Source: Endomicrobiia bacterium
Lineage (GTDB): Bacteria; Elusimicrobiota; Endomicrobiia; DTEH01
Direction of reading: 5' to 3'
Length of the DNA: 64,000 bases
Assembly: GCA_025059805.1 (NCBI GenBank)
Contig: JANXDG010000030.1
Span: forward strand, 10,646 to 74,645
The translations under genes were made by a program, and so were the position numbers. Each line of letters starts with the position of its first letter. Position 1 is the stretch's first letter. Below the pieces are notes generated by a model. That model made no database searches. It was given only the letters and a program-made list of their open reading frames with translations, and had not been told where the DNA came from. Below, piece after piece: positions 1-64,000 of this stretch.

Positions 1-810
1 CTCAGGTTTGCGAAAACCAATATGTTCAGGAGTAAGTTCAACACATACTGCACGGTTAGAAGAATCAGCTAAAGTAATTATTGCACCGTTAGGATACCTA
101 AAAGATTTAATAAACATAATAGCTTCCTCTACACTACTACATCGTTCTAATAGTTGTTGCACAAGAATTGTAATTGGAATTCTTATTTGTGTTTTCTCTG
201 TTGACAAACCGTAATTATAAAGGACGACCAGTCCTTTCTCATTCATACCATCATGTGCACCTGCAATTTGTTTATATGTAATCTCAATACTTTTGTATCC
301 ATTTCTAGGTTTACTGATACGCACTAAATGGTCAGAAGAAAAATCGTTCAAATAATCAAAATTTTTCCCGACAATCATCTGTGGTGATCTAATAACATTT
401 TGTAAAACACATATAGAACTGCATCCGAAAATTAGAAAATCACATCTTTTAATTGCAGCAGTAGTAGCAACTTCAGATTTTTCAACAAAATATCTCACAT
501 CATCCGCCATAACTTCAATAGACTGAATTACATAAAGATCAGAAAGGTCAACTTTTGCACCTTCTGCAATACCTTTAATTCTTTGCGAATACTCAGGTAG
601 CAAAATTTCAATTGCTTTCTTCCACTTCCTATAAAGTAAATGTTTCAGTAGTTGTCCAAAAACAAAGGTTGGTACTAAAGGTGGTTTTATACTTTTTATT
701 GATTTTGATCTTATTAATCTTACAAAACTTGTTCTGATATCATTTGCAAAAAATTCGCCTTGCTTAAAACCCATCTCATAGTAAGAACCTTCAACTCTAA
801 GGAAGTTCAT
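1..810 (-). CDS. C45-family Ntn-hydrolase / acyl-CoA:6-aminopenicillanic-acid acyltransferase-like protein, 3'-partial (continues beyond window start)
   Basis: Open reading frame on the minus strand from ATG at 808-810 to position 1 with no stop (absent from the ORF track because it is truncated). N-terminus MNFLRVEGSYYEMGFKQGEFF matches the GxxYExGxxxG opening of the C45/AAT family. It has a later Gly-Cys (FGCSS) candidate nucleophile and a GMNEKGL motif. Confidence 0.5.
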   Translation of the reverse strand, partial: MNFLRVEGSYYEMGFKQGEFFANDIRTSFVRLIRSKSIKSIKPPLVPTFVFGQLLKHLLYRKWKKAIEILLPEYSQRIKGIAEGAKVDLSDLYVIQSIEVMADDVRYFVEKSEVATTAAIKRCDFLIFGCSSICVLQNVIRSPQMIVGKNFDYLNDFSSDHLVRISKPRNGYKSIEITYKQIAGAHDGMNEKGLVVLYNYGLSTEKTQIRIPITILVQQLLERCSSVEEAIMFIKSFRYPNGAIITLADSSNRAVCVELTPEHIGFRKPE

Positions 811-901
811 AAAAGATTAGAGCGTTTTTGAGAATAATAGAGTACACGTGAGAAAATTATACATTTTACCAAGATAGTAATTTACTTGGTTTTATAAAAA
901 G

Positions 902-2149
902 CTAATCTTTAATACCCTTATATTCTTTGACAGCTTTTATTAACTCAGGAACAATTTCGTAAAGGTCACCTTCAATACTATAGGTTGCTATCTTCATCAT
1001 TGGAGCTGACGGATCCTTGTTTATTGCTACAATAATTTGTGACGAACTCATACCAACTAAATGCTGAATTTGTCCAGAGATACCACAGGCAATATAAAGT
1101 TTAGGTGCAACTGTCCTTCCTGTTTGTCCAACTTGATGAGAATACGGTATCCATCCTGCGTCAACTGCAGCACGGGAAGCACCTACCGCACCACCTAAAA
1201 GATCTGCAAGTTCTTCTAACAGTTTAAACCCGTCGGGTCCGCCGAGACCACGTCCGCCAGAAACTATTATATCAGCCTCGGCTAAGTTTACCTTCGCAGT
1301 AGTATCTTTTATGAACTCTAAAAATTTCGTTCTTATTTTAACTTTTGAAAAATCATATTGTACCTCTATAATTTCACCATTACGCGAAGTGTCTTTCTGT
1401 AAAGGTTTAAAAACTTTATGTCTTACGGTAGCCATCTGTGGTCTATGTTTAGGTGTGAGAATTGTTGCCATAATATTACCACCAAAAGCAGGCCGTGTCT
1501 GCAACAAATTTCTCGTCGTAGGGTCAACATCAAGTCCCGTACAGTCAGCAGTAAGACCTGTCCTTATCTTTGCTGCCACACGACTTGCAAACGACCTACC
1601 AATGTTTGTCGCTCCCATAAGAACAATCTCGGGTTTCTCTTTCTGGATTAACCAAGATAATACTGCTGAATAAGGTTCATCAAGAAATTCCTTTAGTACA
1701 GGATCATCAACTATGTATACAATATCGCTACCGTAATATATTAGTTCTTTAGCTAGTTCTTTAATATTATGCCCAAGTAATATACTACAGACTTTGACAT
1801 TAAGTTTTTCAGCAAGTTCTTTACCTTTAGCTATAAGTTCAAATACAACAGGTGATATTGTACCACGATGTTGTTCCGCATATATCCATACATTTTTATA
1901 AACATCCAATGTCGCTGTTACTTGTTCTTCTTTTTTTTCAATTAATATCGCGTTATATCTTTTACAAGCTTCAACACATGCACCACAGTACGTACATTTG
2001 TCAAGATCTATCACTGCAAGCTGTTTCACTGTTCTGCCTGATTCTAACTGGTGTGGAGAATCAACCAATTTGATAGCACCGTAAGGACAAGATTTTATAC
2101 ATAGTCCACATCCTGTACATTTTGTAACAATAACTTCAATTTTATTCAT
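902..2149 (-). CDS. etfA: Electron transfer flavoprotein alpha subunit with N-terminal 2x[4Fe-4S] ferredoxin domain (FixB/EtfA type)
   Basis: N-terminal CTGCGLCIKSCP and CTYCGACVEAC motifs are followed by an EtfA FAD-binding domain (GGRGLG, IACGISGQIQH). AAAGGA RBS lies 8 nt upstream of ATG at 2147-2149. Confidence 0.85.
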   Translation of the reverse strand: MNKIEVIVTKCTGCGLCIKSCPYGAIKLVDSPHQLESGRTVKQLAVIDLDKCTYCGACVEACKRYNAILIEKKEEQVTATLDVYKNVWIYAEQHRGTISPVVFELIAKGKELAEKLNVKVCSILLGHNIKELAKELIYYGSDIVYIVDDPVLKEFLDEPYSAVLSWLIQKEKPEIVLMGATNIGRSFASRVAAKIRTGLTADCTGLDVDPTTRNLLQTRPAFGGNIMATILTPKHRPQMATVRHKVFKPLQKDTSRNGEIIEVQYDFSKVKIRTKFLEFIKDTTAKVNLAEADIIVSGGRGLGGPDGFKLLEELADLLGGAVGASRAAVDAGWIPYSHQVGQTGRTVAPKLYIACGISGQIQHLVGMSSSQIIVAINKDPSAPMMKIATYSIEGDLYEIVPELIKAVKEYKGIKD

Positions 2150-2164
2150 TTTCTTATCCTTTCA

Positions 2165-2956
2165 TTAAATAATTCCATGAGAAGATAATTTTTGTATTAA
2201 CTTCTGTGCAATTTCTTTCGCATCCGCGCCTGTAATTCGTTCACCACCTAGCCTCGGTGGCGGTGTGAAAACTTTAACCACTTGCGTAGGTGAACCCACT
2301 AACCCAATCTTGTCTGTTTCAGCATGAATCGTTTCTTTATTCCATACATGTATTTGTTTTTTCTTTGCTGCAAGCATCCCTTTTAGTGTTGGAAGTCGTG
2401 GCGTATTTATTTCTTTAACCACAGTTATCAACGCTGGAAGTGACATTTCTAAAACGTCAACGCCATCTTCAAGCATTCGTTCAACTTTTATATATCCAGG
2501 TCTTATATCCACAATTTTTCTTACATATGCTACATGAGGAATATCTAACATCTCAGCAACCGAAGGACCAACCTGTGCTGTATCACCGTCAGATGCTTGT
2601 TTACCACAAATAATCAAATCTGCAGGTTCGGGTAACATTTTTATTGCGCAGGATAATGTGTATGAGGTCGCCCATGTATCAGCTCCAGCAAATGATCTAT
2701 CAGTTAATAGTATAGCATCATCGCAACCACGACTTAATGCTTCGCGTAGAGCTTGTTCAGCTTGTGGTGGTCCCATTGTTATTACTGTAGTTATTCCACC
2801 AACGCGTTCTTTTAGTCTTATCCCTTCTTCAATTGCATATTCATCAAACGGGTTAATAATTGATTCTACACCTTCACGTTTTAAAGTTCCAGTTTTTGGA
2901 TCAATCTGTACAGAAGTTGTTGCTGGCACTTGTTTAATGCATACTACAAAATGCAT
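2165..2956 (-). CDS. etfB: Electron transfer flavoprotein beta subunit (FixA/EtfB)
   Basis: N-terminus MHFVVCIKQVPAT..IDPKTG and overall EtfB-like sequence. Lies immediately upstream of and co-oriented with etfA. Confidence 0.85.
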   Translation of the reverse strand: MHFVVCIKQVPATTSVQIDPKTGTLKREGVESIINPFDEYAIEEGIRLKERVGGITTVITMGPPQAEQALREALSRGCDDAILLTDRSFAGADTWATSYTLSCAIKMLPEPADLIICGKQASDGDTAQVGPSVAEMLDIPHVAYVRKIVDIRPGYIKVERMLEDGVDVLEMSLPALITVVKEINTPRLPTLKGMLAAKKKQIHVWNKETIHAETDKIGLVGSPTQVVKVFTPPPRLGGERITGADAKEIAQKLIQKLSSHGII

Positions 2957-2987
2957 TTTAATACCTCCATAATAGTATACAAATAAT

Positions 2988-3395
2988 TTATTCTTTTTCT
3001 GTAGCTATTGCTAATTTTTGAGCACCTGATATCCTGGCTATGTCCATCACTGTCACTACAAAACCATGGCGAACATTTTTATCTGCACGAATTACAACTG
3101 TTCTATCAGAATAATAAGGCAATAAAAGTTTGAGCTGTTCTTCCAAGTTATCAAGTAAAACGGGTTTACCTTCTATAAAAATTTGTTCTTTAGCGTCAAT
3201 AGTTATCATAATTTTTTGCTGAACTTGTATTTCCGATGTTTGTGATTTAGGTAGGTTAACTTTTATCCCCGGTTCCACTATAAATGAAGATGAAAGAATA
3301 AAAAATAAAAGCACTTGGAATACCATATCAGTCATCGGTGCAAGATCTATTAATGTAATTGTGCTTCTATCTCTATATTTTCTGGTTAGTTTCAT
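2988..3395 (-). CDS. ExbD/TolR-family biopolymer transport protein
   Basis: 135 aa with a single N-terminal TM (LIDLAPMTDMVFQVLLFFIL) and a periplasmic domain typical of ExbD/TolR. Overlaps the upstream membrane-protein gene by 23 nt. Confidence 0.65.
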   Translation of the reverse strand: MKLTRKYRDRSTITLIDLAPMTDMVFQVLLFFILSSSFIVEPGIKVNLPKSQTSEIQVQQKIMITIDAKEQIFIEGKPVLLDNLEEQLKLLLPYYSDRTVVIRADKNVRHGFVVTVMDIARISGAQKLAIATEKE

Positions 3396-4362
3396 AGATA
3401 CTGTCTTTACTTACTTTTTTCACTAATGAAATTTCTTTAATAACAAAAATAAGACCAAAAATAAGAACAGGTAACATACCAACAAAATGTGACAACAATG
3501 CAAAAGATAAAGATTTATCTTTCTCTACATTAAAAATACTCAATGCTAAACTTCCCATAAATTCCCAACTTCCAACATAACCAGGTGAAGATGGTATCAC
3601 AACACTTAAAGCAGTAATAGCTTGTATCAAATATCCTGCCCATATGGAAGGTAAATTTATATTCAAAGAATAACAAACCAAAAGCATCCCTGTACTGTAT
3701 CCAGTCCATAACAACAATGTTAATATTATTACTTTCATCAATATTTTTACATTTTTAAAATTATCTATAGCAGAATAAAAATTCTTAAAAAGTGATAATA
3801 TCCTCAACCAGAATTTCTGTTTACTACTAATCTTACCTAAAAAGTGTAGTATTAAATTTCTAAATTTAAAAATAAAAATCACACCTGTTATTAAAAAAAA
3901 CAACACGCTAACACTTAATATAATACTTACCTGCTGTGGCAAAATTATAAAAAAGGAACCAATAATGATGGATATTATTGGCGGGAATAAATCAATAAAG
4001 CGTTCCATTAAAACAGTAGAGAGTGACAAAGATTTTGGCACGCCCGTCTTTTTTGAAACCATATATGCTTGCACAAGATCACCCATACGAAACGGAAGTA
4101 TGTTATTAAAAAATAAACCAATGTTAATTGATTCAAAAAAGTTAATAAGTTTACAATTTTTATATTCTTCTATAAACTGTTTCCAACGATAACTTCTCAA
4201 CAACAAAATAATCATTCCTAACAACACACTACTAATCAAATATCCTATTTTTACTTGTGAAAAGTTGCGCAGTATTAACCCAAAATCAACTTTTCTAAAT
4301 GCTAATAACAAAAGTATTATACTGATAGCTATTCCTAAAATAAACTTAAACCATTTGCTCAT
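3373..4362 (-). CDS. Flippase-like / lysylphosphatidylglycerol-synthase-TM-region (UPF0104) family membrane protein
   Basis: 329-aa polytopic membrane protein. Its N-terminal region resembles the UPF0104/LPG_synthase_TM family. ATGA start/stop overlap with glyS. Confidence 0.55.
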   Translation of the reverse strand: MSKWFKFILGIAISIILLLLAFRKVDFGLILRNFSQVKIGYLISSVLLGMIILLLRSYRWKQFIEEYKNCKLINFFESINIGLFFNNILPFRMGDLVQAYMVSKKTGVPKSLSLSTVLMERFIDLFPPIISIIIGSFFIILPQQVSIILSVSVLFFLITGVIFIFKFRNLILHFLGKISSKQKFWLRILSLFKNFYSAIDNFKNVKILMKVIILTLLLWTGYSTGMLLVCYSLNINLPSIWAGYLIQAITALSVVIPSSPGYVGSWEFMGSLALSIFNVEKDKSLSFALLSHFVGMLPVLIFGLIFVIKEISLVKKVSKDSIYETNQKI

Positions 4363-6497
4363 ATCTGAATGTATTCTAATGCTCCTATAGTTCTAAAAAC
4401 TTTCAATAGGGAATTTAACAACTTAAGCCTATTTTCTGCTAAAGTTATATTTTCATCAAAAACTAGTACTTTATCAAAAAAATTATCAACTATAGGTTTT
4501 AGTTCTATAAATATTTTTATAACCTTGTCAAATTCTTTATTGCTATAAAATCCGCTGATTCTCACTTTTAACTTTTGAGTTTCATCATATAAAACTTTTT
4601 CTTGTTCTAATTTCAGGAGCTCAGTATTTACTGAGTCTTCATATTTAAATCCTTTCTTTTTTGCTTGAATTAATATATTGTTGACCCTTTTGTATAACTC
4701 TATAAGTTTTATAAACTCTGGTTTGCTTCTAAAATTTTTTAATGATGATAACAATAAACTTTTACTAAAAAATTCGCCGTTAAAATCTGCCAATGCTGAT
4801 CTTATCTCATCAATATTATACGCTTCATTAACAAAAATATTTTCCAGCCTCTGTATGAAAAATTTTATAACAGTGTCAATTACAAAAGGATAATCCCATT
4901 TAACTTCCTGCCCAAGTAACATCTTTCTTGTAATTGGATGTTCAAGATAATACTTGACAATTTTTGACAAACAAAGATCAAATTTAAGATCAAAACAAAT
5001 TTTTATAACACTGTCTGCTGTTTTCTTTAAACCGTATACATCCGAAGTACCAGTTGGTAAGTTATCTGTTATAGTCATATCAATAATATCGGAAATCTTA
5101 GATGATAACGAAAATAATATTGATAATGGATGAGTTGGAACTTTATCTTCATAAAACTTTGGTAAATAATGTTCTTCACAACAAAAAGCTATTTCTTGTG
5201 GCAAATTATGCTTTTTACAATATTCACTACAATAAATCCTTCCTGCGGTACCTTGTAATTCAGGATATTCATACACGATCTGTGTTAAAAGATCATTTTT
5301 TATCAACTTAGAAGTAATATCAATAATTTTGCCATCTATATTCAAATTCAACTCTTCATTTAAGAAACCTGCTAATTGTTTTATCCTCAGAATTTTATCA
5401 TAATATGAACTGTCCAATTTTTCATTATAAACAACACCTCTAAGATGTTCAAAATAACTATCAAATTCATATTTACTGTCGGTATTGTAATAATATGCGA
5501 CATCGTCAAGGCGTGCAATGAGCACTTTTTCAAACCCATCCCTTACGACATCAAGATGTTCAGATGAACCATTTTTGACACCAATAAATTCATTCACAAT
5601 TTCCCCTTGCTCAGTATATAACGGGATAAACTTTTGTTTTGTTTTTAAACATATAATTATAAACTCTTGTGGAAGATTAAGAAATTCTTCTGGAAATTTG
5701 CATTCAATACAGGTAGGATATTCAACTATAGAAACTATCTCTGTTAAAAGTTTTGGATCGTTATCGTATTTTAGTTTTTTTCTTACACAAATATTCTCTA
5801 TAGATTTCAATAATGTTTGGTATCGTTTGTCAAAATCGTAAATTATACATTCTTTCTTTAAAATATTGAAATAGGATTCTACTAACGAAAAATTTTTCTC
5901 TCTTTGAATTTTTAATTTTTTAATCGGATAAGTTTTTATACCATAAGTGAAATTTGTTGATATTGAACTTGCAATTTTTATTTTAATAAATTCATTACCA
6001 AAAATTACAACAATATTACGAATTGGCCGTGGAAATTTAAATCTTGTCTCTTCCCAAACCATCATCTTAGGATATGCCAAACCAACGATAAGTTCTTTAA
6101 CAACTTCTGAAATTTTATTTTTTACTTCTTCACCACCAGAAATTTTTTTTACTGCTAAAACTTTACCTTTCTCAGTTTCTTTAATATATACATCTTTCAA
6201 CTCAACACCATATTTTTTCGCAAAACCAACCCCCTGTGGTGTAAACTCACCATTTTTTAGTCCAATAGACACAGGCGGTCCAAGTATTTCATATACTTCT
6301 TTTTTTGTTTGTTCTGATATTTTTTTAACATAAATTATCATTCTTACAGGTGTAATGTACGACTTTATATCACCATATTCAATTTTAAATTTTTCTAATA
6401 CTGATTCTATTACAAAAGGTAGTTGTGCTTTAAAGTTTGACACACAATTTATCGGCAGTTCTTCAGTATAAATCTCTATCAACAAATCTTTTTTCAT
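4359..6497 (-). CDS. glyS: Glycine--tRNA ligase beta subunit
   Basis: 712 aa; N-terminus LLIEIYTEELP is typical of GlyS. Lies directly downstream of glyQ with abutting stop and start. Confidence 0.9.
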   Translation of the reverse strand: MKKDLLIEIYTEELPINCVSNFKAQLPFVIESVLEKFKIEYGDIKSYITPVRMIIYVKKISEQTKKEVYEILGPPVSIGLKNGEFTPQGVGFAKKYGVELKDVYIKETEKGKVLAVKKISGGEEVKNKISEVVKELIVGLAYPKMMVWEETRFKFPRPIRNIVVIFGNEFIKIKIASSISTNFTYGIKTYPIKKLKIQREKNFSLVESYFNILKKECIIYDFDKRYQTLLKSIENICVRKKLKYDNDPKLLTEIVSIVEYPTCIECKFPEEFLNLPQEFIIICLKTKQKFIPLYTEQGEIVNEFIGVKNGSSEHLDVVRDGFEKVLIARLDDVAYYYNTDSKYEFDSYFEHLRGVVYNEKLDSSYYDKILRIKQLAGFLNEELNLNIDGKIIDITSKLIKNDLLTQIVYEYPELQGTAGRIYCSEYCKKHNLPQEIAFCCEEHYLPKFYEDKVPTHPLSILFSLSSKISDIIDMTITDNLPTGTSDVYGLKKTADSVIKICFDLKFDLCLSKIVKYYLEHPITRKMLLGQEVKWDYPFVIDTVIKFFIQRLENIFVNEAYNIDEIRSALADFNGEFFSKSLLLSSLKNFRSKPEFIKLIELYKRVNNILIQAKKKGFKYEDSVNTELLKLEQEKVLYDETQKLKVRISGFYSNKEFDKVIKIFIELKPIVDNFFDKVLVFDENITLAENRLKLLNSLLKVFRTIGALEYIQI

Positions 6498-7370
6498 CTA
6501 TTTTATAGTTTTAGAATCTTCGTGTTCTAAATATTTTTTAGCTACTTTATTTGCCAAAGTTCTTATTTTTGCAATATAATTTACTCGTTCTTCATAGGAA
6601 AGCACACCGCGTGCATCAAGCTGGTTGAATAAGTGTGAACATTTTAACACAAAATCATATGCTACAATATACAAATCTTGTTCAAGCAAACGTAAACATT
6701 CATTATAATGATCTTCAAAATGTTGTTTTATAACTTTATAGTTTGATAACTCAAAATTATATTTACACCATTGACGTTCATCTTCAAAATGTAAATCTCC
6801 ATAACTTAAATCTTTTGTCCATAAAATTTCAAATATAGAATTCTTCTGTTGAGAAATCATAGCAAGCCGTTCCAAACCATAAGTAATCTCGCAAGAAATA
6901 GGATCAAGATCAATACCACCAACTTGTTGAAAATAAGTAAACTGTGTTATCTCCATACCGTCAAGCCATACCTCCCAACCTAACCCCCAAGCACCAAGTG
7001 TGGGTGATTCCCAATCGTCCTCTACAAATCTTATATCATGCTGTTTAATTTTTATTCCAATTGTTTCTAACGAAGCTAAATACATCTGTTGAACATTGTC
7101 AGGAGAAGGTTTAAGTATAACCTGATATTGATAATAATGTTGTAGCCTATTTGGATTTTCAGCATATCTACCATCGGTTGGTCTCCTACAAGGTTCAACA
7201 TATGCTACCTTCCATGGTTTCTTACCTAAACATCCAAAAAATGTCGCTGGATTAAACGTTCCCGCACCTTTTTCTATATCATACGGTTGCCATAAAAGAC
7301 AATCCTGCTTCATCCAAAATTTGTTTAAAGACATTATTATATCTTGAAATAATATTTTCTGTACTTTCAT
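6498..7370 (-). CDS. glyQ: Glycine--tRNA ligase alpha subunit
   Basis: 290 aa; [12 protein letters not shown]...[18 protein letters not shown] is a strong match to GlyQ. Confidence 0.92.
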
Positions 7371-7383
7371 TTTTGCATTATAC

Positions 7384-8784
7384 TTAAATATTTTTTAACT
7401 GAGGTAAAAACAATTTTGCAATGTTAAAATATATAATTAATCCGCAAACATCAACTATACTGGTTATCAAAGGCGCGGATACTATTGCAGGATCAATCTT
7501 TAGTTTTTTAGAAATGATAGGTAATACAATGCCTGTCACGACACCGAGAAGTACAATAAAGAAAAGTGAAGATGAAACCACAATTGCTAACATTATATTA
7601 CCACCAACACTCAAACCTCTTATAAACCCAACAGTACCGACACCTACACCTAGTAATATCGCTGTAATCAGTTCTAATTTTACTACGGAGAGTATATTTC
7701 TAAAACTAACATCACCAGTAGAAAGACCACGGATTATCAAAGTTGCTGTTTGTGAACCTGCATTTCCTCCTGTGTCTATTAACATCGGAACAAAAAATGT
7801 CAATGCTATAACAGTTGCTATGGCTTTCTCAAACGTTTGTAATACAGATCCACTTAAGAAATTTATAAACAGCAAGATAACTAACCAACCTATCCGTCTT
7901 TTAAACAAATACCATGAAGTAGCATTTTGATATTTAATTTCTTCTTTACCTGCAATTTTACCTATTTCATAGATCTGTCTCGCATTAATCTCGTTTATTA
8001 TATCCACGACATCATCTACTGTAATAACTCCTAATAGTACATCATTATCATCTACAACAGGCGATACAATAAGGTCGTATTTCATAAACAATTTTGCAAC
8101 ATCTTCCACAGATGTTAAGTGGTTCACTTTTATAAAACTTACACTTGACATTATTTCTTTAACTTTTATATCAGACGGTGCTGCGATAAGCTTCCTTAAT
8201 GTTACGCCGCCTAAAAGTTTTCTATTTTCATCAATAACATAAAACGCATGTAAAGATGCATATCTTCTAAACTTTGACAATGCTTGAATGTATTCAATTG
8301 CCTGTCTAGATGTCATATTAGGTGACAGGCTTATAAAATAAGTATTCATTATAGCACCTGCAACACCTTCTTTGTAGTTAAGAGTTTGCTGTATAACACG
8401 TAAATCTTCGTGTTTAATACAACTTAACAGTTTTTTCCTCACCCGGTCAGGTAGTTTTCGGACAAGTTTACCTCTTTCATCTGCAGGCATGTCCTCCACA
8501 AGTTTCTCTAACGGATTTTTATCAAGATTTTCTATAATCCAGCTTTGTTCTTCAGGTTCAAGGTCTTCAAAAACAGCTATTGCCCTATTAGACTTTAAAA
8601 GTCTAAAAATTATAAGTTGTTCTTCTTTATCAAAATTGTGAAAACCTTCAGCTAAATCTATTGGATGAATCTCGTTGATGACATCTTTCAACTCAAAGAA
8701 TTTTTTCTCTTTAATTAACTGTTTTATTTCTGGAACCAATAAAGTAACTGATGAAAAACTTCCATTTTTGTTGTTTTTCAACAT
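7384..8784 (-). CDS. mgtE: Magnesium transporter MgtE
   Basis: 466 aa with an N-terminal MgtE_N domain, tandem CBS domains and a C-terminal five-TM MgtE channel domain. Confidence 0.85.
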
Positions 8785-8826
8785 AATCTCGTTCCCCCTT
8801 GAATTGTTATCTTTTTTTTCAAAAAA

Positions 8827-10053
8827 TTAAAGTTTTCTAACCTTTACTGTCTTTATTACTTTTTCCGTCGCATTTAAGATTTCTACTTCTACATTACCAA
8901 AGACGAATTTCTCTCCTATTTTAGGTACACTTCCAAGTTTTGTCATAACATACCCACCAATTGTAGCAACTTCTTCATCAGAAAATTTGACACCGAATAT
9001 CTGTTCTATAGTTGTAATATTTTCATCACCTTTAACTATCAAAGATTCACCATTAACTTTTCTAATGTTTATTTCTTTCAAATCATACTCGTCGTAGATT
9101 TCACCAACTAGCTCTTCAATAATATCCTCAATAGTTACAAGACCTACGGTAGAACCGTACTCATTTACGACTATTGCTAAATGGTGCTGTCCTTGTTTGA
9201 ATTTCTTTAACACATCAACCACCCTCGCTGTATCTATCACAAAATAAGCTTGACGAATTAAGTCATCTAAAATAATTAGTTCTTTATTTTGCATCGCTAC
9301 TATTAAGTCTTTCGTATAAATAATACCTATTATATTATCAATGTTATCTCTATATACAGGGACGCGTGAGTATTTAATATTTCTTATTCTTTCTATAATT
9401 TCATCCAATGAAGATTTTATCTCTACGGCAACGATTTCTTCTTTGGGAATCATCACTTCATAAATCCTTCTTTCAGCAAGCTCCAACATTTTTACATACA
9501 TTTCTTTACCATCTTGCAATATTTCACCTTTAGATAACAATTCTTCAATTTCATATTTTGTAAAAAACAACGGTTCTTGTTGTTCACCAAAAAAAATTTT
9601 AGAAAAATATATGCTAATATTACCCAAAACTTTCGCTACAGGAGCAAAGACTTTAGTAAATCTTACTAATAATCCTAAACCACTTGAAACAATTCTTTGC
9701 GGATAATACAACGCTAATATTTTTGGAATTATTTCACCAAATACTAAAAGTAAGATTATGGACAATCCTGTCCACAGACCCAAGGATACATTCAGTACAC
9801 CTATACCTACACATGCAAGATTAGTACCAACAAGTATTGTGCCTAATATCAATTCAGGTTGTGCTTCCCAAAAAATTAACCATTTCTTTATACCTTCATC
9901 TACACCAGTTTTACCCGCAGTATACTTCATCAATGCAGTTTCTATACCAGCAAAAAATGCAGACATTAAAATAAAAATTATGTATAAAATTATTTTTATA
10001 TAAACCAAAATATTATTTACCAGCAATCCTGATATCATATTCGTCAAGGACAT
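8827..10053 (-). CDS. CNNM/DUF21 + CBS pair + CorC_HlyC transporter-associated domain protein (TlyC/CorC family)
   Basis: TM CNNM domain (FFAGIETAL), CBS pair and C-terminal CorC_HlyC domain. The ORF-track start at 10062 is TTG; in-frame ATGs lie at 10053 and 10038, and 10053 is chosen here. Overlaps the preceding paralog. Confidence 0.78.
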   Translation of the reverse strand: MSLTNMISGLLVNNILVYIKIILYIIFILMSAFFAGIETALMKYTAGKTGVDEGIKKWLIFWEAQPELILGTILVGTNLACVGIGVLNVSLGLWTGLSIILLLVFGEIIPKILALYYPQRIVSSGLGLLVRFTKVFAPVAKVLGNISIYFSKIFFGEQQEPLFFTKYEIEELLSKGEILQDGKEMYVKMLELAERRIYEVMIPKEEIVAVEIKSSLDEIIERIRNIKYSRVPVYRDNIDNIIGIIYTKDLIVAMQNKELIILDDLIRQAYFVIDTARVVDVLKKFKQGQHHLAIVVNEYGSTVGLVTIEDIIEELVGEIYDEYDLKEINIRKVNGESLIVKGDENITTIEQIFGVKFSDEEVATIGGYVMTKLGSVPKIGEKFVFGNVEVEILNATEKVIKTVKVRKL

Positions 10054-11011
10054 CTCCAACAATTTCTTCTAAAATATCTTCTAAAGTAACAATACCAAGA
10101 TACCTTTGATGTTCATCTTCTACAACTGCGATGTGTACTTGTTCATTTTGCATTTTTTTCAAAACATCTTTTGCTTTCCAGTTTAAGTTTACCTTTAATA
10201 TCGGATGAACGATGTCTAAAATATTACATTCATAGCTTGAACATATGTAAAACAGATCTTTTACTAAAATATAACCTAATATTCGCTCTTTATTTCCTTC
10301 ATAAACAGGCACTCGTGTCCTACCAGTGTCTATGACTTCATTGATAATTTCCTCTAAATTTCTGTTAGCGATATTTACAGATAGAACTCGTTCTTTCGGA
10401 ACAAATATGTCTTTAATTCTAACATCATCAAACCTTGTTACACGGTCAAAAAGTTCAGCTATATCTTTTCGTTCAAATATTACCTTTGCTGAATCGCTCA
10501 GTAAACGTTTTAACTCATCCATTCTAGTAAAATGTGCAGTGGTCTCATCGCTTGCAGCAAGTTTCTTTTCAACAAAGAAAAGTACTGGAGAAAATATAGC
10601 AAAAACTATATATTGCAAAATTGTTAATGGATATATGGCTAAAGTTGAAATCGTTTCTGTTAATCTTCTTGCTACTAACTTAGGTAATAATTCGCAAAAA
10701 ACAATGATAACCGACGTTGTTGCCAACCAAATTATTGCTTCTTTTAGTTCTTCGTTAATGAATAATAATTGTGGCTTAAAAATTCTTGTTATTACTGTAC
10801 TAAACCATAAGTTTACTATAGTATTTCCAATCAATATCGTAATAATTATCCTGTAGGGTTTAACAACCCATAGTTTAAAAGGGAATCGTAAAATACGATG
10901 TTTAACATACAGTTTCTTTAGCCTGTAATCACTCAACGAAGTTAACGCAGCTTCACTTCCTGAAAACCAAAATGATAAAAACATTAAGAATAAAAGATAT
11001 ACTAATGTCAT
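10013..11011 (-). CDS. CNNM/DUF21 + CBS pair protein lacking the CorC_HlyC C-terminal domain
   Basis: FWFSGSEAALTSL CNNM motif and a CBS pair; only 332 aa, ending after the CBS domains. 4-nt overlap with ybeY. Confidence 0.72.
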   Translation of the reverse strand: MTLVYLLFLMFLSFWFSGSEAALTSLSDYRLKKLYVKHRILRFPFKLWVVKPYRIIITILIGNTIVNLWFSTVITRIFKPQLLFINEELKEAIIWLATTSVIIVFCELLPKLVARRLTETISTLAIYPLTILQYIVFAIFSPVLFFVEKKLAASDETTAHFTRMDELKRLLSDSAKVIFERKDIAELFDRVTRFDDVRIKDIFVPKERVLSVNIANRNLEEIINEVIDTGRTRVPVYEGNKERILGYILVKDLFYICSSYECNILDIVHPILKVNLNWKAKDVLKKMQNEQVHIAVVEDEHQRYLGIVTLEDILEEIVGDVLDEYDIRIAGK

Positions 11012-11433
11012 AAAGATGTTAATTTTGGCAATATTTTGTTTGCTTTCTCGTACATTTGCTGTCGTTGTTTGATTGTGTTATCCCGCATACCTTTGAAATG
11101 TAAGAACCCATGCACTAACACAAATAACAACTCTTCTTCTGGTTTTACTCCATAATATTCAGCATTTTTTTCTACTTGTGTCAAAGAAATTATTATATCG
11201 CCACAATACTTATCATACTTAAAACATAATACATCAGTTGGTCCTTCTAACCGTAAATATCTTTTATTCAACTCTGTTATCTCAGAATTATCAACAAAAA
11301 CAATATTTAATTCTAACTTATTTCTTGTATCTCGGTTCCCGAATAAAAAATCTATAATTTTGCTTATTATTTTTTTAAGACGGTTCGGATGAATTATTCT
11401 TTTAGCAGTTTTATATATTAATTCCACAGGCAT
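11008..11433 (-). CDS. ybeY: rRNA maturation endoribonuclease YbeY
   Basis: 141 aa with the HGFLHFKGMRD zinc-binding motif (HGxLHLxGYDH consensus). Sits in the classic phoH-ybeY-corC arrangement. Confidence 0.85.
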   Translation of the reverse strand: MPVELIYKTAKRIIHPNRLKKIISKIIDFLFGNRDTRNKLELNIVFVDNSEITELNKRYLRLEGPTDVLCFKYDKYCGDIIISLTQVEKNAEYYGVKPEEELLFVLVHGFLHFKGMRDNTIKQRQQMYEKANKILPKLTSL

Positions 11434-11442
11434 ATATAAAAG

Positions 11443-12999
11443 TTATCTACTGCTATTCTGTTGTGTTCTAAGATGGTAAAAACTTATTAACATCTGTATT
11501 ATTATGTTAGATATAACATATATATCTCGTAGTGTTAAAGGTACTTCGTCAAACTGACCATCTAAAAATTTCGTATTTATAACACGTTCCACAGTTTCTT
11601 TAATTTTTTGTGGACTAGGTTCTTGTATAGCTCTACATGCAGCTTCACAGGAATCACATATCATTATTATTGCAGCTTCTTTAGTTTGAGGTTTTGGTCC
11701 AAGATAACGTATAATGTCTTTATCAAACAATTCTAAAGTTTTCTCATAAAGGCCATAAATTACAGAGTTGCCATGATGTTGTTCAATAATGTCAACAATG
11801 GACTTGCCTAATTTGTATTTACGTGCAAGTTTTACTCCTTCTTTTACATGATTTATGATAACTAACGCAGATAACGATGGATTTATCTCTGTATGTGGGT
11901 TTTGCATTGATATTTGATTTTCAATAAAATATTCTGGCTGTACAATTTTACCGACATCATGATAATATCCTGCAACTTTACATAACAACTGGTTTAGTCC
12001 AATTTTTGTAGCTACCGTCTCAGCTAACGATGCTACAAGTAACGAATGGTGATAAGTACCTGGTGCTTCAGTCATCAAACGTTTTAGCAACGGATGGTTA
12101 AAATTTGCCAGTTCCATAAGTTTAAGATTTGTTGTACATTGATAAACAGACTCAAACAGTGACAACAATAAAGTTACTAGTAGCCAGTTTGTCAGTCCAT
12201 TAATAGTAAAAATCATTGCAATATTTATTAAACTACTATGTGCGTTTTTCGCATAAAACGCTAAAGATATATGCAAGTTTAGTAAACTTCTAACCTCATT
12301 GTATCTTATCAATTGAAGTGACACTGCTAAGAGGTAATTTATCAGAGTTGACTTCACAATTGTGTGTATCATGTTGTGCCTGGAAAATATTTTTTCAACT
12401 TGGGTTAGAACATACATAGAACTCAATATATAGAAAATTGTATGATAAAACATTTCAGTATTTAAGTCAGCGTATATATACACACATAATAATGCATTAA
12501 CTATTATAAAAACCACAGCCCACCATATGTTTAACAGAAGCGATACTAAAATTACAAATCCAGTTAGTGGTAGTAAGTAAAAATTTAAATTGTTAATTTT
12601 TAAAAATATGACAAAAACTATCTGTAACAATGAAATTGTTAGTACTATAACTAAATTTCTTCTATACTGTTCATAATTTAATTGTGACATTTCTATAAAT
12701 TTTTTGACAAAATATTTTAATATTATTTTAACACATATATAGATGATACAAAATAAACCAAGTATCCTTATCAAGATTTCAAACCGCGATGTTTGTCCCA
12801 AAGTAAAACTTTTCATTATAACTTCTATAGTCAAAATAATCAGCAGCAGTAAACCTAATACTTCATCGGGAAGAGAAAATTTATGTTTCGTTGTAATTTT
12901 AACTCTTTGTTCTATACGAAACTTTTGTTCTAGTTGTTCTATTTTGCTAATTAAACTTAATAAAACAGGTTTAAGTCTTATAAATAATTTATTGAACAT
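11443..12999 (-). CDS. pgpH: 7TM-receptor HD-domain phosphohydrolase (PgpH/YqfF-like, putative c-di-AMP phosphodiesterase)
   Basis: N-terminal polytopic TM region followed by an HD domain (YHDVGKIVQPEYFIENQ...EQHHG). Lies downstream of phoH as in many Firmicutes and Thermotogae. Confidence 0.78.
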   Translation of the reverse strand: MFNKLFIRLKPVLLSLISKIEQLEQKFRIEQRVKITTKHKFSLPDEVLGLLLLIILTIEVIMKSFTLGQTSRFEILIRILGLFCIIYICVKIILKYFVKKFIEMSQLNYEQYRRNLVIVLTISLLQIVFVIFLKINNLNFYLLPLTGFVILVSLLLNIWWAVVFIIVNALLCVYIYADLNTEMFYHTIFYILSSMYVLTQVEKIFSRHNMIHTIVKSTLINYLLAVSLQLIRYNEVRSLLNLHISLAFYAKNAHSSLINIAMIFTINGLTNWLLVTLLLSLFESVYQCTTNLKLMELANFNHPLLKRLMTEAPGTYHHSLLVASLAETVATKIGLNQLLCKVAGYYHDVGKIVQPEYFIENQISMQNPHTEINPSLSALVIINHVKEGVKLARKYKLGKSIVDIIEQHHGNSVIYGLYEKTLELFDKDIIRYLGPKPQTKEAAIIMICDSCEAACRAIQEPSPQKIKETVERVINTKFLDGQFDEVPLTLRDIYVISNIIIQMLISFYHLRTQQNSSR

Positions 13000-13949
13000 T
13001 ATTTATTTTCACCTTCCCATTTTTCGTACGCTTTTACTATTTTTTTTACCAATTTGTGCCTTACTATATCTTCTTCAGTAAAATATACGAACTTAATTTC
13101 TTCTATATCTTTAAGTATCTTAGTTATCAGCACCAAACCAGAAGTAGTTTTATAGTCAAGATCAATTTGAGTAATGTCTCCAGTAATAACCAGTTGCGAG
13201 TTGTATCCTAACCTTGTTAAAAACATTTTCATCTGTTCCGGTGTAGTATTTTGTCCTTCGTCAAGAATTATAAACGCATCATTTAAAGTTCTGCCACGCA
13301 TATAAGCCAAGGGTATTATTTCAATTATTTCTTCGTCAAGGTATCGTTTGAACTTATCAGGTCCAAGCATTACAAAAAATGCGTCATACAAAGGTTTCAA
13401 ATATGGATTTATCTTATCGTACAGGTCACCTGGTAAAAATCCAAGTCTTTCACCAGCTTCTACTACTGGTCGCGTAAGTACAACTTTATAAACATCACCA
13501 CGGTCAAGTTTAATCAAAGCTGACATTACTGCAAGAAATGTTTTGCCTGTCCCAGCTGGACCTATCGCTACGACTATATCGTATTCATCCATTAGTTCCA
13601 CATATAATTTTTGTGTTGACGTCTTGGGTTTAATAATTTCTCCATCATACGCAAGGTATTCATATTTTTTAACAAGTGATCTCCTTGATTCTTCTTCAGA
13701 AAGCACAGATTTTTTATGTAAATCAGTTGCTGCAAGTTTCCCGGATGAGATGTTTAAAATAAAATTATATGCACGTTCTACATTTTCTTTTGAACCTACT
13801 ATGTTTATTTCAAATCCTTCTTCGTCAGGTAACGGATAGTAATAAATTTCTACATTACTATGTTTCTCAATGTATCTAATATTCTTATCCTGTTCACCAA
13901 TTAAGTTTAGTAGTTCCTTTTGGTTTTTAACATATATTTTTTTCTTCAT
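12999..13949 (-). CDS. phoH: PhoH-family ATPase (YbeZ-like)
   Basis: Walker A VVAIGPAGTGKTFLAV and overall PhoH-like sequence. Confidence 0.88.
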   Translation of the reverse strand: MKKKIYVKNQKELLNLIGEQDKNIRYIEKHSNVEIYYYPLPDEEGFEINIVGSKENVERAYNFILNISSGKLAATDLHKKSVLSEEESRRSLVKKYEYLAYDGEIIKPKTSTQKLYVELMDEYDIVVAIGPAGTGKTFLAVMSALIKLDRGDVYKVVLTRPVVEAGERLGFLPGDLYDKINPYLKPLYDAFFVMLGPDKFKRYLDEEIIEIIPLAYMRGRTLNDAFIILDEGQNTTPEQMKMFLTRLGYNSQLVITGDITQIDLDYKTTSGLVLITKILKDIEEIKFVYFTEEDIVRHKLVKKIVKAYEKWEGENK

Positions 13950-13972
13950 GAAAAAATTTGACTCCTTGTTAA

Positions 13973-15733
13973 TTATTCGTCAAAATTAAGTTTAATTTTT
14001 AGTTCGTCAAGTTGACGTTTGTTTACTTCTGAAGGAGCACCTGTCAAAAGACAAAATCCTTTCTGTGTTTTAGGGAAAGCTATAACATCACGTATTGATT
14101 CAGAATTAGTAATGATTGCAAGCAGCCTGTCAAATCCCAGTGCTATCCCACCATGTGGTGGTGCACCGTAAGATAAGGCTTCAAGTAAAAATCCAAACCT
14201 ATCATTAATTTCTTGTTCATCTAAATTAAGAATACGAAATATTTTTCTTTGTAGATTAGGATCATGAATTCTTATACTTCCTCCACCTAATTCTATACCG
14301 TTTAATACTATATCATATGCACGTGACCGTACTTCTGATGGATTTTCGTCTAACAGTTGTAAATCTTCCTGTTTGGGTGAGGTAAATGGATGATGAACAC
14401 TTACTAAACGATTTTCTTCTTCTGAAAATTCAAATAATGGAAAATCTACCACCCATACAAATTTGTATTCATCTTTTTTTATAAGATTTAATTCTTTTGC
14501 AACTTTTTGTCTAACCAAGCCTAAAAGTTCACAACTTTTCTTATGTTCACCTGCAGAAAAGAATAGTATCTCGCCACCTTTAAGATTTAATCTTTGCGAC
14601 AGATTATTTAATTCCTTCTCTGAAAAGAATTTTACTATGTTTGATTCAAACTTTTCCCCGTCGTATTTCATCCATGCAAGTCCTTCACCGCCACAACTTT
14701 TCGCAAATTCTATGTATTTATCAATCATTTGTCTTGTAAAAAACTCACCTTGTGGTACAACAATAACATTCACTTCACCATGGTTAGAAATTATGTTCCT
14801 AAAAACTTTAAATTCAGTATTAATAAATACATCAGTAACATTATTTATTTCAAACCCATACCTTAGATCTGGCTTATCCGTACCATACCTGGAAATTGCC
14901 TGTTGGTATGAAATACGATAAAACTGTATTTTTAACGAACCACCGGATATATATTCAAAAATTTTTGATAATAAACTTTCGGTAATAGACATAACATCAT
15001 CTTCTGTAACAAAAGAAAGTTCGTAGTCAATCTGTGTAAACTCAGGCTGTCTATCAGCACGAAGGTCTTCATCACGAAAACAACGGACAATTTGGAAATA
15101 TTTATCAACCCCGGCTATCATAAGGATTTGTTTAAACAGTTGTGGTGATTGCGGTAACGCGTAAAATGTCCCAGGGTTTAACCTAGAAGGTACTAAAAAA
15201 TCGCGTGCTCCTTCAGGTGTTGATTTTGTAAGAAAAGGTGTCTCAACTTCTATAAAACCTTCATTAACAAAAAAATTTCTTATCACTGCCATTAAACTGC
15301 TACGAAGTTTCAACATATTCAACATTTCTTGTCTGCGTATGTCAAGATAACGATATTTTAATCTAAGTTCTTCGGATACCTCAGCATATTCTGTAACTTC
15401 AAATGGTAAAACTTTTGAAGTATTTATGATTTCTAAATCTTTACATAAGATTTCAACTTCACCTGTTGGTATCTTAGTATTTTCAGTACCTTCGGGCCTT
15501 CTTCTTACAATACCACAAATTTTTATTACATATTCACTTCTTAACTTTTCTGCTTTACTAAATAACTCTTTATCTTCTGGTTGAAACACTATTTGTACAA
15601 CTCCTTCCCTATCTCTAAGATCTACAAATATTACTCCGCCATGGTCACGTCTTGAATGTACCCAGCCATATAGGCAAATTTCGTTTCCAATGTGACTGCT
15701 GTTAATCTGTCCACAATATAATCTTTTTTGCAT
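13973..15733 (-). CDS. aspS: Aspartate--tRNA ligase
   Basis: 586 aa; CGQINSSHIGNEICLYGWVHSRRDHGGVIFVDLRDREG is the N-terminal OB anticodon-binding domain, followed by class II catalytic-core motifs. Confidence 0.92.
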   Translation of the reverse strand: MQKRLYCGQINSSHIGNEICLYGWVHSRRDHGGVIFVDLRDREGVVQIVFQPEDKELFSKAEKLRSEYVIKICGIVRRRPEGTENTKIPTGEVEILCKDLEIINTSKVLPFEVTEYAEVSEELRLKYRYLDIRRQEMLNMLKLRSSLMAVIRNFFVNEGFIEVETPFLTKSTPEGARDFLVPSRLNPGTFYALPQSPQLFKQILMIAGVDKYFQIVRCFRDEDLRADRQPEFTQIDYELSFVTEDDVMSITESLLSKIFEYISGGSLKIQFYRISYQQAISRYGTDKPDLRYGFEINNVTDVFINTEFKVFRNIISNHGEVNVIVVPQGEFFTRQMIDKYIEFAKSCGGEGLAWMKYDGEKFESNIVKFFSEKELNNLSQRLNLKGGEILFFSAGEHKKSCELLGLVRQKVAKELNLIKKDEYKFVWVVDFPLFEFSEEENRLVSVHHPFTSPKQEDLQLLDENPSEVRSRAYDIVLNGIELGGGSIRIHDPNLQRKIFRILNLDEQEINDRFGFLLEALSYGAPPHGGIALGFDRLLAIITNSESIRDVIAFPKTQKGFCLLTGAPSEVNKRQLDELKIKLNFDE

Positions 15734-15776
15734 AAAATATCAGTCCCCTTAGTTTGACAGTTAAAAATTCTAAATC

Positions 15777-16520
15777 TTACTTTATCTGAACATCATACCT
15801 TCTTGTTCTTAATTTTGCCCATTCCCAACAATATTCGTACAAATGTAACCCTTTTGATGAAACTATAATTTCGCCATTACCTACTCCAATCTCTGACGCC
15901 ATATATTGCTTTAACAATTCCATACCTGCAAGGTTTGACGGCATCCCTCCCCATAAGTCCCATGAACGAAAATAGATTATAAAATGCAACTTGTTATATC
16001 TGATCCTTGTATCAATTATCCTGCAACATGGCGGATCTTTAAGTTTAATGTCCGTAGGCATACCAATCTCAAGTGTACATTGGTTAGTTTCATAACCCTC
16101 GGTTTTATAAATATTTATTACTTCTTGAATGGGATTTATCTTGCAAACAATCTCTTTTTCTTTACCATTCTCATCAAGAATTTTTATTTTTGGATTTACT
16201 AATCGTTCACCATATGTATAATCTTCAGTCGCGGTTTTCTCATCAGTTAGGAGATAATTTAAATACTGTTGAACATATTCCATAGAAGTTGGTGCTGGTA
16301 TCCCACAACCTTCAGGGATAATAGGTATTATCTGGTGTTCCGGTTTACGTACGCGTATCACAACATAATCAAATTCTAACCTACGTTGCCCTTTATAACT
16401 GCCTCTTTCAACTGTGTATACATATCCATACTGCAAAATTTTGTCTAAACATTGATACCAGGCATCGTCAAGGTCAAACGCGTCAATAAAAACAGGTGTC
16501 AAAAATTTTTCTTCTTTCAT
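15777..16520 (-). CDS. Thymidylate synthase family protein, short archaeal-type (ThyA-like / possible pyrimidine hydroxymethylase)
   Basis: 247 aa. The C-terminal half aligns by eye to the ThyA catalytic core: PCC (ThyA PCH nucleophile), FRSWD (QRSCD), GMPSNLAGMELL (GLPFNIASYALL), KGLHLYE (GDTHLYSNH). Too short for canonical bacterial ThyA (about 264-320 aa), so archaeal-type. Confidence 0.6.
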   Translation of the reverse strand: MKEEKFLTPVFIDAFDLDDAWYQCLDKILQYGYVYTVERGSYKGQRRLEFDYVVIRVRKPEHQIIPIIPEGCGIPAPTSMEYVQQYLNYLLTDEKTATEDYTYGERLVNPKIKILDENGKEKEIVCKINPIQEVINIYKTEGYETNQCTLEIGMPTDIKLKDPPCCRIIDTRIRYNKLHFIIYFRSWDLWGGMPSNLAGMELLKQYMASEIGVGNGEIIVSSKGLHLYEYCWEWAKLRTRRYDVQIK

Positions 16521-17332
16521 ATACCAACCTGAGACAAATTAAAATTCTTTGTATAAGTTTCACCATCTTCTGTTTTTAACTCTACTGTAACCAATTCTTT
16601 TATGCAATCAATACCAATTACTTTACCTTCACCGTCTGGAGTTTTTATTTTACCACCTATTTTAGGAAATTTCTCAACTGCTTCTTTATAAAATTGATAT
16701 TCATAAAAAAGACAACATTTTAATCTATTACATAAACCTGACAATTTTGGTATGTTTAAAGTAAGTTGTTGAACTTTTGCCATTTCAACAGAAATAGACT
16801 CAAATTTTTTTATCCAACGTTTACAACAAAGTTCATATCCACAAACTCCGATACCGCCTAAAATCTTTGTTTCATCACGTACTCCAATTTGTTTCATCTC
16901 AATTCGTATTTTGAACTTATGTGCTAATTCATGTATTAACTTTTTTAGATTAACTGGTTTTTCTTGTGTGTAATATACATAAAGTTTAGTTCTGTCAAAA
17001 GAATAAAGTGCTTGTACAACTTTTATTGGTAGATCATAGTTTTTAACGACTTGTTTTATAGTTTTAAGAACTTCTTGAGACTTTTGTAAATTCTCTTTTA
17101 TACGCTGAATGTCTTGTTGGTTAACTTTACGTATAAGTTTATAAAGATTTTTTTTGTCAATTTTGCTTTCTTCTACTATCTTTTCTTCAGAACTAACAAC
17201 ACCAACATCATATGTATTTTCAATAAAAACAACTACTTTATCACCTATTTTAAGATCAATCTTTTCTATATTTTCTGCTAAAACTTCCTTGCTATCACTA
17301 AGTTTAACATTAACTATATGTCGTTGGTGCAT
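16517..17332 (-). CDS. ricT: PSP1-domain protein RicT/YaaT
   Basis: PSP1 C-terminal region with conserved Cys cluster (GVCGYELCCKRW...SGLCNRLKCC). Sits in the conserved position downstream of holB. Confidence 0.75.
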   Translation of the reverse strand: MHQRHIVNVKLSDSKEVLAENIEKIDLKIGDKVVVFIENTYDVGVVSSEEKIVEESKIDKKNLYKLIRKVNQQDIQRIKENLQKSQEVLKTIKQVVKNYDLPIKVVQALYSFDRTKLYVYYTQEKPVNLKKLIHELAHKFKIRIEMKQIGVRDETKILGGIGVCGYELCCKRWIKKFESISVEMAKVQQLTLNIPKLSGLCNRLKCCLFYEYQFYKEAVEKFPKIGGKIKTPDGEGKVIGIDCIKELVTVELKTEDGETYTKNFNLSQVGI

Positions 17333-18216
17333 ATTTGCCTTAACCTTACTAAAAAAGTCTCCAAAAGTATTCTATAGTCAATATTGTATCTAAATTCTTT
17401 TATATAACTCTCTACTTCGTCAAGAAATTGAAAATATCCTTCGTTAAAATTAAAGTTCTTATCTAAAAAGTTTTCAAATAGACTCAACAAAAAATATTTT
17501 GCAAAATTTTTATCTACAACAACATCATCCAAAACTCTTTGTAAATCAAACAATGTGGAACCAAAAATATTAATATCTAAATTTTTAAAACGTTTTGTAT
17601 ATTCAATTTCTTCTATTGACCCCAAAACAGAAGTTTCTGGTAACATATTATCTTTTACAATCTCATTTATTGTTTTTTTATCCAATGGCAAAAATTTCAC
17701 TTGTTGACACCGAGATAATACAGTTTTTGGCAAAAGACCAATTGATGTTGTTATAAGGATAACAACACAATTAATTGGTGGTTCTTCTAAAAGTTTTAGT
17801 AGAGAATTAGCAGCATCTCTTTGTAAGGTTTCTGCCGAATCAATTATAACAACTTTGTATTTATTTGAAAATGATGTCAATGAACAAAAATGTTTCACAT
17901 ATCTTATAGTATCTATACTTATTACGTTGGCTTTTTCTGTTTTCTCAAGTAATCTATCTTGAAAGTCAAAATCTACAACTATGACATCAGGATGTATTTT
18001 ATCATCCACTTGTATACAAGTATCACATTTATCACAACTATACCCTTCATATGGTTTTTCACACATTAAAGATTTTACAAACTGAATTGCAGTAAACTTT
18101 TTCCCTACCCCTTTTACACCATAAAATATGTATGAATGTTTAACACTTCCAGATTTTATATCGTTTAATAATAAGTTTATTGCATATTCTTGACCAAAAA
18201 CATCTTTGAAGCTCAT
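17314..18216 (-). CDS. holB: DNA polymerase III delta-prime subunit
   Basis: AAA+ Walker A FYGVKGVGKKFTA and a zinc-module-like CDKCDTCIQV. Lies downstream of tmk. Confidence 0.8.
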   Translation of the reverse strand: MSFKDVFGQEYAINLLLNDIKSGSVKHSYIFYGVKGVGKKFTAIQFVKSLMCEKPYEGYSCDKCDTCIQVDDKIHPDVIVVDFDFQDRLLEKTEKANVISIDTIRYVKHFCSLTSFSNKYKVVIIDSAETLQRDAANSLLKLLEEPPINCVVILITTSIGLLPKTVLSRCQQVKFLPLDKKTINEIVKDNMLPETSVLGSIEEIEYTKRFKNLDINIFGSTLFDLQRVLDDVVVDKNFAKYFLLSLFENFLDKNFNFNEGYFQFLDEVESYIKEFRYNIDYRILLETFLVRLRQICTNDI

Positions 18217-18239
18217 TTTTTACTACATTATATTATGAC

Positions 18240-18875
18240 TCAGAGTTTAAACTTTCTTTTTAATATATTTACGATAATATCATGTACTTCTTGCGAAGAT
18301 TTATTGTTAACATCTATTATGTAAAAATTCTTTCTACGATTAGCAAGTTTTAAATATCCTTCACGAATCTTGTGATGAAACTCAAGATCTTCCTTTTCCA
18401 TCCTATCAAAATTTTTTGTTCTGTTTTTGATTCTTGACAATCCTTCATCTGGATGGATATCTAAAATAAATGTTATATCTGGCGTTATACCTCCTACAAC
18501 TAAACGATTCAAAGTTTCAACAAATTTCATCCCTAAACCACGTGCATATCCTTGATAAACAACAGAAGCATCAGCAAATCTATCAGAGATAACAATTTTG
18601 TTTTCTTTCAAACTTGGAGCGATAACTTCAGCAATATGTTGTGCTCGTGCTGCTTCATACAACAACAATTCCGCCATTGGTGTTATTTGCAACCTTGGCG
18701 AAAGTATAATTTTTCTTACCATTTCAGCCATTTTTGTCCCACCAGGTTCCCTTGTTAAAACTACATCGTAACCTTTTTGCTTCAGATGTTCACACAACAG
18801 TTTTGCTTGCGTTGACTTTCCACCACCTTCTGGTCCGTCAAAAACTATAAATAATTTTCTTTGTGTTTTTCTCAT
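18240..18875 (-). CDS. tmk: Thymidylate kinase
   Basis: LFIVFDGPEGGGKSTQAKLL P-loop with a DRF/DR motif; 211 aa. Confidence 0.9.
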   Translation of the reverse strand: MRKTQRKLFIVFDGPEGGGKSTQAKLLCEHLKQKGYDVVLTREPGGTKMAEMVRKIILSPRLQITPMAELLLYEAARAQHIAEVIAPSLKENKIVISDRFADASVVYQGYARGLGMKFVETLNRLVVGGITPDITFILDIHPDEGLSRIKNRTKNFDRMEKEDLEFHHKIREGYLKLANRRKNFYIIDVNNKSSQEVHDIIVNILKRKFKL

Positions 18876-20836
18876 TTACAATATTTTTCTCTGACGAAGT
18901 TTAACTTACCACCAGCTATAATGATATCTTTTTCTTCCTGTGTGAGTTGTAATCTTGTTTTGATAACTTTGTTAGTCCTTTTATGTATTAAAAACACTGT
19001 ATTAAATTGTAATTGTGAATGCAAATTCTCAATTATTATTTCATCTAAATCTTGGATCTCATCATAATTTGTTTCATCAAAAAATTCTAACGGTACTACA
19101 CCAAAGTTGATAAGATTATTTTTATGTATTCTTGCAAAAGATTTTGCTACTACAACACAAATACCATTGTATCGTTGGACAATAGCAGCATGTTCTCTTG
19201 AAGAACCCTGGCCATAATTGTGTCCAGCAATTAACACAAACATTCTTTCTTTTTCAGGAATGTTTTCTATTTTCGTTACGATTTCAGGATACTTATTACA
19301 AAACATATACTTACTAATTGCAGGAATATTAGATCTCAACGATAAAATTTTTGTCCCTGCAGGCAGTATATCATCTGTAGAGATATTATCAGGTAATTTC
19401 TTTAGAACTTTCAATATCATATTATCTGCAAGTGGTGGTATTTCAGGCAAAGGTTTTATATTTGGACCACGAAAAATTTCAACTTGAGTGTTATTCTTTG
19501 GTGGATATATAAAAAGTGGTTTAAAATTAATCTTTTCCGGAATTAATATCTTAGGATATCTACCCAAGACTTTAGGATGAACAATTTCTCCGTATATTGC
19601 TGCGGCAGTTGCTACTTCTACAGATGAAAGATAAACCTTTGCATCTTTAGTACCTGAACGTCCTTCAAAATTACGGTTAAAAGTTCTTAGAGAGATCCCT
19701 GCGCTTATAGGTGCTTGTCCTTGACCTATACATGCACCACATACTGGCTCCATCACACGTACACCAGCATTGTACAAATTTTCTAATAAACCTAGTTTCT
19801 CCAGTATGTACATTACTTTTCTTGAACCGGGATAAACAATAACTGAGACTTTTGGGTTAACTTTACGCCCTTTTAACATCTTAGAAAAAAATATCATATC
19901 TTTTATTGAAGAATTTGTACAACTTCCTATACATACTTGATCAACCTTTAACCCTTCAATTTCATCTACAGAAACAACATTATCTGGTGAATGAGGTTGA
20001 GCAACCATTGGTGATATTTTCGCAAGGTCAAGTTCGTATTCTTCATCATAACTACATCCTTCATCAGGATAGAGGTATTTAAAATCTTTTAGTCTATTAT
20101 GAAATTTAAAGAATTTATATGTCTGACGGTCTGACGGAAAAATTGAACTTGTAAGCCCTAATTCGGTACCCATATTGGTTATAGTAGCGCGGTCGTATAC
20201 TGAAAGTATTCTTATTCCTTCGCCTGTATACTCAAAAATTTTGTTTACTCCACCTTTAACCGTAAATTGCTTTAAAAGATATAGTATTATATCTTTTGCA
20301 GAGACAAATTCTTGCAGTTTATTTTTCAACTTAATATTAACAACTTTCGGCATACGTAAAGAAAAAGGTTCACCTGCTAATGCACACGCAACTTCTAACC
20401 CACCAACACCTATCGCTAACATTCCAACAGCTGAAGATGTAGGAGTATGACTATCAGAACCTATAAGTGTTGAACCTGGTTTTGAAAAATTCTCAAGATG
20501 TAGTTGGTGACAAATACCATTACCTGCTGGTGAGAAAATTATACCATACTTTGCTGCTACAGTTTGCAAGTATTTATGATCATCTGAATTTTCAAAAGAA
20601 GTTTGTAATGTATTATGGTCAACATAGGAAACTGCTAAACTAACCCTAACTTTTTTGTTCTTTTTATTGCATACAATGCTTTCGTATTGAAGATATGCAA
20701 GTGTACCGGTAGCGTCCTGCGTTAAAGTTTGATCAATTTTTAACTTAATAGGTTCTAATGGTTCAGGTATCTTTTTGTTATTACCTAAAATATGTGATAA
20801 AATGATTTTTTGTGTTAGGTTAAGTCTTGGTTTCAT
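18872..20836 (-). CDS. Aconitase-family hydratase, fused large+small subunit type (Aquifex-type putative aconitate hydratase, about 650 aa)
   Basis: GSDSHTPTSSAVGMLAIGVGGLE, CIGSCTNS and CGACIG Fe-S ligand motifs, plus a C-terminal swivel domain. The length matches the short Aquifex-type aconitase class. Confidence 0.78.
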   Translation of the reverse strand: MKPRLNLTQKIILSHILGNNKKIPEPLEPIKLKIDQTLTQDATGTLAYLQYESIVCNKKNKKVRVSLAVSYVDHNTLQTSFENSDDHKYLQTVAAKYGIIFSPAGNGICHQLHLENFSKPGSTLIGSDSHTPTSSAVGMLAIGVGGLEVACALAGEPFSLRMPKVVNIKLKNKLQEFVSAKDIILYLLKQFTVKGGVNKIFEYTGEGIRILSVYDRATITNMGTELGLTSSIFPSDRQTYKFFKFHNRLKDFKYLYPDEGCSYDEEYELDLAKISPMVAQPHSPDNVVSVDEIEGLKVDQVCIGSCTNSSIKDMIFFSKMLKGRKVNPKVSVIVYPGSRKVMYILEKLGLLENLYNAGVRVMEPVCGACIGQGQAPISAGISLRTFNRNFEGRSGTKDAKVYLSSVEVATAAAIYGEIVHPKVLGRYPKILIPEKINFKPLFIYPPKNNTQVEIFRGPNIKPLPEIPPLADNMILKVLKKLPDNISTDDILPAGTKILSLRSNIPAISKYMFCNKYPEIVTKIENIPEKERMFVLIAGHNYGQGSSREHAAIVQRYNGICVVVAKSFARIHKNNLINFGVVPLEFFDETNYDEIQDLDEIIIENLHSQLQFNTVFLIHKRTNKVIKTRLQLTQEEKDIIIAGGKLNFVREKYCK

Positions 20837-20837
20837 T

Positions 20838-22097
20838 TTATTTCAAATTCATTACTTGAATAATTTTTTTAAAAATATCTGTATTATCATATACACCACT
20901 AAAAATTTCTGAATTTTTGCCCATAGCATAAATAGGTACTGACATACCAGAATGTACAGAAGTTGACCATCCAATTTCTGCACGTGACGATATGATCCTG
21001 CTAATCTCTTTACGATTACCTTTTGAAATTTGTAGTATTTCTTCTTCAGTAAGATCAGCAATACCAGTATATTCTTCAAATTTTTGTATAATTATTTCTT
21101 TTGGTTGACCTTTCAGTTCTTCGCCAATTTTTTTAATAGAAATTTTTTGTTTACTTATTTTCTCTGGATAAAATCTATACTCACCCGTACCTAAAGATAA
21201 ACCACCAGTTTCATGGTCAGAAGTTATAATAATTAATGTATCCTGTAAAAGCTTTTTTTGTTTTATAGTTTCAACTACCATTGCTACTGCGTCATCAAAT
21301 TCTTTAATCTCATTTATAGCCGTGGCTGCGTCATTATCATGACAAGCCCAGTCTATCCTGCCAGCTTCTATCAATAAGAAAAAACCTTTCTTGTTTTTAC
21401 TTAATACTTCAATTGCTGTTTTACTTAATTCGCTTAATGAAGGTATATCATCTCTTTGTAAGAAGTTTTTGTCAATATAATATACAGAATCTATATCGTT
21501 AAACAATCCAGTCAATTTAGTTACCAATTTCGTATCTAAACTCAAAAGTTCATCTCGTGTAGTTACTACAGTATATCCAGCATTTATAAATTCTTTTGTA
21601 TAAACAGAAAGGTATCTCCCACCTCCTAACAGAACATCTACATTTTTCAATTCTACATATTGTTTAGCAACTTGTTTTTCATCACGAGAATTAATATGTA
21701 CTGCGAACCCAGCTGGTGTTGCATGGGTTATTGTCACTGTTGTCACCAAACCGACTGTTCTACCAGTTTTTTTAATTTTTTCAACAAGGTTCTCAACTAC
21801 AACTCCATCTGTTGTTAAACCTAAAAACGAATTTTTTGTTTTTACACCACAGGACATAGCGGTTGCCGCAGCAGCAGAATCTGTAACTAAACTTTCGTCA
21901 GAATAAGTCTTAACAATCCCTACAACAGGAAATTTTTCAAAGTTTAGATACTGATCTTTACCTACGATAATTATTCGTGCAAGATCCGTGATTGCTAACC
22001 CCATACCGTCACCTATCATCAGAATTAAATTTTTTACTTCACAAAAAATAATACCGTAACCAAGAAGTAATAAAAAAACTATACTTTTGTTTTTCAT
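20838..22097 (-). CDS. Alkaline phosphatase (PhoA family), secreted
   Basis: Signal peptide, the MIGDGMG metal site and the active-site Ser motif TDSAAAATA. Confidence 0.8.
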   Translation of the reverse strand: MKNKSIVFLLLLGYGIIFCEVKNLILMIGDGMGLAITDLARIIIVGKDQYLNFEKFPVVGIVKTYSDESLVTDSAAAATAMSCGVKTKNSFLGLTTDGVVVENLVEKIKKTGRTVGLVTTVTITHATPAGFAVHINSRDEKQVAKQYVELKNVDVLLGGGRYLSVYTKEFINAGYTVVTTRDELLSLDTKLVTKLTGLFNDIDSVYYIDKNFLQRDDIPSLSELSKTAIEVLSKNKKGFFLLIEAGRIDWACHDNDAATAINEIKEFDDAVAMVVETIKQKKLLQDTLIIITSDHETGGLSLGTGEYRFYPEKISKQKISIKKIGEELKGQPKEIIIQKFEEYTGIADLTEEEILQISKGNRKEISRIISSRAEIGWSTSVHSGMSVPIYAMGKNSEIFSGVYDNTDIFKKIIQVMNLK

Positions 22098-22185
22098 GGA
22101 AGTAATACAAATTTTACTATTAAAAAAGTGTAAGATTATTTATTGTATTAAAATTTTATTTACTTTTTCAACATAAAGAAAAGAT

Positions 22186-23229
22186 TCAATATTCTCGTTC
22201 AGTGTGAACACTATAAGTTAGCCCGTCAGAAAATACTGTTATATTTCCGTTTTGGTCTGTTCTATAAATTTTAATTCCTCGTTGGTTTAGTTTTTCCAAT
22301 GTAACCTGATGTGGATGACCAAACGGATTACCTCTACCACATGAAATTATAGCTACCTCAGGAGAGACATGATCTAAAAAAGGTTCAGAAGTAGAAGTGA
22401 AAGAACCATGATGAGGAACCTTAAGGATTGTTGATTTCAATTTATCTCTATACTCTAATAAATCCATCTCTGCAAAAGTTTCTATATCAGCAGTGAAAAG
22501 GACAGAAAAATTTCTATAGGTTAGTTTTATAACTATAGACGAATTATTATCTGCACGGTCAACCGTTTCAGACCGATATCTCTGTATAGGTCCCAGAATT
22601 TCTATGTCAACTTCAGGATCTAACTGTATTTTTTGCTGTGACTTTGCTATTTTGTAGTTAATCTTCATCCTATATATTGTATTTAATAAACTTAAATATT
22701 CAGGATGGGACGTTTCAAGCTTTGCGTCCATAAACCACTTAGGGACAAAACCTGCTTCCAAAATACTTCTTGTACCACCAAAATGGTCCGTATGTGGATG
22801 TGTAATCACGATTCCATCTAAATTAATTTTGTATCTTTCTAAATATGGAACGATAACTTCTTGACCAGCATCAATTTCTGTTATAAGAGTACCTGGTTCT
22901 GATTCCTGAACAACCATACCTCTACCAGGACCAGTATCTATCAAAAAACTTTTCTCATTAGGTAATGTTATAAGAATCCCATCACCTTGTGTTACATCAA
23001 AAAAAACTATTTTTAATAACTTATCAGAAGTTAACTTAAAATAAGATGTTGTTATTTCATTTTTAATCTTGGTATGTATTCTTTGAAAGGTAAATAAACA
23101 TAAAATTAAACATAAACCTGACAATATGTATGCTATAAGTTTATCTCCAAAAATATAAGGTTCGCCACTGTGCAGTTTTTCTTCAAGTTGTTTTACATAT
23201 TGTCTATGCCAATAGTTTCTTTTGTTCAT
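22186..23229 (-). CDS. Membrane-anchored MBL-fold metallo-hydrolase, ComEC C-terminal-domain-like
   Basis: N-terminal TM helix followed by an MBL fold (ITHPHTDHFGG, VPHHGS, NPFGHP) that resembles the beta-lactamase domain of ComEC/Rec2. Confidence 0.7.
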   Translation of the reverse strand: MNKRNYWHRQYVKQLEEKLHSGEPYIFGDKLIAYILSGLCLILCLFTFQRIHTKIKNEITTSYFKLTSDKLLKIVFFDVTQGDGILITLPNEKSFLIDTGPGRGMVVQESEPGTLITEIDAGQEVIVPYLERYKINLDGIVITHPHTDHFGGTRSILEAGFVPKWFMDAKLETSHPEYLSLLNTIYRMKINYKIAKSQQKIQLDPEVDIEILGPIQRYRSETVDRADNNSSIVIKLTYRNFSVLFTADIETFAEMDLLEYRDKLKSTILKVPHHGSFTSTSEPFLDHVSPEVAIISCGRGNPFGHPHQVTLEKLNQRGIKIYRTDQNGNITVFSDGLTYSVHTEREY

Positions 23230-23232
23230 CTT

Positions 23233-25137
23233 TTATAACTTTTCAGCTTTCGGAGAAACTGGTTGTTCTGTTGTCGTTAACTCCTGTTGTATTTCTTTAT
23301 CAATTATCTCACCGGTTTCCGATACTTTAAATAACAATTTATCTTGATATTCTGTTTTTATCAATTGTTCTTTAGGGCAACCTTTAAGATAGTCACAACC
23401 ACCACAGTATTTGTTAATTTTTGATGGAAAAATTTCTTCAATTTTTTCTTCTGGAGGTTTTTCTCCTTTAGTCTCGTATTCTTTTTTAAGGCTAATATAT
23501 TTCTCTCCGTCCGCCCACATTTTGTCTCCTATATTTTTTACATAATCGTCTAAAAGATCAATATCCTTCTGTGACCGTGTTGTATAGATTATTTCGCCAA
23601 AACGAATAAAGATTAAACCTAAACGTTTAATATCAATCCCTTTGTTCCTCATTGCCCAGTAATAGATTGTAAGCTGCAAATCTTTATCAACTTCTTCCTG
23701 CGTACGAACTTTTGGATCCGTCTTATAGTCAAGTATTTCAAAGGTTCCATCAGGATTATTCTGTACCCTGTCTATATATCCAATCATTACATGGTTTCCT
23801 TTACCTATAGGTAATTCAAAGTATTCTTCAGTCATATACGCAGGTAGGTATTGTTCTTTAACAAATTTTTCATAATAACTAGTTAACCATTTCTTACCGT
23901 TCTGATAATATTCCTGTTCTTCTTGTTTTGAACTATACCCTGCAGAAATCCAACATTGGTCGTATAAACGAAACAACTCATCTATACTCGGCTCTTTTCT
24001 TTTCTTTGGTTTTATCTTGTAAAAAAGTTCTAAAGTATTATGTATGGTTGAACCTATGGAAAAGAACCCTTGTGGTTTTACACCTAACCTATCTATGTAG
24101 CAGAGTCTGTATCTACGTGGACATTGAATATACATTGACATTTTAGAATATGATAACGCCATTCTACCAGGTGTCTCCCGCGCAATACGAAACAAAGTTG
24201 TATCTGGAGATACGGGTTCTATTCCTTTTTGTTTATCACCTTCACGCTCAGTCTTCCAACCAGGACAAATATCATAATACCCACACCAGCCACATAACGG
24301 TCCCTTATGAAGTTCATATTCTTTATTTCTCAATTTCTCCTTTACCTCGGATATAATTTTCCTAGTTTCTTCCTGCATTGACCAGTCCTCAACAAAATCT
24401 GTTAGATTATCGTATAACAAAAAAAACTTAGAAAATTTAAATTTCTTTTTTTTCTTCTCAAAGTATGTTTTTAAAACAAAATATTGTAAGTTTGTATTAA
24501 CATCGTAAGGTAACATCTCAGAAATAATATTTCTTTTACTTGTAGCAAAGTCTATTACCCAATAGTCAAAATTATTATCTCTGTTAACTAAGATACAATC
24601 GCATTTCATTTTTAACCTTACACCATTATGTTTAACAACAATATCGGAATTTACTGTATATACATATTGTTTATGTTTTTCATACCAGCAATTAAAGTTA
24701 GTAAATATAGTTCGTATATTTTTTTCGTAATATAATCTATCTTCAGGAGTAAGTTCTGGAAAGTTCTCCAATACCTGTTGCATTATTATAAGTGAAATAT
24801 ATTCTAAATCTACCTTAATCTCTTTATTCAAAATTTTATAAATATATTGATGTATTAACTGCCCTATCAATCCTTCCGGATACTCTTTCGCAAGAACTTC
24901 ATCTAAATTGTAGTAATACTGAAATTTGTATTTAAGTCCACATGTGCGCATATCACTAATTTTCCCTACCGTAAGAACAATTTTCGGAACGAACAAAAAT
25001 TTCAAATATTCAAAAATTTTTCTCACACCACTGGCTAACATTATAAACAGATCAAATATCCCGCTAACAGCTTGTTCTCCTTTAAGGTTTTTCATGTTCA
25101 TTTTACATTTTAAAGAGTTTATTTTTTTACATTGCAA
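23233..25137 (-). CDS. Tandem Cas4/RecB-like PD-(D/E)XK nuclease with two C-x2-C-x5-C Fe-S cluster motifs
   Basis: Two repeats. Repeat 2 has the Cas4 N-terminal Y-x2-CPR motif (MYIQCPRRY), GYIDRV, ILDYKT (D-x-K) and CGGCDYLKGC. Repeat 1 has a degenerate TCGL in place of CPR, CDCILV, IDFATS (Lys missing) and CGWCGYYDIC. Confidence 0.65.
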   Translation of the reverse strand: MQCKKINSLKCKMNMKNLKGEQAVSGIFDLFIMLASGVRKIFEYLKFLFVPKIVLTVGKISDMRTCGLKYKFQYYYNLDEVLAKEYPEGLIGQLIHQYIYKILNKEIKVDLEYISLIIMQQVLENFPELTPEDRLYYEKNIRTIFTNFNCWYEKHKQYVYTVNSDIVVKHNGVRLKMKCDCILVNRDNNFDYWVIDFATSKRNIISEMLPYDVNTNLQYFVLKTYFEKKKKKFKFSKFFLLYDNLTDFVEDWSMQEETRKIISEVKEKLRNKEYELHKGPLCGWCGYYDICPGWKTEREGDKQKGIEPVSPDTTLFRIARETPGRMALSYSKMSMYIQCPRRYRLCYIDRLGVKPQGFFSIGSTIHNTLELFYKIKPKKRKEPSIDELFRLYDQCWISAGYSSKQEEQEYYQNGKKWLTSYYEKFVKEQYLPAYMTEEYFELPIGKGNHVMIGYIDRVQNNPDGTFEILDYKTDPKVRTQEEVDKDLQLTIYYWAMRNKGIDIKRLGLIFIRFGEIIYTTRSQKDIDLLDDYVKNIGDKMWADGEKYISLKKEYETKGEKPPEEKIEEIFPSKINKYCGGCDYLKGCPKEQLIKTEYQDKLLFKVSETGEIIDKEIQQELTTTEQPVSPKAEKL

Positions 25138-28100
25138 CGTTCTCTTGCTCTGTTGCTAATCGTGTTTCGTACTCTTCCTTACTTATACCTGTTGTATATT
25201 TAAATTCTTCACCGTTCAACTCTACAACTACAGCACCAACGTAATCAGTACGTAAAAATTTTATACCTAGTTCTTCGTAAATATTTGCTGTTTCCGTAAC
25301 ATACGAAGAGAAAAAATACCCTATTCTCTGATTGGTCCAACCATATTGGCATATTGCAATCTTGGGCGATACTTTATAGAGAAAATTTTTATTTACAGAT
25401 TTTGAAAAACCATTCTGTGGCACAAGCAAAATATCAGCAGTTAATTTGTCTGACATATCCATTACAAATTTTTCCTGCAACTCAAACCCAACCTGTGATG
25501 GTATCAAAATTGTAATTTGACCAAAAGTTATCCTAACAGCAAAAGAATTATTGCCTGGTTCATCCATCGTGTTATTTACGCCACCTGGGTTTATTATCGT
25601 TACCCTTAAAGGTTTGCCACTTACAATTTCTTCTAGTATAAGCTCTTCATTAGAAGAGACAATTTTTACATCACCTCTATAATTCTTCAAAAATCTTGAG
25701 AGTTTATAATTCTCGTTGTATAACCCTGTCACTTCGTAAAGATACGGATTTGACATATAGTACCATAGATTAAACTTCTCTAAGAAATCATAATATGTAA
25801 AAGAAGTACAGTCTTTATAGGTATGTGGCAAATATAATTTCTCTGTCCGAAAATGCGAAAGAAGATAAGGTAAACCGCCGATACACTGTGGTTTCAATGA
25901 TGTTATAACTACACTATCAAACTTTTTGATCTTATAATAAGTTAATGTTGGAGAAATTGCAGATTCTGCAGGTGACCAACCTGGAGGACCAGGTGGACCT
26001 GTATCTATTAAAACATTTTTTGTTGGCGTAGTTATAAGAACAGCATTACCAAAACCTACATCAAAAAAAATCAGTCTTACACTATATGTTTTCTTAATTT
26101 CTGGTAATAAAAAATAATATATTAAAGAAAAAAATATTATAACTGAGGTTACTACCACTTTCAGTCTATATTTTATGAACATTTCTTTAATTTTATCAAA
26201 CCATATAATTATGCCTAAAATCAAATACCATATAAGTAGCGATTTACTGCTAAACATTTCAACATAAGGATATGGCACAAAATTACCCCAGGTTTTTGCC
26301 ATACCCAAAAACATCTGACAAAGTTGATTATTGAACGCATTAATTATAAGTGCTATATTTACACCTATGTCGTTAATTATCTTAAAACCAAAAAGTGAAG
26401 AAAATAAGGTAAATACTAAATCAATAATACCTGCAATCCAGCCAAGTTGAACAATCCATCCTATTAGAGGTATAGCAAGAAAGTTTGCATAAAAACCAGA
26501 AATTGGAAATCTATAAAAATATACACTTGACAATGGCCACATCATACCTAACTGTATTGCTACCTGTGCACAAACAAATTGTATTAACGTACGCAATGTC
26601 GGGTTTGATCTCATATCTTTAACCAACAATTTACCAGAGAGAGAATATAAATAGTGTGCTATTACTCCACAGAAATAAAAAACTAATGAAAGTAAAAAAA
26701 ACTCACCTTTGTATAGCCATCTTGAAGTTGGTATGTTGAACCATTTTGGAAACAAAACATCTAATGATGGGAACCAGACTAAAAACGGGAACAGTTTCCT
26801 TACTAAAGAAACTTCTTGCAAAATTCCACCAAATAAAGAAAGCAATGTCATTCCAGTTACTACCGAAAATAATGGAAAAGTAATAAACTGGTGAATAAGT
26901 TTTGAATTTGTATAAATCAAAATTTTTTCAACCACAGGGCTAACATATATAAGAGACCATACTGCCATAAATGATAATACAAATGAAGCATCTGGTAATA
27001 AACTTGGATTCAATAATAGTATAACACAGGCTGCGATAATAATTGTCATCCTGGAACTCTTAACCAAAGATAATTTCAATACATCATACATAAATAAACC
27101 TGTACAGAACATCAATGCTGATCTTGTAGTTGCAGGCGACGCGCCTGTCATTATCACAAAAATTGTCAACGCTATGCTAACTAAAATAAATCTTAGAAAA
27201 GATTTGATTTTAAAAATTCTACATATCATTAAAAGTAATGCTGCGATAAAACCTGTATGTAAACCTGAAAGTGCAAGTACATGCGCTACACCTGTTGCTT
27301 GAAACTGCTCTCTAATTTTTTGAGGGACACCACCACGATAACCAAGTGTCACACCTCCTAAAAACGCACTCTGCGGGTACGGCACTGTTTTACGTATTGT
27401 TGTTAATATTTTTTTTCTCAAAATAAATGCTAGTTTCACTATAAAGTTAACTTTGCCCATACCAATATATTGTATTTCTGACGAATCACGTATAGTCTTT
27501 GTCACTGCATAGATACCACGAGCATTAAGATATTTTCTATAGTCAAACCCAGCAGGATTTGTAGCTTTTTTCGGTAATAGTAATGGTGATACTATTTTAA
27601 CATAGTCACCATAGCTCATCTGTAAATAATATTCACCAATTGTTGGTAACACCTTTGCTCTAATAAGACCACTACCGTTTTCAATTTTTACTTCTTCACC
27701 CTGATAACAACGAAGTTTTTTAATTATTTTTATATTGGGATCATCATAATACTGCCCAAGGCCAGATTCCAAAAGTAACTTATTAACATTTTCATTATTT
27801 ACAAATACCACTGCTAAAACTCTATCATAAATGTCAAACATATAATCTTCTTGAATAATCAGAGTAACATGTTTATTTAATATTTTACTTCTTAAAAATT
27901 CAGTTGCCTCATCTGCTTTTTCCTGCCCAATCTCTGGTGCATTAACAGCCATCAGTCGTACTTTATTGCCACTTTTCGTAACAAAGGTATCACCATCTGT
28001 TACTTTAACAACAAATTCATTCTCTACTATAACTCTAGCTGTTGACGTATCAATCTCTATAGTATATCCCTTTTTTGGAGATGGTATAATGCGATCGGGT

Positions 28101-28525
28101 TTTATAACAATATTTGTTGCATCCTCTCTTATATCTGGATCAGTAACTATTGTACCATAAATAACACTTGTCTGTGAGAAATCAGTATCAATAAATTTAT
28201 ATTTTCCATTTTCTTTAGTAAGTAAATGTGTTGAGGGATAAACTTTCATATCTTTGAGGTACCAAAATACACCAAAGGAAAAACTTGCAAAAACAAGAAA
28301 TAAACGTTTAAAAGTAAGCTTAGGCAGGACTTCTTTTTCAGGAATAATTATAGATATTATGATAAAAATAAAACAAACGATTAAAAATATATAGTGTGGT
28401 GGGCTTAAAAGTATTGAAATATTGGAAGTATATCCTATAATACCTATTCCAACCCCTGCTACAAAGAACCATAACACTATCACTGAATTTTCTAATATAT
28501 TAGCAATTTTATTTCGTAAATCCAT
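25127..28525 (-). CDS. comEC: ComEC/Rec2-family DNA internalisation channel protein with an embedded thermonuclease (SNase) domain and C-terminal MBL domain
   Basis: 1132 aa. It has a Competence-domain signature (VAHVLALSGLHTGF). An SNase-like segment (VTDGDTFVTKSGNKVRLMAVNAPEIG...DRVLA) sits in the N-terminal extracytoplasmic region. The C-terminal MBL-like domain begins VRLIFFDVGFGNAVLI. Confidence 0.75.
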   Translation of the reverse strand: MDLRNKIANILENSVIVLWFFVAGVGIGIIGYTSNISILLSPPHYIFLIVCFIFIIISIIIPEKEVLPKLTFKRLFLVFASFSFGVFWYLKDMKVYPSTHLLTKENGKYKFIDTDFSQTSVIYGTIVTDPDIREDATNIVIKPDRIIPSPKKGYTIEIDTSTARVIVENEFVVKVTDGDTFVTKSGNKVRLMAVNAPEIGQEKADEATEFLRSKILNKHVTLIIQEDYMFDIYDRVLAVVFVNNENVNKLLLESGLGQYYDDPNIKIIKKLRCYQGEEVKIENGSGLIRAKVLPTIGEYYLQMSYGDYVKIVSPLLLPKKATNPAGFDYRKYLNARGIYAVTKTIRDSSEIQYIGMGKVNFIVKLAFILRKKILTTIRKTVPYPQSAFLGGVTLGYRGGVPQKIREQFQATGVAHVLALSGLHTGFIAALLLMICRIFKIKSFLRFILVSIALTIFVIMTGASPATTRSALMFCTGLFMYDVLKLSLVKSSRMTIIIAACVILLLNPSLLPDASFVLSFMAVWSLIYVSPVVEKILIYTNSKLIHQFITFPLFSVVTGMTLLSLFGGILQEVSLVRKLFPFLVWFPSLDVLFPKWFNIPTSRWLYKGEFFLLSLVFYFCGVIAHYLYSLSGKLLVKDMRSNPTLRTLIQFVCAQVAIQLGMMWPLSSVYFYRFPISGFYANFLAIPLIGWIVQLGWIAGIIDLVFTLFSSLFGFKIINDIGVNIALIINAFNNQLCQMFLGMAKTWGNFVPYPYVEMFSSKSLLIWYLILGIIIWFDKIKEMFIKYRLKVVVTSVIIFFSLIYYFLLPEIKKTYSVRLIFFDVGFGNAVLITTPTKNVLIDTGPPGPPGWSPAESAISPTLTYYKIKKFDSVVITSLKPQCIGGLPYLLSHFRTEKLYLPHTYKDCTSFTYYDFLEKFNLWYYMSNPYLYEVTGLYNENYKLSRFLKNYRGDVKIVSSNEELILEEIVSGKPLRVTIINPGGVNNTMDEPGNNSFAVRITFGQITILIPSQVGFELQEKFVMDMSDKLTADILLVPQNGFSKSVNKNFLYKVSPKIAICQYGWTNQRIGYFFSSYVTETANIYEELGIKFLRTDYVGAVVVELNGEEFKYTTGISKEEYETRLATEQENVAM

Positions 28526-28706
28526 TTTTACTCAACAGTTTTTGTAAATCTTTTTTCACATTTTCGTCGTTTATTTGAGGATAGTAATTTTTGTTCGTCT
28601 GATAAATATTTTTAATTCTATACTCCGGCATTGTCAACAACACAACTCCTCCTATTGTCAAAGAAACTAAAAGCATAAATATAAATAATTTAGTTGTGGC
28701 ATCCAT
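28509..28706 (-). CDS. Small single-TM protein (hypothetical)
   Basis: 65-aa ORF with one hydrophobic helix. Overlaps the comEC start by 17 nt; no homology recognised. Confidence 0.3.
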   Translation of the reverse strand: MDATTKLFIFMLLVSLTIGGVVLLTMPEYRIKNIYQTNKNYYPQINDENVKKDLQKLLSKNGFTK

Positions 28707-28730
28707 AGTTTTTATGACACCTATTAATCC

Positions 28731-29570
28731 TTAATGATTTCTATTTAAAAATTTTCTAACCAAATCAAACATAAACTTTTCGTCAGCTTTCACACCTGTC
28801 CATAAGAAAAAAGATTCCACAGCTTGATATACAAACATTGGTACACCGTCAAAAACATGTTTGCAACCTATCTGTTTTGCATGTTTAACAAGCTCTGTCT
28901 CTCTGTTATACACTACATCATAGACAATGTGTTCTTTAGTTATGAGATCTAATCTTAAAGGTGAAAGGTCATTTTCTTTCATTCCAAGTGGTGTAGCATT
29001 CACTAACATTTTTACATCAGGTATAGTTGTATCAATTTGTTCTTCTTTGAGTAAAACAATAAAATCTTCAAATTGTTTTTTTATTAATAACATCTTGTTT
29101 TTGTCAATGTCATATACATATACTTTTTTTACACCTAACTCTTGTAATCCACAGACAATTGCTCTGCTAACACCGCCACACCCAATTACTAAAACATCCT
29201 CACCTTTCAAAGTAACCTCAGAAAGTGAATGTGTAAACCCATAAATGTCAGTATTGTAACCAATAAGTTCGCCACCTTTATTTACTACGGTATTAACAGC
29301 ACCAATGTGTTTCGCAAGTTTATCTACTTTGTGTAAATAAGAAATAACTTTCTCTTTATACGGTATGGTGATATTTAAACCTTCTATATTTAACGTTAAC
29401 ACAACTTCTTTAAAATATTTAAAGTTTTCAGGTAAAATTTCAAATGCTAAATATACAAAGTTAAGTCCGTATTTTTGTGCAAGTGATGTATGCAACATAG
29501 GAGAAAAAGAATGTTTAACAGGATATCCTATTATACCTAATAACCCTGTCTCAGAATTCACTAAGTTCAT
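28731..29570 (-). CDS. aroE: Shikimate dehydrogenase
   Basis: LLGIIGYPVKHSFSPMLH N-terminal substrate motif and GCGGVSRAI NADP motif; 279 aa. Confidence 0.85.
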   Translation of the reverse strand: MNLVNSETGLLGIIGYPVKHSFSPMLHTSLAQKYGLNFVYLAFEILPENFKYFKEVVLTLNIEGLNITIPYKEKVISYLHKVDKLAKHIGAVNTVVNKGGELIGYNTDIYGFTHSLSEVTLKGEDVLVIGCGGVSRAIVCGLQELGVKKVYVYDIDKNKMLLIKKQFEDFIVLLKEEQIDTTIPDVKMLVNATPLGMKENDLSPLRLDLITKEHIVYDVVYNRETELVKHAKQIGCKHVFDGVPMFVYQAVESFFLWTGVKADEKFMFDLVRKFLNRNH

Positions 29571-30037
29571 TCTTTTAAACCTCCAAAACGTATATCTATC
29601 ATTGAAAGATATCTCTCTACTTCCTTACGTTTTGATTCATCTATACTTAATACCTTATGAAAAAAAATTCTTGCCTGTCGGTACTTCCCAGCAGCAAAGT
29701 AAACCTTGCCTAGTAACATCAACACCTCTGAATTCTTCGGTTGTTTATTTAATATTTCAAAACACAATTTTTCTGCCGTTGTAAAATTCCTAGAATAATA
29801 ATTTTTATATGCGACATAGGTAAGATCACGGTTGACAGCTTTTCTAATCTCCACACCTATAGAAACTATTCCTGTTAGAATTAAAAACAATCCTATCTTT
29901 TTCCCATGCAAAATTATTATTCGTTCGTTGAACAAAAATTTTTTAATAGATTCGCATATTTTTATTAGAAGACTAATTTTATAAATATAAAGTAAACCAA
30001 CAACTATAAAAATTATTCCGATAAAAATTGATATCAT
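29567..30037 (-). CDS. Membrane-anchored TPR-repeat protein
   Basis: Two N-terminal TM helices then TPR-like repeats (LGKVYFAAGKYRQARIFFHKVLSID). Confidence 0.5.
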   Translation of the reverse strand: MISIFIGIIFIVVGLLYIYKISLLIKICESIKKFLFNERIIILHGKKIGLFLILTGIVSIGVEIRKAVNRDLTYVAYKNYYSRNFTTAEKLCFEILNKQPKNSEVLMLLGKVYFAAGKYRQARIFFHKVLSIDESKRKEVERYLSMIDIRFGGLKE

Positions 30038-30043
30038 TATTTC

Positions 30044-30250
30044 TTACTTATTATTTATTTCGATCTTTACCACATTTATTTTTTTATCTACGCCTTTCAA
30101 TGTTTTAACTAAAGCTATTATTACTTGTACAAACACTTTCTTCACATATGTGTTTAATGCAATTTTTTTGTAGTTAACTTCAAGAGTTATGTTCATTTTT
30201 CCTCCAAAAAGTGAAAATTCATGTATATATACATCAAAGAATCTTATCAC
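30044..30250 (-). CDS. Hypothetical small protein (68 aa)
   Basis: ORF only, with a 4-nt overlap with the upstream ZIP gene that suggests translational coupling. No recognisable motif. Confidence 0.25.
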   Translation of the reverse strand: MIRFFDVYIHEFSLFGGKMNITLEVNYKKIALNTYVKKVFVQVIIALVKTLKGVDKKINVVKIEINNK

Positions 30251-30966
30251 AAAATACTCATAAATCCTATACCTAATAAAAATATAACCAAGGAAATTAA
30301 CGATCTCGTTAAATTTCTTTCTCTGTGCAATTCAGGTATTAGATCACAACATGACACATAAATAAACCCGCCTGCAACTAACGGAAGTAAATATAGTGAC
30401 AAAGTATGTATTCTGTCCGACATAACATATCCTAAAATAGCACCAATAACTGATGCTAACCCTGATAAAAAGTTGTATAAAATTGCTTTTTTTACACTTA
30501 ATCCGCTATAAAGCAAAATACCAAAATCTCCCAACTCCTGCGGTATTTCATGCAGTATTACAGCAATTGTTGAAACAATGCCAATTTTAACATCTATAAA
30601 AAAACTAGCCCCGATAAACATACCGTCTATAAAATTGTGTATCGTATCTCCAAGAATATTTAAATAACTTACAGGATGTAACTCACAGTTTTCACCCTTA
30701 TGACAATGTCGCCAGTATAGATATTTTTCTAATATAAAAAAAACGATGAAACCTAAAACAACATAATAAAAGGTAACTTCACTTTTTTCAACTATCTCAG
30801 GAAGAATATGCAAAAATGATGCCCCAATCAAAGTTCCTGCTGCAAAACTTATTAGAATAAAAATTATATTTTCTACGACAGATGTTGTAAATAACAAACT
30901 TATTGCTCCAATAAGAGATAATAAACTTACAATAATACTTGCAATTAAAGTATAAAAAAACTTCAT
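30247..30966 (-). CDS. ZIP-family metal (Zn/Fe) transporter
   Basis: Eight-TM topology with the HNFIDGMFIGASF and HEIPQELGDFGILL signature motifs. Confidence 0.8.
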   Translation of the reverse strand: MKFFYTLIASIIVSLLSLIGAISLLFTTSVVENIIFILISFAAGTLIGASFLHILPEIVEKSEVTFYYVVLGFIVFFILEKYLYWRHCHKGENCELHPVSYLNILGDTIHNFIDGMFIGASFFIDVKIGIVSTIAVILHEIPQELGDFGILLYSGLSVKKAILYNFLSGLASVIGAILGYVMSDRIHTLSLYLLPLVAGGFIYVSCCDLIPELHRERNLTRSLISLVIFLLGIGFMSIL

Positions 30967-31544
30967 GTTCTTGCTCCTATTGAAACTATATATATTGGTT
31001 CAGTATCTTCTGGTAACTTAAGGAGATGTTTCACATCCTTGTCTACAAACGCACCAATGCACACGCTATCCAAACCTAAACTAATAGCTTGTAAACAAAT
31101 GTTTTGAGCACAGTGTCCCGCTTCCATATATACATAACGATAGCCACGACTCCCATAATACATCACTGTACGTTCATACACAGCGCAGATAACAATACTG
31201 ATAGCAGCTTCTGCAATAAATTTTTGACCTAAAGCACAATTGACAAGTTCTCTCCTAAAATCTCCTTCCGTTATTCTTTTTACTGAATGTTCTTCAGGAA
31301 AATAATGATAAATACCTGTTTTATCTAAGTAATATATTTCAAGTGGATATGTTGCACCTGCGGATGGTACAGTTTTAAACATATTTTTATCATCTGTAAC
31401 ACCGTATGCTGACCATAAAAGTTGAGATATCTGTATATCTGTCGGCTGAAAATCCCTAAATTTTCTAATTGATCTCCGTTTCGATATTACTTCTTCAACA
31501 GAAATTTTGCCTTTGTAATTTGGCACAGGAAGTTTGTATCTCAC
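30963..31544 (-). CDS. SagB/ThcOx-type dehydrogenase domain protein (nitroreductase superfamily), stand-alone
   Basis: RRSIRKF, PSAGATYPLEIY and the overall SagB-type dehydrogenase domain pattern (by eye, about 190 aa). No cyclodehydratase lies nearby. Confidence 0.65.
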   Translation of the reverse strand: MRYKLPVPNYKGKISVEEVISKRRSIRKFRDFQPTDIQISQLLWSAYGVTDDKNMFKTVPSAGATYPLEIYYLDKTGIYHYFPEEHSVKRITEGDFRRELVNCALGQKFIAEAAISIVICAVYERTVMYYGSRGYRYVYMEAGHCAQNICLQAISLGLDSVCIGAFVDKDVKHLLKLPEDTEPIYIVSIGART

Positions 31545-31574
31545 ATTTTTAACCTAATAGAAATCAACTTATTT

Positions 31575-32147
31575 CTATACATACAAGGAAACAAAAAATA
31601 AACCAAAAACAGATAATAGAAACAAAACCATTATCATAAATGGTATAACAAGAATAAAAAACATTTGTATTATAGAAAAATCAAGCTCTGCCTTTGTGTA
31701 TTTTAAAACATTAAACAGAATTATAATTGATATCGTCAATTCTATATAGAAATAATATCTTGTCAAATTCAAATAGTAACAAATAAAACTGACTGGCAAC
31801 AACAGAATGTATAACGAAAAAAAGTTTAAAATTATACATAGCAAGTGTTTATAATCATAACTTTTCTTTTTCAATGAACGCACTAAGAATACCGAACCTA
31901 TATAAATTCCAATAATCAACATAAAAAATATTAAATAATACGGAAATAAAACTATAAAGAAAAAAATATCTTTCGCAAGAACAATATTCCGCGAAATTGT
32001 TAATGATAGTATTGATAGTAAGAAAATTAGAAAACTATTTCGTAATGAAAATTTTAACTGTAAGATTTCTCCTTTCGGAAAAATAAAATTTAACATATAG
32101 TTATCTATCAAATCTGAAACTGTCATAACAGTATAAACAAAACTCAA
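31575..32147 (-). CDS. Hypothetical polytopic membrane protein
   Basis: 190 aa with about five hydrophobic helices and no recognised motif. Confidence 0.45.
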   Translation of the reverse strand: MSFVYTVMTVSDLIDNYMLNFIFPKGEILQLKFSLRNSFLIFLLSILSLTISRNIVLAKDIFFFIVLFPYYLIFFMLIIGIYIGSVFLVRSLKKKSYDYKHLLCIILNFFSLYILLLPVSFICYYLNLTRYYFYIELTISIIILFNVLKYTKAELDFSIIQMFFILVIPFMIMVLFLLSVFGLFFVSLYV

Positions 32148-32153
32148 TCTTTC

Positions 32154-32594
32154 TTAAGAATTAATGATGATTGTAACAGGTCCGTCATTTACTATTGTTA
32201 CTATCATATGTGCACCAAATTTCCCAGTTTTAACTTTTTCTTTAGACATGTTAGAAATCATTTTGCTAACAAATTTATCATATAACTTTTGTGCTGTTTC
32301 AGCAGTAGCTGCAGAAGTAAAATCAGGCCTGTTACCTTTTGAACAATCACCATAAAGTGTAAACTCAGATACTATAAGTATTTCGCCATCTATATCAACA
32401 ACGGACCTATCCATTTTCTTTTTCTCATTTTCAAATATTCTAAGATTTAATATTTTTTTTACTAAATAATCAACATCTTCTTCTGTATCATCCTTGCCAA
32501 CAGCAAGAAAAATAACTATACCATTTGATATTTGATTTTTTGTATCATCATATTCAACACTTGCATAAGATACACGCTGTATTACTGCTTTCAT
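32154..32594 (-). CDS. dtd: D-aminoacyl-tRNA deacylase
   Basis: MKAVIQRVS start and the SEFTLYGD..KGNRPDF motif (SQFTL...KGxRPSF). Start refined to ATG at 32592-32594, directly after the sppA stop. Confidence 0.85.
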   Translation of the reverse strand: MKAVIQRVSYASVEYDDTKNQISNGIVIFLAVGKDDTEEDVDYLVKKILNLRIFENEKKKMDRSVVDIDGEILIVSEFTLYGDCSKGNRPDFTSAATAETAQKLYDKFVSKMISNMSKEKVKTGKFGAHMIVTIVNDGPVTIIINS

Positions 32595-32595
32595 A

Positions 32596-33516
32596 TCATT
32601 CAAGCATATATTCAAATGCAAATTTTTGTCGTATAAATTTTGTCATACCAGAAATTTTTTGTTGTCTTTCTTCCATTGCCTGCCGAAGTACATCTATAAA
32701 CGATGTTTTCTCACGTAAAATTTCAACTTCTTCTATCTTAGTAATCTTCTTGACCTCATCAATTGCAACATTTTCATCTCCTACACCATCAACCATCTTA
32801 AGTTCAAACGCTTTGTTTGCTATATATATTCCACCGTCAGCAAATTTTAAAATATCCTGTCTATCTAAATTTCTTCCTTTTTCAATAGCTGCAATGAATT
32901 GTTCATAAGCAGCATTAACTAAATCTTGAAACATCTTTTTTTCTTCTGGCAACATATCACGAAACGGTGAACCCATATCTTTGTATTTTGACGATTTTAT
33001 TATTTCTACATTAACACCGATTTTTTTTAATAATCCATTAATATTACCCACCTGTAAAAGTACTCCTATAGAACCTACAACACTGCCTTCCGCACAGATT
33101 ATTTTGTCACACGCTACTGCAACATAATACCCACCTGAAGCACATAATTCTGGCACATAACATACTATTGGTTTCTTATACTGTTGTTTCATTTTTATAA
33201 TTTGATTATACAACCGTTGTACTGCGGCAACTGATCCACCTGGCGAGTTAATCTTTAAAACTATACCTTTTACATCACTACGTTGAAATAATGAACTAAG
33301 TTTTTCTACATAATACTCAACATCTTTTTTTAGCATCGCACGTGGAACATCAGCATAAAAAATCTCTCCCCTTAAATCAATTATTGCAATTTTATCCTTT
33401 TTATGTTTAATTGGCATTTTCCCAATATCAATCCTTCTTTGGATTATAATGGCAAAACCCAGAATTACGCTAATAATGAACAATATCATAATTATAATGT
33501 TAACATTATTTTTCAT
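32596..33516 (-). CDS. sppA: Signal peptide peptidase SppA (36K type)
   Basis: N-terminal TM anchor followed by a ClpP/crotonase-fold S49 peptidase domain (VCYVPELCASGGYYVAVACDKIIC, GSIGV). Confidence 0.85.
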   Translation of the reverse strand: MKNNVNIIIMILFIISVILGFAIIIQRRIDIGKMPIKHKKDKIAIIDLRGEIFYADVPRAMLKKDVEYYVEKLSSLFQRSDVKGIVLKINSPGGSVAAVQRLYNQIIKMKQQYKKPIVCYVPELCASGGYYVAVACDKIICAEGSVVGSIGVLLQVGNINGLLKKIGVNVEIIKSSKYKDMGSPFRDMLPEEKKMFQDLVNAAYEQFIAAIEKGRNLDRQDILKFADGGIYIANKAFELKMVDGVGDENVAIDEVKKITKIEEVEILREKTSFIDVLRQAMEERQQKISGMTKFIRQKFAFEYMLE

Positions 33517-34034
33517 TTTTCTTTAACCTCAAACAGTTTTGAATATATTTCTTTACTTGGTAACCAAATATCATTAACATAATCTAAACCATACTTTTCT
33601 GCAAGTTTTGTCCAACTACGCAGTTTTTTATAATCTCTAACCAAATCTTTTAATAACGGATTTTTATCAGATTTGTGTTTAATAATAAAAAGTTTTATTA
33701 TTTCTGATTTACCAAATCCAGAAACTATTTTTTTAATATCTGCTAGTTTCAAAACACCGCTGGTTTCTAAGACAACATATTTATTTTCTTCTGTAGCACT
33801 TGATGATGGTACATTGTATTCGCTCATATTAATGTTATAAAATGCAGAACTATACTTTATTGAATAGAAATATTCTAAAATTTGTTTTAGTGTGGAGTCA
33901 TCTATGAGTTCAACTTGATAAGTTGTTGAAACAGAAATATCATATGGAGAAAAACCTATTCCAAATTCTACTGCCTGTGATAGTAAAAATTGGCAGTAAA
34001 ATATAAAGAACAAAAAAAATAATTTTTTATTCAT
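33513..34034 (-). CDS. Hypothetical secreted protein with possible C-terminal helix-hairpin-helix (ComEA-like?) segment
   Basis: Signal peptide present. The C-terminal LADIKKIVSGFGKSEIIKLFI weakly fits the HhH pattern LxxhxGhGxxxAxxIh. The HhH call is speculative. Confidence 0.4.
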   Translation of the reverse strand: MNKKLFFLFFIFYCQFLLSQAVEFGIGFSPYDISVSTTYQVELIDDSTLKQILEYFYSIKYSSAFYNINMSEYNVPSSSATEENKYVVLETSGVLKLADIKKIVSGFGKSEIIKLFIIKHKSDKNPLLKDLVRDYKKLRSWTKLAEKYGLDYVNDIWLPSKEIYSKLFEVKEK

Positions 34035-34557
34035 TCAGTAGATCCATAAAAGTTTTGATATCATTTTCAGCAGATTTTATAACTAAAGAAGCAAGATAAA
34101 TAATTAACGAGAATTGCCAGATGTCAGGTAAAGACAATATCAATCCCGTATCAATATCTTCTTTACGCTGAAATAACTCTTGATATTCTTTAATTACATC
34201 TTCCAAGGGTTTATCAACCACCTCTAATTTTATTTCAGAATTAGAATATCTCATTGATGGCAATTGCACACCACGTATTAACAAAAATGATTTTACAATT
34301 TCGTCACTATACTCGGTTGTTTCTTTAAATTTAAAATTATGTAATTCAAACTTACTATATGGCAGATGTATTATTGCAGGAGAAACTTCAACTGTCCCTT
34401 CTCTAATTACAGTACTACCTTTGTTAACTAAGGATTTGTTCACTAAAACATATGGAACAACAGTTTTTTTGAAAGTTTCAAGTTTGGAATACCGGCTCCT
34501 TATAATTTTCGTATTCTTAATTGCTTCTTCCCATTTTTTGTTAAGATCAATCTTCAT
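34027..34557 (-). CDS. Hypothetical protein
   Basis: 176-aa ORF, translationally coupled to both neighbours. No motif recognised. Confidence 0.4.
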   Translation of the reverse strand: MKIDLNKKWEEAIKNTKIIRSRYSKLETFKKTVVPYVLVNKSLVNKGSTVIREGTVEVSPAIIHLPYSKFELHNFKFKETTEYSDEIVKSFLLIRGVQLPSMRYSNSEIKLEVVDKPLEDVIKEYQELFQRKEDIDTGLILSLPDIWQFSLIIYLASLVIKSAENDIKTFMDLLNE

Positions 34558-35009
34558 AGTTTTATTTTACCTTCATAAATATCTATTGCAGTTTTAGCAT
34601 CCTGAACTTTAATAACACCTTCAATATCCCAAGTTTTTATACCAAAGACAGGTTTGTCTATAACCTTAGCAAGCGCTATCTCTGACAAAGTACCATATTC
34701 ACCATCAATCGCTATCACACAACATGCAGACCGTACAATTATTGCATTTCTTGCATGTGACATAGCTGTAATTATAGGGATATCAACATACGGATTAGCC
34801 TCAGCTGTATCTTTACCTGGAAGAATCCCAACTACTAATCCACCAACACTTTTTGCACCTTTAGCTGCTTCTTCCATCACACCTCCCATACCACCACATA
34901 CTAAAACATATCCACGCAAGGCTATTTCTTTTCCTGTTTGAAAAGCAATCTCTCTAACCTCCTCTGAATTTATCACCGAGCCACCAATAACTGCAATAAG
35001 TTTTTTCAT
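34554..35009 (-). CDS. TIGR00725-family Rossmann-fold protein (LOG/SLOG-like, lysine-decarboxylase-like family)
   Basis: 151 aa; VIGGS....GGMGGVMEEAAKGA...GILPG and later AIDGEYGTLSE resemble LOG-family PGGxGTxxE-type motifs. Confidence 0.6.
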   Translation of the reverse strand: MKKLIAVIGGSVINSEEVREIAFQTGKEIALRGYVLVCGGMGGVMEEAAKGAKSVGGLVVGILPGKDTAEANPYVDIPIITAMSHARNAIIVRSACCVIAIDGEYGTLSEIALAKVIDKPVFGIKTWDIEGVIKVQDAKTAIDIYEGKIKL

Positions 35010-35065
35010 ATCAAGATGTTTTTCCTTTTTGTTACTTTTCTTTTTTCCTTAAAAAGAAAATTAAC

Positions 35066-35139
35066 TGCGCCCGGGCAGACTCGAACTGCCAACCTGCTGG
35101 TTCGTAGCCAGACGCTCTATCCAATTGAGCTACGGGCGC
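35066..35139 (-). tRNA. tRNA-Arg (anticodon ACG)
   Basis: Minus-strand sequence GCGCCCGTAGCTCAATTGGATAGAGCGTCTGGCTACGAACCAGCAGGTTGGCAGTTCGAGTCTGCCCGGGCGCA folds as a cloverleaf. The 7-bp acceptor stem is GCGCCCG/CGGGCGC, the anticodon loop CTACGAA gives anticodon ACG, and there is a TPsiC loop GTTCGAG. No encoded CCA. Confidence 0.88.
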
Positions 35140-35465
35140 ATATAAAATATGACACCTTCTTTTTTTAACAGTTCAAGTTTTCTATTTAAACCTTTAGAAT
35201 ACCCACCTAATTCACCAGAAGATTTAACCACTCTGTGACACGGTATAACTACGGTTAACGGATTATTCTTAAGCGCTTTTCCTACAGCACGATATGCATT
35301 GCTACAACCAATCTTTTTAGCTACCCATTTGTATGTTCTAACTTCGCCTTTAGGAATACTTAACACTGCTAACCATACTTTTTTATAAAATTTTGGATAA
35401 TTTTTAATCTTGTCAAAATTATCTCTGCCAAGAAGTTCCCTAAGTTTTTTATCAATTTTATCCAT
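35130..35465 (-). CDS. Methylated-DNA--protein-cysteine methyltransferase, catalytic-domain-only form (MGMT/Ogt family)
   Basis: 111 aa with the PCHRVV active-site motif and NPLTVVIPCHRVVKSSGELGGY. The last three codons and stop (ATG CGC CCG TAG) lie inside the tRNA-Arg 5' end. Confidence 0.78.
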   Translation of the reverse strand: MDKIDKKLRELLGRDNFDKIKNYPKFYKKVWLAVLSIPKGEVRTYKWVAKKIGCSNAYRAVGKALKNNPLTVVIPCHRVVKSSGELGGYSKGLNRKLELLKKEGVIFYMRP

Positions 35466-36216
35466 CCACTAACACTGTTCCTTCGCTTTCTAAACTATTA
35501 GTAATAACAACTTTTTTAACACCAGAAACAAACATTTTTTTTACTGCGTTGAGTTTTGGAATCATACCTTCAGTTACAACTTTCTCTTTTATTAACTTAT
35601 TTATATCTTTTATATACAATTTCTTAATTAGTTCACCATTTTTATTTAAAACTCCCGGTTTGTCAGTAACTAAAACAACTTTGTCAAATTTTAGTCTGCT
35701 TGTTGCTAACGCATATACCACAGTGTCAGCGTTAATATTAGCCATTACCAAAGGACTGTTTTTCCTTTTAATACCAAGACCTACGGTAGCAACTAACACT
35801 AAATAGCCCTTTCTTAAAAGGTTGTCTATCAACTCAGTATCAACATAAACTACATCTTTACCAACAAAACCAAGTCTTTTATCAATTGTAGTAAGTAGCA
35901 ACTTACTATCTAAACAAGATATACCCACAACATTTTTAATACCAAGATTTACAAAATTTAAAACAAGTTGTTTATTTATAAGACCACAAAGTATACCTGT
36001 TACTACTTCTAATGTTTTCTCGTCAGTAACTCTTAATCCATCAATAAATTTAGGTTTCAGTCCAAGTTGTTGCATCCATCGTGATATTTGTATTCCACCA
36101 CCATGTATTACAACAACTTCATCTTGTTGCAAAACTTTTATTACTTGTAAAAGAAACTTATTTAACTCTGCTTTATTATCCAATATCTTTCCACTAAGTT
36201 TTATTAACCATCTCAT
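35458..36216 (-). CDS. argB: Acetylglutamate kinase (amino-acid kinase family)
   Basis: LIKLSGK...VVVIHGGGIQI...FIDGLRVTD matches ArgB. The ORF-track start at 36234 is TTG, so the start is refined to ATG at 36214-36216 (MRWLIKL). Confidence 0.75.
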   Translation of the reverse strand: MRWLIKLSGKILDNKAELNKFLLQVIKVLQQDEVVVIHGGGIQISRWMQQLGLKPKFIDGLRVTDEKTLEVVTGILCGLINKQLVLNFVNLGIKNVVGISCLDSKLLLTTIDKRLGFVGKDVVYVDTELIDNLLRKGYLVLVATVGLGIKRKNSPLVMANINADTVVYALATSRLKFDKVVLVTDKPGVLNKNGELIKKLYIKDINKLIKEKVVTEGMIPKLNAVKKMFVSGVKKVVITNSLESEGTVLVDG

Positions 36217-36308
36217 ATAAAAAATATAATACAAAAATCACAAATCAATATCTACATCAGTCACTTTTTTTACAAAACAGTTTTCCGCCAGTAATAACTC
36301 ATGCATAA

Positions 36309-38555
36309 TTATAATTCTATAACTAATCCATCTTTAGTATGAACTATCTTCTTAATCCCCCGTATTACATTGCTATATTGTATCTCTACACTGATATTAC
36401 CAAAAATCTTAGTAGTGAAAGAACTTCTGCGTAATGTACTACCTATAAACTTTTTGTTTCCTGTAATTATGTAAAATAACAACTTTATATCCTTGTTGCG
36501 AACAAATAAATGTTCAATTTGTTTTACATCTTCCTCATATTTACCGTGTCTTGGTAATTGAACAAGTAGGAATTTGTCTTTTAATTTCATCATTGAAAGT
36601 TTTTCTAAAATGTATTCTCCAGGTAGGTCATTTGAAAGAACTATTATTGCATTTTTATATCTTACAGTAACAAGCAACGAGTTGTAATCTGTAAGTTTTA
36701 TTTCATCACTGGCTGTAGTTACATAATTTGGTATTACTGTTATCTCCACATTATCGTTGACTAAAATTGTCCTTGATGTATGTATGATTTCATATTCAAT
36801 TTTTCTTTTTAATACATCTATAAAAATTTCTTTATAATCACTAGTCCACGGTGGTACATAGTTTGAGGTATATAATTTCTTAACTTTAAAATTAGATATT
36901 ATATACTTAGCGCCACCGTAATGAGGATAATGTGCATGTGTAATAATAAGGTAATCAATTTTATTTAAACTATCTTTGTACAACTCAGGTATAATTTTAA
37001 ACTTTGCAACTTTTTCGTCACCACCCGTATCTATAAGCACTGTCCTACCACATGGAGTTTTTATCAAAACACTCTCACCAAAATTTAGATCAAAAAATTT
37101 AATCTTAAATATCCTTTTTTTAAAAATTGAATTGCTAAAAATTAGAATTCCTGTTGATAAAATCAAAATTCCTAAATACAAAATTAAACTTTTTTTCTTT
37201 ATTAATTTCGCTATAGCAACTGTTAGTAAGTAGTAAATAATAATCGCATAAGAACTCGGTGTTGTTATGTTTAATTTAGCATATGGTAGATTAGCAAAAA
37301 ACTTTACAGTGGATAAAAATACTTCACCTAAAATTCCAACAGTTTGCCATAAAACTGATATATAACCTGAGGATAAAAACTCTACCAAATATGATATCAT
37401 CCCAAGCCATAATAGTAAACAAGTCAAAGGAATTACAAAAATGTTAGATACTATACTTACTGTGGAAACTTTGTTAAAATAATATATAATCAGAGGTAGT
37501 ATCATAATTTGAGCAGAAAATGTGGTAATGAAAAGTTTCACAAAATATTGAAAAACAATGTTTTTATTTTCAATAGATGACTTTATGTGTTGATAAAAAA
37601 ATGGATAAAAATATACTATACCGAAACACGCTGCGAACGATAACTGAAACGAAGGATTAAACAAACTTCGTGGCGAAAACAATAATATTATAAACGCTGC
37701 TAAAATTAGAGAGTAGATACTATTTTGTTTTTGTTTCAAAAGATTCGCAGCAGCAATAGTGATAACAATTATCGTTGCACGGACAACTGGCGATGAACAA
37801 CCGGTAATAAACATATAAAATAATACAACAATACAACTCAATATAATTTTAAATTCATATCTTAAAAAAGTTAACTTTAACAAAAAGTATGTCAATATAA
37901 ACACAAATCCTACATGAAGTCCGCTTACCACTAACACATGTGCTACGCCAGCATCCTGGAAATATATTTTTACATCTTTAATCTCTTCATCCTCATACCC
38001 CAAAATAACTCGTAAAATTACACTATTTATAGGCGAGTTAAGTTTTTTATTAGATATTTCTACAAGTGTTTGTTTAACTTTAGTTGTAATAAAATATAAT
38101 TGTCTTAAACACTGGCTAACAAAATTTTGATTACCAAAATTTTGCTCCAATTTTACTGCATAGCCAATTTTTTGTACATCATAACTGTTAAATAAAAACA
38201 AATCATAGTTGTTTTGTAAATTAATTGTTCTACATAGTGTTAACACTGATACCTGGTCACCATAGCTTATGTTCTCAAATTCTTCAGTGTGCCTGTCAGT
38301 CTGTATATAATACTTACTACCATTTCTGGTTTTAATTATAAAAATCTTTTTATTTTTCTCTTCTTTTATAAAATATACTTTTCCTTTAACTAACTCATAC
38401 TGGTAAGGTTCTTTTCTTAGGTACAACAAGTTGTCATATATTATTCTGTATTCAACTATAAGAAAGAATGTATAGAAAAGCATACTAGAAGGTAGTAACA
38501 AAAGTAAGAATTTCCAACTATGATTTTTATTCAAACTGGAAAGATTTTTCACCAA
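36309..38555 (-). CDS. comEC: ComEC/Rec2-family protein (canonical DUF4131 + Competence + MBL architecture), second paralog
   Basis: DAGVAHVLVVSGLHVGFVF Competence-domain motif, a polytopic TM region, and a C-terminal MBL domain (ITHAHYPHYGG). Confidence 0.75.
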   Translation of the reverse strand: MVKNLSSLNKNHSWKFLLLLLPSSMLFYTFFLIVEYRIIYDNLLYLRKEPYQYELVKGKVYFIKEEKNKKIFIIKTRNGSKYYIQTDRHTEEFENISYGDQVSVLTLCRTINLQNNYDLFLFNSYDVQKIGYAVKLEQNFGNQNFVSQCLRQLYFITTKVKQTLVEISNKKLNSPINSVILRVILGYEDEEIKDVKIYFQDAGVAHVLVVSGLHVGFVFILTYFLLKLTFLRYEFKIILSCIVVLFYMFITGCSSPVVRATIIVITIAAANLLKQKQNSIYSLILAAFIILLFSPRSLFNPSFQLSFAACFGIVYFYPFFYQHIKSSIENKNIVFQYFVKLFITTFSAQIMILPLIIYYFNKVSTVSIVSNIFVIPLTCLLLWLGMISYLVEFLSSGYISVLWQTVGILGEVFLSTVKFFANLPYAKLNITTPSSYAIIIYYLLTVAIAKLIKKKSLILYLGILILSTGILIFSNSIFKKRIFKIKFFDLNFGESVLIKTPCGRTVLIDTGGDEKVAKFKIIPELYKDSLNKIDYLIITHAHYPHYGGAKYIISNFKVKKLYTSNYVPPWTSDYKEIFIDVLKRKIEYEIIHTSRTILVNDNVEITVIPNYVTTASDEIKLTDYNSLLVTVRYKNAIIVLSNDLPGEYILEKLSMMKLKDKFLLVQLPRHGKYEEDVKQIEHLFVRNKDIKLLFYIITGNKKFIGSTLRRSSFTTKIFGNISVEIQYSNVIRGIKKIVHTKDGLVIEL

Positions 38556-41500
38556 TAATATGTCTAAGTTCCGATAACATTTTGTTTGATGGTAGGATTT
38601 TATAGTCAGTTTCTATAATTATCTCTTCAAAATTTCTTGTGTATACTTTAAAATAAACCTGTGTATTACCAGGGTATCTCTCTATAATCTTTTTTATTCT
38701 TGATAAAAATTCATCATCTACACCTACATTTGATAAAGTAATGTAGATTCTTTCCTTCTTTTTATAAAGTTCTTCTTTGAAATTTTCAAATAGAACTACT
38801 TTTTCAGCTATGATACTTTTCTTGGTTTCATCTGTAATGCTTATGTTCCCTTTGACATATACAATACCATTTTTGTGTATAAAATCCTTACATTCTTCAT
38901 ACACTTTATTATAAACAAGTATTTCAATCTCGTCAGTTAAATCTTCTAACATAAATTTTACCCAGGGTTGGCCTGATTGTGTCTTATATTTTTTTATTTC
39001 TGTTATCATACCTATGAGTTCTACTGCTTTACCATCTTCCGAAGGTACCTCGCCTATTGAATAATGAGTTATACTTTTTATTTCATCCAAGTGTTTCTGT
39101 AAAGGATGGCCTGACCAGTATATTTCTGTTAATTGATGTTCATGATAAAATATTTCTTGCTCTGTAAATTTCTCAACAACTTTTGGTTTATGCTCAGGTT
39201 CAGAGAAAAGAAGTTGAACTTTTTGTTTCCTTTGTTCTTTCTCTTCAACTCTGTTTATATACATTTTCCTAACAATACACTTTTCTTCTAAACTTAGATT
39301 ACTTTTATACAATGAATCTAAACTTCCAGAAAGAATTAAAGCTTCAATCACACGTTTGTTCACTTCTCTCGTATTAACTCTTGAGATAAAATCTTCAAAA
39401 GATTTAAACTTCCCTGTCTTATTTCTTAGGTTAACAATAAACTCTGCTGCTGTTTCACCTACATTTTTTATTCCTAATAATCCATATCTTACAAAATTGT
39501 CTGATTCTTTTGAAAAATATACGTCAGAAGAATTTATATCTGGCGGTAAAAGTTTAAAACCCATCTCTTCAATTTCAAGAAGAAACTTACGATAATTTTT
39601 TTCTTCCTTCCCCTGTGATTTAATATTTGCACCTGAACGTACTTCTGCGTTCACTAGAGATATCAAATATTCTAAAGGATAATGTGCTTTCAAATACGCA
39701 CATCTATAAGAAGTAACTGCATAAGCGGCAGCATGCGACTTGTTAAAACCATATCCTCCAAAATTTAGAATCTGTTGAAAAATTTTCTGTGCAATATTTA
39801 ATGGGATACCATTTTTTTTAGCGCCAGAAATAAACCTATCCTCCATTTTTTCAATTTTTTCAGGCACTTTTTTTGCTACTGCAGACCTCAAATCATCTGC
39901 TTCCTCAGGTGTGAAACCACCAATTACCTGTGCTATTTTCATAACCTGCTCTTGATATACAAGAACACCATAAGTTTCTTTTAATACTTCAACTAATAAC
40001 GGATGGTCATATTTGATTTCCTGCTTATTATGTTTCCGTGCGACGAAATCGTTCACCATACCACTACGAATCGGTCCAGGACGATATAATGCTATACATG
40101 CGATAATGTCTTCAAAAACTGTTGGTTTTAGCTTTCTTAACAAATCCTGCATACCAGGCGATTCTAGCTGAAACACACCCGTAGTTTTCCCTTCCTGTAA
40201 TAATTTAAAAGTTTTTTTATCGTCCAAAGGAATTTTTTTTAAGTCCAGGTTTATACCATAATTTCGTCTAATTAAATCCAAAGTTTCTTCAATAATGGAC
40301 AATGTTTTCAATCCTAAGAAATCAACTTTAAGTAAACCTAAATCTAACAAAATTTCGTCGTAATATTGTGTTGTGACAGGTTCTTCTTTTGTCCGTCTAT
40401 AAAGTGGAGTATGATCTGTTATATCTCCTTTAGAAATTATAACGCCAGAAGCATGTATACCTGTATGTCTTGTTCTACCAACTATATCCTTTGAATAATC
40501 CAAAATTCTTCTTACATTCTCATCTTTTTGATATAACTCTTTAATTTCGGGTATTTCAGTGATTGTTTCTTCTACGGTCATATCCGCATTAGGAATAAGT
40601 TTTGAAATTTTATCAGCCAAACTTGCTGGCAAACCTAACACTCTTGTAACATCACGTACAGTATTTTTAATTTTTAATGTATTAAAAGTTATTATCTGTA
40701 CAACATTTTTCTCACCATATTTTTTTCTTACATATTCTATTATCCTGTCCCTGCCATAATCTGCAAAGTCAATATCTAAATCAGGTAAGGTTTTCCTTGC
40801 AGGATTCAAAAACCGTTCAAATAAAAGTCCATACTTTATGGGATCAACATCAGTAATACCTAAACAATAACTAACCAACGAACCTACACCAGAACCACGA
40901 CCCGGCCCTACAGGTATATTGTTTTCTTTAGCAAAGTTTACAAAATCTCTTACAATAAGAAAGTATGGTGAGAAACCTTTTTGTTTAATAATTTCAAGTT
41001 CGTATTCTAACCTATTAGTAATTTCTAATGGAATATGTTCATAACGTTCTTTAAGTCCTTCGTAACAAAGTTTTCTCAACAAATTATCTGCGGTCTCGCC
41101 CTCAGGTAAGGTAAATTCAGGTAAGTGTATCTTACCAAATTCTATTATAAGATTACACTGTTGTGAAATTTCAACTGTATTTTTTAAAGCATCCGGATAT
41201 TCTTTAAAAACTTCATACATTTCCTCAGGTGACTTTAGATAAAACTCATCACTTCCAAAACTTAACCTGTCAGGTGAATCTAATGTTGTCCTTGTACCTA
41301 TACACAATATAATTTCCTGTAATTTCGCATCTTGTTTCCTTACATAATGAATGTCATTAGTTGCAACAACTTTTAATCCGAAACGTTTCGCAATTTCATA
41401 TAATTTTGGTAAAATTTTTTTCTGATCTTCAAGATTGTTATCCATTAGTTCTATATAAAAATTGTCTTTACCAAAAACATCAATATAAAACTCAATAGTC

Positions 41501-41973
41501 TTTTCTATATCTTTTTCCGCTTTACCTTCTAACAAACAATAAGCAATTTCTCCTTCTAAACAACCAGATAGTGCAATTATATCCTTAGCATATACTTTTA
41601 GCCAATCTTTTTTAACTTTCCCCTTACCAGCAACTAAATTTTCTTCATACGCTTTTGAAAGAAGTTTCATTAAGTTTTTATATCCAACATCATTTTTTGC
41701 TAATAATGTTAAATGAAAACTTTTTCTTTGGTCAGGTATTTTCTCTTCTGGATCAATGTAAACCTCACATCCAATAATAGGTTTTATCCCAGCAGAGGTA
41801 CAACTGCGATAAAATTCTATTGCACCAAACATATTACCATGGTCCGTTATAGCTAAAGCTGGCATATTATATCTTTTTGTAATCTCAAAAAGGTCCGAAC
41901 CTTGATCTACTCTACACATACCATCTAAAAGTGAATACTCACTGTGCAGATGTAAATGTACAAACTCTTTCAT
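38527..41973 (-). CDS. dnaE: DNA polymerase III alpha subunit
   Basis: 1148 aa. N-terminal PHP domain begins HLHLHSEYSLLDG, followed by polymerase core and OB domains. Confidence 0.95.
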   Translation of the reverse strand: MKEFVHLHLHSEYSLLDGMCRVDQGSDLFEITKRYNMPALAITDHGNMFGAIEFYRSCTSAGIKPIIGCEVYIDPEEKIPDQRKSFHLTLLAKNDVGYKNLMKLLSKAYEENLVAGKGKVKKDWLKVYAKDIIALSGCLEGEIAYCLLEGKAEKDIEKTIEFYIDVFGKDNFYIELMDNNLEDQKKILPKLYEIAKRFGLKVVATNDIHYVRKQDAKLQEIILCIGTRTTLDSPDRLSFGSDEFYLKSPEEMYEVFKEYPDALKNTVEISQQCNLIIEFGKIHLPEFTLPEGETADNLLRKLCYEGLKERYEHIPLEITNRLEYELEIIKQKGFSPYFLIVRDFVNFAKENNIPVGPGRGSGVGSLVSYCLGITDVDPIKYGLLFERFLNPARKTLPDLDIDFADYGRDRIIEYVRKKYGEKNVVQIITFNTLKIKNTVRDVTRVLGLPASLADKISKLIPNADMTVEETITEIPEIKELYQKDENVRRILDYSKDIVGRTRHTGIHASGVIISKGDITDHTPLYRRTKEEPVTTQYYDEILLDLGLLKVDFLGLKTLSIIEETLDLIRRNYGINLDLKKIPLDDKKTFKLLQEGKTTGVFQLESPGMQDLLRKLKPTVFEDIIACIALYRPGPIRSGMVNDFVARKHNKQEIKYDHPLLVEVLKETYGVLVYQEQVMKIAQVIGGFTPEEADDLRSAVAKKVPEKIEKMEDRFISGAKKNGIPLNIAQKIFQQILNFGGYGFNKSHAAAYAVTSYRCAYLKAHYPLEYLISLVNAEVRSGANIKSQGKEEKNYRKFLLEIEEMGFKLLPPDINSSDVYFSKESDNFVRYGLLGIKNVGETAAEFIVNLRNKTGKFKSFEDFISRVNTREVNKRVIEALILSGSLDSLYKSNLSLEEKCIVRKMYINRVEEKEQRKQKVQLLFSEPEHKPKVVEKFTEQEIFYHEHQLTEIYWSGHPLQKHLDEIKSITHYSIGEVPSEDGKAVELIGMITEIKKYKTQSGQPWVKFMLEDLTDEIEILVYNKVYEECKDFIHKNGIVYVKGNISITDETKKSIIAEKVVLFENFKEELYKKKERIYITLSNVGVDDEFLSRIKKIIERYPGNTQVYFKVYTRNFEEIIIETDYKILPSNKMLSELRHIIGEKSFQFE

Positions 41974-42842
41974 TAATATTGTACACCTGTTGTTCGTGTA
42001 AGTTCTTTAAATTCTTTCATTATTTGTTTAGTTAGTTCTCCTGGTTTACCATCGTTAATAATTCTGCTGTCAACTTTAACCACTGGTATTACTTCAGCAG
42101 CAGTGCCTGTTAGAAAACACTCATCTGCAGTATATACATGGTAAATAGTAAAAGGTTCCTCTTTCACCATAAGTTTGAGTTTTGTTTTTGCAATTTCAAT
42201 TACAGTATCTCGTGTGATACCAGGCAATGCTCCAATATAAATAGGTGGTGTTATTAACACATTATTTTTTATAATAAATATATTATCACCTGTACATTCT
42301 GCTACATAACCGTCATCATTTAACATTATTGCTTCTTCACAACCCGCTTTTATAGCTTCAATTTTTGCAAAAATATTGTTTAGATAATTAAGCGACTTAA
42401 TCGCAGGATTGATAGCCGATGGTAAATTCCGTCTTGTGGAAACCGTTATTACTTCTAGTCCCTTTTCATAAAATTCCTGTGGATACAACACTATCTTATC
42501 AGTTATAATTATTATTGATGGATTTTTACATTTTCTTGGATCTAACCCAAGATCTCCAACTCCACGTGTTACAACCAATCTTATATAAGCATCTGCTAAA
42601 TTATTAATCCTTAAAGTTTCAAGAACAGCTTGTTCTATTTCACGTTTAGAAACTGGAATTTCCAACATTATTGCTTTAGCTGAGTTATATAATCTATCAA
42701 TATGTTCAGCAAGCTTGAATACACGACGGTTATAACTTCTGATACCTTCAAATACACCATCGCCATATAACAATCCATGGTCAAAAACTGAAATTTTCGC
42801 TTCTTCTTTATCATAAAATTTTCCGTCAATATATACTTTCAT
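41973..42842 (-). CDS. ilvE: Branched-chain amino acid aminotransferase (fold-type IV, short form)
   Basis: 289 aa; [32 protein letters not shown] and the ExxY...VVTRG class IV motifs. Confidence 0.85.
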
Positions 42843-42852
42843 TCTTCCCCTC

Positions 42853-44787
42853 CTATTTAGATAAATATTTTGTTACATTAGGAAATAAAGAAAGGTCCGT
42901 ATGTGGAATAAATAGTGTTGAACTATATTCATTCATATACATAGACATGCTTGAAAGATCAATATATGTCATTTTTTGTTGTGTTTTATAAATTCTATCT
43001 CTTGCAGATTGTGATAATGTATATAAAATAGCACCTAACAAAGATGTATTGCCAGCAACAACAAACTTACTCTCTTCAATATCAGGTAAAAGTCCTAATA
43101 TCTGTGCTTTCTTTATATCAATATAACTTCCAAATCCACCACAGATAAAAATTTTCTTTATGTCAGAAAAACTTAAATGTAAATACTTCAATAACGTATG
43201 TAATCCATGAAAAATAGCACCTTTTGACCTCAGTATATTTTGGATATCACTCTCAGAGATCACAATATCTCTATTGTTGCCAGTATGTTCTTTACCGACA
43301 AGTATAAATTCATTTTCACCTATTTCATTTTGTCTTATTCTTTTTTGTAGTTGTGGTTCTAATATGCTTTTATTAAATTTACCAGAACGATCTATTATCC
43401 CAGCTTTGTATAACTCAGCAGGTAAACCTATTAATCCAGAACCACAAATTCCAATAGGTTTTGTATTACCGATCACTTTGTAGTCAACCCTGCCATTCAC
43501 AATTTTTACATCTTCAATTGCACCTTCTACTGCTAACATCCCTGAAGAAATATCTATCCCCTCAAATGCAGGGCCACAAGAACAAGCTGCAGCTACAAGA
43601 AAATCCTTATTCCCAACAACAATTTCTCCATTAGTACCTAAATCAAGTAAAACACATATGTCATCAGAAACATCTATTTGACAAGAAACAACCCCGCCTA
43701 CTATATCACCTCCAATGTAAGACGCTACCAATGGTAAACAGTAAACTCGTGCTTCTGGATTTATCATCAACCCGAGTTGTTTTGCAACAGTAACCGGTGG
43801 TCTATTTACCACAGGGACATATGGTTCCCGACGGATATACTTAGCAGGAAGATTTAGTAAGAAATGTATCATTGTTGTATTCCCTGCAAAAACTACAGCA
43901 TATATATCTCTTAAATCAACTCCGTTTTCTGCTATTATATAGTATATAAGTTCGTTAATTGTTTCTAATACTTTTTGATTAAGCATTTCAAGACCTGAAG
44001 TTTCTTCAGAATATACAATGCGCGTTATAATATCAGCACCAAAAGTAATCTGTTTGTTTATAGAACATACGCTTCCTAATATTTTAAAATCAGTAATATT
44101 TAAAAGTGTCACAACTATTGTTGTAGTTCCAACATCTACAGCTATGGCATACAAGTTTCTTTTTTCTTTGCGAACTTCACATATTTCATACAATAGCTCT
44201 GGAAATAGATATTTTTGAACTAATACCACTGTGATGTTCCAGTTGTTCACACGCAAAATTTCTGGTAAAGTTTTAACAACTGAATAGTCGTCAATAATAA
44301 CTTTTAATTTCTCTTGTTGTGAAACGTAAGTTACTAACCGGTCCGTATCTGAAACATAATCCTCAATAGAAGGGGATGGAAGGTTTAAATGTATCATCTT
44401 TGCTATAGGAGAAATATCAAATCCATCTAAAACAAGTTTTTTTTCCAAATTGTGTTTATCAAAATATGAACTAGTAATAAAAACATCTTTTAATTTCTTA
44501 ATTTCATCTATTGGATTTAATAATTCTACAACAATATCAGACAACGGCTGTGTTTCACACGCAAGAACTATATTTTGTTGTTTCTCTTCCTCTGAAATAA
44601 ACTGAGAAAATTTGGTAACAAAATTGCCGTTTACAATTTTTATTTTGCACTTACCACAAACTCCTTTCCCACCACAGGAAGCAAAAATGTTTACACCAGA
44701 TTTAATCATTGCCTGTAGTAGATCTTGACCCTCAGCTACTTCAATTTCTTTGTTTAATGAAAGCACTTTTACTTTAAATGAATTCAT
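42853..44787 (-). CDS. RACo-type ATP-dependent reductive activase of corrinoid proteins (N-terminal plant-type 2Fe-2S ferredoxin + ASKHA ATPase domain)
   Basis: N-terminal [14 protein letters not shown] 2Fe-2S motif and a C-terminal ASKHA-fold region ([10 protein letters not shown]...LDLGTNGE). It is 644 aa and lies immediately downstream of acsC, as RACo genes typically do. Confidence 0.72.
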
Positions 44788-44813
44788 CTGTTGTTAATAA
44801 ATATTACAAAATC

Positions 44814-46145
44814 TTATCCGAAAAGTGATTTTAAAAACTTCGGTATACCTGAAGCTTCTTTTGGTCCTACTATAACTTCCCAGTCAGGTAAAAGATCGTT
44901 TAACTTCCCACTCATTACTGCAACATAGCCTGGAATTATTATTTTCTTATGTTTAACTTTATCATCTACACTTTCTTTTTTTAAAGAATCTACAATTTTT
45001 TCTGGTGTAAATTTTTCTGCTGCCCATGCTGTGAGTACAGAAAGTCCGTCTGTGTCAACTATTAGAAGCCATGAAGGTATCTTTGAATTTAAGATTTCAG
45101 GTTCAACTGAGAAATAAGTTAACGAAAAATTTGTAGTTACAAGCAACGGCGAATTTTCTGATGGTTGTCCTCCAATCTTGTAAAGCTTAGGTTCTACAGT
45201 TACAGGTCGTTGTGGATCCGTATAAATGTTTAATCTCAAAGTTATTAATGCTAAATGTACTTCTGGTTTTACTGTGTTTAAACAAACTATGCTACCGTAT
45301 TTCAAAATTGCTAGAGATCCTAACGATAGATTCGTATTAATATCTTCAGATTCAATAACAACCATCGTTGGGTATCCCACTACTCTCAAATTTTTTTTCA
45401 ATGCTAATCTTCTTACCTGTGTAAGATATTCTATTAGTTGACGATAACTTTTTACCGGGATGTTAAGTATTAGTTCTCTGTATCCCGTCGTAGTAACTAC
45501 AAGATTAACCCTGTTTGCAATTTCATCTAATGTATCACCATTTATTACAACTGGTATATTATATGATTTTGCCACCATCATAATTTTTTCTATTTTATCG
45601 TCATTGTCAAGATGTCCGATTAAAGAAAATTTTCGTACTTTCAACATCTCTTCTATCAATGATATATCACTGCACAACAGTCCTATCGGTACTTCAGGAT
45701 CAATCTGTGATACTATATTTCTTATACGTTCAATATTATTTTGTTCACATTTTAAAATTAACAATTCAGTATGATATTCTTGACCTACACGAATAAAATG
45801 CAAGTTTTTAAACCCGCTAATCCTTTTTGATATTTCATCATCACCAAATGTATCTTTTATCAAAACAGCTAATAAACATGGATTAACAAATGTTTTTTCG
45901 TGACGGAATAACACTGTCTCACCACCAATTTTGTATTTATCAGCAATTGTTATTGTTCGTATTGGCGGTTCAGCAGCTTCAGCTAATATTCTTTTTGTTT
46001 CTTCAGAAACATAAGGACATTTATCTAACGAAACTTTTTTTGCGGCGAGTGCCATTGCAAACGCTAAACATGTAGGAAAGCCACACTCTTTACAGTTTGT
46101 CTTAGGCAAGAGTTTATATATTTCAAGTCCTGTAAGTGTTGGCAT
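44814..46145 (-). CDS. acsC: Corrinoid iron-sulfur protein large subunit (CO dehydrogenase/acetyl-CoA synthase gamma subunit family, AcsC/CdhE-like)
   Basis: N-terminal 4Fe-4S motif LTGLEIYKLLPKTNCKECGFPTCLAFAMALAAKK..LDKCPYVSEE. The C-terminal B12-binding region NIYTDPQRPV...NSPLLVTTNFSLTYFSVE...KIPSWLLIVDTDGLSVLTAWAAEKF...WEVIVGPKEASGI closely resembles my recollection of Moorella AcsC. 443 aa. Confidence 0.8.
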   Translation of the reverse strand: MPTLTGLEIYKLLPKTNCKECGFPTCLAFAMALAAKKVSLDKCPYVSEETKRILAEAAEPPIRTITIADKYKIGGETVLFRHEKTFVNPCLLAVLIKDTFGDDEISKRISGFKNLHFIRVGQEYHTELLILKCEQNNIERIRNIVSQIDPEVPIGLLCSDISLIEEMLKVRKFSLIGHLDNDDKIEKIMMVAKSYNIPVVINGDTLDEIANRVNLVVTTTGYRELILNIPVKSYRQLIEYLTQVRRLALKKNLRVVGYPTMVVIESEDINTNLSLGSLAILKYGSIVCLNTVKPEVHLALITLRLNIYTDPQRPVTVEPKLYKIGGQPSENSPLLVTTNFSLTYFSVEPEILNSKIPSWLLIVDTDGLSVLTAWAAEKFTPEKIVDSLKKESVDDKVKHKKIIIPGYVAVMSGKLNDLLPDWEVIVGPKEASGIPKFLKSLFG

Positions 46146-46167
46146 TTTTTTTCCTCCTATATATACA

Positions 46168-46740
46168 TTACCTAGGATTTAAAAATATTTCAAGTTCCAT
46201 AATACCTTCAGGGATAACAGAAACCTCTGAAATATAAGGTTGACAATCTATATGTTGGACATATATTTTAAGCTTTCTGTCTGAACTTTCAGATATTACT
46301 GAATATTCAAACTCTCCTTTAGTATTAGTATAACATGTATCAACTGAACCGTCTCTGTATTCAAATATAACTTCTGCATTTGACGCTGGTACATTTCTTG
46401 GATAAGTTTTTATAAAAATTTTACCTTTTATTATTGTACGCGAACTTTTGTGGTCACTACTAACTTGTGTTGAACGAGCTCTTATTTTTGTAATAACATT
46501 TACTGCGTAACCTAATGTAGCTATAAAGAAATTAACTACTGATATAGAAACTGCAATAATAACGAGTAGTTTATGAATATTTGAAATGTTTTTAAATTTA
46601 TATGTTAATAAAGATAATACCGCAATCACACATAACACACAAATGTTAATAATTATCAACCATATCTTGCCATACAAAAAAGGTAATAAACAACTATTCA
46701 ACAATGTTATTAAAAGCAATATCAATATTCCTACATACAT
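46168..46740 (-). CDS. Membrane protein with C-terminal carboxypeptidase-regulatory-like (CarbopepD_reg) beta-sandwich domain
   Basis: Two or three N-terminal TM helices. The C-terminal IKGKIFIKTYP...SNAEVIFEYRDGSVDTCYTNTKGEFEY is typical of CarbopepD_reg_2 domains. Confidence 0.45.
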   Translation of the reverse strand: MYVGILILLLITLLNSCLLPFLYGKIWLIIINICVLCVIAVLSLLTYKFKNISNIHKLLVIIAVSISVVNFFIATLGYAVNVITKIRARSTQVSSDHKSSRTIIKGKIFIKTYPRNVPASNAEVIFEYRDGSVDTCYTNTKGEFEYSVISESSDRKLKIYVQHIDCQPYISEVSVIPEGIMELEIFLNPR

Positions 46741-46741
46741 C

Positions 46742-47842
46742 TTACTTTAATGATAACAGTCTTAAGTACACATCTTCAACTATAGAAGTAACCTTATTCC
46801 AATCATAATCCAAAACTAAATCACGGTTGAAAGTACGAAATTGTAATTCTTTACGGATAGCTTTCTTCAAATAATATCTTAATCCAAAAATATGTCCTTG
46901 TGGATAATAATATGCATATTCTTTCCCAACCATTATATTTGCATCAATAGAACTTGCGATCACTGGTAAGTTATAACCTATCGCAGTAATAAGATACGTT
47001 GGAGCGGCTTCGTAATGACTTGTAGTTACGAATACTCCTGCGTTGCTAAAAAGTTCTTCCATCATTTCAGGTAGTGTTTCAGGAATAATTATAATATCAG
47101 GATTAGGTTTTGACTCATACCTAATTTGTTTTAAGTATTTCTGATGTACTATCCCGGTTCCAGCAAGAACAAGTTTCCATCCTTCTTTATCTTCTATACC
47201 ATTGAACGCTCTCACCACGTCCAAGAAACCTTTCTCAGGGACAAATCCTCCAACACAAAGGAAATAATTTCCAGGACTAAGTGCAAATTGTTTTATATAG
47301 TTCCTTGTTAACTTTCGTAGTTTTATACCTATACCATTTGGTGTGCAAGTGACAGGTTTATTATAGTTTTGTTCTATAAAATATTTTATCCATACTGCGA
47401 TACAAAAAATCTCGTCAGCATACATCACAACAATTTTTTCACAAAGTTTCAAAATTTGTTTTTCAATAAAATTCCACTTTGTTCTTACATAGTCAGGACC
47501 ATGATGTGTAACAACTACTTTATAACCGAGGAATTTCAAAAAAGGAAGTATGAAACTACAACCAATCGTATGTATATGTACTAATCCAGACTTTGCACTT
47601 TTATGAGTAATTAACCACAACAAACTTAGAATTGCATAAATTGGTGTTTCTAAAAATTTAATTTTTAAAGTTGGAATGTAAACTAATTTTATACCTTTAT
47701 ATTGTGACTGAGGTACACTATGTTTGACAAAAATTATAAATTTCCATCCTTTATCTACAAGTCTGCGGTAAACCTCACTACAATGCTCACTTATTGCATC
47801 TTTGGATAACAAAAAGTTTCTCCATCCAATAACTGCTATCAT
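46742..47842 (-). CDS. Glycosyltransferase family 4 (GT-B, group 1)
   Basis: C-terminal GGFVPEKGF...LVLAGTG...E-x7-E region typical of GT4. Confidence 0.7.
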   Translation of the reverse strand: MIAVIGWRNFLLSKDAISEHCSEVYRRLVDKGWKFIIFVKHSVPQSQYKGIKLVYIPTLKIKFLETPIYAILSLLWLITHKSAKSGLVHIHTIGCSFILPFLKFLGYKVVVTHHGPDYVRTKWNFIEKQILKLCEKIVVMYADEIFCIAVWIKYFIEQNYNKPVTCTPNGIGIKLRKLTRNYIKQFALSPGNYFLCVGGFVPEKGFLDVVRAFNGIEDKEGWKLVLAGTGIVHQKYLKQIRYESKPNPDIIIIPETLPEMMEELFSNAGVFVTTSHYEAAPTYLITAIGYNLPVIASSIDANIMVGKEYAYYYPQGHIFGLRYYLKKAIRKELQFRTFNRDLVLDYDWNKVTSIVEDVYLRLLSLK

Positions 47843-47907
47843 GTCTATCTTTAGGCAAAGAACTTGAAATGTTTGGGATCATTGCAAGTGAAAATAAGAT
47901 AATTATG

Positions 47908-47936
47908 GTTTTAACATATTTTTCTTATTATGTCAA
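47908..47936 (-). promoter_or_regulatory. Candidate sigma-70-like promoter for the GT4 gene, in the only sizeable intergenic gap (47843..47991)
   Basis: Minus strand reads TTGACA-17nt-TAAAAC, about 60 nt upstream of the ATG at 47842. Confidence 0.2.
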
Positions 47937-47991
47937 CATATATGGCGAGTGAGTTTGTTCATAATGGTGATGAATTTTTAAACGAAAACTT

Positions 47992-50322
47992 TTAGACTGT
48001 TACAACAATTTGATGTAATTTGTGTTTTGAAAGGAAGGGGACTAAATTTCCGCTAAGCTGTTCTCCATCAACTGTCAATTTTGGTTGGTTTACTTTTTTG
48101 TTAATAATTAAAAACCTGTATTTTGTATTCTTAATTATTAACTCCACTTTTGCTTTCTTAATAAATTCAGGTAAACACGGTGAAACTAAAATTCCATTAA
48201 GACAAGGTCTTATACCAAAAACATATTCTAATGTAACTTTAAACAACCATTGTGCAGAACCTGTATACCATGACCACCCACCTTGACCAAAATATGAACT
48301 ATTAGGTCCGTAAATATCACCACAAGTTACATATGGTTCTGTTTTGTAAAGGTCTGGGTTAGCAGTTGACCTAAAAATTGGATTAAGATTTTTGTAAATA
48401 TACTCAACTTTATCTTTACGTTGTAACAAACACTCCATAAGCAGTGCCCAGCAACCCGCATGAACATACAACCCGCCATTTTCTCGTACACCAGGCGAGT
48501 ATTCAGTTAAATAACCTATTTCTTTATCTGGTTTTGAGTATGCTGGGTATAACAATACTGGTCCGTATTTATGGTATAAATATTTCTCTAAAGAATTTAA
48601 AATCTTTTTCTGTCTGTCTTTATCATCAACTATACCGTTCATTATTGCCCAGGTTTGAGTATTAAGAAATATCATACCTTCTTTATTTTTCCTTGAACCA
48701 ATTAAATCTCCGTTATCTTTTGTAGCACACCAGAACCATTCTCCGTCCCAGCAATATTTGTTAATATTTTCTTTAAGTTTCACTGAGACTTTTTTATACT
48801 TTTCTTTCAAACTATTTGGTACAAACTTTACTTTAAAATGTTCTAAAATTTCTACAAATTCTTTCAAAATACCATATAAAAATTCTGCAAGCCAGACACT
48901 TTCTCCCTTCCAGTTTTTCCCTGCAGCAGAAAGACCATCGTTCCAATCACCACAACCTATAAGTGGTAATCCTCGTTTTGAGAATCTTTTCAATGACAAC
49001 TCTATCGCCTTAATGCAATGTAAATAAAGTGCATATTTCTTTTTATCATCTACAAACTCAACTTTCTCTTTCAGAATATCAATATCACCCGTTAACTTAA
49101 TATACTCATTTGTCACAAATACAAGCCAAAGATAAGGATCTGAATGTTTACTTATAGGACCGTCTTCTGTTACCGGCATCCACCAGTGGTACACATTGCC
49201 ATTTTTAAACTGATGTTTCGCATGGAGTAAAATTTGTTCTTTTGTCTTTTTTGGATCAATATACAAATAAATCATACTATCCTGTAACTGATCTCTATAA
49301 CCATATCCACCTGCTGGCTGGAAATATGCTGTTCTTGCGTTCATTCTGCAGGAAATAGTTTGATACTTTAACCAATAGTTTGTCATTATATCTATTTCTT
49401 TAACTCCTGTTTCTACTTTAACAGTAGATACCAAATCAAGCCAAAATTTTTTAGTTTGTTCAAATAGGACATCTATATTTTTCTCATATTTCTGCACTAA
49501 CATTTTAGCTTGATTCTGATTCTTTGCAACTCCAACTAAAAAAATAACCTGTTTTTCTTCTCCAGGTTGAAAATTTAGTTTACATTTAAAACTTGCAACT
49601 GGATCCACTGTCCTGCCTACAACATTGCTTAATGAAGAAACCTCAAGAGCTTTTGGATTATAAACACTTCTGTAGTTGCCTATAAAATCTTGTTTATCAG
49701 TAGTAAATCTTTCAGGTTTGGTTGAACAACTATGAAATGAAAATAAATCAAGTAAGCTATTTACTTTCTTAGCAAATATTATACCATTGGAATCATACCC
49801 TGTTTCAAAAAATAACTTGTGGAATTCGTTATGTACAGCAGCAGGATCTCTCAACGACCATTCAAGATAAGAATAGAGTTCAATCTCACGAGGTAACACT
49901 TTGTTATTTTTAATTTTTAACCACCAAACCTCAGTTGTATCTTCTGGAGGTACAAATATTGTTGCTTCTATTCTAAAATTATTATAGTTGTTTATAATCT
50001 TTGTATAACCTAAACCGTGAATACATAAGTAGTTTCTAACCTTACCCAACGGTTTATAGCCTAAGGACCATATTCTGTTATTTTCTTTAAAATAAAAAAA
50101 TTTGCCGTATTCTTCCTTAACTAAATCTTGAAACCATTGTGTGATCCTGAATAATGCTGCGTTCTTATAAAACGTATAACCTGTCCCAAGATTAGTAACT
50201 ACACAACCAAACTCTTTAGGACAAATAATGTTACTCCATGGTTTTGGTGTTAACGCTGTAATCACATACTCTTTACCTTCATCAATAAAATATCCATATT
50301 TTGTTTTTAACATTTTTTTCAT
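47992..50322 (-). CDS. GH94-family glycoside phosphorylase (cellobiose/cellodextrin/chitobiose-phosphorylase-like)
   Basis: N-terminus KYGYFIDEGKEYVITALTPKPWSNII...GTGYTFYKNAALFRITQW matches the GH94 N-terminal beta-sandwich. Also has a CGDWNDGLS motif and an (alpha/alpha)6 core; 776 aa. Confidence 0.7.
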   Translation of the reverse strand: MKKMLKTKYGYFIDEGKEYVITALTPKPWSNIICPKEFGCVVTNLGTGYTFYKNAALFRITQWFQDLVKEEYGKFFYFKENNRIWSLGYKPLGKVRNYLCIHGLGYTKIINNYNNFRIEATIFVPPEDTTEVWWLKIKNNKVLPREIELYSYLEWSLRDPAAVHNEFHKLFFETGYDSNGIIFAKKVNSLLDLFSFHSCSTKPERFTTDKQDFIGNYRSVYNPKALEVSSLSNVVGRTVDPVASFKCKLNFQPGEEKQVIFLVGVAKNQNQAKMLVQKYEKNIDVLFEQTKKFWLDLVSTVKVETGVKEIDIMTNYWLKYQTISCRMNARTAYFQPAGGYGYRDQLQDSMIYLYIDPKKTKEQILLHAKHQFKNGNVYHWWMPVTEDGPISKHSDPYLWLVFVTNEYIKLTGDIDILKEKVEFVDDKKKYALYLHCIKAIELSLKRFSKRGLPLIGCGDWNDGLSAAGKNWKGESVWLAEFLYGILKEFVEILEHFKVKFVPNSLKEKYKKVSVKLKENINKYCWDGEWFWCATKDNGDLIGSRKNKEGMIFLNTQTWAIMNGIVDDKDRQKKILNSLEKYLYHKYGPVLLYPAYSKPDKEIGYLTEYSPGVRENGGLYVHAGCWALLMECLLQRKDKVEYIYKNLNPIFRSTANPDLYKTEPYVTCGDIYGPNSSYFGQGGWSWYTGSAQWLFKVTLEYVFGIRPCLNGILVSPCLPEFIKKAKVELIIKNTKYRFLIINKKVNQPKLTVDGEQLSGNLVPFLSKHKLHQIVVTV

Positions 50323-50359
50323 AATTTCTCCTGTGAAAATTTAACCTTTTACAAATTAA

Positions 50360-52750
50360 TCATAGTATTACAGTTAAATAATTATCTTTCCCAACTTGAA
50401 GTTCAGAAACAAAAATTTTCAAAATTCCATTCTCGTACTGCCATTTGGTAGAAGTATTGGATTCTACCTTTTTTGGTCTTTTAGAAACTTTCAAGCATAA
50501 CTCGCCGCTGCTAACATTGCCATTAATTGAAAAACTTAATTTATTTTTTGACTTTAAATATTTCAAGATTTCAATACTGCCATAACGCAAAATTATGTTT
50601 TCTTCCAATGGTATATTCAGAGGTAATACCAGTGAGCTTCTTTGTCTCATTTGCGTATTACCAATGCTCGGGATCCTCGTCTTATTTTTTTCACCAGGAA
50701 GAGACAAACTTATCACTACTTTCTTATCAACTTCGTGATAGTTAAAAACATATAAAAAACCGAAGGTTTCATTTTCTCTTAACACTGCTATAATATCACT
50801 AAAAGGTTCAATTTGAATCCTACGTTTTACACCAGCAAGTTTTATAATTTTATCTACTAAACTTATATGATAATCAAAAGTATGATTTATTCCAAAACCT
50901 ACAATTATTACTTTTCCTTTACCTATTTTCCTTATAAATGCAGATGGTTCACCGGTTTTTGTCCTTGCAATAATTTCATTTTTTGCAATATTATCAAAAA
51001 TTTGTGTGGTTCCGCTTACAACAAAAATTTCTTCATCCTTAAAGTATACCCATTTTGTTTCAACTTCTTTACAAATTTTAACACCGATTTTGTCTAATAA
51101 AAAAGTCTCTTTTTCACTCATTAGATTTTTAGTTGGTAACTTAGGATTGAGAATCAAACTTCCGCCATCAAGTAAATATCTGTACAGTTTTTCCTGTACT
51201 TGTTTATCCATAAAATCTAAACCAAACACAAACAAGAAAGGATGCAATTTAAGTTCTTCTGATGAAATTTTTTCAAGATCAATAATATCATAACTATATC
51301 CTGCGAGTTGAAGCAATCTAGCGAACCCGTCAAAGAAAAATGTTGTTCTGAGATTTTCAAGTTTATTCACAAATTCGCCATCTAATAACTCAGTAGCATA
51401 ATATGGTGCATAAAAGCCAATTGTTATATCATTATATTTCTTAGTCTGAGACATAAATTCACCAAAAGTTTTTACTAAAAGTCCAAACTTTTGCATTGGT
51501 ATGAAATGTTCTTTTATTTCACCAGTAGAACTTACTGGTGCCTGCCATTCGTGATATCTACCAAACGCTCCCGTACCTTCTGGATTTATACCGCCAGAAA
51601 ACATATAAGCGTTAACACCAGCAAGGCCCGACGCAGTTGACAGTTTTAGGTTAAGTTCAACATCTGAAGGATAAATTTTAGGTCTATCTGACAGTTTCCC
51701 TGTTTGCAATTCACAACATATTGATGGTACATTTTCAGTAGTTATCATTCTTACAACTTCTGTTGTAATTAAAACATCGTGAAAATTGTCATAGTCAAGA
51801 CGGCGCATCTGGTATGCACCACCGAATATTACTTCAGGGACATATTTTGTGAATTCTCTAAACATTATAGTTGTTGTTGGACTATAAATCCCTCTGCCAC
51901 GTACGTCAAAATCATAAAATTGTGGTATGTTCGCAACAACAGGTATGTTTATCCCAGATTTATTCACTAGTTTAAATAAAAACTTGTAGTATCTTCCATA
52001 GTAATCACTATAAAAATTCATCCAGTCGTAATAAATTTGATAGCATGTTTCTTTCGCAATATTATCCTGTGGTTGACGAAGTTCATCAAAACTTTTGTAT
52101 TTCGTTTTATATACTTTGTTAAGGTAATCAATATCCTTATATTTGTTTTTCAAAAATTCTACATACATCTTTTCGGTATTCTCAGAACGTTCTACAGCTT
52201 TGTGTAACCAGTGAACCATCCCTATCTCATTACAGAGTTGAAGTAAAATAATATTACCACCTTTTGTTATCTGATATTTTTTGATGATCTCTAAAACATT
52301 GTTATACCATCGTTCAACAAATTTTAAATACGTTGAATTGTGATAAGATATCAACGTAGCGTGTGGTAAACTACCTAAATCTTTCCCTTTGACAAATACT
52401 TCTGGGTATTCTTCACAGAGCCATCTCGGTAAACCTTCGTATACAAGTTCTGCATTTGATACAGGGCCTATCCTTGCTATAAAATAAAGTCCCATATCAT
52501 TTACAAGTTTTAAAAAATCAACTATGTCTTTAAAATTAAATTCACCTTCTTTACTTTCATGGAAACACCAGGGAATATATGACGAAACTGTGTTAAGTCC
52601 TGCTTGTTTTGCTCGCAATAAATGTAGTTTCCAAAACTTCCTAGGTATCCTAAAATAATGTATCTCACCAGAATAAATAAAGAATGGTCTTTGATTAAGA
52701 TAAAAACAACTATTCTTTCTAACTTCGGTTTGCATAAGTAATCCCCTCAC
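50360..52750 (-). CDS. GH35-family beta-galactosidase
   Basis: FFIYSGEIHYFRIPRKFWKLHLLRAKQAGLNTVSSYIPWCFHESKEGEFNF matches the GH35 N-terminus. LQLCNEIG corresponds to the ENEYG acid/base motif. 796 aa. Confidence 0.75.
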   Translation of the reverse strand: MRGLLMQTEVRKNSCFYLNQRPFFIYSGEIHYFRIPRKFWKLHLLRAKQAGLNTVSSYIPWCFHESKEGEFNFKDIVDFLKLVNDMGLYFIARIGPVSNAELVYEGLPRWLCEEYPEVFVKGKDLGSLPHATLISYHNSTYLKFVERWYNNVLEIIKKYQITKGGNIILLQLCNEIGMVHWLHKAVERSENTEKMYVEFLKNKYKDIDYLNKVYKTKYKSFDELRQPQDNIAKETCYQIYYDWMNFYSDYYGRYYKFLFKLVNKSGINIPVVANIPQFYDFDVRGRGIYSPTTTIMFREFTKYVPEVIFGGAYQMRRLDYDNFHDVLITTEVVRMITTENVPSICCELQTGKLSDRPKIYPSDVELNLKLSTASGLAGVNAYMFSGGINPEGTGAFGRYHEWQAPVSSTGEIKEHFIPMQKFGLLVKTFGEFMSQTKKYNDITIGFYAPYYATELLDGEFVNKLENLRTTFFFDGFARLLQLAGYSYDIIDLEKISSEELKLHPFLFVFGLDFMDKQVQEKLYRYLLDGGSLILNPKLPTKNLMSEKETFLLDKIGVKICKEVETKWVYFKDEEIFVVSGTTQIFDNIAKNEIIARTKTGEPSAFIRKIGKGKVIIVGFGINHTFDYHISLVDKIIKLAGVKRRIQIEPFSDIIAVLRENETFGFLYVFNYHEVDKKVVISLSLPGEKNKTRIPSIGNTQMRQRSSLVLPLNIPLEENIILRYGSIEILKYLKSKNKLSFSINGNVSSGELCLKVSKRPKKVESNTSTKWQYENGILKIFVSELQVGKDNYLTVIL

Positions 52751-52805
52751 TTTCCGAAAGAAAAAGTGATTTTAATTTTCAGTATAAGATAAGAGAAACT
52801 ATATT

Positions 52806-53681
52806 TTATCCTTTTAATCCTGTGTGGGCAAAACTTTCAATAATATATCTTTGTGCAAATAAATAAATAATAATGATTGGTAACACTACTATAACAGCAC
52901 CTGCCATCAACAAACCGTATTCAGTAGTGTACTCACCAGATAAATTTGCTAAAGCAACTGTCAAAGTATATTTTCTCTCAGATGTCATAACTATCAATGG
53001 CCATAAAAAGTCATTCCATGTACCCATAAACGAAAACATAGCAAGTGTTGCTAATACAGGTTTGCATAAAGGAAGAACTATCTTCCAAAAAATCATAAAA
53101 TCAGAACAACCGTCAATCCTCGCAGCGTCAATTAAATCTTCAGGAATTGTTAACATAAACTGTCGGATAAGAAATATTCCGTAAACATTTGCTGCTGCAG
53201 GCAAAATTAATCCTAAATATGAATTTAATAATCCTAAATATTTAAGCAAAAGGAAAACAGGGATCATTGTCATCTGTCCTGGAATCATCATTGTAGCAAG
53301 CAGTAAGGTAAATATCTTATCCTTGCCTGCAAAATTGTATTTTGCGAATGCAAATGCTGCAAGTGAATTAAAAAATAAACTTATAATAGGAATTGTGAAG
53401 GCAACTATAACACTGTTTAGAAAACTACGCCAAAAGTTTATCCCTATAGCACCTTTCTCACGTCGTACTTCTTCAGGTTCTATATGGAATATACGCAGGT
53501 AATTTTCCAATGTTGGTTTTTTAGGTATAATCTGTGGTGTTTTTGTAAATATTGCTTCTTTACTTTTAAAAGATGTGGACAACATCCATATAAATGGCAA
53601 CATCGTGATTACTAAACCAAGAATTAAAAATATGTGGACTTGCCATCTTCTTATTATTTCGCCGATATCTAAATTTTTCAT
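52806..53681 (-). CDS. Carbohydrate ABC transporter permease (MalG/CUT1 type)
   Basis: Six TM helices and the EAA-loop motif DAARIDGCSDFMIFWKIVLP. Confidence 0.85.
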   Translation of the reverse strand: MKNLDIGEIIRRWQVHIFLILGLVITMLPFIWMLSTSFKSKEAIFTKTPQIIPKKPTLENYLRIFHIEPEEVRREKGAIGINFWRSFLNSVIVAFTIPIISLFFNSLAAFAFAKYNFAGKDKIFTLLLATMMIPGQMTMIPVFLLLKYLGLLNSYLGLILPAAANVYGIFLIRQFMLTIPEDLIDAARIDGCSDFMIFWKIVLPLCKPVLATLAMFSFMGTWNDFLWPLIVMTSERKYTLTVALANLSGEYTTEYGLLMAGAVIVVLPIIIIYLFAQRYIIESFAHTGLKG

Positions 53682-53690
53682 AACTAAATC

Positions 53691-55937
53691 TCAATAGAAT
53701 TTAGTTTTTTGAAATCTTAATTGTACTAGCGTAAACACAAATATTATGCTAAACAGAACGTATGCTGTTGCAGATGAAAAACCAAGTTTGAAAAATTTAA
53801 ATCCTTGATTGTACATATAGAGTACTACTGAAATTGTACTATTCATAGGACCACCTTGCGTCATAATATACGGTTCTGCAAAAAACTGAAAATAACCAAT
53901 GACAGAAGTTATTGTAATAAAAAGTGTTGTAGGTTTCAAACCCGGTAATGTTATGTGCCATACTATTTGACCTTTATTTGCTCCATCTACTGCAGCTGCT
54001 TCATACAAAGATTCTGGTATAGCCTGAAGTCCAGCTAAAAATATTACCATGTTATAGCCAAAATTTTTCCATGTTGCCATAAGAATCAATGATGGTAAAG
54101 CAAGCCTCGTACTGTTAAGCCAATCTTGTGGTTCTAAACCAATTAATGTTATAATGCTATTTATTAGACCAAAGTTAGGATCATACAACCATTTCCATAT
54201 TACTGCTACTGCAACAAGCGAAGTTATCACTGGCATAAAATATCCTGCACGAAAGAAAGATCTCAGTTTTATAAACTTTTCATTCAATATCAATGCTACA
54301 ATCAAAGCAATAAAAATGTTAAGTGGCACACCTAGAAATACATATAAAAATGTATTTCTCAAGGATTTCCAAAATACGGGGTCTTTTACTAACAGTTTAT
54401 AGTTTTCAATACCTATAAACACTAACTTTTGAGGATTTGCAATAGAATAAATGTCATAATTAGTCAAACTTAACATAAATGAAGCAATTATAGGTATAAA
54501 AAGAAAAACTACCAGAATACATACCGCAGGTAGTATAAATAAATAAGCAATATTAGAACTTCTTCCAAAAGACGTTTCTGCAGCAGGTTTACGCAAAAAT
54601 ATTAGAAATATTATGACGAAAAGCATTATTAATCCTATTAATAACAAAATACCTATTCTGGATGGTTTTATGTACTTCTCTAGTATCGTATTAATTTCTT
54701 TATCTAGTATTCTCAATGTATCTTCTATTGGCGCGTTTTCTCTAATAATAAGTTCCATCTTCTGACCAATAACATACGCAATTTGTTCCCATTCTGGGAT
54801 GTTCGGTGGACCTTTAGCATCTTCTAACTGTTTCAAGAAAGCTTTCATCATTGGCTTATCATCAAAATACTTGTGATACCATGCACTTCTTATAGCAGGA
54901 AGGTCTGTAGTAAGTTTGTACCATTCAACTTGATTTTCTGGCCGCGACATAAACTCTATAAACTTCCATGCAACATCTTTACGTTGTGATTTCTTAAATA
55001 TTACAAGATTACATCCACCAACAAATGAAGTATACTTTTTTGATTTTTTATCCTTTGTCCATAATGGACTTACAAACCATCTACCTTCAATCTCTGCACA
55101 TTCTTTACTGACAAGTTCTATCATCCACGGTCCTGAAACAAACATGCAGAAATATCCGGTTCTGAACGCATGAAAGATATCAATATCTGCCTGTGCACCA
55201 ATTGGTGCAATTTTATGTTTGTTAAATATATCATAGTAAAACTTCACCGCTTCAACAAACTTAGGTGTAAGAACCAATGATTTCTTATTATCTTCTGTAA
55301 GAAATTCAGCATCGTTTTGCCAAACAAAGAAACCCAACTCTGTCCAAATACCACTGCCACCAGAAGGTAAGTTTATAGCCCAACGGTCAATCCTACCATC
55401 GTTGTTCAAATCTTTTGTTAATTTTTTACCTGCGTCTATGAGTTCATCCCAGGTTCTCGGTGGATGGTCGTATCCTACAGATTTTAACAAATCAGTTCTG
55501 TAAAATAAAATTCTTGTATCTACATACCATGGTATACCATAAACCTTTCCATTAAAAACACAAGTGTTCCAGGAACCACTGAAATATTTTTCTTTAGAAA
55601 TAACCTTAGAGTTTTGTATAAATTCATCAAGTGGTTCTAGTGCTTCCATTGCATAAAATTCTGACATCCAGGTTGTACCTAGCTGACATACATCAGGTGG
55701 TATCCCGCCTACCACCGCAGTCAAAAGTTTTTCATGTGCAGCACCCCAAGGAATTGGCTGAACTACAACTTTTACACCAGGATTTTCTTGCTCAAACCTT
55801 TTTGCCATCTCTGGCAATTTTCTTCCTTCAGCACCCATTGCCCATACCGTAAGTATAGTTTCATTCGCTAAAGCAAAACAAGTTGACAAAATAGTAAAAG
55901 TTAATATGTTAACCAATCTAATGATTTTTCTTTCCAT
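53691..55937 (-). CDS. Fused carbohydrate ABC transporter substrate-binding protein + permease (SBP family 1 domain fused to MalF/UgpA-type TM domain)
   Basis: Signal peptide (MERKIIRLVNILTFTILSTCFALA), then an about 400-aa SBP_bac_1-like domain, then a six-TM permease with EAAAVDGANKGQ. The ORF-track start at 56039 is TTG, so the start is refined to ATG at 55935-55937. Single continuous ORF. Confidence 0.72.
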   Translation of the reverse strand: MERKIIRLVNILTFTILSTCFALANETILTVWAMGAEGRKLPEMAKRFEQENPGVKVVVQPIPWGAAHEKLLTAVVGGIPPDVCQLGTTWMSEFYAMEALEPLDEFIQNSKVISKEKYFSGSWNTCVFNGKVYGIPWYVDTRILFYRTDLLKSVGYDHPPRTWDELIDAGKKLTKDLNNDGRIDRWAINLPSGGSGIWTELGFFVWQNDAEFLTEDNKKSLVLTPKFVEAVKFYYDIFNKHKIAPIGAQADIDIFHAFRTGYFCMFVSGPWMIELVSKECAEIEGRWFVSPLWTKDKKSKKYTSFVGGCNLVIFKKSQRKDVAWKFIEFMSRPENQVEWYKLTTDLPAIRSAWYHKYFDDKPMMKAFLKQLEDAKGPPNIPEWEQIAYVIGQKMELIIRENAPIEDTLRILDKEINTILEKYIKPSRIGILLLIGLIMLFVIIFLIFLRKPAAETSFGRSSNIAYLFILPAVCILVVFLFIPIIASFMLSLTNYDIYSIANPQKLVFIGIENYKLLVKDPVFWKSLRNTFLYVFLGVPLNIFIALIVALILNEKFIKLRSFFRAGYFMPVITSLVAVAVIWKWLYDPNFGLINSIITLIGLEPQDWLNSTRLALPSLILMATWKNFGYNMVIFLAGLQAIPESLYEAAAVDGANKGQIVWHITLPGLKPTTLFITITSVIGYFQFFAEPYIMTQGGPMNSTISVVLYMYNQGFKFFKLGFSSATAYVLFSIIFVFTLVQLRFQKTKFY

Positions 55938-56068
55938 CTTTTTTCTCTGTTGTAAATTTTTGTTCGGCTTAAGATTTTTCCTAAACTGTCCTACTAGCTT
56001 TAAGGAATATACAACTTGTTGAACAACACAAAAATACAAAATTTCAAGTTAATTTTCATCACATTTGA

Positions 56069-58447
56069 CTACACAGTCACTTCCACTTTGTGTTCTTTAC
56101 CGTCATTAACAATTGGTATTATATCACCTTTTAGAGATTTGCCATCAAGTTTTACAGTTTTTACACTGTAACCATTACCACTCTTATTTTTTATTTCTAT
56201 ATGATATACATCATTACGAATTTCCCGTATTATTTTTACTTTTTTCCATCCAGGTGGTAAACAAGGATCAACACGTAAGCCGTTAATCTCAGGTCTTACA
56301 CCTATCATCCATTGTGTTGCAGCTACAAATAACCAATCAGCTGAACCTGTCAACCAAGTGAACGCACCTTCACCATAACGTGGATTACCCGGTCCTATTA
56401 GATACTCTGGTAAAACATATGGTTCTGTTTTAAACACTTCTATGTTCTTATTCCTACTAAGTGGTAATAATTTTACAAAAGTTTCGTATGCCTGTCTTGC
56501 TCTTTTAAGTTTTAAATCTGCCATTATTTTAAACGCACCTGCATGAGAAAAAATAGCAGCGTTCTCTTTTGTACCAACAGCAAATGTTGTTATTCTTCCG
56601 ATACGAGGGTTGTATACAGTATATGCTGGTTTAAACAAAACAGGTCCATAAGGTGTATCAAGTTCACTATCTATAATTTTCAATATTTTTTCTAATTTAT
56701 TTTCATCAGGTATTTCTGCAAGTATTGCCCATGTTTGTGCATTGAGTTGAATATTACCTTCCTTATTCTTCTTTGAGCCAACAGGTTCTCCATAATCGTT
56801 AAATGCGTAAATGTACCAACTACCATCCCATGCATATTTGTTTATCAAATTTTTCATATATTCATAATTTTTCCTGCATTTATCAACAGTTTGTTTATCT
56901 CCGATAATATCTGCTAATTCTTGTAAATGTTTAAGTGCAACACAAAGGCCCATACCAAGCCATACACTTTCACCTTTACCTAAAATACCAGTTCTGTCAA
57001 AAGCGTCGTTCCAATCTTGCGTACCAATAAGTGGTAATCCGCGTTTACTCTTCGCTACATTTAACAAAAACATAACAGCACGTTTTATGTGTTCATAAAG
57101 TTTTGAATATCCACCATCATAGTATTTCACCTTCTTATGCAAAATCTTAACATCCCCTGTTTCTTTCACATATGCGGTGGCTAAAATTGGTAACCATATT
57201 GGAAAATCAGAAGGTGGAGTATGAGTTGTAGGACCTGTCTCAAGTGACCATCCTGGCAACGGCTGGCCAGTTCTACGTTGATGCTCTGTAAGTTTTATTA
57301 ATATTCTCTTTGAATATTCTGGGTTTAAAGAAACCATTGCCCAGGCGTCCTGTGCAGTGTTTCTATACCCAAACTCGCCACCACCCTCATGGTAAAACGT
57401 AGCACTTCTTCCCCAATAGTTGTTCATATAAATTTGGTACTTAAGCCAAATGTTAACCATTAAATTAAAATCTTTGTCTGGTGTCTCAACATTAACAGTG
57501 TTAAGAATTGTGTTTTTCCAGTGTGCCTTCGTATTTTCAAATATTTGAATGACAGTTTTCACATCACGATATTTATTAACAAGTTTAATTATCTGAGCTT
57601 TGTTTTTTGAAATACCTATTGTTATACAAAAAATTTTTTCTTCACCTGCAGATAATCTTAGTTCATGTTGCAAAACACCTACCATCCCAACACCTGTGAC
57701 TCTATCCGTATTATTACATCGCCCAGAAATAACAGCCTGCGGTGCCTCATAATTTTTTTGCCTTCCATAGAAAAATTCTTCATCAATATCAAAACTATTA
57801 ACTTCTAAACTTGAAGACATAAAACATATGTATGGCCAGATGCGGTTTCTCCATGGTGTACGATATACATAGATTATCTGATTTTTATAATCATATTCGC
57901 CTCTGTAAGTCAATGCATATATATTTCTGATTGATAAATCTTCAAAGTAATCACCTAACATCCATTCAACCACAGGAAAAGTCCTAAGTATCTTTCTATC
58001 ACCACTTTTGTTTATTATCTTTACAATCCACACCTCTAAAGGTTCATCCTGCGGAACAAAATATGTTATTTCTGTTGTTACACCAAAATTTTCCGAACCT
58101 ATAATTGTATAACCTAATCCATGACGACAGTAATATTTTTTTCTAGTTTTAGTAACTGACCAATACTTACCTGTCTCAACATCGTAAATAAACAAAAATC
58201 TTCCCGGATTTTCGTATAAATAATTTTGTGGAGCCCACCTTGTTATTCTATTTTTTTCACAGTCAAGGTAAAAACTATATCCCGATGCTACCTGAGATAT
58301 TAACAAACAATATCTACCATTTGTTAAATAATTAATCCAGGGCCGGGGTGTGTCTGGTCTTTTTATCACAAACTCAGTTCCATCTTTTGAAAAATTACCA
58401 TATTTTGTATAACTTGTATTTGTACTCATCTGTCCATCATCCTCCAT
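56069..58447 (-). CDS. GH94-family glycoside phosphorylase, second paralog
   Basis: N-terminus KYGNFSKDGTEFVIKRPDTPRPWINYLTN...ASGYSFYLDCEKNRITRW, and GTQDWNDAFD. 792 aa, paralogous to 47992..50322. Confidence 0.7.
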   Translation of the reverse strand: MEDDGQMSTNTSYTKYGNFSKDGTEFVIKRPDTPRPWINYLTNGRYCLLISQVASGYSFYLDCEKNRITRWAPQNYLYENPGRFLFIYDVETGKYWSVTKTRKKYYCRHGLGYTIIGSENFGVTTEITYFVPQDEPLEVWIVKIINKSGDRKILRTFPVVEWMLGDYFEDLSIRNIYALTYRGEYDYKNQIIYVYRTPWRNRIWPYICFMSSSLEVNSFDIDEEFFYGRQKNYEAPQAVISGRCNNTDRVTGVGMVGVLQHELRLSAGEEKIFCITIGISKNKAQIIKLVNKYRDVKTVIQIFENTKAHWKNTILNTVNVETPDKDFNLMVNIWLKYQIYMNNYWGRSATFYHEGGGEFGYRNTAQDAWAMVSLNPEYSKRILIKLTEHQRRTGQPLPGWSLETGPTTHTPPSDFPIWLPILATAYVKETGDVKILHKKVKYYDGGYSKLYEHIKRAVMFLLNVAKSKRGLPLIGTQDWNDAFDRTGILGKGESVWLGMGLCVALKHLQELADIIGDKQTVDKCRKNYEYMKNLINKYAWDGSWYIYAFNDYGEPVGSKKNKEGNIQLNAQTWAILAEIPDENKLEKILKIIDSELDTPYGPVLFKPAYTVYNPRIGRITTFAVGTKENAAIFSHAGAFKIMADLKLKRARQAYETFVKLLPLSRNKNIEVFKTEPYVLPEYLIGPGNPRYGEGAFTWLTGSADWLFVAATQWMIGVRPEINGLRVDPCLPPGWKKVKIIREIRNDVYHIEIKNKSGNGYSVKTVKLDGKSLKGDIIPIVNDGKEHKVEVTV

Positions 58448-58462
58448 AGAATTACAAAATAA

Positions 58463-59989
58463 CTATTTACGAAGTGGTGATTCAGTATGTGCAAAATATA
58501 ACCACGCGGTCGGTGCTACACCATACATCGTTGTGTGCCAGATACCACCCTGGTGAAACCTTTCATGAGAATGTTGTAGTGCACCATCCTCACGTTGTTG
58601 ACGATTAATATTATCAAGGTAAAACTGTGCATTTCTGCCTCCAGCACAAACATATTGTAGTGTCCCCTCATTCCATACTGTGAACGGTCCAGAAGTATCA
58701 AACCCAACTATTCTATCATCAAAAGTTGTACATTTCAAATTTTCCTCGGCAAATGATAAAGCCCAACGTGCTTTCTCCTCTTCACCTATAGCTTTCAAAA
58801 ATTCTGCACCCCAAGTTTGTGGATCTAAATAAACTTCAGGATTATTTCTTCCGGTATTAAAACGTTTTTCGGTTTCGTTCCATAAGTTTGACAGTATAAA
58901 ATTTTTAACTCGCTCTGCTTCAGTATGATATCCGTTGTAAAAAAATGCCCACCAACAATCAAGATTACCTTCTGTAGAATCGTGAATGGAACCATCTTCG
59001 TGCATTTTAGATTTTAACCATTCACACGCTTTTTTCGCAACCGGGAGATATTCTACATCATTTGTAATCCTTGAATATTTTGCAATTGCAAACGACATCC
59101 ACGCTACTGAACCTATCCATAGATTATCTGTTGCTGGCTCACAGGATGTAGATATATAACCATCGTACCAGGAACCGTCAGGATTCTGTAATTTTGCAAA
59201 CACCGCAAGAAGTTTTTTTGCTGCTGTCTTATCTTCATGTGCAAAAACCAAAAGTGCTAACGCTTGATCATAAGTCCATGCGTAGGCTGGCTCCTCGTTT
59301 TCAAACGAAGCAACAAGTCCAGTATCTTTTTGTTGCTTTTTAATCCATTGTGCAGCTTTCTTAGCTATTGATGGATTTTTCTTTACAGTATAAAATTTTT
59401 CCTGTGGAACTTTTGGTAATTTAACTTTAGGTGGTGATTTAAAAAATGTAAGGTCATCAATCAAGACATATCCTTTTTGACTGCGAAGACCTGTTACTGC
59501 GAAATACACTTTTTTTATATTAGCAGTGTCAAGGTTTTTATCACTTCCGCCCCAGAAGTATTCAAGATCACTATAAAGTAGTTTTATCTCTTTCCAATTA
59601 CTGAGCGAGGTAATATCACTAAAAGTTTTTCCATACACAGTACCGTCCATATCTTCAATCTTAAATTGTAGATTCGCAGGTTCACCACCACCACGTAAGA
59701 AAAACTTTATACTATTATATTCTGAAATGTCTTTATAAAAACTTTTTTCTATCTGTGCCCACCGACCTTTATTCCCAAGTTCAAAAACTATTTTTATAGC
59801 ATTATCTTTGATCCCTTTATCTAAGAAAATTTTTATCTTACTACCTTGAGGTTTATTCATTTCTTCTGCTGAAGCTGTCCATAGAAACAAACTTTCCATA
59901 CTATCAACAAAATCAGCAGTTAAGAATTTTGTACTGCTAAACCAAAGAAATATTATTACAACAGTTAATTTTTTAGTTTTGCTCAACAT
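58463..59989 (-). CDS. Secreted protein: N-terminal CBM-like beta-sandwich (EYFWGGSD repeat type) + C-terminal (alpha/alpha)6-barrel-like putative glycanase
   Basis: Signal peptide. The N-terminal domain shares the LxYWWGGD motif with the tandem domains of 62731..63771. The C-terminal YDQALALLVFAHED and W-rich helices suggest an (alpha/alpha)6 toroid. Confidence 0.5.
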   Translation of the reverse strand: MLSKTKKLTVVIIFLWFSSTKFLTADFVDSMESLFLWTASAEEMNKPQGSKIKIFLDKGIKDNAIKIVFELGNKGRWAQIEKSFYKDISEYNSIKFFLRGGGEPANLQFKIEDMDGTVYGKTFSDITSLSNWKEIKLLYSDLEYFWGGSDKNLDTANIKKVYFAVTGLRSQKGYVLIDDLTFFKSPPKVKLPKVPQEKFYTVKKNPSIAKKAAQWIKKQQKDTGLVASFENEEPAYAWTYDQALALLVFAHEDKTAAKKLLAVFAKLQNPDGSWYDGYISTSCEPATDNLWIGSVAWMSFAIAKYSRITNDVEYLPVAKKACEWLKSKMHEDGSIHDSTEGNLDCWWAFFYNGYHTEAERVKNFILSNLWNETEKRFNTGRNNPEVYLDPQTWGAEFLKAIGEEEKARWALSFAEENLKCTTFDDRIVGFDTSGPFTVWNEGTLQYVCAGGRNAQFYLDNINRQQREDGALQHSHERFHQGGIWHTTMYGVAPTAWLYFAHTESPLRK

Positions 59990-61502
59990 AAAATTCCTCC
60001 ATCTCTAAGATTTTTTTAATCTTTTTACCGAACTTTGATTTACTTATACGTCTCGGTATAATATTATTATTAAGATAGTTATTTATAGCAATAAAACTCA
60101 TTGCTTGGTCAAGCAATAAATACTTTTTTGTAACTTCGCCAGTCTCAAGATTTACAGAATCGTAAAAACCATATTCACCATAAATTCCTGGATATACTTC
60201 TAACATTTTCCTTAAATTTTTTATTGCCTCCTCAGGTAGAACCATAAGTGCTAAAAATGATGCATGTGGTGTTACGACACCGTCATTATACCCTTTCGCA
60301 CCAATCTCTGGAACGCCAAACTCACCATATCTATCTGGCAAACTACATGGTGACATACCCCATACGGGATAATTTTTCTTTTGCGCATATTTTATATGTG
60401 CTAATACATAGTTTTTATTATTTATTGCAAAACTTTTTTTAGCCCAGTTTTGTTCATCTATCACCATAAGTGGCATTAATGCTTCAAACATACTGCCACC
60501 CCAGGATGGTACAACTTTTAATTCTTCATATTCATAATATCCTTCAAAAACCTTTATTTTGTCGGGTTTTATCAAACCAATTTTTAACAACAGATTTTTC
60601 TTATTCAAAATATGTTCTTCTCCTGAAATCTTAGCAACATAGTAAAACTTATTTCCACCTTTTGGCCTTTGTTTCTGCCATGACCAGTTTTTAGGTAACA
60701 CACGATGTATCTTAAACCAATGTTTCAGTGGAACATCACCTTTCGCTATTGCAAGTAAGGAAATTGTTCTTGCTTCAGTATTCAACATACCATAGTGATA
60801 GTCTGAGTATTTCTGTTCTTTCACATTATATCCGTGATACATTAATCCTTCCTTCTCATCATAGAAAAATTTGAAATTACTTCTTTTAAGTATTTTTTCA
60901 ACTTTGGGTTTAAACTCTGGAAACGTCTCTGCAACTACAATTAAACCCCAAATGTACCATCCGCTGTCAACAAAAGAAACAAAGTGTGTTGTACGCTCCA
61001 TTGTTGTGGTATCGTAATAGTTAAAATGGAAACCTTGAAACATTTCTCTTGTTTCAACAATACTTAAAGTTTTTTTAATACGACTGATAGCTTCGTCCTT
61101 TGAAATAAGTCCTAAATCGTAGCCTGACACTATGGACAGGAAATACAAGCCGATATTAGTTATATTTGTATAATCACCAACAAACTTTTTTGGTCCAACT
61201 TGAATTGTATCAAGTGGCAAATGTGTATTTCTATCAACAATATTTATAAAAAACTTGAAAGTATCTGATGCTATCATAAGCAAAAACTCTCTATCATCCT
61301 GTGGAAATTGACGGTTAACTATTTCATTCTTAGGAAAATCATATAGATAGGTAACTAACACTTTTGCACGTTCTTCATCATCTTTAATCATATCAGTATA
61401 TTTCTTAATCCTTCTTTCACTAAAGGAGAATAGCTGTATAGATAATATTAACGATAAAAAAATGATGAACAAACTTTGTCTTATTATCACTGCTACAACC
61501 AT
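59973..61502 (-). CDS. Membrane-anchored/secreted (alpha/alpha)6-barrel-like protein, putative glycoside hydrolase (family uncertain; DUF3131/GH144-like?)
   Basis: N-terminal hydrophobic anchor, repeated aromatic-rich helical motifs and YLLLDQAMSFIAINNYL. The family assignment is not secure. Confidence 0.4.
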   Translation of the reverse strand: MVVAVIIRQSLFIIFLSLILSIQLFSFSERRIKKYTDMIKDDEERAKVLVTYLYDFPKNEIVNRQFPQDDREFLLMIASDTFKFFINIVDRNTHLPLDTIQVGPKKFVGDYTNITNIGLYFLSIVSGYDLGLISKDEAISRIKKTLSIVETREMFQGFHFNYYDTTTMERTTHFVSFVDSGWYIWGLIVVAETFPEFKPKVEKILKRSNFKFFYDEKEGLMYHGYNVKEQKYSDYHYGMLNTEARTISLLAIAKGDVPLKHWFKIHRVLPKNWSWQKQRPKGGNKFYYVAKISGEEHILNKKNLLLKIGLIKPDKIKVFEGYYEYEELKVVPSWGGSMFEALMPLMVIDEQNWAKKSFAINNKNYVLAHIKYAQKKNYPVWGMSPCSLPDRYGEFGVPEIGAKGYNDGVVTPHASFLALMVLPEEAIKNLRKMLEVYPGIYGEYGFYDSVNLETGEVTKKYLLLDQAMSFIAINNYLNNNIIPRRISKSKFGKKIKKILEMEEFYVEQN

Positions 61503-61506
61503 CTTT

Positions 61507-62631
61507 CTAACTATGAATTTCTAAAGTGAACGGATTAAACTTATGTTTTGCAAATATGTACCAGCATACAGCCGAAGTAAAACCTTTATTTACATCAACC
61601 CATTCATATCCACCAGAAGTGTTTGCTGTATACGGCAATGTTTTGACTTTAACACCGTTTAACTCCTTTTCTATTATTAGTTTCTCCATTTCTCTGACAT
61701 AAAAATCACCTTTCTCTGTATTTGCAACAGAGTAATAAGCACAAGCAATGTGTCCTAACCCGTCAATCCATATATTATCAACATTTGTAGGACCAGAAAA
61801 GAAACCTGTTACTGTTTTTCCATTGAATACCACTTGTTTTTTGTACCGTGTATCGTTTTCTACCAATTCTAAAAGATCTTTATAATCCTTACCAAATGCT
61901 AACACTCGCCATGTATAAAGGTCTAAAGGTAATCCCTTCTTCTTTTTCAACCTGTTATCTAACCATTTTTTAATATTTTTTGCAATTTTTTTCTCACCAC
62001 ATAATATTAACGCAGCATAACAGTCAATATTACCTTCTTCATGACCATAATTCTCATGAAGTTTAGTATCATCTCTACGCCAACCGTGTTGAATATACCC
62101 ACCAACCTTCGCTTGTTTATAGTAAGAAACCAACAAATCTTTGATCAATCCTGTAATCCTTAGGTATTTTTTACTTTTAAACTGTCTTTCATAAAACTTG
62201 TAAGCAAGTAACAACCATGCCATATCACCAATCCACCTGTCGCCACCATAAGTACCTTTAATCCTGTGATACCTTGGAACTTCGGCATCGTTAAGAAGTA
62301 CCTGTTGGTAAAACCCTCGTGGTTCACCTTTATAAAAAAAGTTTTGTAATGTAATATCTTCGTTATCAACAACTGTAGCTTCAGCATAAAAATCAAGAAT
62401 ACGTTCCGCACGTTCTTTCTCACCTTCAAGAATAAACGCCATTGCACACAGTGCATTATTAAACGTATGTGCATAATTATCTTCCATTGATGACAACAAC
62501 TTCTGTTCTTCTGAAGCAATATCTTGCAACACTTTTAAATAAGAAACTACCTCAGTACCATCAGGAAAAACGTTCTGGGCAATTAGGATAAAAAAACAAC
62601 ACAGCAAGAGCCCCCACTTTCTGATAACCAT
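61507..62631 (-). CDS. Secreted (alpha/alpha)6-barrel-like protein, putative glycanase or glycan-binding protein
   Basis: Signal peptide. NALCAMAFILEGE resembles the DQALALLVFAHED segment of 58463..59989. Confidence 0.4.
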   Translation of the reverse strand: MVIRKWGLLLCCFFILIAQNVFPDGTEVVSYLKVLQDIASEEQKLLSSMEDNYAHTFNNALCAMAFILEGEKERAERILDFYAEATVVDNEDITLQNFFYKGEPRGFYQQVLLNDAEVPRYHRIKGTYGGDRWIGDMAWLLLAYKFYERQFKSKKYLRITGLIKDLLVSYYKQAKVGGYIQHGWRRDDTKLHENYGHEEGNIDCYAALILCGEKKIAKNIKKWLDNRLKKKKGLPLDLYTWRVLAFGKDYKDLLELVENDTRYKKQVVFNGKTVTGFFSGPTNVDNIWIDGLGHIACAYYSVANTEKGDFYVREMEKLIIEKELNGVKVKTLPYTANTSGGYEWVDVNKGFTSAVCWYIFAKHKFNPFTLEIHS

Positions 62632-62730
62632 CTTTTTATATCCTCCGTGATTGTTAACTTCTTCTTTTAGACAGGGCTCGGATTTTAGACAATAAAAATA
62701 ATGACTATCTGTTACTGAAAACCTTAAAAA

Positions 62731-63771
62731 TTATTTCACTAATTGAAGTTTATCTATATAAATTGTTCCCTTACCGCCGTCAATAGTGCTAATTGCGAAG
62801 CCTATTTTCTCGGGTTGCTGTAGTTCTCCATCACCACCCCACCAGTATTCAAGTTCGTCAACAGAAATAGTAATCTCTTGCCACTTATTTTCCAAATCTT
62901 CAAACTTCTGACCAAATGTACTACCATCTTTATCTATGACCTTAAACTCTAAACGGTTATTACCACCTTCTGCTTTAACTAAGAATTTCAGAGTTTTTGT
63001 TTTTGTAAAATCAAGTTGAAATCGTTTGTTCCAAGCAACCCATTTACCTTCTTCTTCAGTAAGATCATACTGTGCTGCAAGAGCGTTACCATCTTTACCT
63101 GGAACATTCTTAAGTAAAAGTTTTGCACCTTCCGCTGTAAACACCTGCCAACCTCTTTTATCTTCGAAATCGTCAAGTACATCCGGTGATACCTTCTTTG
63201 TAATTGTCTTTCTTGGTAATTCGACTATCTCCAGATTGTCTATTTCTACAATTCCACTGCCTCCAACATTTTTGCTTACCGCAAAACCTATTCTAGTAAC
63301 GTCATTAATATTTTCATCGCCGCCCCACCAGTAAGAAAAATCGTCGTAATTAAGTGTTATATCTTGCCACTTTCCATCTGGTGATAAGAGCATCTTATTG
63401 CCAAAAACAGAACCGTCCTTGTCAATAAATTTTACTTCTAAATAATTCTCATTCCCGGTAGATTTCAAAGCAAATTTCCATACGAAATTCTCTGGTAGTT
63501 TCAAATTAGCAGTTTTCTCAAACGCAACCCAATCTTTGTCACCAAGATCATAGTCAACTTTCAATCCTGCACCGTCTTTACCCTGACCTTTTGAAAGTTT
63601 AATATTGCAACCTTCAGCTTTATATGTCTTCCACCCAGTTATAGTATCAAACTTTTCACTGTAATGTATGCCGGTTGCTGGCTGTGTATTTTGTTGTGTT
63701 TGTTGTTTTGTTTGACCAAATACTAATGATAAAGTTAACAACATTGTAATAAATATTATGGATTTGTTCAT
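62731..63771 (-). CDS. Secreted protein with two tandem CBM-like beta-sandwich domains (F/YWWGGD repeat type)
   Basis: Signal peptide plus a low-complexity QQTQQNTQ linker. Two about 150-aa repeats each end in ...DDFSYWWGGDENI / ...DELEYWWGGDGEL. Strong AGGAGG RBS 9 nt upstream of the ATG. Confidence 0.5.
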   Translation of the reverse strand: MNKSIIFITMLLTLSLVFGQTKQQTQQNTQPATGIHYSEKFDTITGWKTYKAEGCNIKLSKGQGKDGAGLKVDYDLGDKDWVAFEKTANLKLPENFVWKFALKSTGNENYLEVKFIDKDGSVFGNKMLLSPDGKWQDITLNYDDFSYWWGGDENINDVTRIGFAVSKNVGGSGIVEIDNLEIVELPRKTITKKVSPDVLDDFEDKRGWQVFTAEGAKLLLKNVPGKDGNALAAQYDLTEEEGKWVAWNKRFQLDFTKTKTLKFLVKAEGGNNRLEFKVIDKDGSTFGQKFEDLENKWQEITISVDELEYWWGGDGELQQPEKIGFAISTIDGGKGTIYIDKLQLVK

Positions 63772-63899
63772 ATTGTTTCTACCTCCTATTTAACAGAACT
63801 CTTACTTTTTCTCAATATTGTATAAATTTAGTCTCTCACCCCCTTTTCGTAAAATTTAAAATACCCACTTTCAGGTGAACATGAGAAAAACCTTCTATG

Positions 63900-63936
63900 T
63901 GACAACACAAATGTTTGTCAATGTTACGTCTGTCAA
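63900..63936 (-). promoter_or_regulatory. Candidate promoter (-35 TTGACA) overlapping a palindromic operator-like site TGACAA-N9-TTGTCA upstream of the CBM-protein gene
   Basis: Minus strand reads TTGACAGACGTAACATTGACAAACATTTGTGTTGTCACATAGAAGG. It contains two TTGACA hexamers and an inverted repeat TGACAA/TTGTCA, about 130 nt upstream of the ATG at 63771. Confidence 0.25.
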
Positions 63937-63945
63937 ATAGCAAAA

Positions 63946-63963
63946 GCAAGGTTAAAACCTTGC
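63946..63963 (-). terminator. Candidate rho-independent terminator hairpin for a gene upstream (beyond window end)
   Basis: Minus strand reads GCAAGGT-TTTA-ACCTTGC followed by TTTTGCTATTT, giving a 7-bp stem, 4-nt loop and U-rich tail. Confidence 0.3.
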
Positions 63964-64000
63964 CCTACATTTATAAATTATAGAGATTTTTAGCGGTCTC

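Follow-up and report, generated by a model that had tools for sequence, protein, structure and literature searches.

Thymidylate synthesis is an essential process and a classic drug target, and the textbook enzyme families that perform it are only two, ThyA and ThyX. The gene at positions 15777–16520 (minus strand) of the 64-kb stretch of Endomicrobiia DNA analyzed here, hereafter the window, raises the question of which reaction is performed by a short and divergent relative of ThyA. According to the list of open reading frames, it starts with ATG and encodes a protein of 247 amino acids, and the NCBI name for this exact protein is "thymidylate synthase [Endomicrobiia bacterium]". Judging from its sequence, we postulate, with a probability of about 0.68, that it is a housekeeping dTMP synthase belonging to an uncharacterised, short and divergent ThyA subfamily. 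On the best reading, this subfamily is sister to the methanogen-type ThyA, yet distinct from it.

Gene neighborhood

Directly upstream of the ThyA-like gene is a PSP1/RicT-like gene (16517–17332, minus strand; PF04468, E = 7e-23), preceded by holB, which encodes the delta' subunit of DNA polymerase III (17314–18216, minus strand; PF13177, DNA_pol3_delta2, E = 1.1e-47), and by tmk, which encodes thymidylate kinase (18240–18875, minus strand; PF02223, E = 1.5e-54; named dTMP kinase by NCBI). These Pfam matches confirmed the neighbors that had been proposed from the letters alone. The TGA stop codon of the PSP1 gene shares four nucleotides with the ATG of the ThyA-like gene, as ATGA, when the junction is read from the sequence, and no minus-strand terminator-like site was found between the four genes. 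This overlap with the end of the tmk-holB-PSP1 block argues for dTMP synthesis. The whole window is co-directional, however, so that tight gene packing in itself says little.

The sequence-only reading had also taken the proximity to tmk as being in line with dTMP synthesis. This proximity is real. As functional evidence we downgraded it, since it occurred in none of 80 related genome loci outside Endomicrobiia and, within Endomicrobiia, is present in some lineages and absent in another; this lack of conservation counts against the dTMP synthase reading, while a Woesearchaeota relative with tmk inside its retrieved locus counts in its favor. The downstream neighbor, named aspS (aspartyl-tRNA synthetase) by NCBI (13973–15733, minus strand), is linked to the ThyA-like gene in the three Endomicrobiia lineages with contigs examined, but not in the 86%-identical L003. 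A scan of the 64-kb window that covered its ORFs of 110 aa or more, some nine excepted (clustered at about 50–64 kb, plus several short ORFs around 29–34 kb and 46 kb), found no thyX, canonical thyA or folA.

Family assignment and predicted fold

The protein matched the Pfam family PF00303 (Thymidylat_synt) with 40.1 bits (E = 3.1e-10), above the gathering cutoff of 24.3, over residues 126–240. Together with homologs in 4,483 clusters at 90% identity (E ≤ 1e-3), this match establishes that it is a real gene and not a chance ORF. It is a ThyA-family protein, with the catalytic Cys and the Arg-Ser-x-Asp motif in place. Thus, both the family match and the aligned catalytic Cys and Arg, on which the sequence-only reading had staked its assignment, were found.

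Among the NCBIfam models, the best match was TIGR03283 (thy_syn_methano), with 100.6 bits against an equivalog cutoff of 174.55. This was also the only full-length match, in which residues 12–232 align collinearly with positions 3–198 of the 201 in the profile. Ten diverse relatives scored 52–110 bits against this model, all under the cutoff. The canonical model TIGR03284 gave 34.4 bits against a cutoff of 108.35, and the NF00249x equivalog models gave 14–37 bits against cutoffs of 325–405. The description of the protein as archaeal-type is therefore right insofar as its nearest curated model is the methanogen one, and wrong insofar as it is not a member of that equivalog.

That both equivalog cutoffs (TIGR03283 and TIGR03284) are missed counts against the dTMP synthase reading, and could also be taken as the mark of a catalytically idle or regulatory paralog that sits beside a real ThyX or canonical ThyA elsewhere in the genome. 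We consider such a paralog very improbable, given that the nucleotide-side catalytic set is near-invariant among relatives that are 33–73% identical to the query, and that degeneration takes another form, as in the homolog P0135, whose N-terminal pseudo-domain has lost both Cys and Arg.

The structure predicted from 100 sequences shows the ThyA alpha/beta fold; it supersedes an earlier model built from 26 close homologs, for which pLDDT was only 72. No solved structure comes close: the best structural match, PDB 9iqc, is a flavin monooxygenase with 21% identity that binds flavin at the position where ThyA binds folate, and no canonical ThyA matched the predicted structure as well as MilA did.

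Active site and substrate

The residues that handle the nucleotide in canonical ThyA are conserved throughout this family, as revealed by alignments and by 100 representatives, 33–73% identical to the query, on which all the following percentages are based. The DPPCCR motif (residues 162–167; 16020–16037, minus strand) contains Cys165 (99%), the nucleophile, which corresponds to E. coli Cys146. The RSWD motif (residues 185–188; 15957–15968, minus strand) aligns with E. coli Arg166-Ser167-Cys168-Asp169, which provide phosphate binding and the catalytic Asp; Arg185 is invariant, while Ser186 and Asp188 are conserved in 98% and 94%. Asn196 (15933–15935, minus strand), the base-specifying residue, with Asn for uracil, aligns with E. 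coli Asn177, and Asn occupies this position in 95% of the representatives. His226-Leu-Tyr228 (15837–15845, minus strand; 98% for His226 and 96% for Tyr228) aligns with His207 and Tyr209, which in canonical ThyA contact the 3'-OH of the deoxyribose. Finally, in Tyr101-Thr-Tyr103 (16212–16220, minus strand; 95% for Tyr101 and 96% for Tyr103), the second tyrosine aligns with E. coli Tyr94. Equivalents of Tyr94, Cys146, Arg166, Ser167, Asp169, Asn177, His207 and Tyr209 are thus all present, with 94–100% conservation, which argues for a dTMP synthase. The motifs quoted in the sequence-only reading (the PCC region, RSWD, PSNLAG and GLHLY) are all present, and translation placed MPSNLAG at residues 193–199 and GLHLY at residues 224–228.

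Two of these residues are diagnostic of the substrate and the reaction. An Asn at E. coli position 177 goes with uracil as substrate, while an Asp at this position goes with cytosine specificity; an Asp retained at position 169 marks an enzyme that is not a flavin-dependent 5-hydroxy-dCMP synthase, since every verified one has Asn there (PMC13326640). The Asn and Asp of the query at these positions argue for dTMP synthesis. The 5-hydroxy-dCMP synthases (9iqc; RB69 gp48 and DLP3 gp80) display the opposite pair, Asp177 and Asn169 in E. coli numbering, against Asn196 and Asp188 in the query (PMC13326640). Likewise, MilA (PDB 5jnh) and the dCMP hydroxymethylase of phage T4, gp42 (PDB 6l18), are cytosine-specific and read the base with an Asp where the query has Asn.

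A few family members, including P0252, do have Asp at the base-specifying position, which would fit an enzyme directed at cytosine or dependent on flavin, like the dCMP/CMP hydroxymethylases and the 5-hydroxy-dCMP synthases of the superfamily. For the query, Asn196, shared by about 95% of the family, and the retained Asp188 led us to exclude the cytosine-specific hydroxymethylase and the 5-hydroxylase, and the identity to 9iqc is only 21%. Moreover, the 5-hydroxy-dCMP synthases of T-even-like phages need oxygen and flavin; their hydroxylation requires molecular oxygen, and these phyla are largely anaerobic. Such an activity is extremely improbable here.

By analogy with canonical ThyA, dUMP would bind with Asn196 reading the uracil, Arg185 and Ser186 holding the phosphate, and His226 and Tyr228 holding the deoxyribose. 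Cys165 would then add to C6 of the uracil, and the activated C5 would receive one carbon from a methylene-tetrahydropterin, which in this bacterium is presumably 5,10-methylene-tetrahydrofolate. Abstraction of a proton and transfer of a hydride would yield dTMP, which would be phosphorylated by the Tmk encoded three genes upstream. The one-carbon donor and the reductant in this scheme are the probable ones by analogy.

The nature of the product is less straightforward. At the position of E. coli Leu143, three residues before the Cys, the query carries Asp162 (66% conserved), and every alignment is gapless here. A bulky hydrophobic residue at this position is believed to keep water out and thereby to permit a methyl product, while Asp or Glu characterizes hydroxymethylases such as the phage enzymes and MilA (PMC13326640). 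An acidic residue at this water-excluding position, common to the query and the cytosine-specific hydroxymethylases, counts against the dTMP synthase reading and would fit a dUMP 5-hydroxymethylase, in which Cys165 addition and methylene transfer would be followed by attack of water on the exocyclic methylene, releasing 5-hydroxymethyl-dUMP that would go into a modified base or serve as a metabolite. The better fit of MilA than of canonical ThyA to the structure model and the missing C-terminal tail point in the same direction. However, the model of the methanogen ThyA, which is accepted as the thymidylate synthase of its hosts, scores Glu above Asp and Asp above Leu at the equivalent position. 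Since that model also favors an acidic residue, Asp162 does not mark the clade as hydroxymethylases, and the rule may not carry over to short enzymes.

The gene occurs in at least 594 species and in core neighborhoods, with no recurring glycosyltransferase, kinase or phage genes nearby, and cells with such a hydroxymethylase would still need a source of dTMP. To our knowledge, hydroxymethyl-uracil is made at the nucleotide level in phages and not in cellular housekeeping; MilA is part of an antibiotic pathway, and T4 gp42 works in the modification of phage DNA, unlike the housekeeping contexts of the query family. The warning in the sequence-only reading that some relatives are pyrimidine hydroxymethylases therefore fails for the cytosine-specific branch and survives for the dUMP branch, through Asp162, as a quite unlikely alternative. 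The product of the putative dTMP synthase is probably methyl rather than hydroxymethyl.

Phosphate site

The query clade departs from both canonical and methanogen-type enzymes at the arginines that bind phosphate. In canonical ThyA, the partner subunit contributes Arg126' and Arg127' to the phosphate of dUMP. Family-wide, this pair is replaced by Asn-Gln (Asn146-Gln147 in the query; 16080–16085, minus strand; 94% and 81% conserved), which counts against the dTMP synthase reading. Two other arginines are conserved. The first is Arg47 (16380–16382, minus strand; 95%), which opens the second beta-strand in the predicted model, and the second is Arg167 (91%), a conserved Arg specific to this clade. 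From their conservation in sequence, Arg47 is a candidate replacement ligand of the phosphate, and we infer that Arg47 and Arg167, provided by the same chain, take the place of the Arg126'/Arg127' pair of the partner subunit.

Substitutions scored against TIGR03283, an indirect probe of the consensus of that model, support the distinction between the two short types. N146R gains 3.8 bits and Q147R 1.5 bits, in line with a preference of the methanogen model for Arg at both positions of the pair where the query clade has Asn-Gln. R47A changes the score by +0.2 bits, so that Arg47 is not required by the methanogen model; neither is Arg167, whereas the query clade conserves both. Meanwhile, Y101A costs 5.8 bits, and Tyr101 is among the features that the two types share, along with the Cys-Leu motif, RSWD with its Trp, the base-reading Asn and, in place of Leu143, a residue that is polar or acidic. 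The methanogen-type enzymes (TIGR03283; e.g., those of Methanothermobacter and Methanocaldococcus) are also short and devoid of the long C-terminal extension. Relative to the 201 positions of the methanogen model, the query has about 45 residues more, the extra length including a variable beta-hairpin at about residues 108–128, and its clade has mainly bacterial hosts, unlike the methanogen type.

Cofactor side

The divergence through the N-terminal half seen in the sequence-only reading was upheld. The Pfam match and all sequence matches to PDB entries are confined to residues 126–241, approximately, and the N-terminal 153 residues alone gave chance matches only, and no relative, against PDB sequences. 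Compared to the canonical enzymes of E. coli, L. casei and human, the query has the same nucleophile and nucleotide-binding residues at 15–21% identity, with an N-terminal half that cannot be aligned. Forcing a global profile alignment with the ThyA of E. coli and human gave zero confidence before residue 100, approximately, and no equivalents of the folate-side residues Glu58, Trp80 and Trp83, nor of Arg21, could be placed by sequence alignment.

The C-terminal end also differs. After His-Leu-Tyr, there are 19 residues in the query and 55 in E. coli, so the last 36 or so E. coli residues are missing. In canonical ThyA, the residues of this tail fold over the folate, which is also bound by the C-terminal carboxylate, and the tail is required to close tightly on the cofactor and to transfer the hydride. 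The earlier estimate of a protein 20–70 residues shorter than canonical ThyA was about right, with 247 aa against 316 aa in L. casei (PDB chain length) and 264 aa in E. coli; the deficit is nearly all C-terminal. Along with Arg126'/Arg127' changed to Asn-Gln and Leu143 changed to Asp, the lost tail separates the query from canonical ThyA, and both this loss and the N-terminal folate elements that cannot be located count against the dTMP synthase reading.

These gaps suggest another way of making dTMP from dUMP, through a non-canonical cofactor arrangement with another pterin or one-carbon donor or a separate reductant, in place of methylene-tetrahydrofolate as the source of both carbon and hydride, or with a single-chain active site instead of one that spans the dimer interface. 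The exchange of the cross-subunit Arg pair for Asn-Gln, with Arg47 and Arg167 conserved in this clade only, is in agreement with it, as is the flavin bound by the best structural match where ThyA binds folate. Furthermore, the nearest curated relative is the methanogen type, for which tetrahydromethanopterin is the supposed cofactor or the cofactor is given as unknown (PMC9012536, PMC9931769). On the other side, a failure to align the folate residues amounts to no more than negative evidence, and no reductase or flavoprotein partner gene recurs beside the gene across the 80 loci. We know of no methanopterin synthesis in bacteria of these phyla. Overall, we consider such an arrangement unlikely.

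A bolder proposal would see in this large, mostly bacterial clade a third type of thymidylate synthase that is built on the ThyA fold but differs in mechanism, with a same-chain phosphate site formed by Arg47 and Arg167, no C-terminal lid and no recognisable folate elements. It might hence use another one-carbon donor or reductant, act as a monomer, or even release 5-hydroxymethyl-dUMP. We put this forward tentatively and regard it as rather doubtful.

Distribution and relevance of the family

Short archaeal-like ThyA homologs had been described as uncommon in bacteria. This is not the case: the family is large, already annotated, and common in several uncultured bacterial phyla. Among the best 120 of the 4,483 homologs, identities were 59–93%, mostly 65–73%. 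Relatives were found in at least 594 species-representative genomes, mostly of Omnitrophota, and also of Endomicrobiia, Thermodesulfobacteriota and some archaea (DPANN, Thermoplasmata). In Omnitrophota, the homologs have a stable core neighborhood formed by PilZ, gpsA, hom and thrC, and no phage context was seen around the genes of the relatives. This housekeeping distribution argues for a dTMP synthase.

Some homologs are interrupted by Hint/LAGLIDADG inteins at or near the active site, one directly before the catalytic Cys and another within the RSWD...N motif. Inteins near the active site are typical of essential enzymes of replication and nucleotide metabolism, and their occurrence here is a further argument for dTMP synthesis.

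Collectively, these findings indicate that the short ThyA type is not an archaeal curiosity: hundreds of uncultured bacterial species carry it under the annotation "thymidylate synthase". If it is a normal dTMP synthase, then this is an ordinary housekeeping gene, and the gain would be an annotation on firmer ground, with a new equivalog model. A different use of cofactor or a different product would mean revising the metabolic reconstructions made for Omnitrophota, Elusimicrobiota and related phyla.

Experimental characterisation of the archaeal enzymes "remains scarce" (PMC9931769), which counts against the dTMP synthase reading, as does the fact that the literature showed no clade member and no purified archaeal-type ThyA making dTMP, nor any short ThyA-like protein characterised in pure form. 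A literature search for MJ0757 gave nothing, and no paper discussing the present protein was found in the literature on thymidylate synthase with Omnitrophota or Elusimicrobia.

One homolog, P0252, is a fusion with thymidine kinase. Such a fusion could serve as a "Rosetta stone" for dTMP synthesis; we discounted it, as P0252 has Asp at the base-reading position and is missing Arg167. Lastly, proteins of this family are 64–70% identical across phyla, which prompted us to consider horizontal transfer from Omnitrophota. In a rough neighbor-joining tree, drawn without support values, Endomicrobiia are placed beside, not inside, Omnitrophota.

Fold and family membership

The open reading frame at 15777..16520 on the minus strand starts with ATG and encodes a 247-aa member of the thymidylate synthase (ThyA) family. 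Its match to the Pfam Thymidylat_synt profile (PF00303) scored 40.1 bits against a gathering score of 24.3 and was limited to residues 126-240. Sequence searches of the PDB, with the single query or with a family profile, returned thymidylate synthases only, covering the C-terminal half only. The four motifs quoted in the sequence-only reading are all present, and translation placed DPPCCR at residues 162-167, RSWD at 185-188, MPSNLAG at 193-199, and GLHLY at 224-228. In a profile alignment to E. coli ThyA, Tyr94, Cys146, Arg166, Ser167, Asp169, Asn177, His207, and Tyr209 of the E. coli enzyme corresponded to Tyr103, Cys165, Arg185, Ser186, Asp188, Asn196, His226, and Tyr228 of the query. These eight catalytic positions were 94-100% conserved among 100 representatives 33-73% identical to the query, and the catalytic Cys (Cys165) and Arg (Arg185) are both in place.

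The divergence of the N-terminal half and the shortness of the protein, which that reading had also pointed out, were both borne out. Residues 1-153 alone found no PDB relative by sequence search, and a forced global profile alignment to canonical ThyA had zero confidence in this half. The query stops at about E. coli residue 228, and essentially all of its shortness is due to the missing last ~36 residues of E. coli ThyA. A first AlphaFold2 model built from 26 close homologs was mediocre (pLDDT 72), and a second one built from 100 diverse sequences reached a pLDDT of 97.1 and a pTM of 0.92.

Relationship to archaeal ThyA and distribution

The methanogen-type ThyA equivalog TIGR03283 was the best match of the query among the NCBI curated models and the sole full-length one, its residues 12-232 aligning to profile positions 3-198 of 201. 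The score of 100.6 bits fell short of the equivalog cutoff of 174.55, and ten diverse relatives of the query reached just 52-110 bits, placing this clade as related to methanogen ThyA but outside of it. Canonical ThyA equivalogs scored 14-37 bits against cutoffs of 108-405. The query is nearest to the archaeal type of ThyA without being a member of the methanogen equivalog. Archaeal thymidylate synthases are themselves essentially uncharacterised, cell extracts given modified folates being the only setting in which dTMP formation has been shown (PMC9931769), and which cofactor the archaeal ThyA clades prefer is a matter of guesswork (PMC9012536). A literature search combining thymidylate synthase with Omnitrophota or Elusimicrobia found no paper on a bacterial short ThyA type.

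Such proteins had been taken to be uncommon in bacteria; this family is in fact common there, and already annotated. A word-indexed search returned 4,483 clusters (90% identity) at E <= 1e-3, and an exhaustive search of 50%-identity representatives returned 1,174 at E <= 1e-3, 148 of them at E <= 1e-30. In the top 120 clusters of the former, identity to the query runs from 59 to 93% (mostly 65-73%), and the named members are nearly all "thymidylate synthase", mostly from Candidatus Omnitrophota. At least 594 genomes in a one-genome-per-species scan carried a relative. The best 80 of these were almost all Omnitrophota MAGs at 64-70% identity, with one Endomicrobia MAG (86%) and one Woesearchaeota archaeon (55%) among them. 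Exact look-ups of other clusters led to Thermodesulfobacteriota/'Deltaproteobacteria', Pseudomonadota, and Thermoplasmata MAGs. Contigs from two MAG assemblies of Endomicrobiia (Elusimicrobiota), GCA_033581535.1 and GCA_026416555.1, match the window, and NCBI already lists the identical protein as 'thymidylate synthase [Endomicrobiia bacterium]'. In a rough neighbour-joining tree without support values, the Endomicrobiia sequences formed their own clade beside Omnitrophota and Planctomycetota-labelled clades, with the Woesearchaeota and Deltaproteobacteria versions just outside.

Active site, substrate, and product

In canonical ThyA, the phosphate of dUMP is held by Arg21, Arg166, and the partner-subunit residues Arg126' and Arg127'. 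This partner-subunit pair aligns to Asn146-Gln147 of the query, residues that are 94% and 81% conserved in the family. We scored point mutants of the query on TIGR03283, which is an indirect probe of the emission preferences of the model and not of its seed alignment. Scores rose with Arg in place of either residue of the pair (N146R +3.8 bits, Q147R +1.5 bits), showing the preference of the model, which is indifferent to Arg47 (R47A +0.2 bits) and Arg167 (R167A -0.1 bits), two residues that are 95% and 91% conserved in the family, respectively. In the predicted structure, Arg167 follows Cys165 by two residues within one beta-strand, and the Arg167 side chain should therefore lie on the face of the nucleophile. 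We infer that Arg47 and Arg167 may replace the cross-subunit Arg pair. The query and the methanogen model have Tyr101 (Y101A -5.8 bits), Asn196 (N196D -3.5 bits), and Trp187 (W187C -2.7 bits) in common, and this model favours Leu after the Cys (C166L +3.0 bits). Unlike canonical and methanogen ThyA, the clade has Asn-Gln for the Arg pair and conserves new arginines at other sites; Asp in the water-excluding place and the lack of a C-terminal lid count as further differences of its active site. A widespread clade that lacks experimental characterisation and a close solved structure is of real but modest interest.

The base and the product can be approached through positions 177, 169, and 143 (E. 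coli numbering), as set out in a 2026 paper on phage 5-hydroxycytosine (PMC13326640). At position 177, Asn stands for uracil and Asp for cytosine. Asn at position 169 marks flavin-dependent 5-hydroxy-dCMP synthases, and all nine tested natural Asn variants made 5-hydroxy-dC. A bulky hydrophobic residue at position 143 is thought to keep water out, permitting a methyl product, and T4-type and MilA hydroxymethylases have Asp or Glu there (PMC13326640). The query has Asn196 at position 177, where cytosine-specific hydroxymethylases have Asp, and Asp188 at position 169, where 5-hydroxy-dCMP synthases have Asn. With these two residues dUMP would be favoured and both cytosine-directed branches disfavoured, which argues for dUMP rather than a cytosine nucleotide as the substrate. 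A PDB comparison found no solved structure closely related to this subfamily, and the ranking of structural neighbours, headed by the 5-hydroxy-dCMP synthase 9iqc, probably reflects a shared compactness, as these proteins are short and lack the canonical C-terminal tail. A common chemistry is not to be read from this ranking, since the diagnostic residues disagree.

Position 143 corresponds to Asp162, three residues ahead of Cys165 and gap-free in all alignments. Taken by itself, this residue favours a hydroxymethyl product, and across the family the position is polar, with Asp in 66% and His in 13%, the remainder being mostly Ser, Asn, or Thr. However, on TIGR03283 the highest-scoring residue here was Glu (102.2 bits), followed by the wild-type Asp (100.6), Ser (100.5), Asn (100.4), His (99.8), Ala (99.5), and Leu (98.1). 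The methanogen type is therefore likewise acidic or polar at this position, and the Leu143 rule does not set the query's clade apart from archaeal enzymes presumed to make dTMP. The earlier caveat that relatives may be hydroxymethylases thus retains Asp162 in its favour and loses its cytosine-directed forms to Asn196 and Asp188. The departures of the active site (Asn-Gln, Asp162, no C-terminal lid) keep two alternatives in play, namely a different cofactor arrangement, which we consider unlikely, and a hydroxymethyl product, which we consider very unlikely. Housekeeping synthesis of dTMP from dUMP would be the most likely function, with a probability of roughly two in three. No thyX, canonical thyA, folA, dut, or dcd was found among the window genes scanned, which comprised the ORFs of >= 110 aa except for about nine (clustered at ~50-64 kb, plus some short ones near 29-34 kb and 46 kb).

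Gene neighbourhood

Directly upstream on the minus strand lies a PSP1/RicT-like gene (16517..17332; PF04468, E = 7e-23), whose stop overlaps the start of the ThyA-like gene as ATGA, followed by holB (17314..18216; PF13177, E = 1e-47) and tmk (18240..18875; PF02223, E = 1.5e-54), both also on the minus strand. No terminator-like site was found on this strand between the four genes, and the frequency of promoter-like matches was that expected by chance. Co-orientation weighs little here because every window ORF of >= 110 aa taken as a gene is on the minus strand. With all of its ~55 genes on the minus strand, a GC content of ~31%, and a steadily negative GC skew throughout, the window is consistent with a single long replichore arm with near-total strand bias.

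We compared 80 related genome loci (the best 80 of at least 594), with up to 6 kb of flank per side where the contig permitted. Genes for tmk, holB, PSP1, and aspS were absent near the ThyA-like gene in these loci, with the exception of a tmk inside the ~9.6-kb Woesearchaeota stretch; the 86% identical Endomicrobia locus likewise lacked aspS over 6 kb. Up to 45 of the 80 loci showed an Omnitrophota pattern in which yjeF-like, acpS, and pdxJ genes lie upstream and the ThyA-like gene is followed by a PilZ gene that overlaps it, gpsA, another PilZ gene, and the genes for homoserine dehydrogenase and threonine synthase. All of these are common housekeeping genes unconnected with nucleotide metabolism. 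In ~35 of the 80 loci (L004-L078), the small PilZ-domain gene, of the c-di-GMP-receptor type, shares a few bases with the 3' end of the ThyA-like gene, a tight and conserved pairing.

Among the contigs examined, three Endomicrobiia lineages (that of the window and those of homolog clusters P0273 and P0284) share aspS-phoH-HD-ybeY downstream. The aconitase-tmk-holB-PSP1 block upstream occurs in the window lineage and the P0273 contigs, and lipid A/LPS genes take its place in the P0284 genome. Adjacency to tmk, previously read as fitting dTMP synthesis, is real in the window but shallow; it is a lineage-specific accident of gene order and weak functional evidence. The aconitase-family protein (654 aa, 18872-20836) overlaps tmk by 4 nt and accompanies the block in the P0273 contigs (L085-L087), although it is not a usual companion of replication and nucleotide genes. 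These contigs also carry, at ~5757-6760 between the ThyA-like gene and aspS, short opposite-strand phosphoglucomutase domain III/IV fragments that look like a decayed PGM/PMM gene at a junction of variable Endomicrobiia gene order.

Inteins, fusions, and other homologs

Insertions at three or more different sites bring about 20 of the 150 representative clusters to lengths of 490-990 aa, and the insertions scanned carried Hint, intein-splicing, or LAGLIDADG signatures. In cluster P0150 the intein sits directly ahead of the catalytic Cys ('GDPP|C...HN|CLRHID'), which would act as the intein +1 residue, and that of P0189 separates RSWDLF from SGFPVNL within the RSWD...N motif. Other homologs are broken in their N-terminal half. 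Inteins that interrupt active-site motifs typically belong to essential proteins of replication and nucleotide metabolism, and the placement seen here fits a core role for the family. Insertion-bearing homologs include P0124, P0130, P0174, and P0241, the last two (~980-990 aa) appearing to have two inteins each.

In P0252 (422 aa), a short ThyA-like domain is fused to a thymidine kinase (PF00265). We gave this fusion no weight in assigning dTMP synthesis to the query, as the base-reading residue of its ThyA-like part is Asp ('LPFDLGG') and Cys-Leu-Arg is replaced by Cys-Leu-Ile, without Arg167; this part may act on cytosine nucleotides. P0135 (498 aa) carries, ahead of its complete domain, a degenerate extra C-terminal half-domain from which both Cys ('RPNLAL') and Arg ('YTSMD') have been lost, so that the protein may be a built-in pseudo-dimer. 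P0004 (294 aa) has an internal duplication of the 'YLxYLLTG...YGERLVDPKV' segment.

Other genes of the window

Wood-Ljungdahl-type parts occur at 42853-46145, flanked by an ilvE-like aminotransferase and a glycosyltransferase. They comprise a RACo-type reductive activator of corrinoid proteins (42853..44787) and an adjoining CdhD/AcsD-like corrinoid iron-sulfur subunit (44814..46145), which may bear on the one-carbon carriers of this organism; no AcsB or AcsE was seen among the window genes scanned. An electron-transfer flavoprotein pair is encoded at 902-2956; the 415-aa alpha subunit carries a 2x[4Fe-4S] ferredoxin domain at its N-terminus, an architecture of the FixB-like or bifurcating type. 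Two ComEC-family competence proteins are present, one of 1,132 aa (25127-28525) that also contains an SNase nuclease domain and DUF4131, and one of 748 aa with the usual metallo-beta-lactamase domain (36309-38555). The region 47992-58447 holds two GH94 glycoside phosphorylases of the cellobiose/chitobiose-phosphorylase type, the first Pfam-confirmed (47992..50322) and the second assigned by N-terminal resemblance only (56069..58447). Several genes between them are putative sugar-uptake and glycoside-processing genes, judged by their N-terminal sequences rather than by Pfam.

Follow-up and report, generated by a model that had tools for sequence, protein, structure and literature searches.

A conserved ComEC–nuclease operon suggests a DNA-uptake machine for digesting imported DNA

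Results and Discussion

A conserved operon in an Endomicrobia (Elusimicrobiota) MAG suggests a DNA-uptake machine that is built for digesting imported DNA rather than keeping it. Within the 64,000-nucleotide stretch of DNA analysed here (the window), it encodes a small TM protein, a long ComEC (ComL), a tandem Fe-S PD-(D/E)XK nuclease (NUC) and a stand-alone ComEC-type MBL hydrolase. We give a probability of roughly one half to the reading that these proteins make up a ComEC-based importer degrading imported ssDNA for nucleotide or phosphate salvage. Full-text literature searches gave no account of this gene set, in line with the initial annotation, which knew of no described system of such composition, and the same kind of search returned no published description of an SNase-bearing ComEC.

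Gene organization and conservation

All ORFs lie on the minus strand at the positions originally assigned. The 65 aa TM protein (28509..28706) overlaps the start of the 1132 aa ComL (25127..28525), as had been noticed, by 17 nt according to the ORF coordinates. Its single TM helix precedes the conserved motif 'PEYRIKN..N.NYYP.I'. An 11-nt overlap between ComL and NUC had also been described, which turned out to be an artefact of the TTG start at 25137 of a 634 aa ORF (23233..25137). The 100 % identical database protein has 620 aa and starts, like its orthologues, at M15, corresponding to an ATG at 25095 (23233..25095) and thus to a 31-nt gap after the ComL stop. The 347 aa stand-alone MBL (22186..23229) is followed 88 nt downstream by a 419 aa alkaline phosphatase with a signal peptide (20838..22097; PF00245, E 1e-89; N-terminus MKNKSIVFLLLLLGYGI), while a second, shorter ComEC paralogue of 748 aa, ComS, is encoded at 36309..38555. 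The neighbours are housekeeping genes, base composition is uniform, and the window was confirmed to hold no CRISPR array or cas gene and no other competence gene that we could find.

The genes for the small TM protein, ComL, NUC and MBL stand together in the same orientation in 26 loci and additionally in L023, with carriers among Elusimicrobiota, Sumerlaeota, CSSED10-310, Schekmanbacteria and unclassified MAGs; all genomes compared were uncultured MAGs. Some 27 genomes at species level keep the synteny of the triad, on which the initial annotation had made its proposal depend, at identities as low as 28–35 %. Gene order varies while adjacency is retained, with short gaps or overlapping genes, and homologues of the ~60 aa TM protein directly precede ComL in at least ten loci. 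Only three loci with a two-domain NUC and adequate flanks (L006, L007, L039) were found without the module; ComL occurs without NUC in L088, L089 and L091, and in L092 it is accompanied by the MBL only. ComEA-like SLBB or HhH proteins and a second ComEC are often part of the same clusters. None of the ~30 loci carries dprA, ssb, comF or recA beside the module, and no full-length match was found in phages or plasmids.

In L005 and L037, which share 50–70 % aa identity, the module is embedded in the series deoC-pdp-small-ComL-ComEA-MBL-NUC-DHH-cdd with gaps of at most 50 nt, and L031 is a partial example. Flanking synteny is conserved in general in this lineage. The ComL partner in L090 is a single PD-(D/E)XK protein together with a full UvrD helicase, a pairing that fits a pull-and-degrade motor, and a degenerate UvrD-like gene is a neighbour in the L004 clade.

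The channel protein and its SNase insertion

Pfam and NCBIfam HMMs identify in ComL the Competence channel domain (PF03772, E 4e-31; aa ~361–810, 26096..27445) and DUF4131 (E 7e-14), whereas the Lactamase_B match stays below threshold (20.1 versus a cutoff of 22.7) and TIGR00361 is barely passed with 190.4 bits (cutoff 190.05). From the N-terminus, ComL consists of three TM helices, a periplasmic OB fold into which the SNase is nested, a competence/TM domain of increased size and an MBL-like C-terminal domain. The AF2 model (pLDDT 88.8, pTM 0.82) and the recurrence of the same SNase-in-ComEC architecture in at least 15 independent assemblies dispel the concern that the 1132 aa ORF is a fusion artefact. 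The hallmark GVAHVLALSGLH of the Competence domain is kept, and ComL and canonical ComECs all share H415, S420, G421 and R468. ComL proteins form a distinct clade, with members scoring 195–2537 bits and ordinary ComECs at most 139 bits. The long ComEC is an ancient subfamily of its own rather than having been elaborated recently from the other ComEC copy, which refines the earlier view of it as an elaborated extra.

The SNase domain (aa ~165–275, 27701..28033) recognized in the initial annotation is borne out by PF00565 (E 5.5e-11, 43 bits versus a cutoff of 21). Compared to ComL proteins without it, it is a clean insertion of ~115 aa in an OB-fold loop, and it is limited to some lineages. Foldseek superimposes it on staphylococcal nuclease with an rmsd of ~1.8 Å, a TM score of ~0.7 and 25 % identity. 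DGDT and the equivalents of Arg35, Glu43 and Arg87 are present, Asp40 is replaced by Asn in Endomicrobiia, and the domain is degenerate in L010.

Structural work on ComEC places its OB and MBL domains in the periplasm and assigns to the MBL the degradation of the strand that is not translocated (PMC13539106). The corresponding ComL domain (aa ~816–1112, 25190..26080) has the ComEC beta-lactamase-like domain 9ic4 as its best structural match (Foldseek, E 9e-15, TM 0.86), yet HxHxDH reads SLKPQC and HHGS reads PQNG ('ITSLKPQCIGG', 'VPQNGF'). None of the 16 locus copies and none of the 43 aligned ComL proteins retains HxHxDH, which all 4 canonical ComECs compared have kept. Judged by its motifs, the C-terminal MBL of ComL is catalytically dead.

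Stand-alone MBL, phosphatase and ComS

The likeness of the TM-anchored MBL to the ComEC C-terminus was corroborated by a match to TIGR00361 positions 441–663 (E 5e-47) behind a single N-terminal TM segment, and Lactamase_B is matched at E 4e-15 (Pfam). Its motifs THPHTDHFGG, VPHHGS and GHPH are intact, as are those of 18 of the 25 copies compared, and every copy has a TM anchor or signal peptide. Orthologues carry basic N-termini ahead of the TM segment, except for L011 with its cleavable signal peptide, and from homology and this charge bias we predict a periplasmic position of the catalytic domain. In one clade (L004, L017–L022) the stand-alone MBL is degenerate as well, so that complementation in trans cannot be universal. 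The phosphatase adjoins the MBL gene in the window and L008 only, being absent in L001 and L010; like the SNase, it is a lineage-specific addition, possibly an accessory freeing phosphate from nuclease products.

ComS had been taken for a canonical ComEC, a label that does not hold with 177.8 bits against the TIGR00361 cutoff of 190.05 and the motif HAHYPH, in which Asp is replaced by Pro. Its gene precedes argB. The same arrangement is found in other Elusimicrobiota, in which ComS joins the ComL-NUC-MBL cluster; the argB synteny together with a contiguous cluster is seen in L002, L004, L012 and L014–L021. In Endomicrobiia, 8 kb separate the ComL and ComS genes.

The tandem Fe-S nuclease

Two PDDEXK_1 stretches (Pfam, E 2e-42) bear out the two Cas4/RecB-like domains with Fe-S motifs assigned to NUC, and the domain assignments as a whole, SNase and PD-(D/E)XK/Cas4-like included, pass HMM and fold tests. 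All 8 Cys of the two Cys4 sets (C...CxxCx5C) are conserved without exception in 24 homologues. The catalytic set of domain 2 is complete and invariant; domain 1 retains its 4 Cys, but the motif-III Lys is missing in Endomicrobiia ('IDFATSK'), which makes this domain probably inactive in the lineage of the window as far as can be read from sequence. Instead of the four nuclease domains counted initially, the operon encodes five nuclease-fold domains, among them the degenerate MBL of ComL and NUC domain 1 without its motif-III Lys.

The best PDB sequence match of NUC is the AdnA nuclease domain (E 3e-10), its AF2 model (pLDDT 86.9) retrieves ACE1, AdnA, AddB, Dna2 and Cas4 in Foldseek, and its score of 39 with the Cas4 model TIGR00372 stays short of the cutoff (65). 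The closest relatives by sequence and structure are ssDNA-end nucleases (AdnA, AddB, ACE1, Dna2, Cas4, Exo5). As it has no signal peptide, NUC is presumed to be cytoplasmic, and imported ssDNA is its presumed substrate.

Proposed function and alternative explanations

Building on the established domain identities and folds, dead and intact motifs, gene linkage and export signals, we infer that the parts associate physically and serve a nutritional purpose. ComL and its small TM partner would form the inner-membrane ssDNA channel, with the periplasmic MBL of ComL as a putative dead scaffold. Because this MBL is dead, ComEC-type strand degradation would most likely be provided in trans by the anchored, outward-facing stand-alone MBL, and in Endomicrobiia the SNase nested in the OB fold may act as an extra endonuclease at the channel mouth. 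The strand entering the cytoplasm would be met and degraded by NUC, a member of the ssDNA-end-threading AdnA/AddB/Cas4/Dna2 class, so that imported DNA would mainly be a source of nucleotide, deoxyribose and phosphate and not of genetic information. In the organism of the window, the periplasmic alkaline phosphatase could then release phosphate from the nuclease products.

The salvage reading, already among the initial guesses, draws circumstantial support from the deoC-pdp-…-DHH-cdd operon in one lineage and from the adjacent phosphatase in the window and L008. As precedents, Haloferax depends on an SNase lipoprotein for eDNA use, other haloarchaea have fusions of SNase to a ComEC-type MBL (PMC3929857), and CPR bacteria have been suggested to recycle nucleotides by way of ComEC (PMC8080830). 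Against salvage, the nucleoside-catabolism neighbours are confined to that one lineage, the phosphatase lies beside the module in just two of four Endomicrobiia loci, and the ComL-NUC linkage is not constant (L088, L089, L091, L092). The clade with a degenerate stand-alone MBL, the Asp40 to Asn exchange and the degenerate SNase of L010 would likewise speak against it, as does the reported retention of dprA, comF, comM and recA in Elusimicrobia (PMC8809381).

The ComEA-like genes, SLBB ones included, and ComS, clustered with the module in most Elusimicrobiota, are equally expected of a transformation machine, in which ComL, ComS, MBL and the ComEA-like protein import ssDNA and NUC trims or cuts the strand for DprA/RecA loading without destroying it, resembling AddAB/AdnAB resection or Cas4 trimming. 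We hold this for a tentative alternative, about half as credible as salvage. The NUC relatives AdnA, AddB and Cas4 are processing enzymes, and competence and recombination genes are reported to be conserved and expressed in Endomicrobium (PMC8809381), but no transformation system is known to require a cytoplasmic nuclease of its own at the channel, where the known partners protect or pull ssDNA. The absence of dprA, ssb, comF and recA next to the module in all ~30 loci also argues against it, and the deoC/pdp/cdd/DHH operon and the phosphatase and SNase additions would be left unexplained. Since neither ComL nor ComS has an active MBL, each could instead take one strand of the duplex, one being recombined and the other digested inside by NUC, without any loss to the medium. 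At least ten genomes have two ComEC paralogues in a single cluster, the clustered ComS proteins show no MBL similarity (BLASTP), adding to the HAHYPH of the window's ComS and the ComL MBL dead everywhere, one clade has no intact MBL anywhere in the cluster, and the two nuclease domains of NUC recall the AddA+AddB or AdnA+AdnB pairs. However, most clusters keep an intact periplasmic MBL able to degrade one strand, the two genes are apart in Endomicrobiia and some ComL loci have no ComS nearby, which makes two-channel import unlikely.

Still less likely is a role in defence or surveillance, also suggested at first, in which the nucleases would keep out phage or plasmid DNA by destroying foreign DNA that enters via ComEC. 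Stand-alone ComEC-type MBLs do act as defence effectors elsewhere, according to the part of the literature available to us, and PADLOC gives weak partial matches to Cas4 and MBL effectors (LmuA, Avs1a, RT-associated MBL). These matches are single-domain, though, and a partner at the system level (sensor, protease, cas1/2, CRISPR) is missing. Whereas abortive-infection effectors are cytoplasmic, the MBL is exported and anchored in the membrane, and the module is linked to a DNA channel and ComEA rather than to defence islands. Together with the housekeeping neighbours, the uniform base composition and the lack of full-length phage or plasmid matches, this leaves the defence guess without support. 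That the genes are neighbours without any functional relation, NUC serving in general repair and the MBL being some unrelated hydrolase, is highly improbable with a linkage that spans several phyla at 28–35 % identity, keeps adjacency despite variable order and shows short gaps or overlapping genes, even if distant NUC relatives sit in repair-like contexts without ComEC (e.g. polA-fpg-NUC-coaE in L007) and stand-alone ComEC-type MBLs are widespread (765 matches).

Comparison with known systems

ComL shares its domain order of 3 TM helices, OB fold (DUF4131), Competence domain and C-terminal MBL fold with canonical ComEC/Rec2, as represented by B. subtilis ComEC and the cryo-EM structure from Neomoorella carbonis (PMC13539106). 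It is, however, larger by 200–380 aa, its OB and TM regions being expanded; the MBL catalytic motifs are lost clade-wide, intact motifs being found in a separate anchored MBL; and ComL is accompanied by a conserved ~60 aa TM partner, a linked nuclease presumed cytoplasmic and, in some lineages, SNase. NUC has the PD-(D/E)XK fold with a 4-Cys Fe-S staple in common with the AdnAB/AddAB nuclease domains, Cas4 and the Argonaute-associated Cas4-family enzyme ACE1. It differs from AdnAB/AddAB in lacking a helicase motor in the same protein, a UvrD-like neighbour being present in some lineages only, and from Cas4 and ACE1 in that its loci are devoid of cas1, cas2, CRISPR and Argonaute.

Competence entry nucleases such as S. 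pneumoniae EndA, B. subtilis NucA and M. catarrhalis NucM are located at the membrane or surface, where they cut the DNA being taken up. The same role may fall to the SNase insert and the anchored MBL, although EndA, NucA and NucM have beta-beta-alpha-Me folds and the nuclease is here either fused into the channel protein or a detached ComEC domain. SNase and ComEC-type MBL (COG2333) also occur together at the cell surface in haloarchaeal fusions, and the haloarchaeal nuclease Hvo_1477 is reported to be important for extracellular DNA metabolism (PMC3929857). These SNase/MBL proteins lack the Competence channel domain, and no cytoplasmic nuclease partner has been described for them. Finkel and co-workers reportedly found that E. 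coli uses DNA as a nutrient via com homologues and cytoplasmic ssDNA exonucleases. The proposed salvage function follows the same concept of com-type import and subsequent cytoplasmic ssDNA digestion; E. coli, though, relies on unlinked housekeeping exonucleases (ExoI, ExoVII, RecJ and others), whereas the channel operon described here brings its own dedicated nuclease.

Gene Layout and Conservation

The four genes under study all lie on the minus strand, beginning with a 65-aa ORF (28509–28706) that encodes a small transmembrane (TM) protein and overlaps by 17 nt the start of ComL, a long ComEC-family protein called as a 1132-aa ORF (25127–28525). They are followed by NUC, a tandem Fe-S PD-(D/E)XK nuclease called as a 634-aa ORF (23233–25137), and, after a 3-nt gap, by a 347-aa ORF for a stand-alone ComEC-type MBL hydrolase (22186–23229), while an alkaline phosphatase with a signal peptide (20838–22097, also minus) lies another 88 nt further on. 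Of the three-gene coupling claimed in the initial annotation, the 3-nt gap between NUC and MBL stands, whereas the 11-nt overlap of ComL and NUC does not: the 100 % identical database copy of NUC, annotated in an Endomicrobia MAG, comprises 620 aa and has the ATG at 25095 as first codon. The overlap is thus an artefact of the TTG start of the longest ORF, and the true gap amounts to about 31 nt. Scanning positions 20500–30200 detected no intergenic terminator and 62 promoter-like sites where 51 were expected; as these scans are uninformative in such AT-rich DNA, the operon structure is read from gene spacing only.

Synteny was surveyed on the contigs around seven NUC homologues and then in one genome per GTDB species, with ORFs labelled by BLASTP with the window proteins. 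The triad proved to be syntenic in related genomes, as the genes for small protein, ComL, NUC and MBL adjoin in the same orientation in 26 non-redundant loci and additionally in locus L023, with identities ranging from 66 % down to about 28 %. These loci stem from Endomicrobiia, many other Elusimicrobiota, Sumerlaeota, CSSED10-310, Schekmanbacteria and unclassified MAGs. NUC homologues were found in Elusimicrobiota as well as a small number of further candidate phyla. The gene order shifts (NUC–MBL, MBL–NUC, NUC–ComL) with adjacency kept, and only three loci encoding a two-domain NUC with enough flanking sequence have no partners (L006, L007, L039). The small protein shares the motif PEYRIKN..N.NYYP.I behind its TM helix. 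All carriers are MAGs, and no cultured carrier was found among the species representatives scanned.

The cluster occurs in several variants. In most Elusimicrobiota it reads small protein–ComL–NUC–MBL–(184-aa HAMP-like membrane protein)–(SLBB ComEA-like protein)–ComS–argB, where ComS denotes the shorter second ComEC paralogue. As ComS precedes argB in the window too, the Endomicrobiia seem to have a split version of this cluster; a tblastn search of the window for the HAMP-like, SLBB ComEA-like, UvrD-like, DHH and cdd products of the Elusimicrobiota cluster returned no match. One Elusimicrobiota clade (L004, L017–L022) has an additional degenerate UvrD-like gene of about 570 aa with faint helicase similarity (E 4e-4), and L090 reads small protein–ComL–63 aa–(single PD-(D/E)XK)–(full UvrD helicase)–MBL. 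L005, L037 and the partial L031, which share 50–70 % identity, display the order deoC–pdp–small protein–ComL–ComEA(HhH)–MBL–NUC–DHH–cdd with gaps of at most 50 nt. The Endomicrobiia variant is marked by a thermonuclease (SNase) insert in ComL and, in the window and L008, by the alkaline phosphatase after MBL; the latter was rejected as a core component, adjoining in only two of the four Endomicrobiia loci.

ComL is found without neighbouring NUC in L088, L089 and L091, and with MBL alone in L092. These NUC-free loci encode ComEA-like HhH proteins and outer-membrane beta-barrels upstream. Just upstream of the small protein and ComL, the loci L002, L003, L012, L041, L091 and L092 repeatedly encode beta-barrels of the Toluene_X/FadL type or UPF0164 along with S8/C10 peptidases; in the last two loci, this region also holds HhH (ComEA-like) and LTD-domain proteins of very large size. 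These genes may supply an outer-membrane component of the apparatus.

The Predicted Channel Protein and the MBL Domains

ComL is recognized by Pfam as carrying a Competence domain (PF03772, E 4e-31), in which the motif GVAHVLALSGLH is kept, and DUF4131 (PF13567, E 7e-14). At H415, S420, G421 and R468, it invariably agrees with the canonical ComECs in the alignment, and it scores 190.4 bits against the TIGR00361 ComEC equivalog at a cutoff of 190.05. ComL proteins form a separate clade of 950–1260 aa, scoring at least 195 bits where ordinary ComECs reach at most 139 bits. An AlphaFold2 model built with 47 homologues is confident (pLDDT 88.8, pTM 0.82) and consists of three N-terminal TM helices, a beta-rich OB/SNase region at about 120–356, a helical membrane domain at 361–810 and an alpha/beta C-terminal domain at 816–1112. 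By homology, ComL would import ssDNA across the cytoplasmic membrane. A distant relative of 1159 aa with 26 % identity is encoded in L088 (6827–8017), where NUC and MBL do not adjoin and the gene is preceded by two small ORFs and one for a nuclease-related domain (NERD) protein.

The proposed SNase domain within a ComEC is upheld by HMM searches (SNase, Competence, DUF4131) and by Foldseek: PF00565 matches with E 5.5e-11 and 43.3 bits at a cutoff of 21, and residues ~170–275 superimpose on staphylococcal nuclease with an rmsd of 1.7–2.0 Å, a TM score of ~0.7 and 25 % identity. In the ComL family alignment, the domain appears as a clean insertion of about 115 residues into an OB-fold loop, present in Endomicrobiia and few other ComL lineages and missing from the remaining ones. 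A fusion of separate genes by sequencing or assembly, which the initial annotation had considered for the 1132-aa ORF, is ruled out, as the SNase is nested within the OB fold and the same architecture recurs in at least 15 independent assemblies. The Ca2+ and catalytic residues of SNase are Asp21, Arg35, Asp40, Glu43 and Arg87. The Endomicrobiia inserts keep the equivalents of Asp21 (in DGDT), Arg35, Glu43 and Arg87, with Asp40 replaced by Asn; this position is Asp in other SNase-bearing ComL proteins, and the site is degenerate in P0069 of L010.

The C-terminal domain of ComL resembles the beta-lactamase-like domain of ComEC in the crystal structure 9ic4 (Foldseek E 9e-15, TM 0.86), but reaches only 20.1 bits with Pfam Lactamase_B, under the cutoff of 22.7. 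In place of HxHxDH, GQGD and HHG it reads SLKPQC, GFGN and PQNG, and the motif is lost in all 16 ComL copies of the related loci and in 43 of 43 ComL proteins aligned, whereas the four ordinary ComECs of this alignment all keep theirs. The second ComEC of the window, ComS (748 aa, 36309–38555, minus strand), is indeed a separate protein, though not a canonical one as had been assumed, since its MBL motif HAHYPH has Asp replaced by Pro. Together with the dead ComL domain, this leaves the full metal-binding set in no ComEC-borne MBL of the window. ComS overlaps the 3′ end of dnaE (38527–41973) by 29 nt.

The 347-aa MBL, in turn, was correctly likened to the ComEC C-terminal domain, matching TIGR00361 positions 441–663 (E 5e-47) with all motifs intact (THPHTDHFGG, FTADIE, VPHHGS, GHPH). 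Stand-alone ComEC-type MBLs are common in themselves. In every orthologue, basic residues precede an N-terminal TM segment, except in L011, where a cleavable signal peptide takes its place, so that the catalytic domain should face the periplasm. The OB and MBL domains of the solved ComEC structure are likewise on the periplasmic side (PMC13539106). Going by its gene content, we consider it very likely that the module is an apparatus for DNA uptake based on a ComEC paralogue, with the ComEC nuclease activity moved to a separate anchored protein. In the L004/L017–L022 clade, the stand-alone MBL is degenerate (TSPxENFCGG) and the ComL MBL dead, leaving this cluster without an intact MBL.

The Tandem Nuclease NUC

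The assignment of two Cas4/RecB-like Fe-S PD-(D/E)XK domains to NUC was confirmed by PF12705 (PDDEXK_1), which finds two domains with E 2e-42 and 146 bits at a cutoff of 22. All eight Cys residues are invariant in 24 homologues, as is the catalytic set of domain 2 (H352, D442, D456-Y-K458, Q474, Y478). Most lineages have a canonical domain 1; the Endomicrobiia read IDFATSK, with the Lys missing. No signal peptide was detected in NUC, and as an Fe-S protein without one it is taken to be cytoplasmic.

By sequence, the AdnA nuclease domain (E 3e-10) is among its nearest solved relatives, together with ACE1 and Cas4, while its predicted structure (pLDDT 86.9) is closest to ACE1, AdnA, AddB/AddA, Dna2, Cas4, RecE, Exo5 and MGME1. 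All these structural relatives are nucleases acting on ssDNA ends, which are the probable substrate of NUC as well. A true Cas4 was rejected: TIGR00372 gives 39.4 bits against 65, PF01930 (Cas4) totals 26.1 bits with each single stretch failing, and the cas context is missing, cas1/cas2 and CRISPR arrays being absent from the window and the related loci. In contrast to AddAB/AdnAB, which have UvrD-type motors in the same polypeptide, NUC has no helicase domain, and helicase-like genes occur as separate genes in some lineages only. Two-domain NUC proteins are rare, with about 35 representatives at 50 % identity in 1.84 billion proteins, whereas single-domain relatives number thousands. Giant relatives of 800–1460 aa, among them P0274, P0276 and P0277, occur in Riflebacteria/Ozemobacteraceae (L024, L026, L028, L029, L035, L038, L040, L043, L044, L046); they combine three to five PD-(D/E)XK_1 domains in tandem and lack a helicase domain, and ComEC does not adjoin.

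Proposed Function

A precedent for the consumption of imported DNA comes from studies of E. coli, which reportedly found DNA to be used as a nutrient. For the module described here, we favor, at a probability of roughly 0.5, a reading in which imported DNA is degraded, serving consumption rather than recombination. The channel of the ComEC paralogue would bring DNA in, the anchored stand-alone MBL would carry the detached ComEC nuclease activity, and NUC, as a dedicated cytoplasmic nuclease for ssDNA ends at the channel exit, would consume the incoming strand; ComL, small protein, MBL and NUC may associate physically. The ComEC partners known so far either pull the incoming strand or protect it (PMC12663950), whereas the module would place a nuclease at the exit, which suggests consumption. 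The deoC/pdp/cdd operon of one lineage, the UvrD partner of another and the SNase and phosphatase additions in the window point in the same direction. Further precedents are the SNase-dependent use of eDNA in Haloferax and the fusion of SNase to a ComEC-type MBL in other haloarchaea (PMC3929857), as well as the ComEC-based nucleotide recycling proposed for CPR bacteria (PMC8080830). The more specific picture of a "DNA-eating" competence variant, or of a two-channel machine of ComL and ComS, with ComEC hard-wired to a cytoplasmic Fe-S nuclease and the DNA consumed, is held more tentatively; in some lineages, this hard-wiring would extend to a UvrD motor, a DHH phosphoesterase and deoxynucleoside catabolic enzymes.

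The main rival is that NUC processes DNA ends for transformation, a less likely role suggested by the shared clusters of the module with ComEA-like genes and ComS, and by dprA, comF, comM and recA being reported as conserved in Elusimicrobia (PMC8809381). The paired ComECs, neither with an active MBL domain, could also hint at two channels importing both strands, which we deem improbable. A function in defence is rated lower still and was dropped as a leading reading due to the weak single-domain matches in PADLOC-DB (LmuA-type MBL 78 bits, Cas4 39 bits), which are partial and lack a full system complement; phage and plasmid collections likewise give partial single-domain matches only, the base composition of the window is uniform and the MBL orthologues bear export signals. 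Finally, that the genes adjoin by mere chance is considered highly unlikely.

Consistent with the statement that no described system of this kind was known, a full-text literature search (ComEC with Elusimicrobia, Cas4, thermonuclease or MBL/OB/nuclease; ComEC paralogues) found no account of the module in the texts covered. A survey of ComEC architectures lists Lactamase_B_2, Lactamase_B_3, Abhydrolase_5, Abhydrolase_6 and SLBB as sole extra domains, and most genomes in it have a single Competence-domain protein (PMC6299819). We regard the module as a ComEC subsystem that is conserved and so far undescribed, rather than as a new principle.

Whether natural competence serves genetic exchange or food has been argued for decades, in part because the known uptake genes are silent on the fate of the DNA inside the cell. 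Here, a ComEC is operon-linked in several phyla to a nuclease of a class degrading ssDNA ends and, in one lineage, also to deoxynucleoside catabolism, which makes the module a concrete, reconstitutable system for testing uptake for consumption. If true, the picture of a "DNA-eating" competence variant or two-channel machine would provide the first genetically encoded, operon-level evidence of ComEC uptake evolved or retained for nutrition. Judged by their motifs, the dead fused domain and the active anchored copy suggest that the ComEC nuclease function is detachable, which bears on the coupling of strand degradation to translocation in recently solved ComEC structures. For annotation, a Competence-domain protein should not automatically be taken as a transformation gene.

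Genomic Surroundings

As initially stated, no cas gene, CRISPR array or further competence gene lies nearby, which holds throughout the 64-kb window; an Rfam and tandem-repeat scan found one tRNA and no CRISPR array. The window has a G+C content of ~31 %, and the flanks contain housekeeping genes, among them aroE, a ZIP transporter, dtd, argB, dnaE, acn, tmk, holB, aspS and phoH. All gene-like ORFs of at least 100 aa in 1–64000 lie on the minus strand and the GC skew is negative throughout, forming a single co-oriented 64-kb block. Five ORFs of 173–508 aa (31575–32147, 33513–34557, 46168–46740, 58463–59989) had no Pfam match at the thresholds used. A 247-aa protein (15777–16520), whose sole match is a partial, weak one to thymidylate synthase (E 3e-10), is encoded between a PSP1 gene and aspS, near tmk and holB, and is missing at the equivalent position of L001. 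This related Endomicrobia MAG locus encodes a UDP-glucose/GDP-mannose dehydrogenase with an intein (1140–3923; Intein_splicing, faint LAGLIDADG). A sugar-use locus at 47992–61502, comprising two GH94 phosphorylases, a GH35/42 enzyme and a glucoamylase-like protein, includes a 782-aa fusion (53691–56039) of an SBP_bac_1 extracellular solute-binding domain with a BPD_transp_1 ABC permease domain.

Follow-up and report, generated by a model that had tools for sequence, protein, structure and literature searches.

A staphylococcal nuclease domain within the OB fold of a rare ComEC variant from an uncultured Endomicrobia bacterium

Results

The DNA analysed here, a stretch of 64,000 nucleotides (the window) from an uncultured Endomicrobia bacterium, carries at 25127..28525 on the minus strand an open reading frame for a ComEC paralogue of 1132 aa, called the long ComEC below and assigned from the ORF list, Pfam, TIGR00361 and an AF2 model. 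The product is identical to NCBI MAG proteins from Endomicrobia/Endomicrobiia bacterium that carry no label beyond ‘ComEC/Rec2 family competence protein’. Pfam places the Competence domain (PF03772) at aa 393-573 with 108.8 bits, the NCBIfam model TIGR00361 (ComEC_Rec2) reaches 190.4 bits, just over its cutoff of 190.05, and phmmer aligns the protein with the cryo-EM ComEC 30bt at E=7e-37. The AF2 model of the full-length protein has a mean pLDDT of 90.4 and a pTM of 0.81.

In this model three N-terminal transmembrane (TM) helices at aa 2-93 (28247..28522; H2-33, H44-60 and H72-93) lead into an OB fold (DUF4131), the N-terminal half of which covers aa 96-158 (28052..28240; strands E120-126, E137-147 and E151-158) and the C-terminal half aa 268-345 (27491..27724; the DUF4131 stretch at aa 286-342 corresponds to profile positions 100-157). 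Between the two halves lies a staphylococcal nuclease (SNase, thermonuclease) domain at aa 159-267 (27725..28051), recognised by Pfam, alignment to nuclease A, phmmer against PDB sequences and Foldseek. A Competence (channel) domain with an extended TM region follows at aa 361-810 (26096..27445; Pfam, phmmer and the helical model), and the C-terminus is formed by a pseudo-MBL domain at aa 815-1112 (25190..26083; alignments, a sub-cutoff Lactamase_B match and Foldseek), all on the minus strand. The DUF4131 match itself (52-66 bits; 52.4 bits in the full-protein scan) is split into two stretches. An earlier note on this DNA had described a ComEC of the OB-Competence-MBL type carrying an SNase-like segment, quoting the strings VTDGDTFVTKSGNKVRLMAVNAPEIG (aa 175-200), YDRVLAVVF (aa 233-241) and LLESGLG (aa 251-257) for the segment and VAHVLALSGLHTG (aa 413-425) for the Competence motif; the OB, Competence and SNase parts of this description hold, but the MBL is a pseudo-enzyme with lost ligand motifs.

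The SNase profile PF00565, with a gathering score of 21, matches aa 188-271 of the full protein with 43.3 bits (E=5.5e-11) and the insert scanned alone with 48.3 bits (E=1.6e-12), which bears out the SNase-like segment and is far above chance level; the thermonuclease models NucI and EcnA (NCBIfam) match the long ComEC weakly and below threshold. Against PDB sequences, phmmer aligned aa 160-258 to thermonuclease residues 2-104 (E~1e-5), and Foldseek superposed the insert of the AF2 model on some 40 crystal structures of SNase, with TM scores of 0.62-0.71, an rmsd of 1.7-3.1 A and 24-28% identity over roughly 100-119 columns. The best structural matches are the Delta+PHS variants of SNase, which the insert resembles in its shortened omega-loop. 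The insert is a genuine SNase fold, the family's five-stranded barrel of OB type with helices. The Pfam match reaches profile positions 1-91 of 107, and the C-terminal SNase helix has no counterpart in the AF2 model of the insert, an absence that could affect its stability or activity. Searching the 64-kb window with the insert (tblastn) revealed no further copies.

Alignment to nuclease A pairs D179 with D21, R190 with R35, N195 with D40, E198 with E43, Y233 with Y85 and R235 with R87. In established SNase enzymology R35, E43 and R87 (S. aureus numbering) are the catalytic residues, and their counterparts R190, E198 and R235, the phosphate-binding and catalytic set, are intact here. The equivalents of D21, R35, E43 and R87 are invariant in the target and in P0002-P0010, the nine other 90%-identity cluster representatives of its clade. 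When the catalytic residues are checked one by one, the Arg/Glu/Arg set and the first Ca2+ Asp are present, but the second Ca2+ ligand, D40, is replaced by Asn (N195). Judged by natural variation this is a common variant, with Asn at the D40 position in 65 of the 130 nearest natural SNase homologues; the literature searched offered no relevant kinetics for SNases altered at D40. P0015 and P0016 show Asp where the E43 equivalent is expected, and in P0011 the catalytic residues of the insert are destroyed (NGVI; no equivalents of E43 or R87) and the Pfam SNase match is gone.

The insert of about 108 residues lies between the model strands E151-158 and E268-275 of the OB fold. In 40 of the 56 long-ComEC relatives that were aligned, this site holds 0-4 residues, the flanks of the insert align residue for residue with those of SNase-lacking relatives, and the AF2 model is confident across both junctions. 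Removing aa 159-267 in silico turns the split DUF4131 match into a single contiguous match of 70 bits, so the segment is not a known part of DUF4131, an outcome that the earlier note had named as a refutation. The SNase thus interrupts the periplasmic OB fold cleanly, at a tight loop. The position after the first TM segments and before the Competence domain had been correctly given, and is here narrowed to the interior of the OB fold. The insert is extracytoplasmic, also as proposed earlier, because three N-terminal TM helices precede the OB fold, the topology of the cryo-EM ComEC, in which three N-terminal TM helices are likewise followed by a periplasmic OB fold (PMC13539106). In solved ComEC structures the OB and MBL domains are positioned at the channel entrance (PMC13539106); the SNase lies on the periplasmic side, in the domain that in those structures contributes to this entrance.

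The C-terminal domain has the fold of an MBL nuclease without its chemistry. Its Foldseek match is 9ic4, a crystal structure of the ComEC MBL (E=1e-14, TM 0.84), and Lactamase_B reaches 20.1 bits, under the Pfam cutoff of 22.7. The first motif reads DVGFGN, HxHxDH has become SLKPQC, TGD has become PSQ, HHG has become QNG, and GHP is absent. The fused MBL is thus a pseudo-nuclease that has kept the fold and lost every metal ligand. Mutating H598, D602, H603 and D700, which represent most of the ligands lost here, abolishes the nuclease activity of ComEC (PMC12455585), and the MBL domain as such is optional, many ComECs being without it altogether (PMC6299819). The long-ComEC paralogues form a family found mainly in Elusimicrobiota in which the MBL ligands are lost throughout. 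Because the MBL is dead family-wide and 40 of 56 aligned members carry no SNase, its loss is older than, and independent of, the insert.

The genes around the long comEC are closely packed on the minus strand. A conserved 65-aa single-TM protein with the motif YR.KNIYQTNKNYYPQINDE is encoded at 28509..28706, its stop overlapping the comEC start by 17 nt, and homologues directly precede long comEC in L001 and L086 as well as in L004, a locus that lacks the SNase. Directly downstream, at 23233..25137, follows a PD-(D/E)XK nuclease (PDDEXK_1, Cas4/AddB-like; Pfam 146 bits; weak matches to TIGR00372 Cas4 and to AddB), whose counterparts neighbour long comEC in L001, L002, L005, L011 and L086 and, in a short version, in L004. 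Two genes downstream, at 22186..23229, stands a separate ComEC-type MBL nuclease with an N-terminal TM anchor (TIGR00361 positions 441-663, 160.5 bits) and intact motifs (DVTQGD, THPHTDHFGG, TAD, PHHGS and GHPH). Stand-alone MBL genes adjoin long comEC in L001, L002, L004, L005, L006, L007, L011, L012, L022, L028 and L086; the protein is intact and two genes away in L001 and L086 as in the window, and was not seen in the available flanks of the SNase-bearing loci L003 and L085. That it always supplies the activity was rejected as a generalisation, since it is degenerate in L005, L006, L007, L011 and L012. All three partners also accompany long ComECs that lack the SNase.

From the tight spacing and the conserved order we infer an operon of the small TM protein, long comEC, the PD-(D/E)XK nuclease and the MBL; a promoter and terminator scan of 20.5-30.2 kb gave counts not above those of shuffled sequence and no usable operon boundary. 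An alkaline phosphatase with an N-terminal signal-like sequence (20838..22097, minus strand; Pfam Alk_phosphatase 301.5 bits) is possibly co-transcribed with this string, and its membership in the system is uncertain; it is absent from the syntenic loci L001 and L086. A gene beside P0031 (L088) that by eye resembled an S1/P1 or Zn-PLC secreted nuclease was set aside with a sub-cutoff Zn_dep_PLPC match of 14.5 bits. A second, shorter ComEC paralogue of 748 aa is encoded 8 kb from the long one (36309..38555, minus strand). It is 27% identical to the long ComEC and has Competence (199 bits) and Lactamase_B (57.5 bits) matches in Pfam and none to SNase, in agreement with the earlier observation that the second comEC of the window is free of SNase. 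Two ComEC genes are also less than 10 kb apart in L005 and L011.

The search for further ComEC-SNase fusions that the earlier note had suggested did find them, but they are rare: 1.84 billion representatives contain only a few 50% clusters of this kind, confined to one subclade of long ComECs. No fewer than 15 clusters at 90% identity share the in-frame architecture, and they derive from samples and sources independent of one another (NCBI, ENA, JGI, Logan). Within the clade, identity is 71% for the insert, 71-79% for the OB fold and 62% for the pseudo-MBL. The insert is therefore conserved to the same degree as the remainder of the protein, which suggests purifying selection. Within the subclade the insert appears to have been repeatedly lost or to have decayed; in P0011 the SNase is decayed and PDDEXK and an intact stand-alone MBL are retained. 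A homologue search with the OB+SNase segment (aa 100-350), for which the index supplied few candidates, returned two matches, one of them a fragment. A contig profile search with the long-ComEC alignment yielded mostly distant canonical ComECs, none with an SNase among the 600 matches listed. The same search also brought up the stand-alone MBL and the PDDEXK nuclease as conserved neighbours.

Discussion

Our analysis identifies the product of 25127..28525 as a probable DNA-import channel, a paralogous long ComEC with an SNase domain in the loop of its predicted periplasmic OB fold. We lean towards seeing in the insert an accessory nuclease, dependent on Ca2+ and anchored where DNA enters the channel. 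It would be active there and cut incoming DNA endonucleolytically, thereby creating new ends and limiting fragment length, a role modelled on NucA of Bacillus subtilis and EndA of Streptococcus pneumoniae; perhaps it would also help to remove the non-imported strand. The canonical strand-degrading activity would be supplied in trans by the separately encoded MBL. Because the fused MBL is dead here and an intact MBL is encoded separately, the SNase would supplement a split system in which another nuclease is available; given L003 and L085, this may not be valid everywhere. The SNase would be an enhancement and not essential, because sister lineages that have lost it or let it decay keep the rest of the system. 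SNase leaves 3'-phosphate ends, unlike the MBL nuclease, and such ends may not fit easily with productive import.

A different explanation, which we consider unlikely, is non-orthologous replacement, in which the SNase now degrades the non-imported strand in place of the dead fused MBL. It would then be the third such solution, next to EndA and a ComEC MBL that is still active. This would fit the loss of all MBL metal ligands next to retained SNase catalytic residues, the location of the SNase in the OB fold, the domain that passes DNA on to the nuclease of canonical ComEC (PMC12455585; PMC13539106), and the SNase-bearing loci L003 and L085 with no stand-alone MBL in their available flanks. 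Against it, an intact ComEC-type MBL lies two genes away in the window, in L001 and in L086, P0011 has lost SNase function but retained its stand-alone MBL, and every part of the long-ComEC family has a dead fused MBL, including the 40 of 56 aligned members without SNase. We downgraded the replacement explanation because of this intact stand-alone MBL and the equally dead MBL of SNase-lacking relatives.

It is similarly doubtful that the long ComEC system imports and digests DNA for nucleotides and phosphate, leaving transformation to the shorter second ComEC. The catabolic set would comprise the small TM protein, ComEC-SNase, the PD-(D/E)XK nuclease and the anchored MBL, with or without the secreted alkaline phosphatase. 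Two ComEC paralogues per genome, often near each other, would suit such a division, as would a cytoplasmic-type PD-(D/E)XK nuclease as conserved neighbour, UvrD helicases near long comEC in L004 and a signal-peptide alkaline phosphatase downstream in the window. On the 3' side of the SNase-ComEC gene, L003 has PstS/PstC/PstA-like genes and two thymidylate kinases, and L085 has two thymidylate kinases, CHAD/HD and Ppx-GppA-type HD proteins and a guanylate kinase. However, these neighbours vary by lineage, the phosphatase is missing from L001 and L086, tmk-holB are housekeeping genes whose proximity is perhaps coincidental, PD-(D/E)XK and UvrD are equally explicable as AddAB-like recombination or repair, and no regulatory sign such as a Pho box supports the idea. 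A related and just as speculative idea views the SNase insert, the pseudo-MBL, the anchored trans MBL, the small TM partner and the cytoplasmic PD-(D/E)XK together as a second machine dedicated to DNA import and separate from the transformation ComEC. It would shred DNA and take it up as a nutrient, or for some other purpose unrelated to recombination, with the SNase as front-end shredder. If true, the ComEC scaffold would here serve nutritional uptake of DNA.

Far less probable is a non-catalytic insert serving as an extra DNA-binding (OB-type) module that raises the DNA affinity of the periplasmic domain. SNase does have an OB-type barrel, its C-terminal helix is missing here, P0011 keeps an insert with destroyed catalytic residues, and Asp stands in for the E43 equivalent in P0015 and P0016; nevertheless, invariant equivalents of D21, R35, E43 and R87 in the target and P0002-P0010 are expected for catalysis and not for binding alone. 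Fusion of an SNase gene into comEC by a chimeric contig or a frameshift, for which no indication was seen, is effectively ruled out by the independent 90% clusters, the residue-exact flanks and the confident junctions in the AF2 model.

The SNase-in-OB ComEC is a rare variant of a known channel, undescribed in the ComEC literature searched; SNase is also missing from the ComEC domain architectures surveyed in 2018 (PMC6299819). Automated labels such as ‘ComEC/Rec2 family competence protein’ or ‘DUF4131 domain-containing protein’ mask the additional enzymatic domain. How the non-imported strand is removed without an active ComEC MBL is a question for which Helicobacter pylori has been given as an unresolved case (PMC12455585). 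The long ComEC offers a natural experiment, since its DNA-binding domain holds a different and well-understood nuclease, its own MBL is a fossil and an MBL partner exists as a detachable piece. It is relevant to the cutting and stripping of DNA on entry into the cell, to the generation of DNA ends and the division of labour among nucleases at the channel mouth, to why a dead MBL fold persists, and to whether bacteria with two ComECs split transformation from DNA scavenging.

Comparison with known systems

Canonical ComEC/Rec2 (Bacillus subtilis; Neomoorella carbonis 30bt, PMC13539106) has the same order of TM helices, OB fold, Competence domain and MBL fold. The long ComEC differs from it by the SNase in the OB fold, the loss of all MBL ligands and a TM region about 200 aa longer, giving a total of ~1130 aa compared to ~750-830 aa. 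Streptococcus pneumoniae ComEC also has a predicted inactive MBL and relies on the membrane-bound nuclease EndA (PMC5031224; PMC12455585), and thus likewise combines an inactive MBL of its own with a different nuclease at the membrane surface. EndA, however, is a separate protein of unrelated fold, whereas here the extra nuclease, of SNase fold, belongs to the ComEC chain itself, with a ComEC-type MBL also present in trans.

The likeness to NucA is functional only and no homology is claimed: NucA is a separate protein, and its fold family is not known to be related to SNase. In the account of Provvedi et al. 2001 given in PMC12455585, B. subtilis NucA cleaves bound DNA endonucleolytically at the uptake site and so produces ends for import.

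With secreted or surface SNases (S. aureus Nuc; B. subtilis YncB, YokF and YhcR) the insert has fold and catalytic residues in common, but those proteins are stand-alone or otherwise fused, whereas the insert lacks the C-terminal helix and sits in a loop of another domain. SNases and ComEC-like MBLs also meet in haloarchaea, where thermonuclease lipoproteins of the Hvo_1477 type belong to a family linked to extracellular DNA metabolism and larger extracytoplasmic proteins of the Halobacterium NRC-1 ‘ComA’ type combine an SNase with a ComEC-like MBL (COG2333) in independent fusions (PMC3929857). These haloarchaeal proteins have neither the Competence channel nor the OB insertion, whereas the long ComEC comprises a full channel with a dead MBL.

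Results

A thermonuclease domain within the OB fold of a long ComEC

The long ComEC is encoded by an ORF of 1132 aa on the minus strand (25127-28525), exactly where the earlier note had placed a ComEC with a staphylococcal nuclease (SNase) domain in its N-terminal region. The sequence is identical to NCBI entries from metagenome-assembled genomes (MAGs) of Endomicrobia/Endomicrobiia bacteria (phylum Elusimicrobiota), whose sole annotation is ‘ComEC/Rec2 family competence protein’. Pfam searches recovered Competence (108.8 bits), DUF4131 split into two stretches (52.4 bits) and, at aa 188-271, SNase (PF00565), which scored 43.3 bits (E=5.5e-11) where the gathering score is 21. Lactamase_B stayed below its cutoff (20.1 vs. 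22.7 bits). The NCBIfam ComEC_Rec2 equivalog barely exceeded its cutoff (190.4 vs. 190.05), and the thermonuclease models NucI and EcnA matched weakly. Using phmmer against PDB sequences, thermonuclease residues 2-104 were aligned to aa 160-258. A full-length AlphaFold2 model was built from 68 homologues (mean pLDDT 90.4, pTM 0.81), and for its insert Foldseek returned dozens of SNases of known crystal structure (TM 0.62-0.71, rmsd 1.7-3.1 Å, 24-28% identity). The profile, sequence and structure matches together confirm that the insert is a genuine SNase domain.

In SNases, D21 and D40 are Ca2+ ligands and R35, E43 and R87 are catalytic. Residues were assigned by alignment to S. aureus nuclease A, and the correspondence agrees with the PDB phmmer alignment. 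D179, R190, E198, Y233 and R235 correspond to D21, R35, E43, Y85 and R87, so that the catalytic and Ca2+-site residues emphasized in the earlier note are kept except for D40, whose equivalent is N195. This sole deviation is no sign of decay, since 65 of 130 natural SNase homologues, all among the nearest, carry N[ATS]P[ED] here (63 have Asp). The C-terminal helix of SNase has no equivalent in the insert, and the Pfam profile was matched over positions 1-91 of 107. Judged from its residues, the domain appears catalytically competent.

In the model the insert (aa 159-267) lies between the OB strands E151-158 and E268-275. Across 56 aligned long-ComEC relatives the site holds 106-137 residues in SNase-bearing members vs. 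0-4 in the others, 40 of the 56 lacking the domain. In silico excision of aa 159-267 turned the two DUF4131 stretches into one contiguous match (profile positions 4-157 of 165, 70 bits), and the excised segment alone scored 48.3 bits for SNase. Given this restored match and the near-absence of the segment from most relatives, it is not a known part of DUF4131, and the SNase is a clean insertion within the OB fold. The extracytoplasmic placement proposed in the earlier note holds by homology, but the insert sits inside the OB fold itself, not merely between the first transmembrane (TM) segments and the Competence domain. Three N-terminal TM helices precede the OB fold in our model, as in N. carbonis ComEC resolved by cryo-EM, where the periplasmic OB fold and the MBL domain jointly shape the channel entrance (PMC13539106). 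Because of this shared arrangement the SNase is predicted to be periplasmic and near the channel entrance.

A degenerate MBL domain and its stand-alone counterpart

Alignment with canonical ComECs revealed that none of the metal-binding motifs survives in the C-terminal domain: DVGQGD has become DVGFGN, HxHxDH SLKPQC, TGD PSQ and HHG QNG, and GHP is absent. The fold is still that of a ComEC MBL (9ic4, TM 0.84). Alanine in place of most of these ligands all but abolishes the activity of a ComEC MBL in vitro and severely impairs transformation in vivo (PMC12455585). Degeneration is common to the aligned sampled members of the long ComEC family (~950-1260 aa).

Two genes downstream lies a stand-alone MBL of 347 aa with an N-terminal TM anchor (22186-23229, minus strand). 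Its similarity to the ComEC_Rec2 model covers the C-terminal third of that model (positions 441-663, 160.5 bits), and every motif is preserved (DVTQGD, THPHTDHFGG, TAD, PHHGS, GHPH). The reading of the protein as ComEC plus SNase is supported, with the refinement that its own MBL is dead and a separate gene encodes an intact one. Among relatives' loci carrying a long comEC (L numbers), such a gene also adjoins it in L005, L006, L007, L011, L012, L022 and L028. The partner is intact in the window, L001, L004, L022, L028 and L086, and itself degenerate in L005, L006, L007, L011 and L012. Conserved beside long ComEC over distant lineages, the stand-alone MBL amounts to a ‘split ComEC’ arrangement, of which we found no description.

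Distribution and history of the insert

The search for ComEC-SNase fusions suggested in the earlier note was run as an exhaustive phmmer search with aa 115-345 against 1.84 billion representatives at 50% identity. Short proteins consisting of a stand-alone SNase made up nearly all of the 4340 matches; of the 150 best, only six cluster representatives (P0006, P0096, P0098, P0099, P0023 and P0102) combined SNase with a Competence domain or flanking ComEC OB fold. Named sources of SNase-ComEC are Endomicrobiia MAGs, a ‘Syntrophomonadaceae/Bacillota’ MAG and candidate division NPL-UPA2 (UniRef100_A0A399FTW4, annotated ‘DUF4131 domain-containing protein’). In a neighbour-joining tree of the shared domains one subclade holds all SNase-bearing sequences, interspersed with SNase-lacking ones (e.g. 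P0019, sister of P0017), and in P0011 the insert is kept with its catalytic residues destroyed and no Pfam SNase match. This history is consistent with a single acquisition and recurrent loss or decay thereafter; several acquisitions at this one position could also have produced it. Within the target's own clade mean identity is 71% for the insert, 71-79% for the OB fold and 62% for the pseudo-MBL.

Gene neighbourhood

The tightly spaced minus-strand cluster comprises a 65-aa single-TM protein, long ComEC, a PD-(D/E)XK nuclease, the anchored MBL and an alkaline phosphatase. The unannotated-looking 65-aa protein (28509-28706, minus strand) overlaps the comEC start by 17 nt and carries a conserved motif, YR.KNIYQTNKNYYPQINDE. 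Homologues lie directly upstream of long comEC in L001 (7812-8000), L086 (3725-3940) and the SNase-lacking L004 (7824-7961), and it is probably a dedicated long-ComEC partner. Directly downstream of comEC, the Cas4/AddB-like nuclease (23233-25137, minus strand, 634 aa) has two PDDEXK_1 stretches and Cas4/AddB-like Cys motifs; its listed TTG start probably over-extends the ORF, since homologues have 608-617 aa. The alkaline phosphatase (20838-22097, minus strand), with an N-terminal signal-like sequence, follows the stand-alone MBL after 88 nt and is absent from the otherwise syntenic L001 and L086.

The small TM protein, PDDEXK nuclease and MBL recur together in L001, L002 and L086 and, recognisably and with two UvrD-type helicases, in L004; the nuclease also accompanies long ComEC and stand-alone MBL in L005 and L011. 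Both of the latter also have a second ComEC, shorter than the long one and within 10 kb of it, as does the window (36309-38555, minus strand; Lactamase_B 57.5 bits). The window's copy has a partly degenerate MBL (motif 1 DLNFGES; motif 2 HAHYPH, Asp to Pro; no GHP) and overlaps the end of dnaE (38527-41973) by 29 nt.

In the NPL-UPA2-like lineage (L003 11653-15750; L085 4476-9033), two thymidylate kinase genes stand in tandem after the SNase-ComEC. PstS/PstC/PstA-like genes in L003, and CHAD/HD and Ppx-GppA-type HD proteins and a guanylate kinase in L085, make this a neighbourhood of nucleotide and phosphate metabolism. A UDP-glucose/GDP-mannose dehydrogenase gene in L001 (3539-6322) has Pfam Intein_splicing and faint LAGLIDADG matches that suggest an intein insertion; its orthologue in L086 (432 aa) has none. 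The gene at 3929-5074 of L088, downstream of the SNase-ComEC P0031, codes for a protein of 381 aa that looks secreted, with ‘AWNSDAHHK’ in its N-terminal region and TPRs at its C-terminus, and whose only match of such kind is a sub-threshold Zn_dep_PLPC (14.5 bits).

G+C of the window is ~31%. Its gene-strand bias is extreme: every annotated ORF of at least 150 aa is on the minus strand (47 large annotatable ORFs), and the plus strand has only three unannotated ORFs (152-176 aa), each within a larger minus-strand ORF. GC skew is uniformly negative over the whole 64 kb (1-64000), and nothing within it points to an origin or terminus of replication.

Discussion

On balance we favour an active nuclease at the channel mouth. 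Tethered there, the SNase would cut incoming DNA in a Ca2+-dependent manner, in a NucA/EndA-like entry or trimming role, and the anchored MBL would provide canonical strand degradation in trans. The insert is evolutionarily volatile, which argues for an accessory part. That the SNase instead replaces the dead fused MBL is conceivable for L003 and L085, where the available flanks hold no stand-alone MBL, yet it is unlikely because MBL death is older than the insert and an intact MBL is encoded adjacent. Equally doubtful is a catabolic DNA-import system, hinted at by the alkaline phosphatase, the cytoplasmic nuclease, and the Pst-like genes and tandem thymidylate kinases of L003 and L085, but with neighbours that are inconsistent from lineage to lineage. 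A non-catalytic DNA-binding module is quite improbable given the invariant catalytic residues, and an assembly artefact can practically be dismissed.

Two conceptual precedents come closest: S. pneumoniae, which has EndA beside a ComEC whose MBL is inactive, and SNase proteins of haloarchaea, which lack the channel and in some cases carry a fused ComEC-type MBL (PMC3929857). A 2018 census of domains co-occurring with Competence lists Lactamase_B_2, Lactamase_B_3, Abhydrolase_5, Abhydrolase_6 and SLBB, not SNase (PMC6299819), and further structural papers describe only OB fold, Competence and MBL domains (PMC13539106 and PMC12455585 among them). The in-silico, structural and Endomicrobium-specific ComEC literature searched does not mention an SNase, thermonuclease or nuclease insert, and an SNase inside the OB fold combined with a vestigial fused MBL and an MBL partner encoded apart is undescribed in the literature covered. 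ComEC, SNase and MBL are each already known. SNase-ComEC is domain accretion within a known system, in a few uncultured lineages only and with a function that we infer, and its architecture would be both unexpected and experimentally useful to the transformation specialist.
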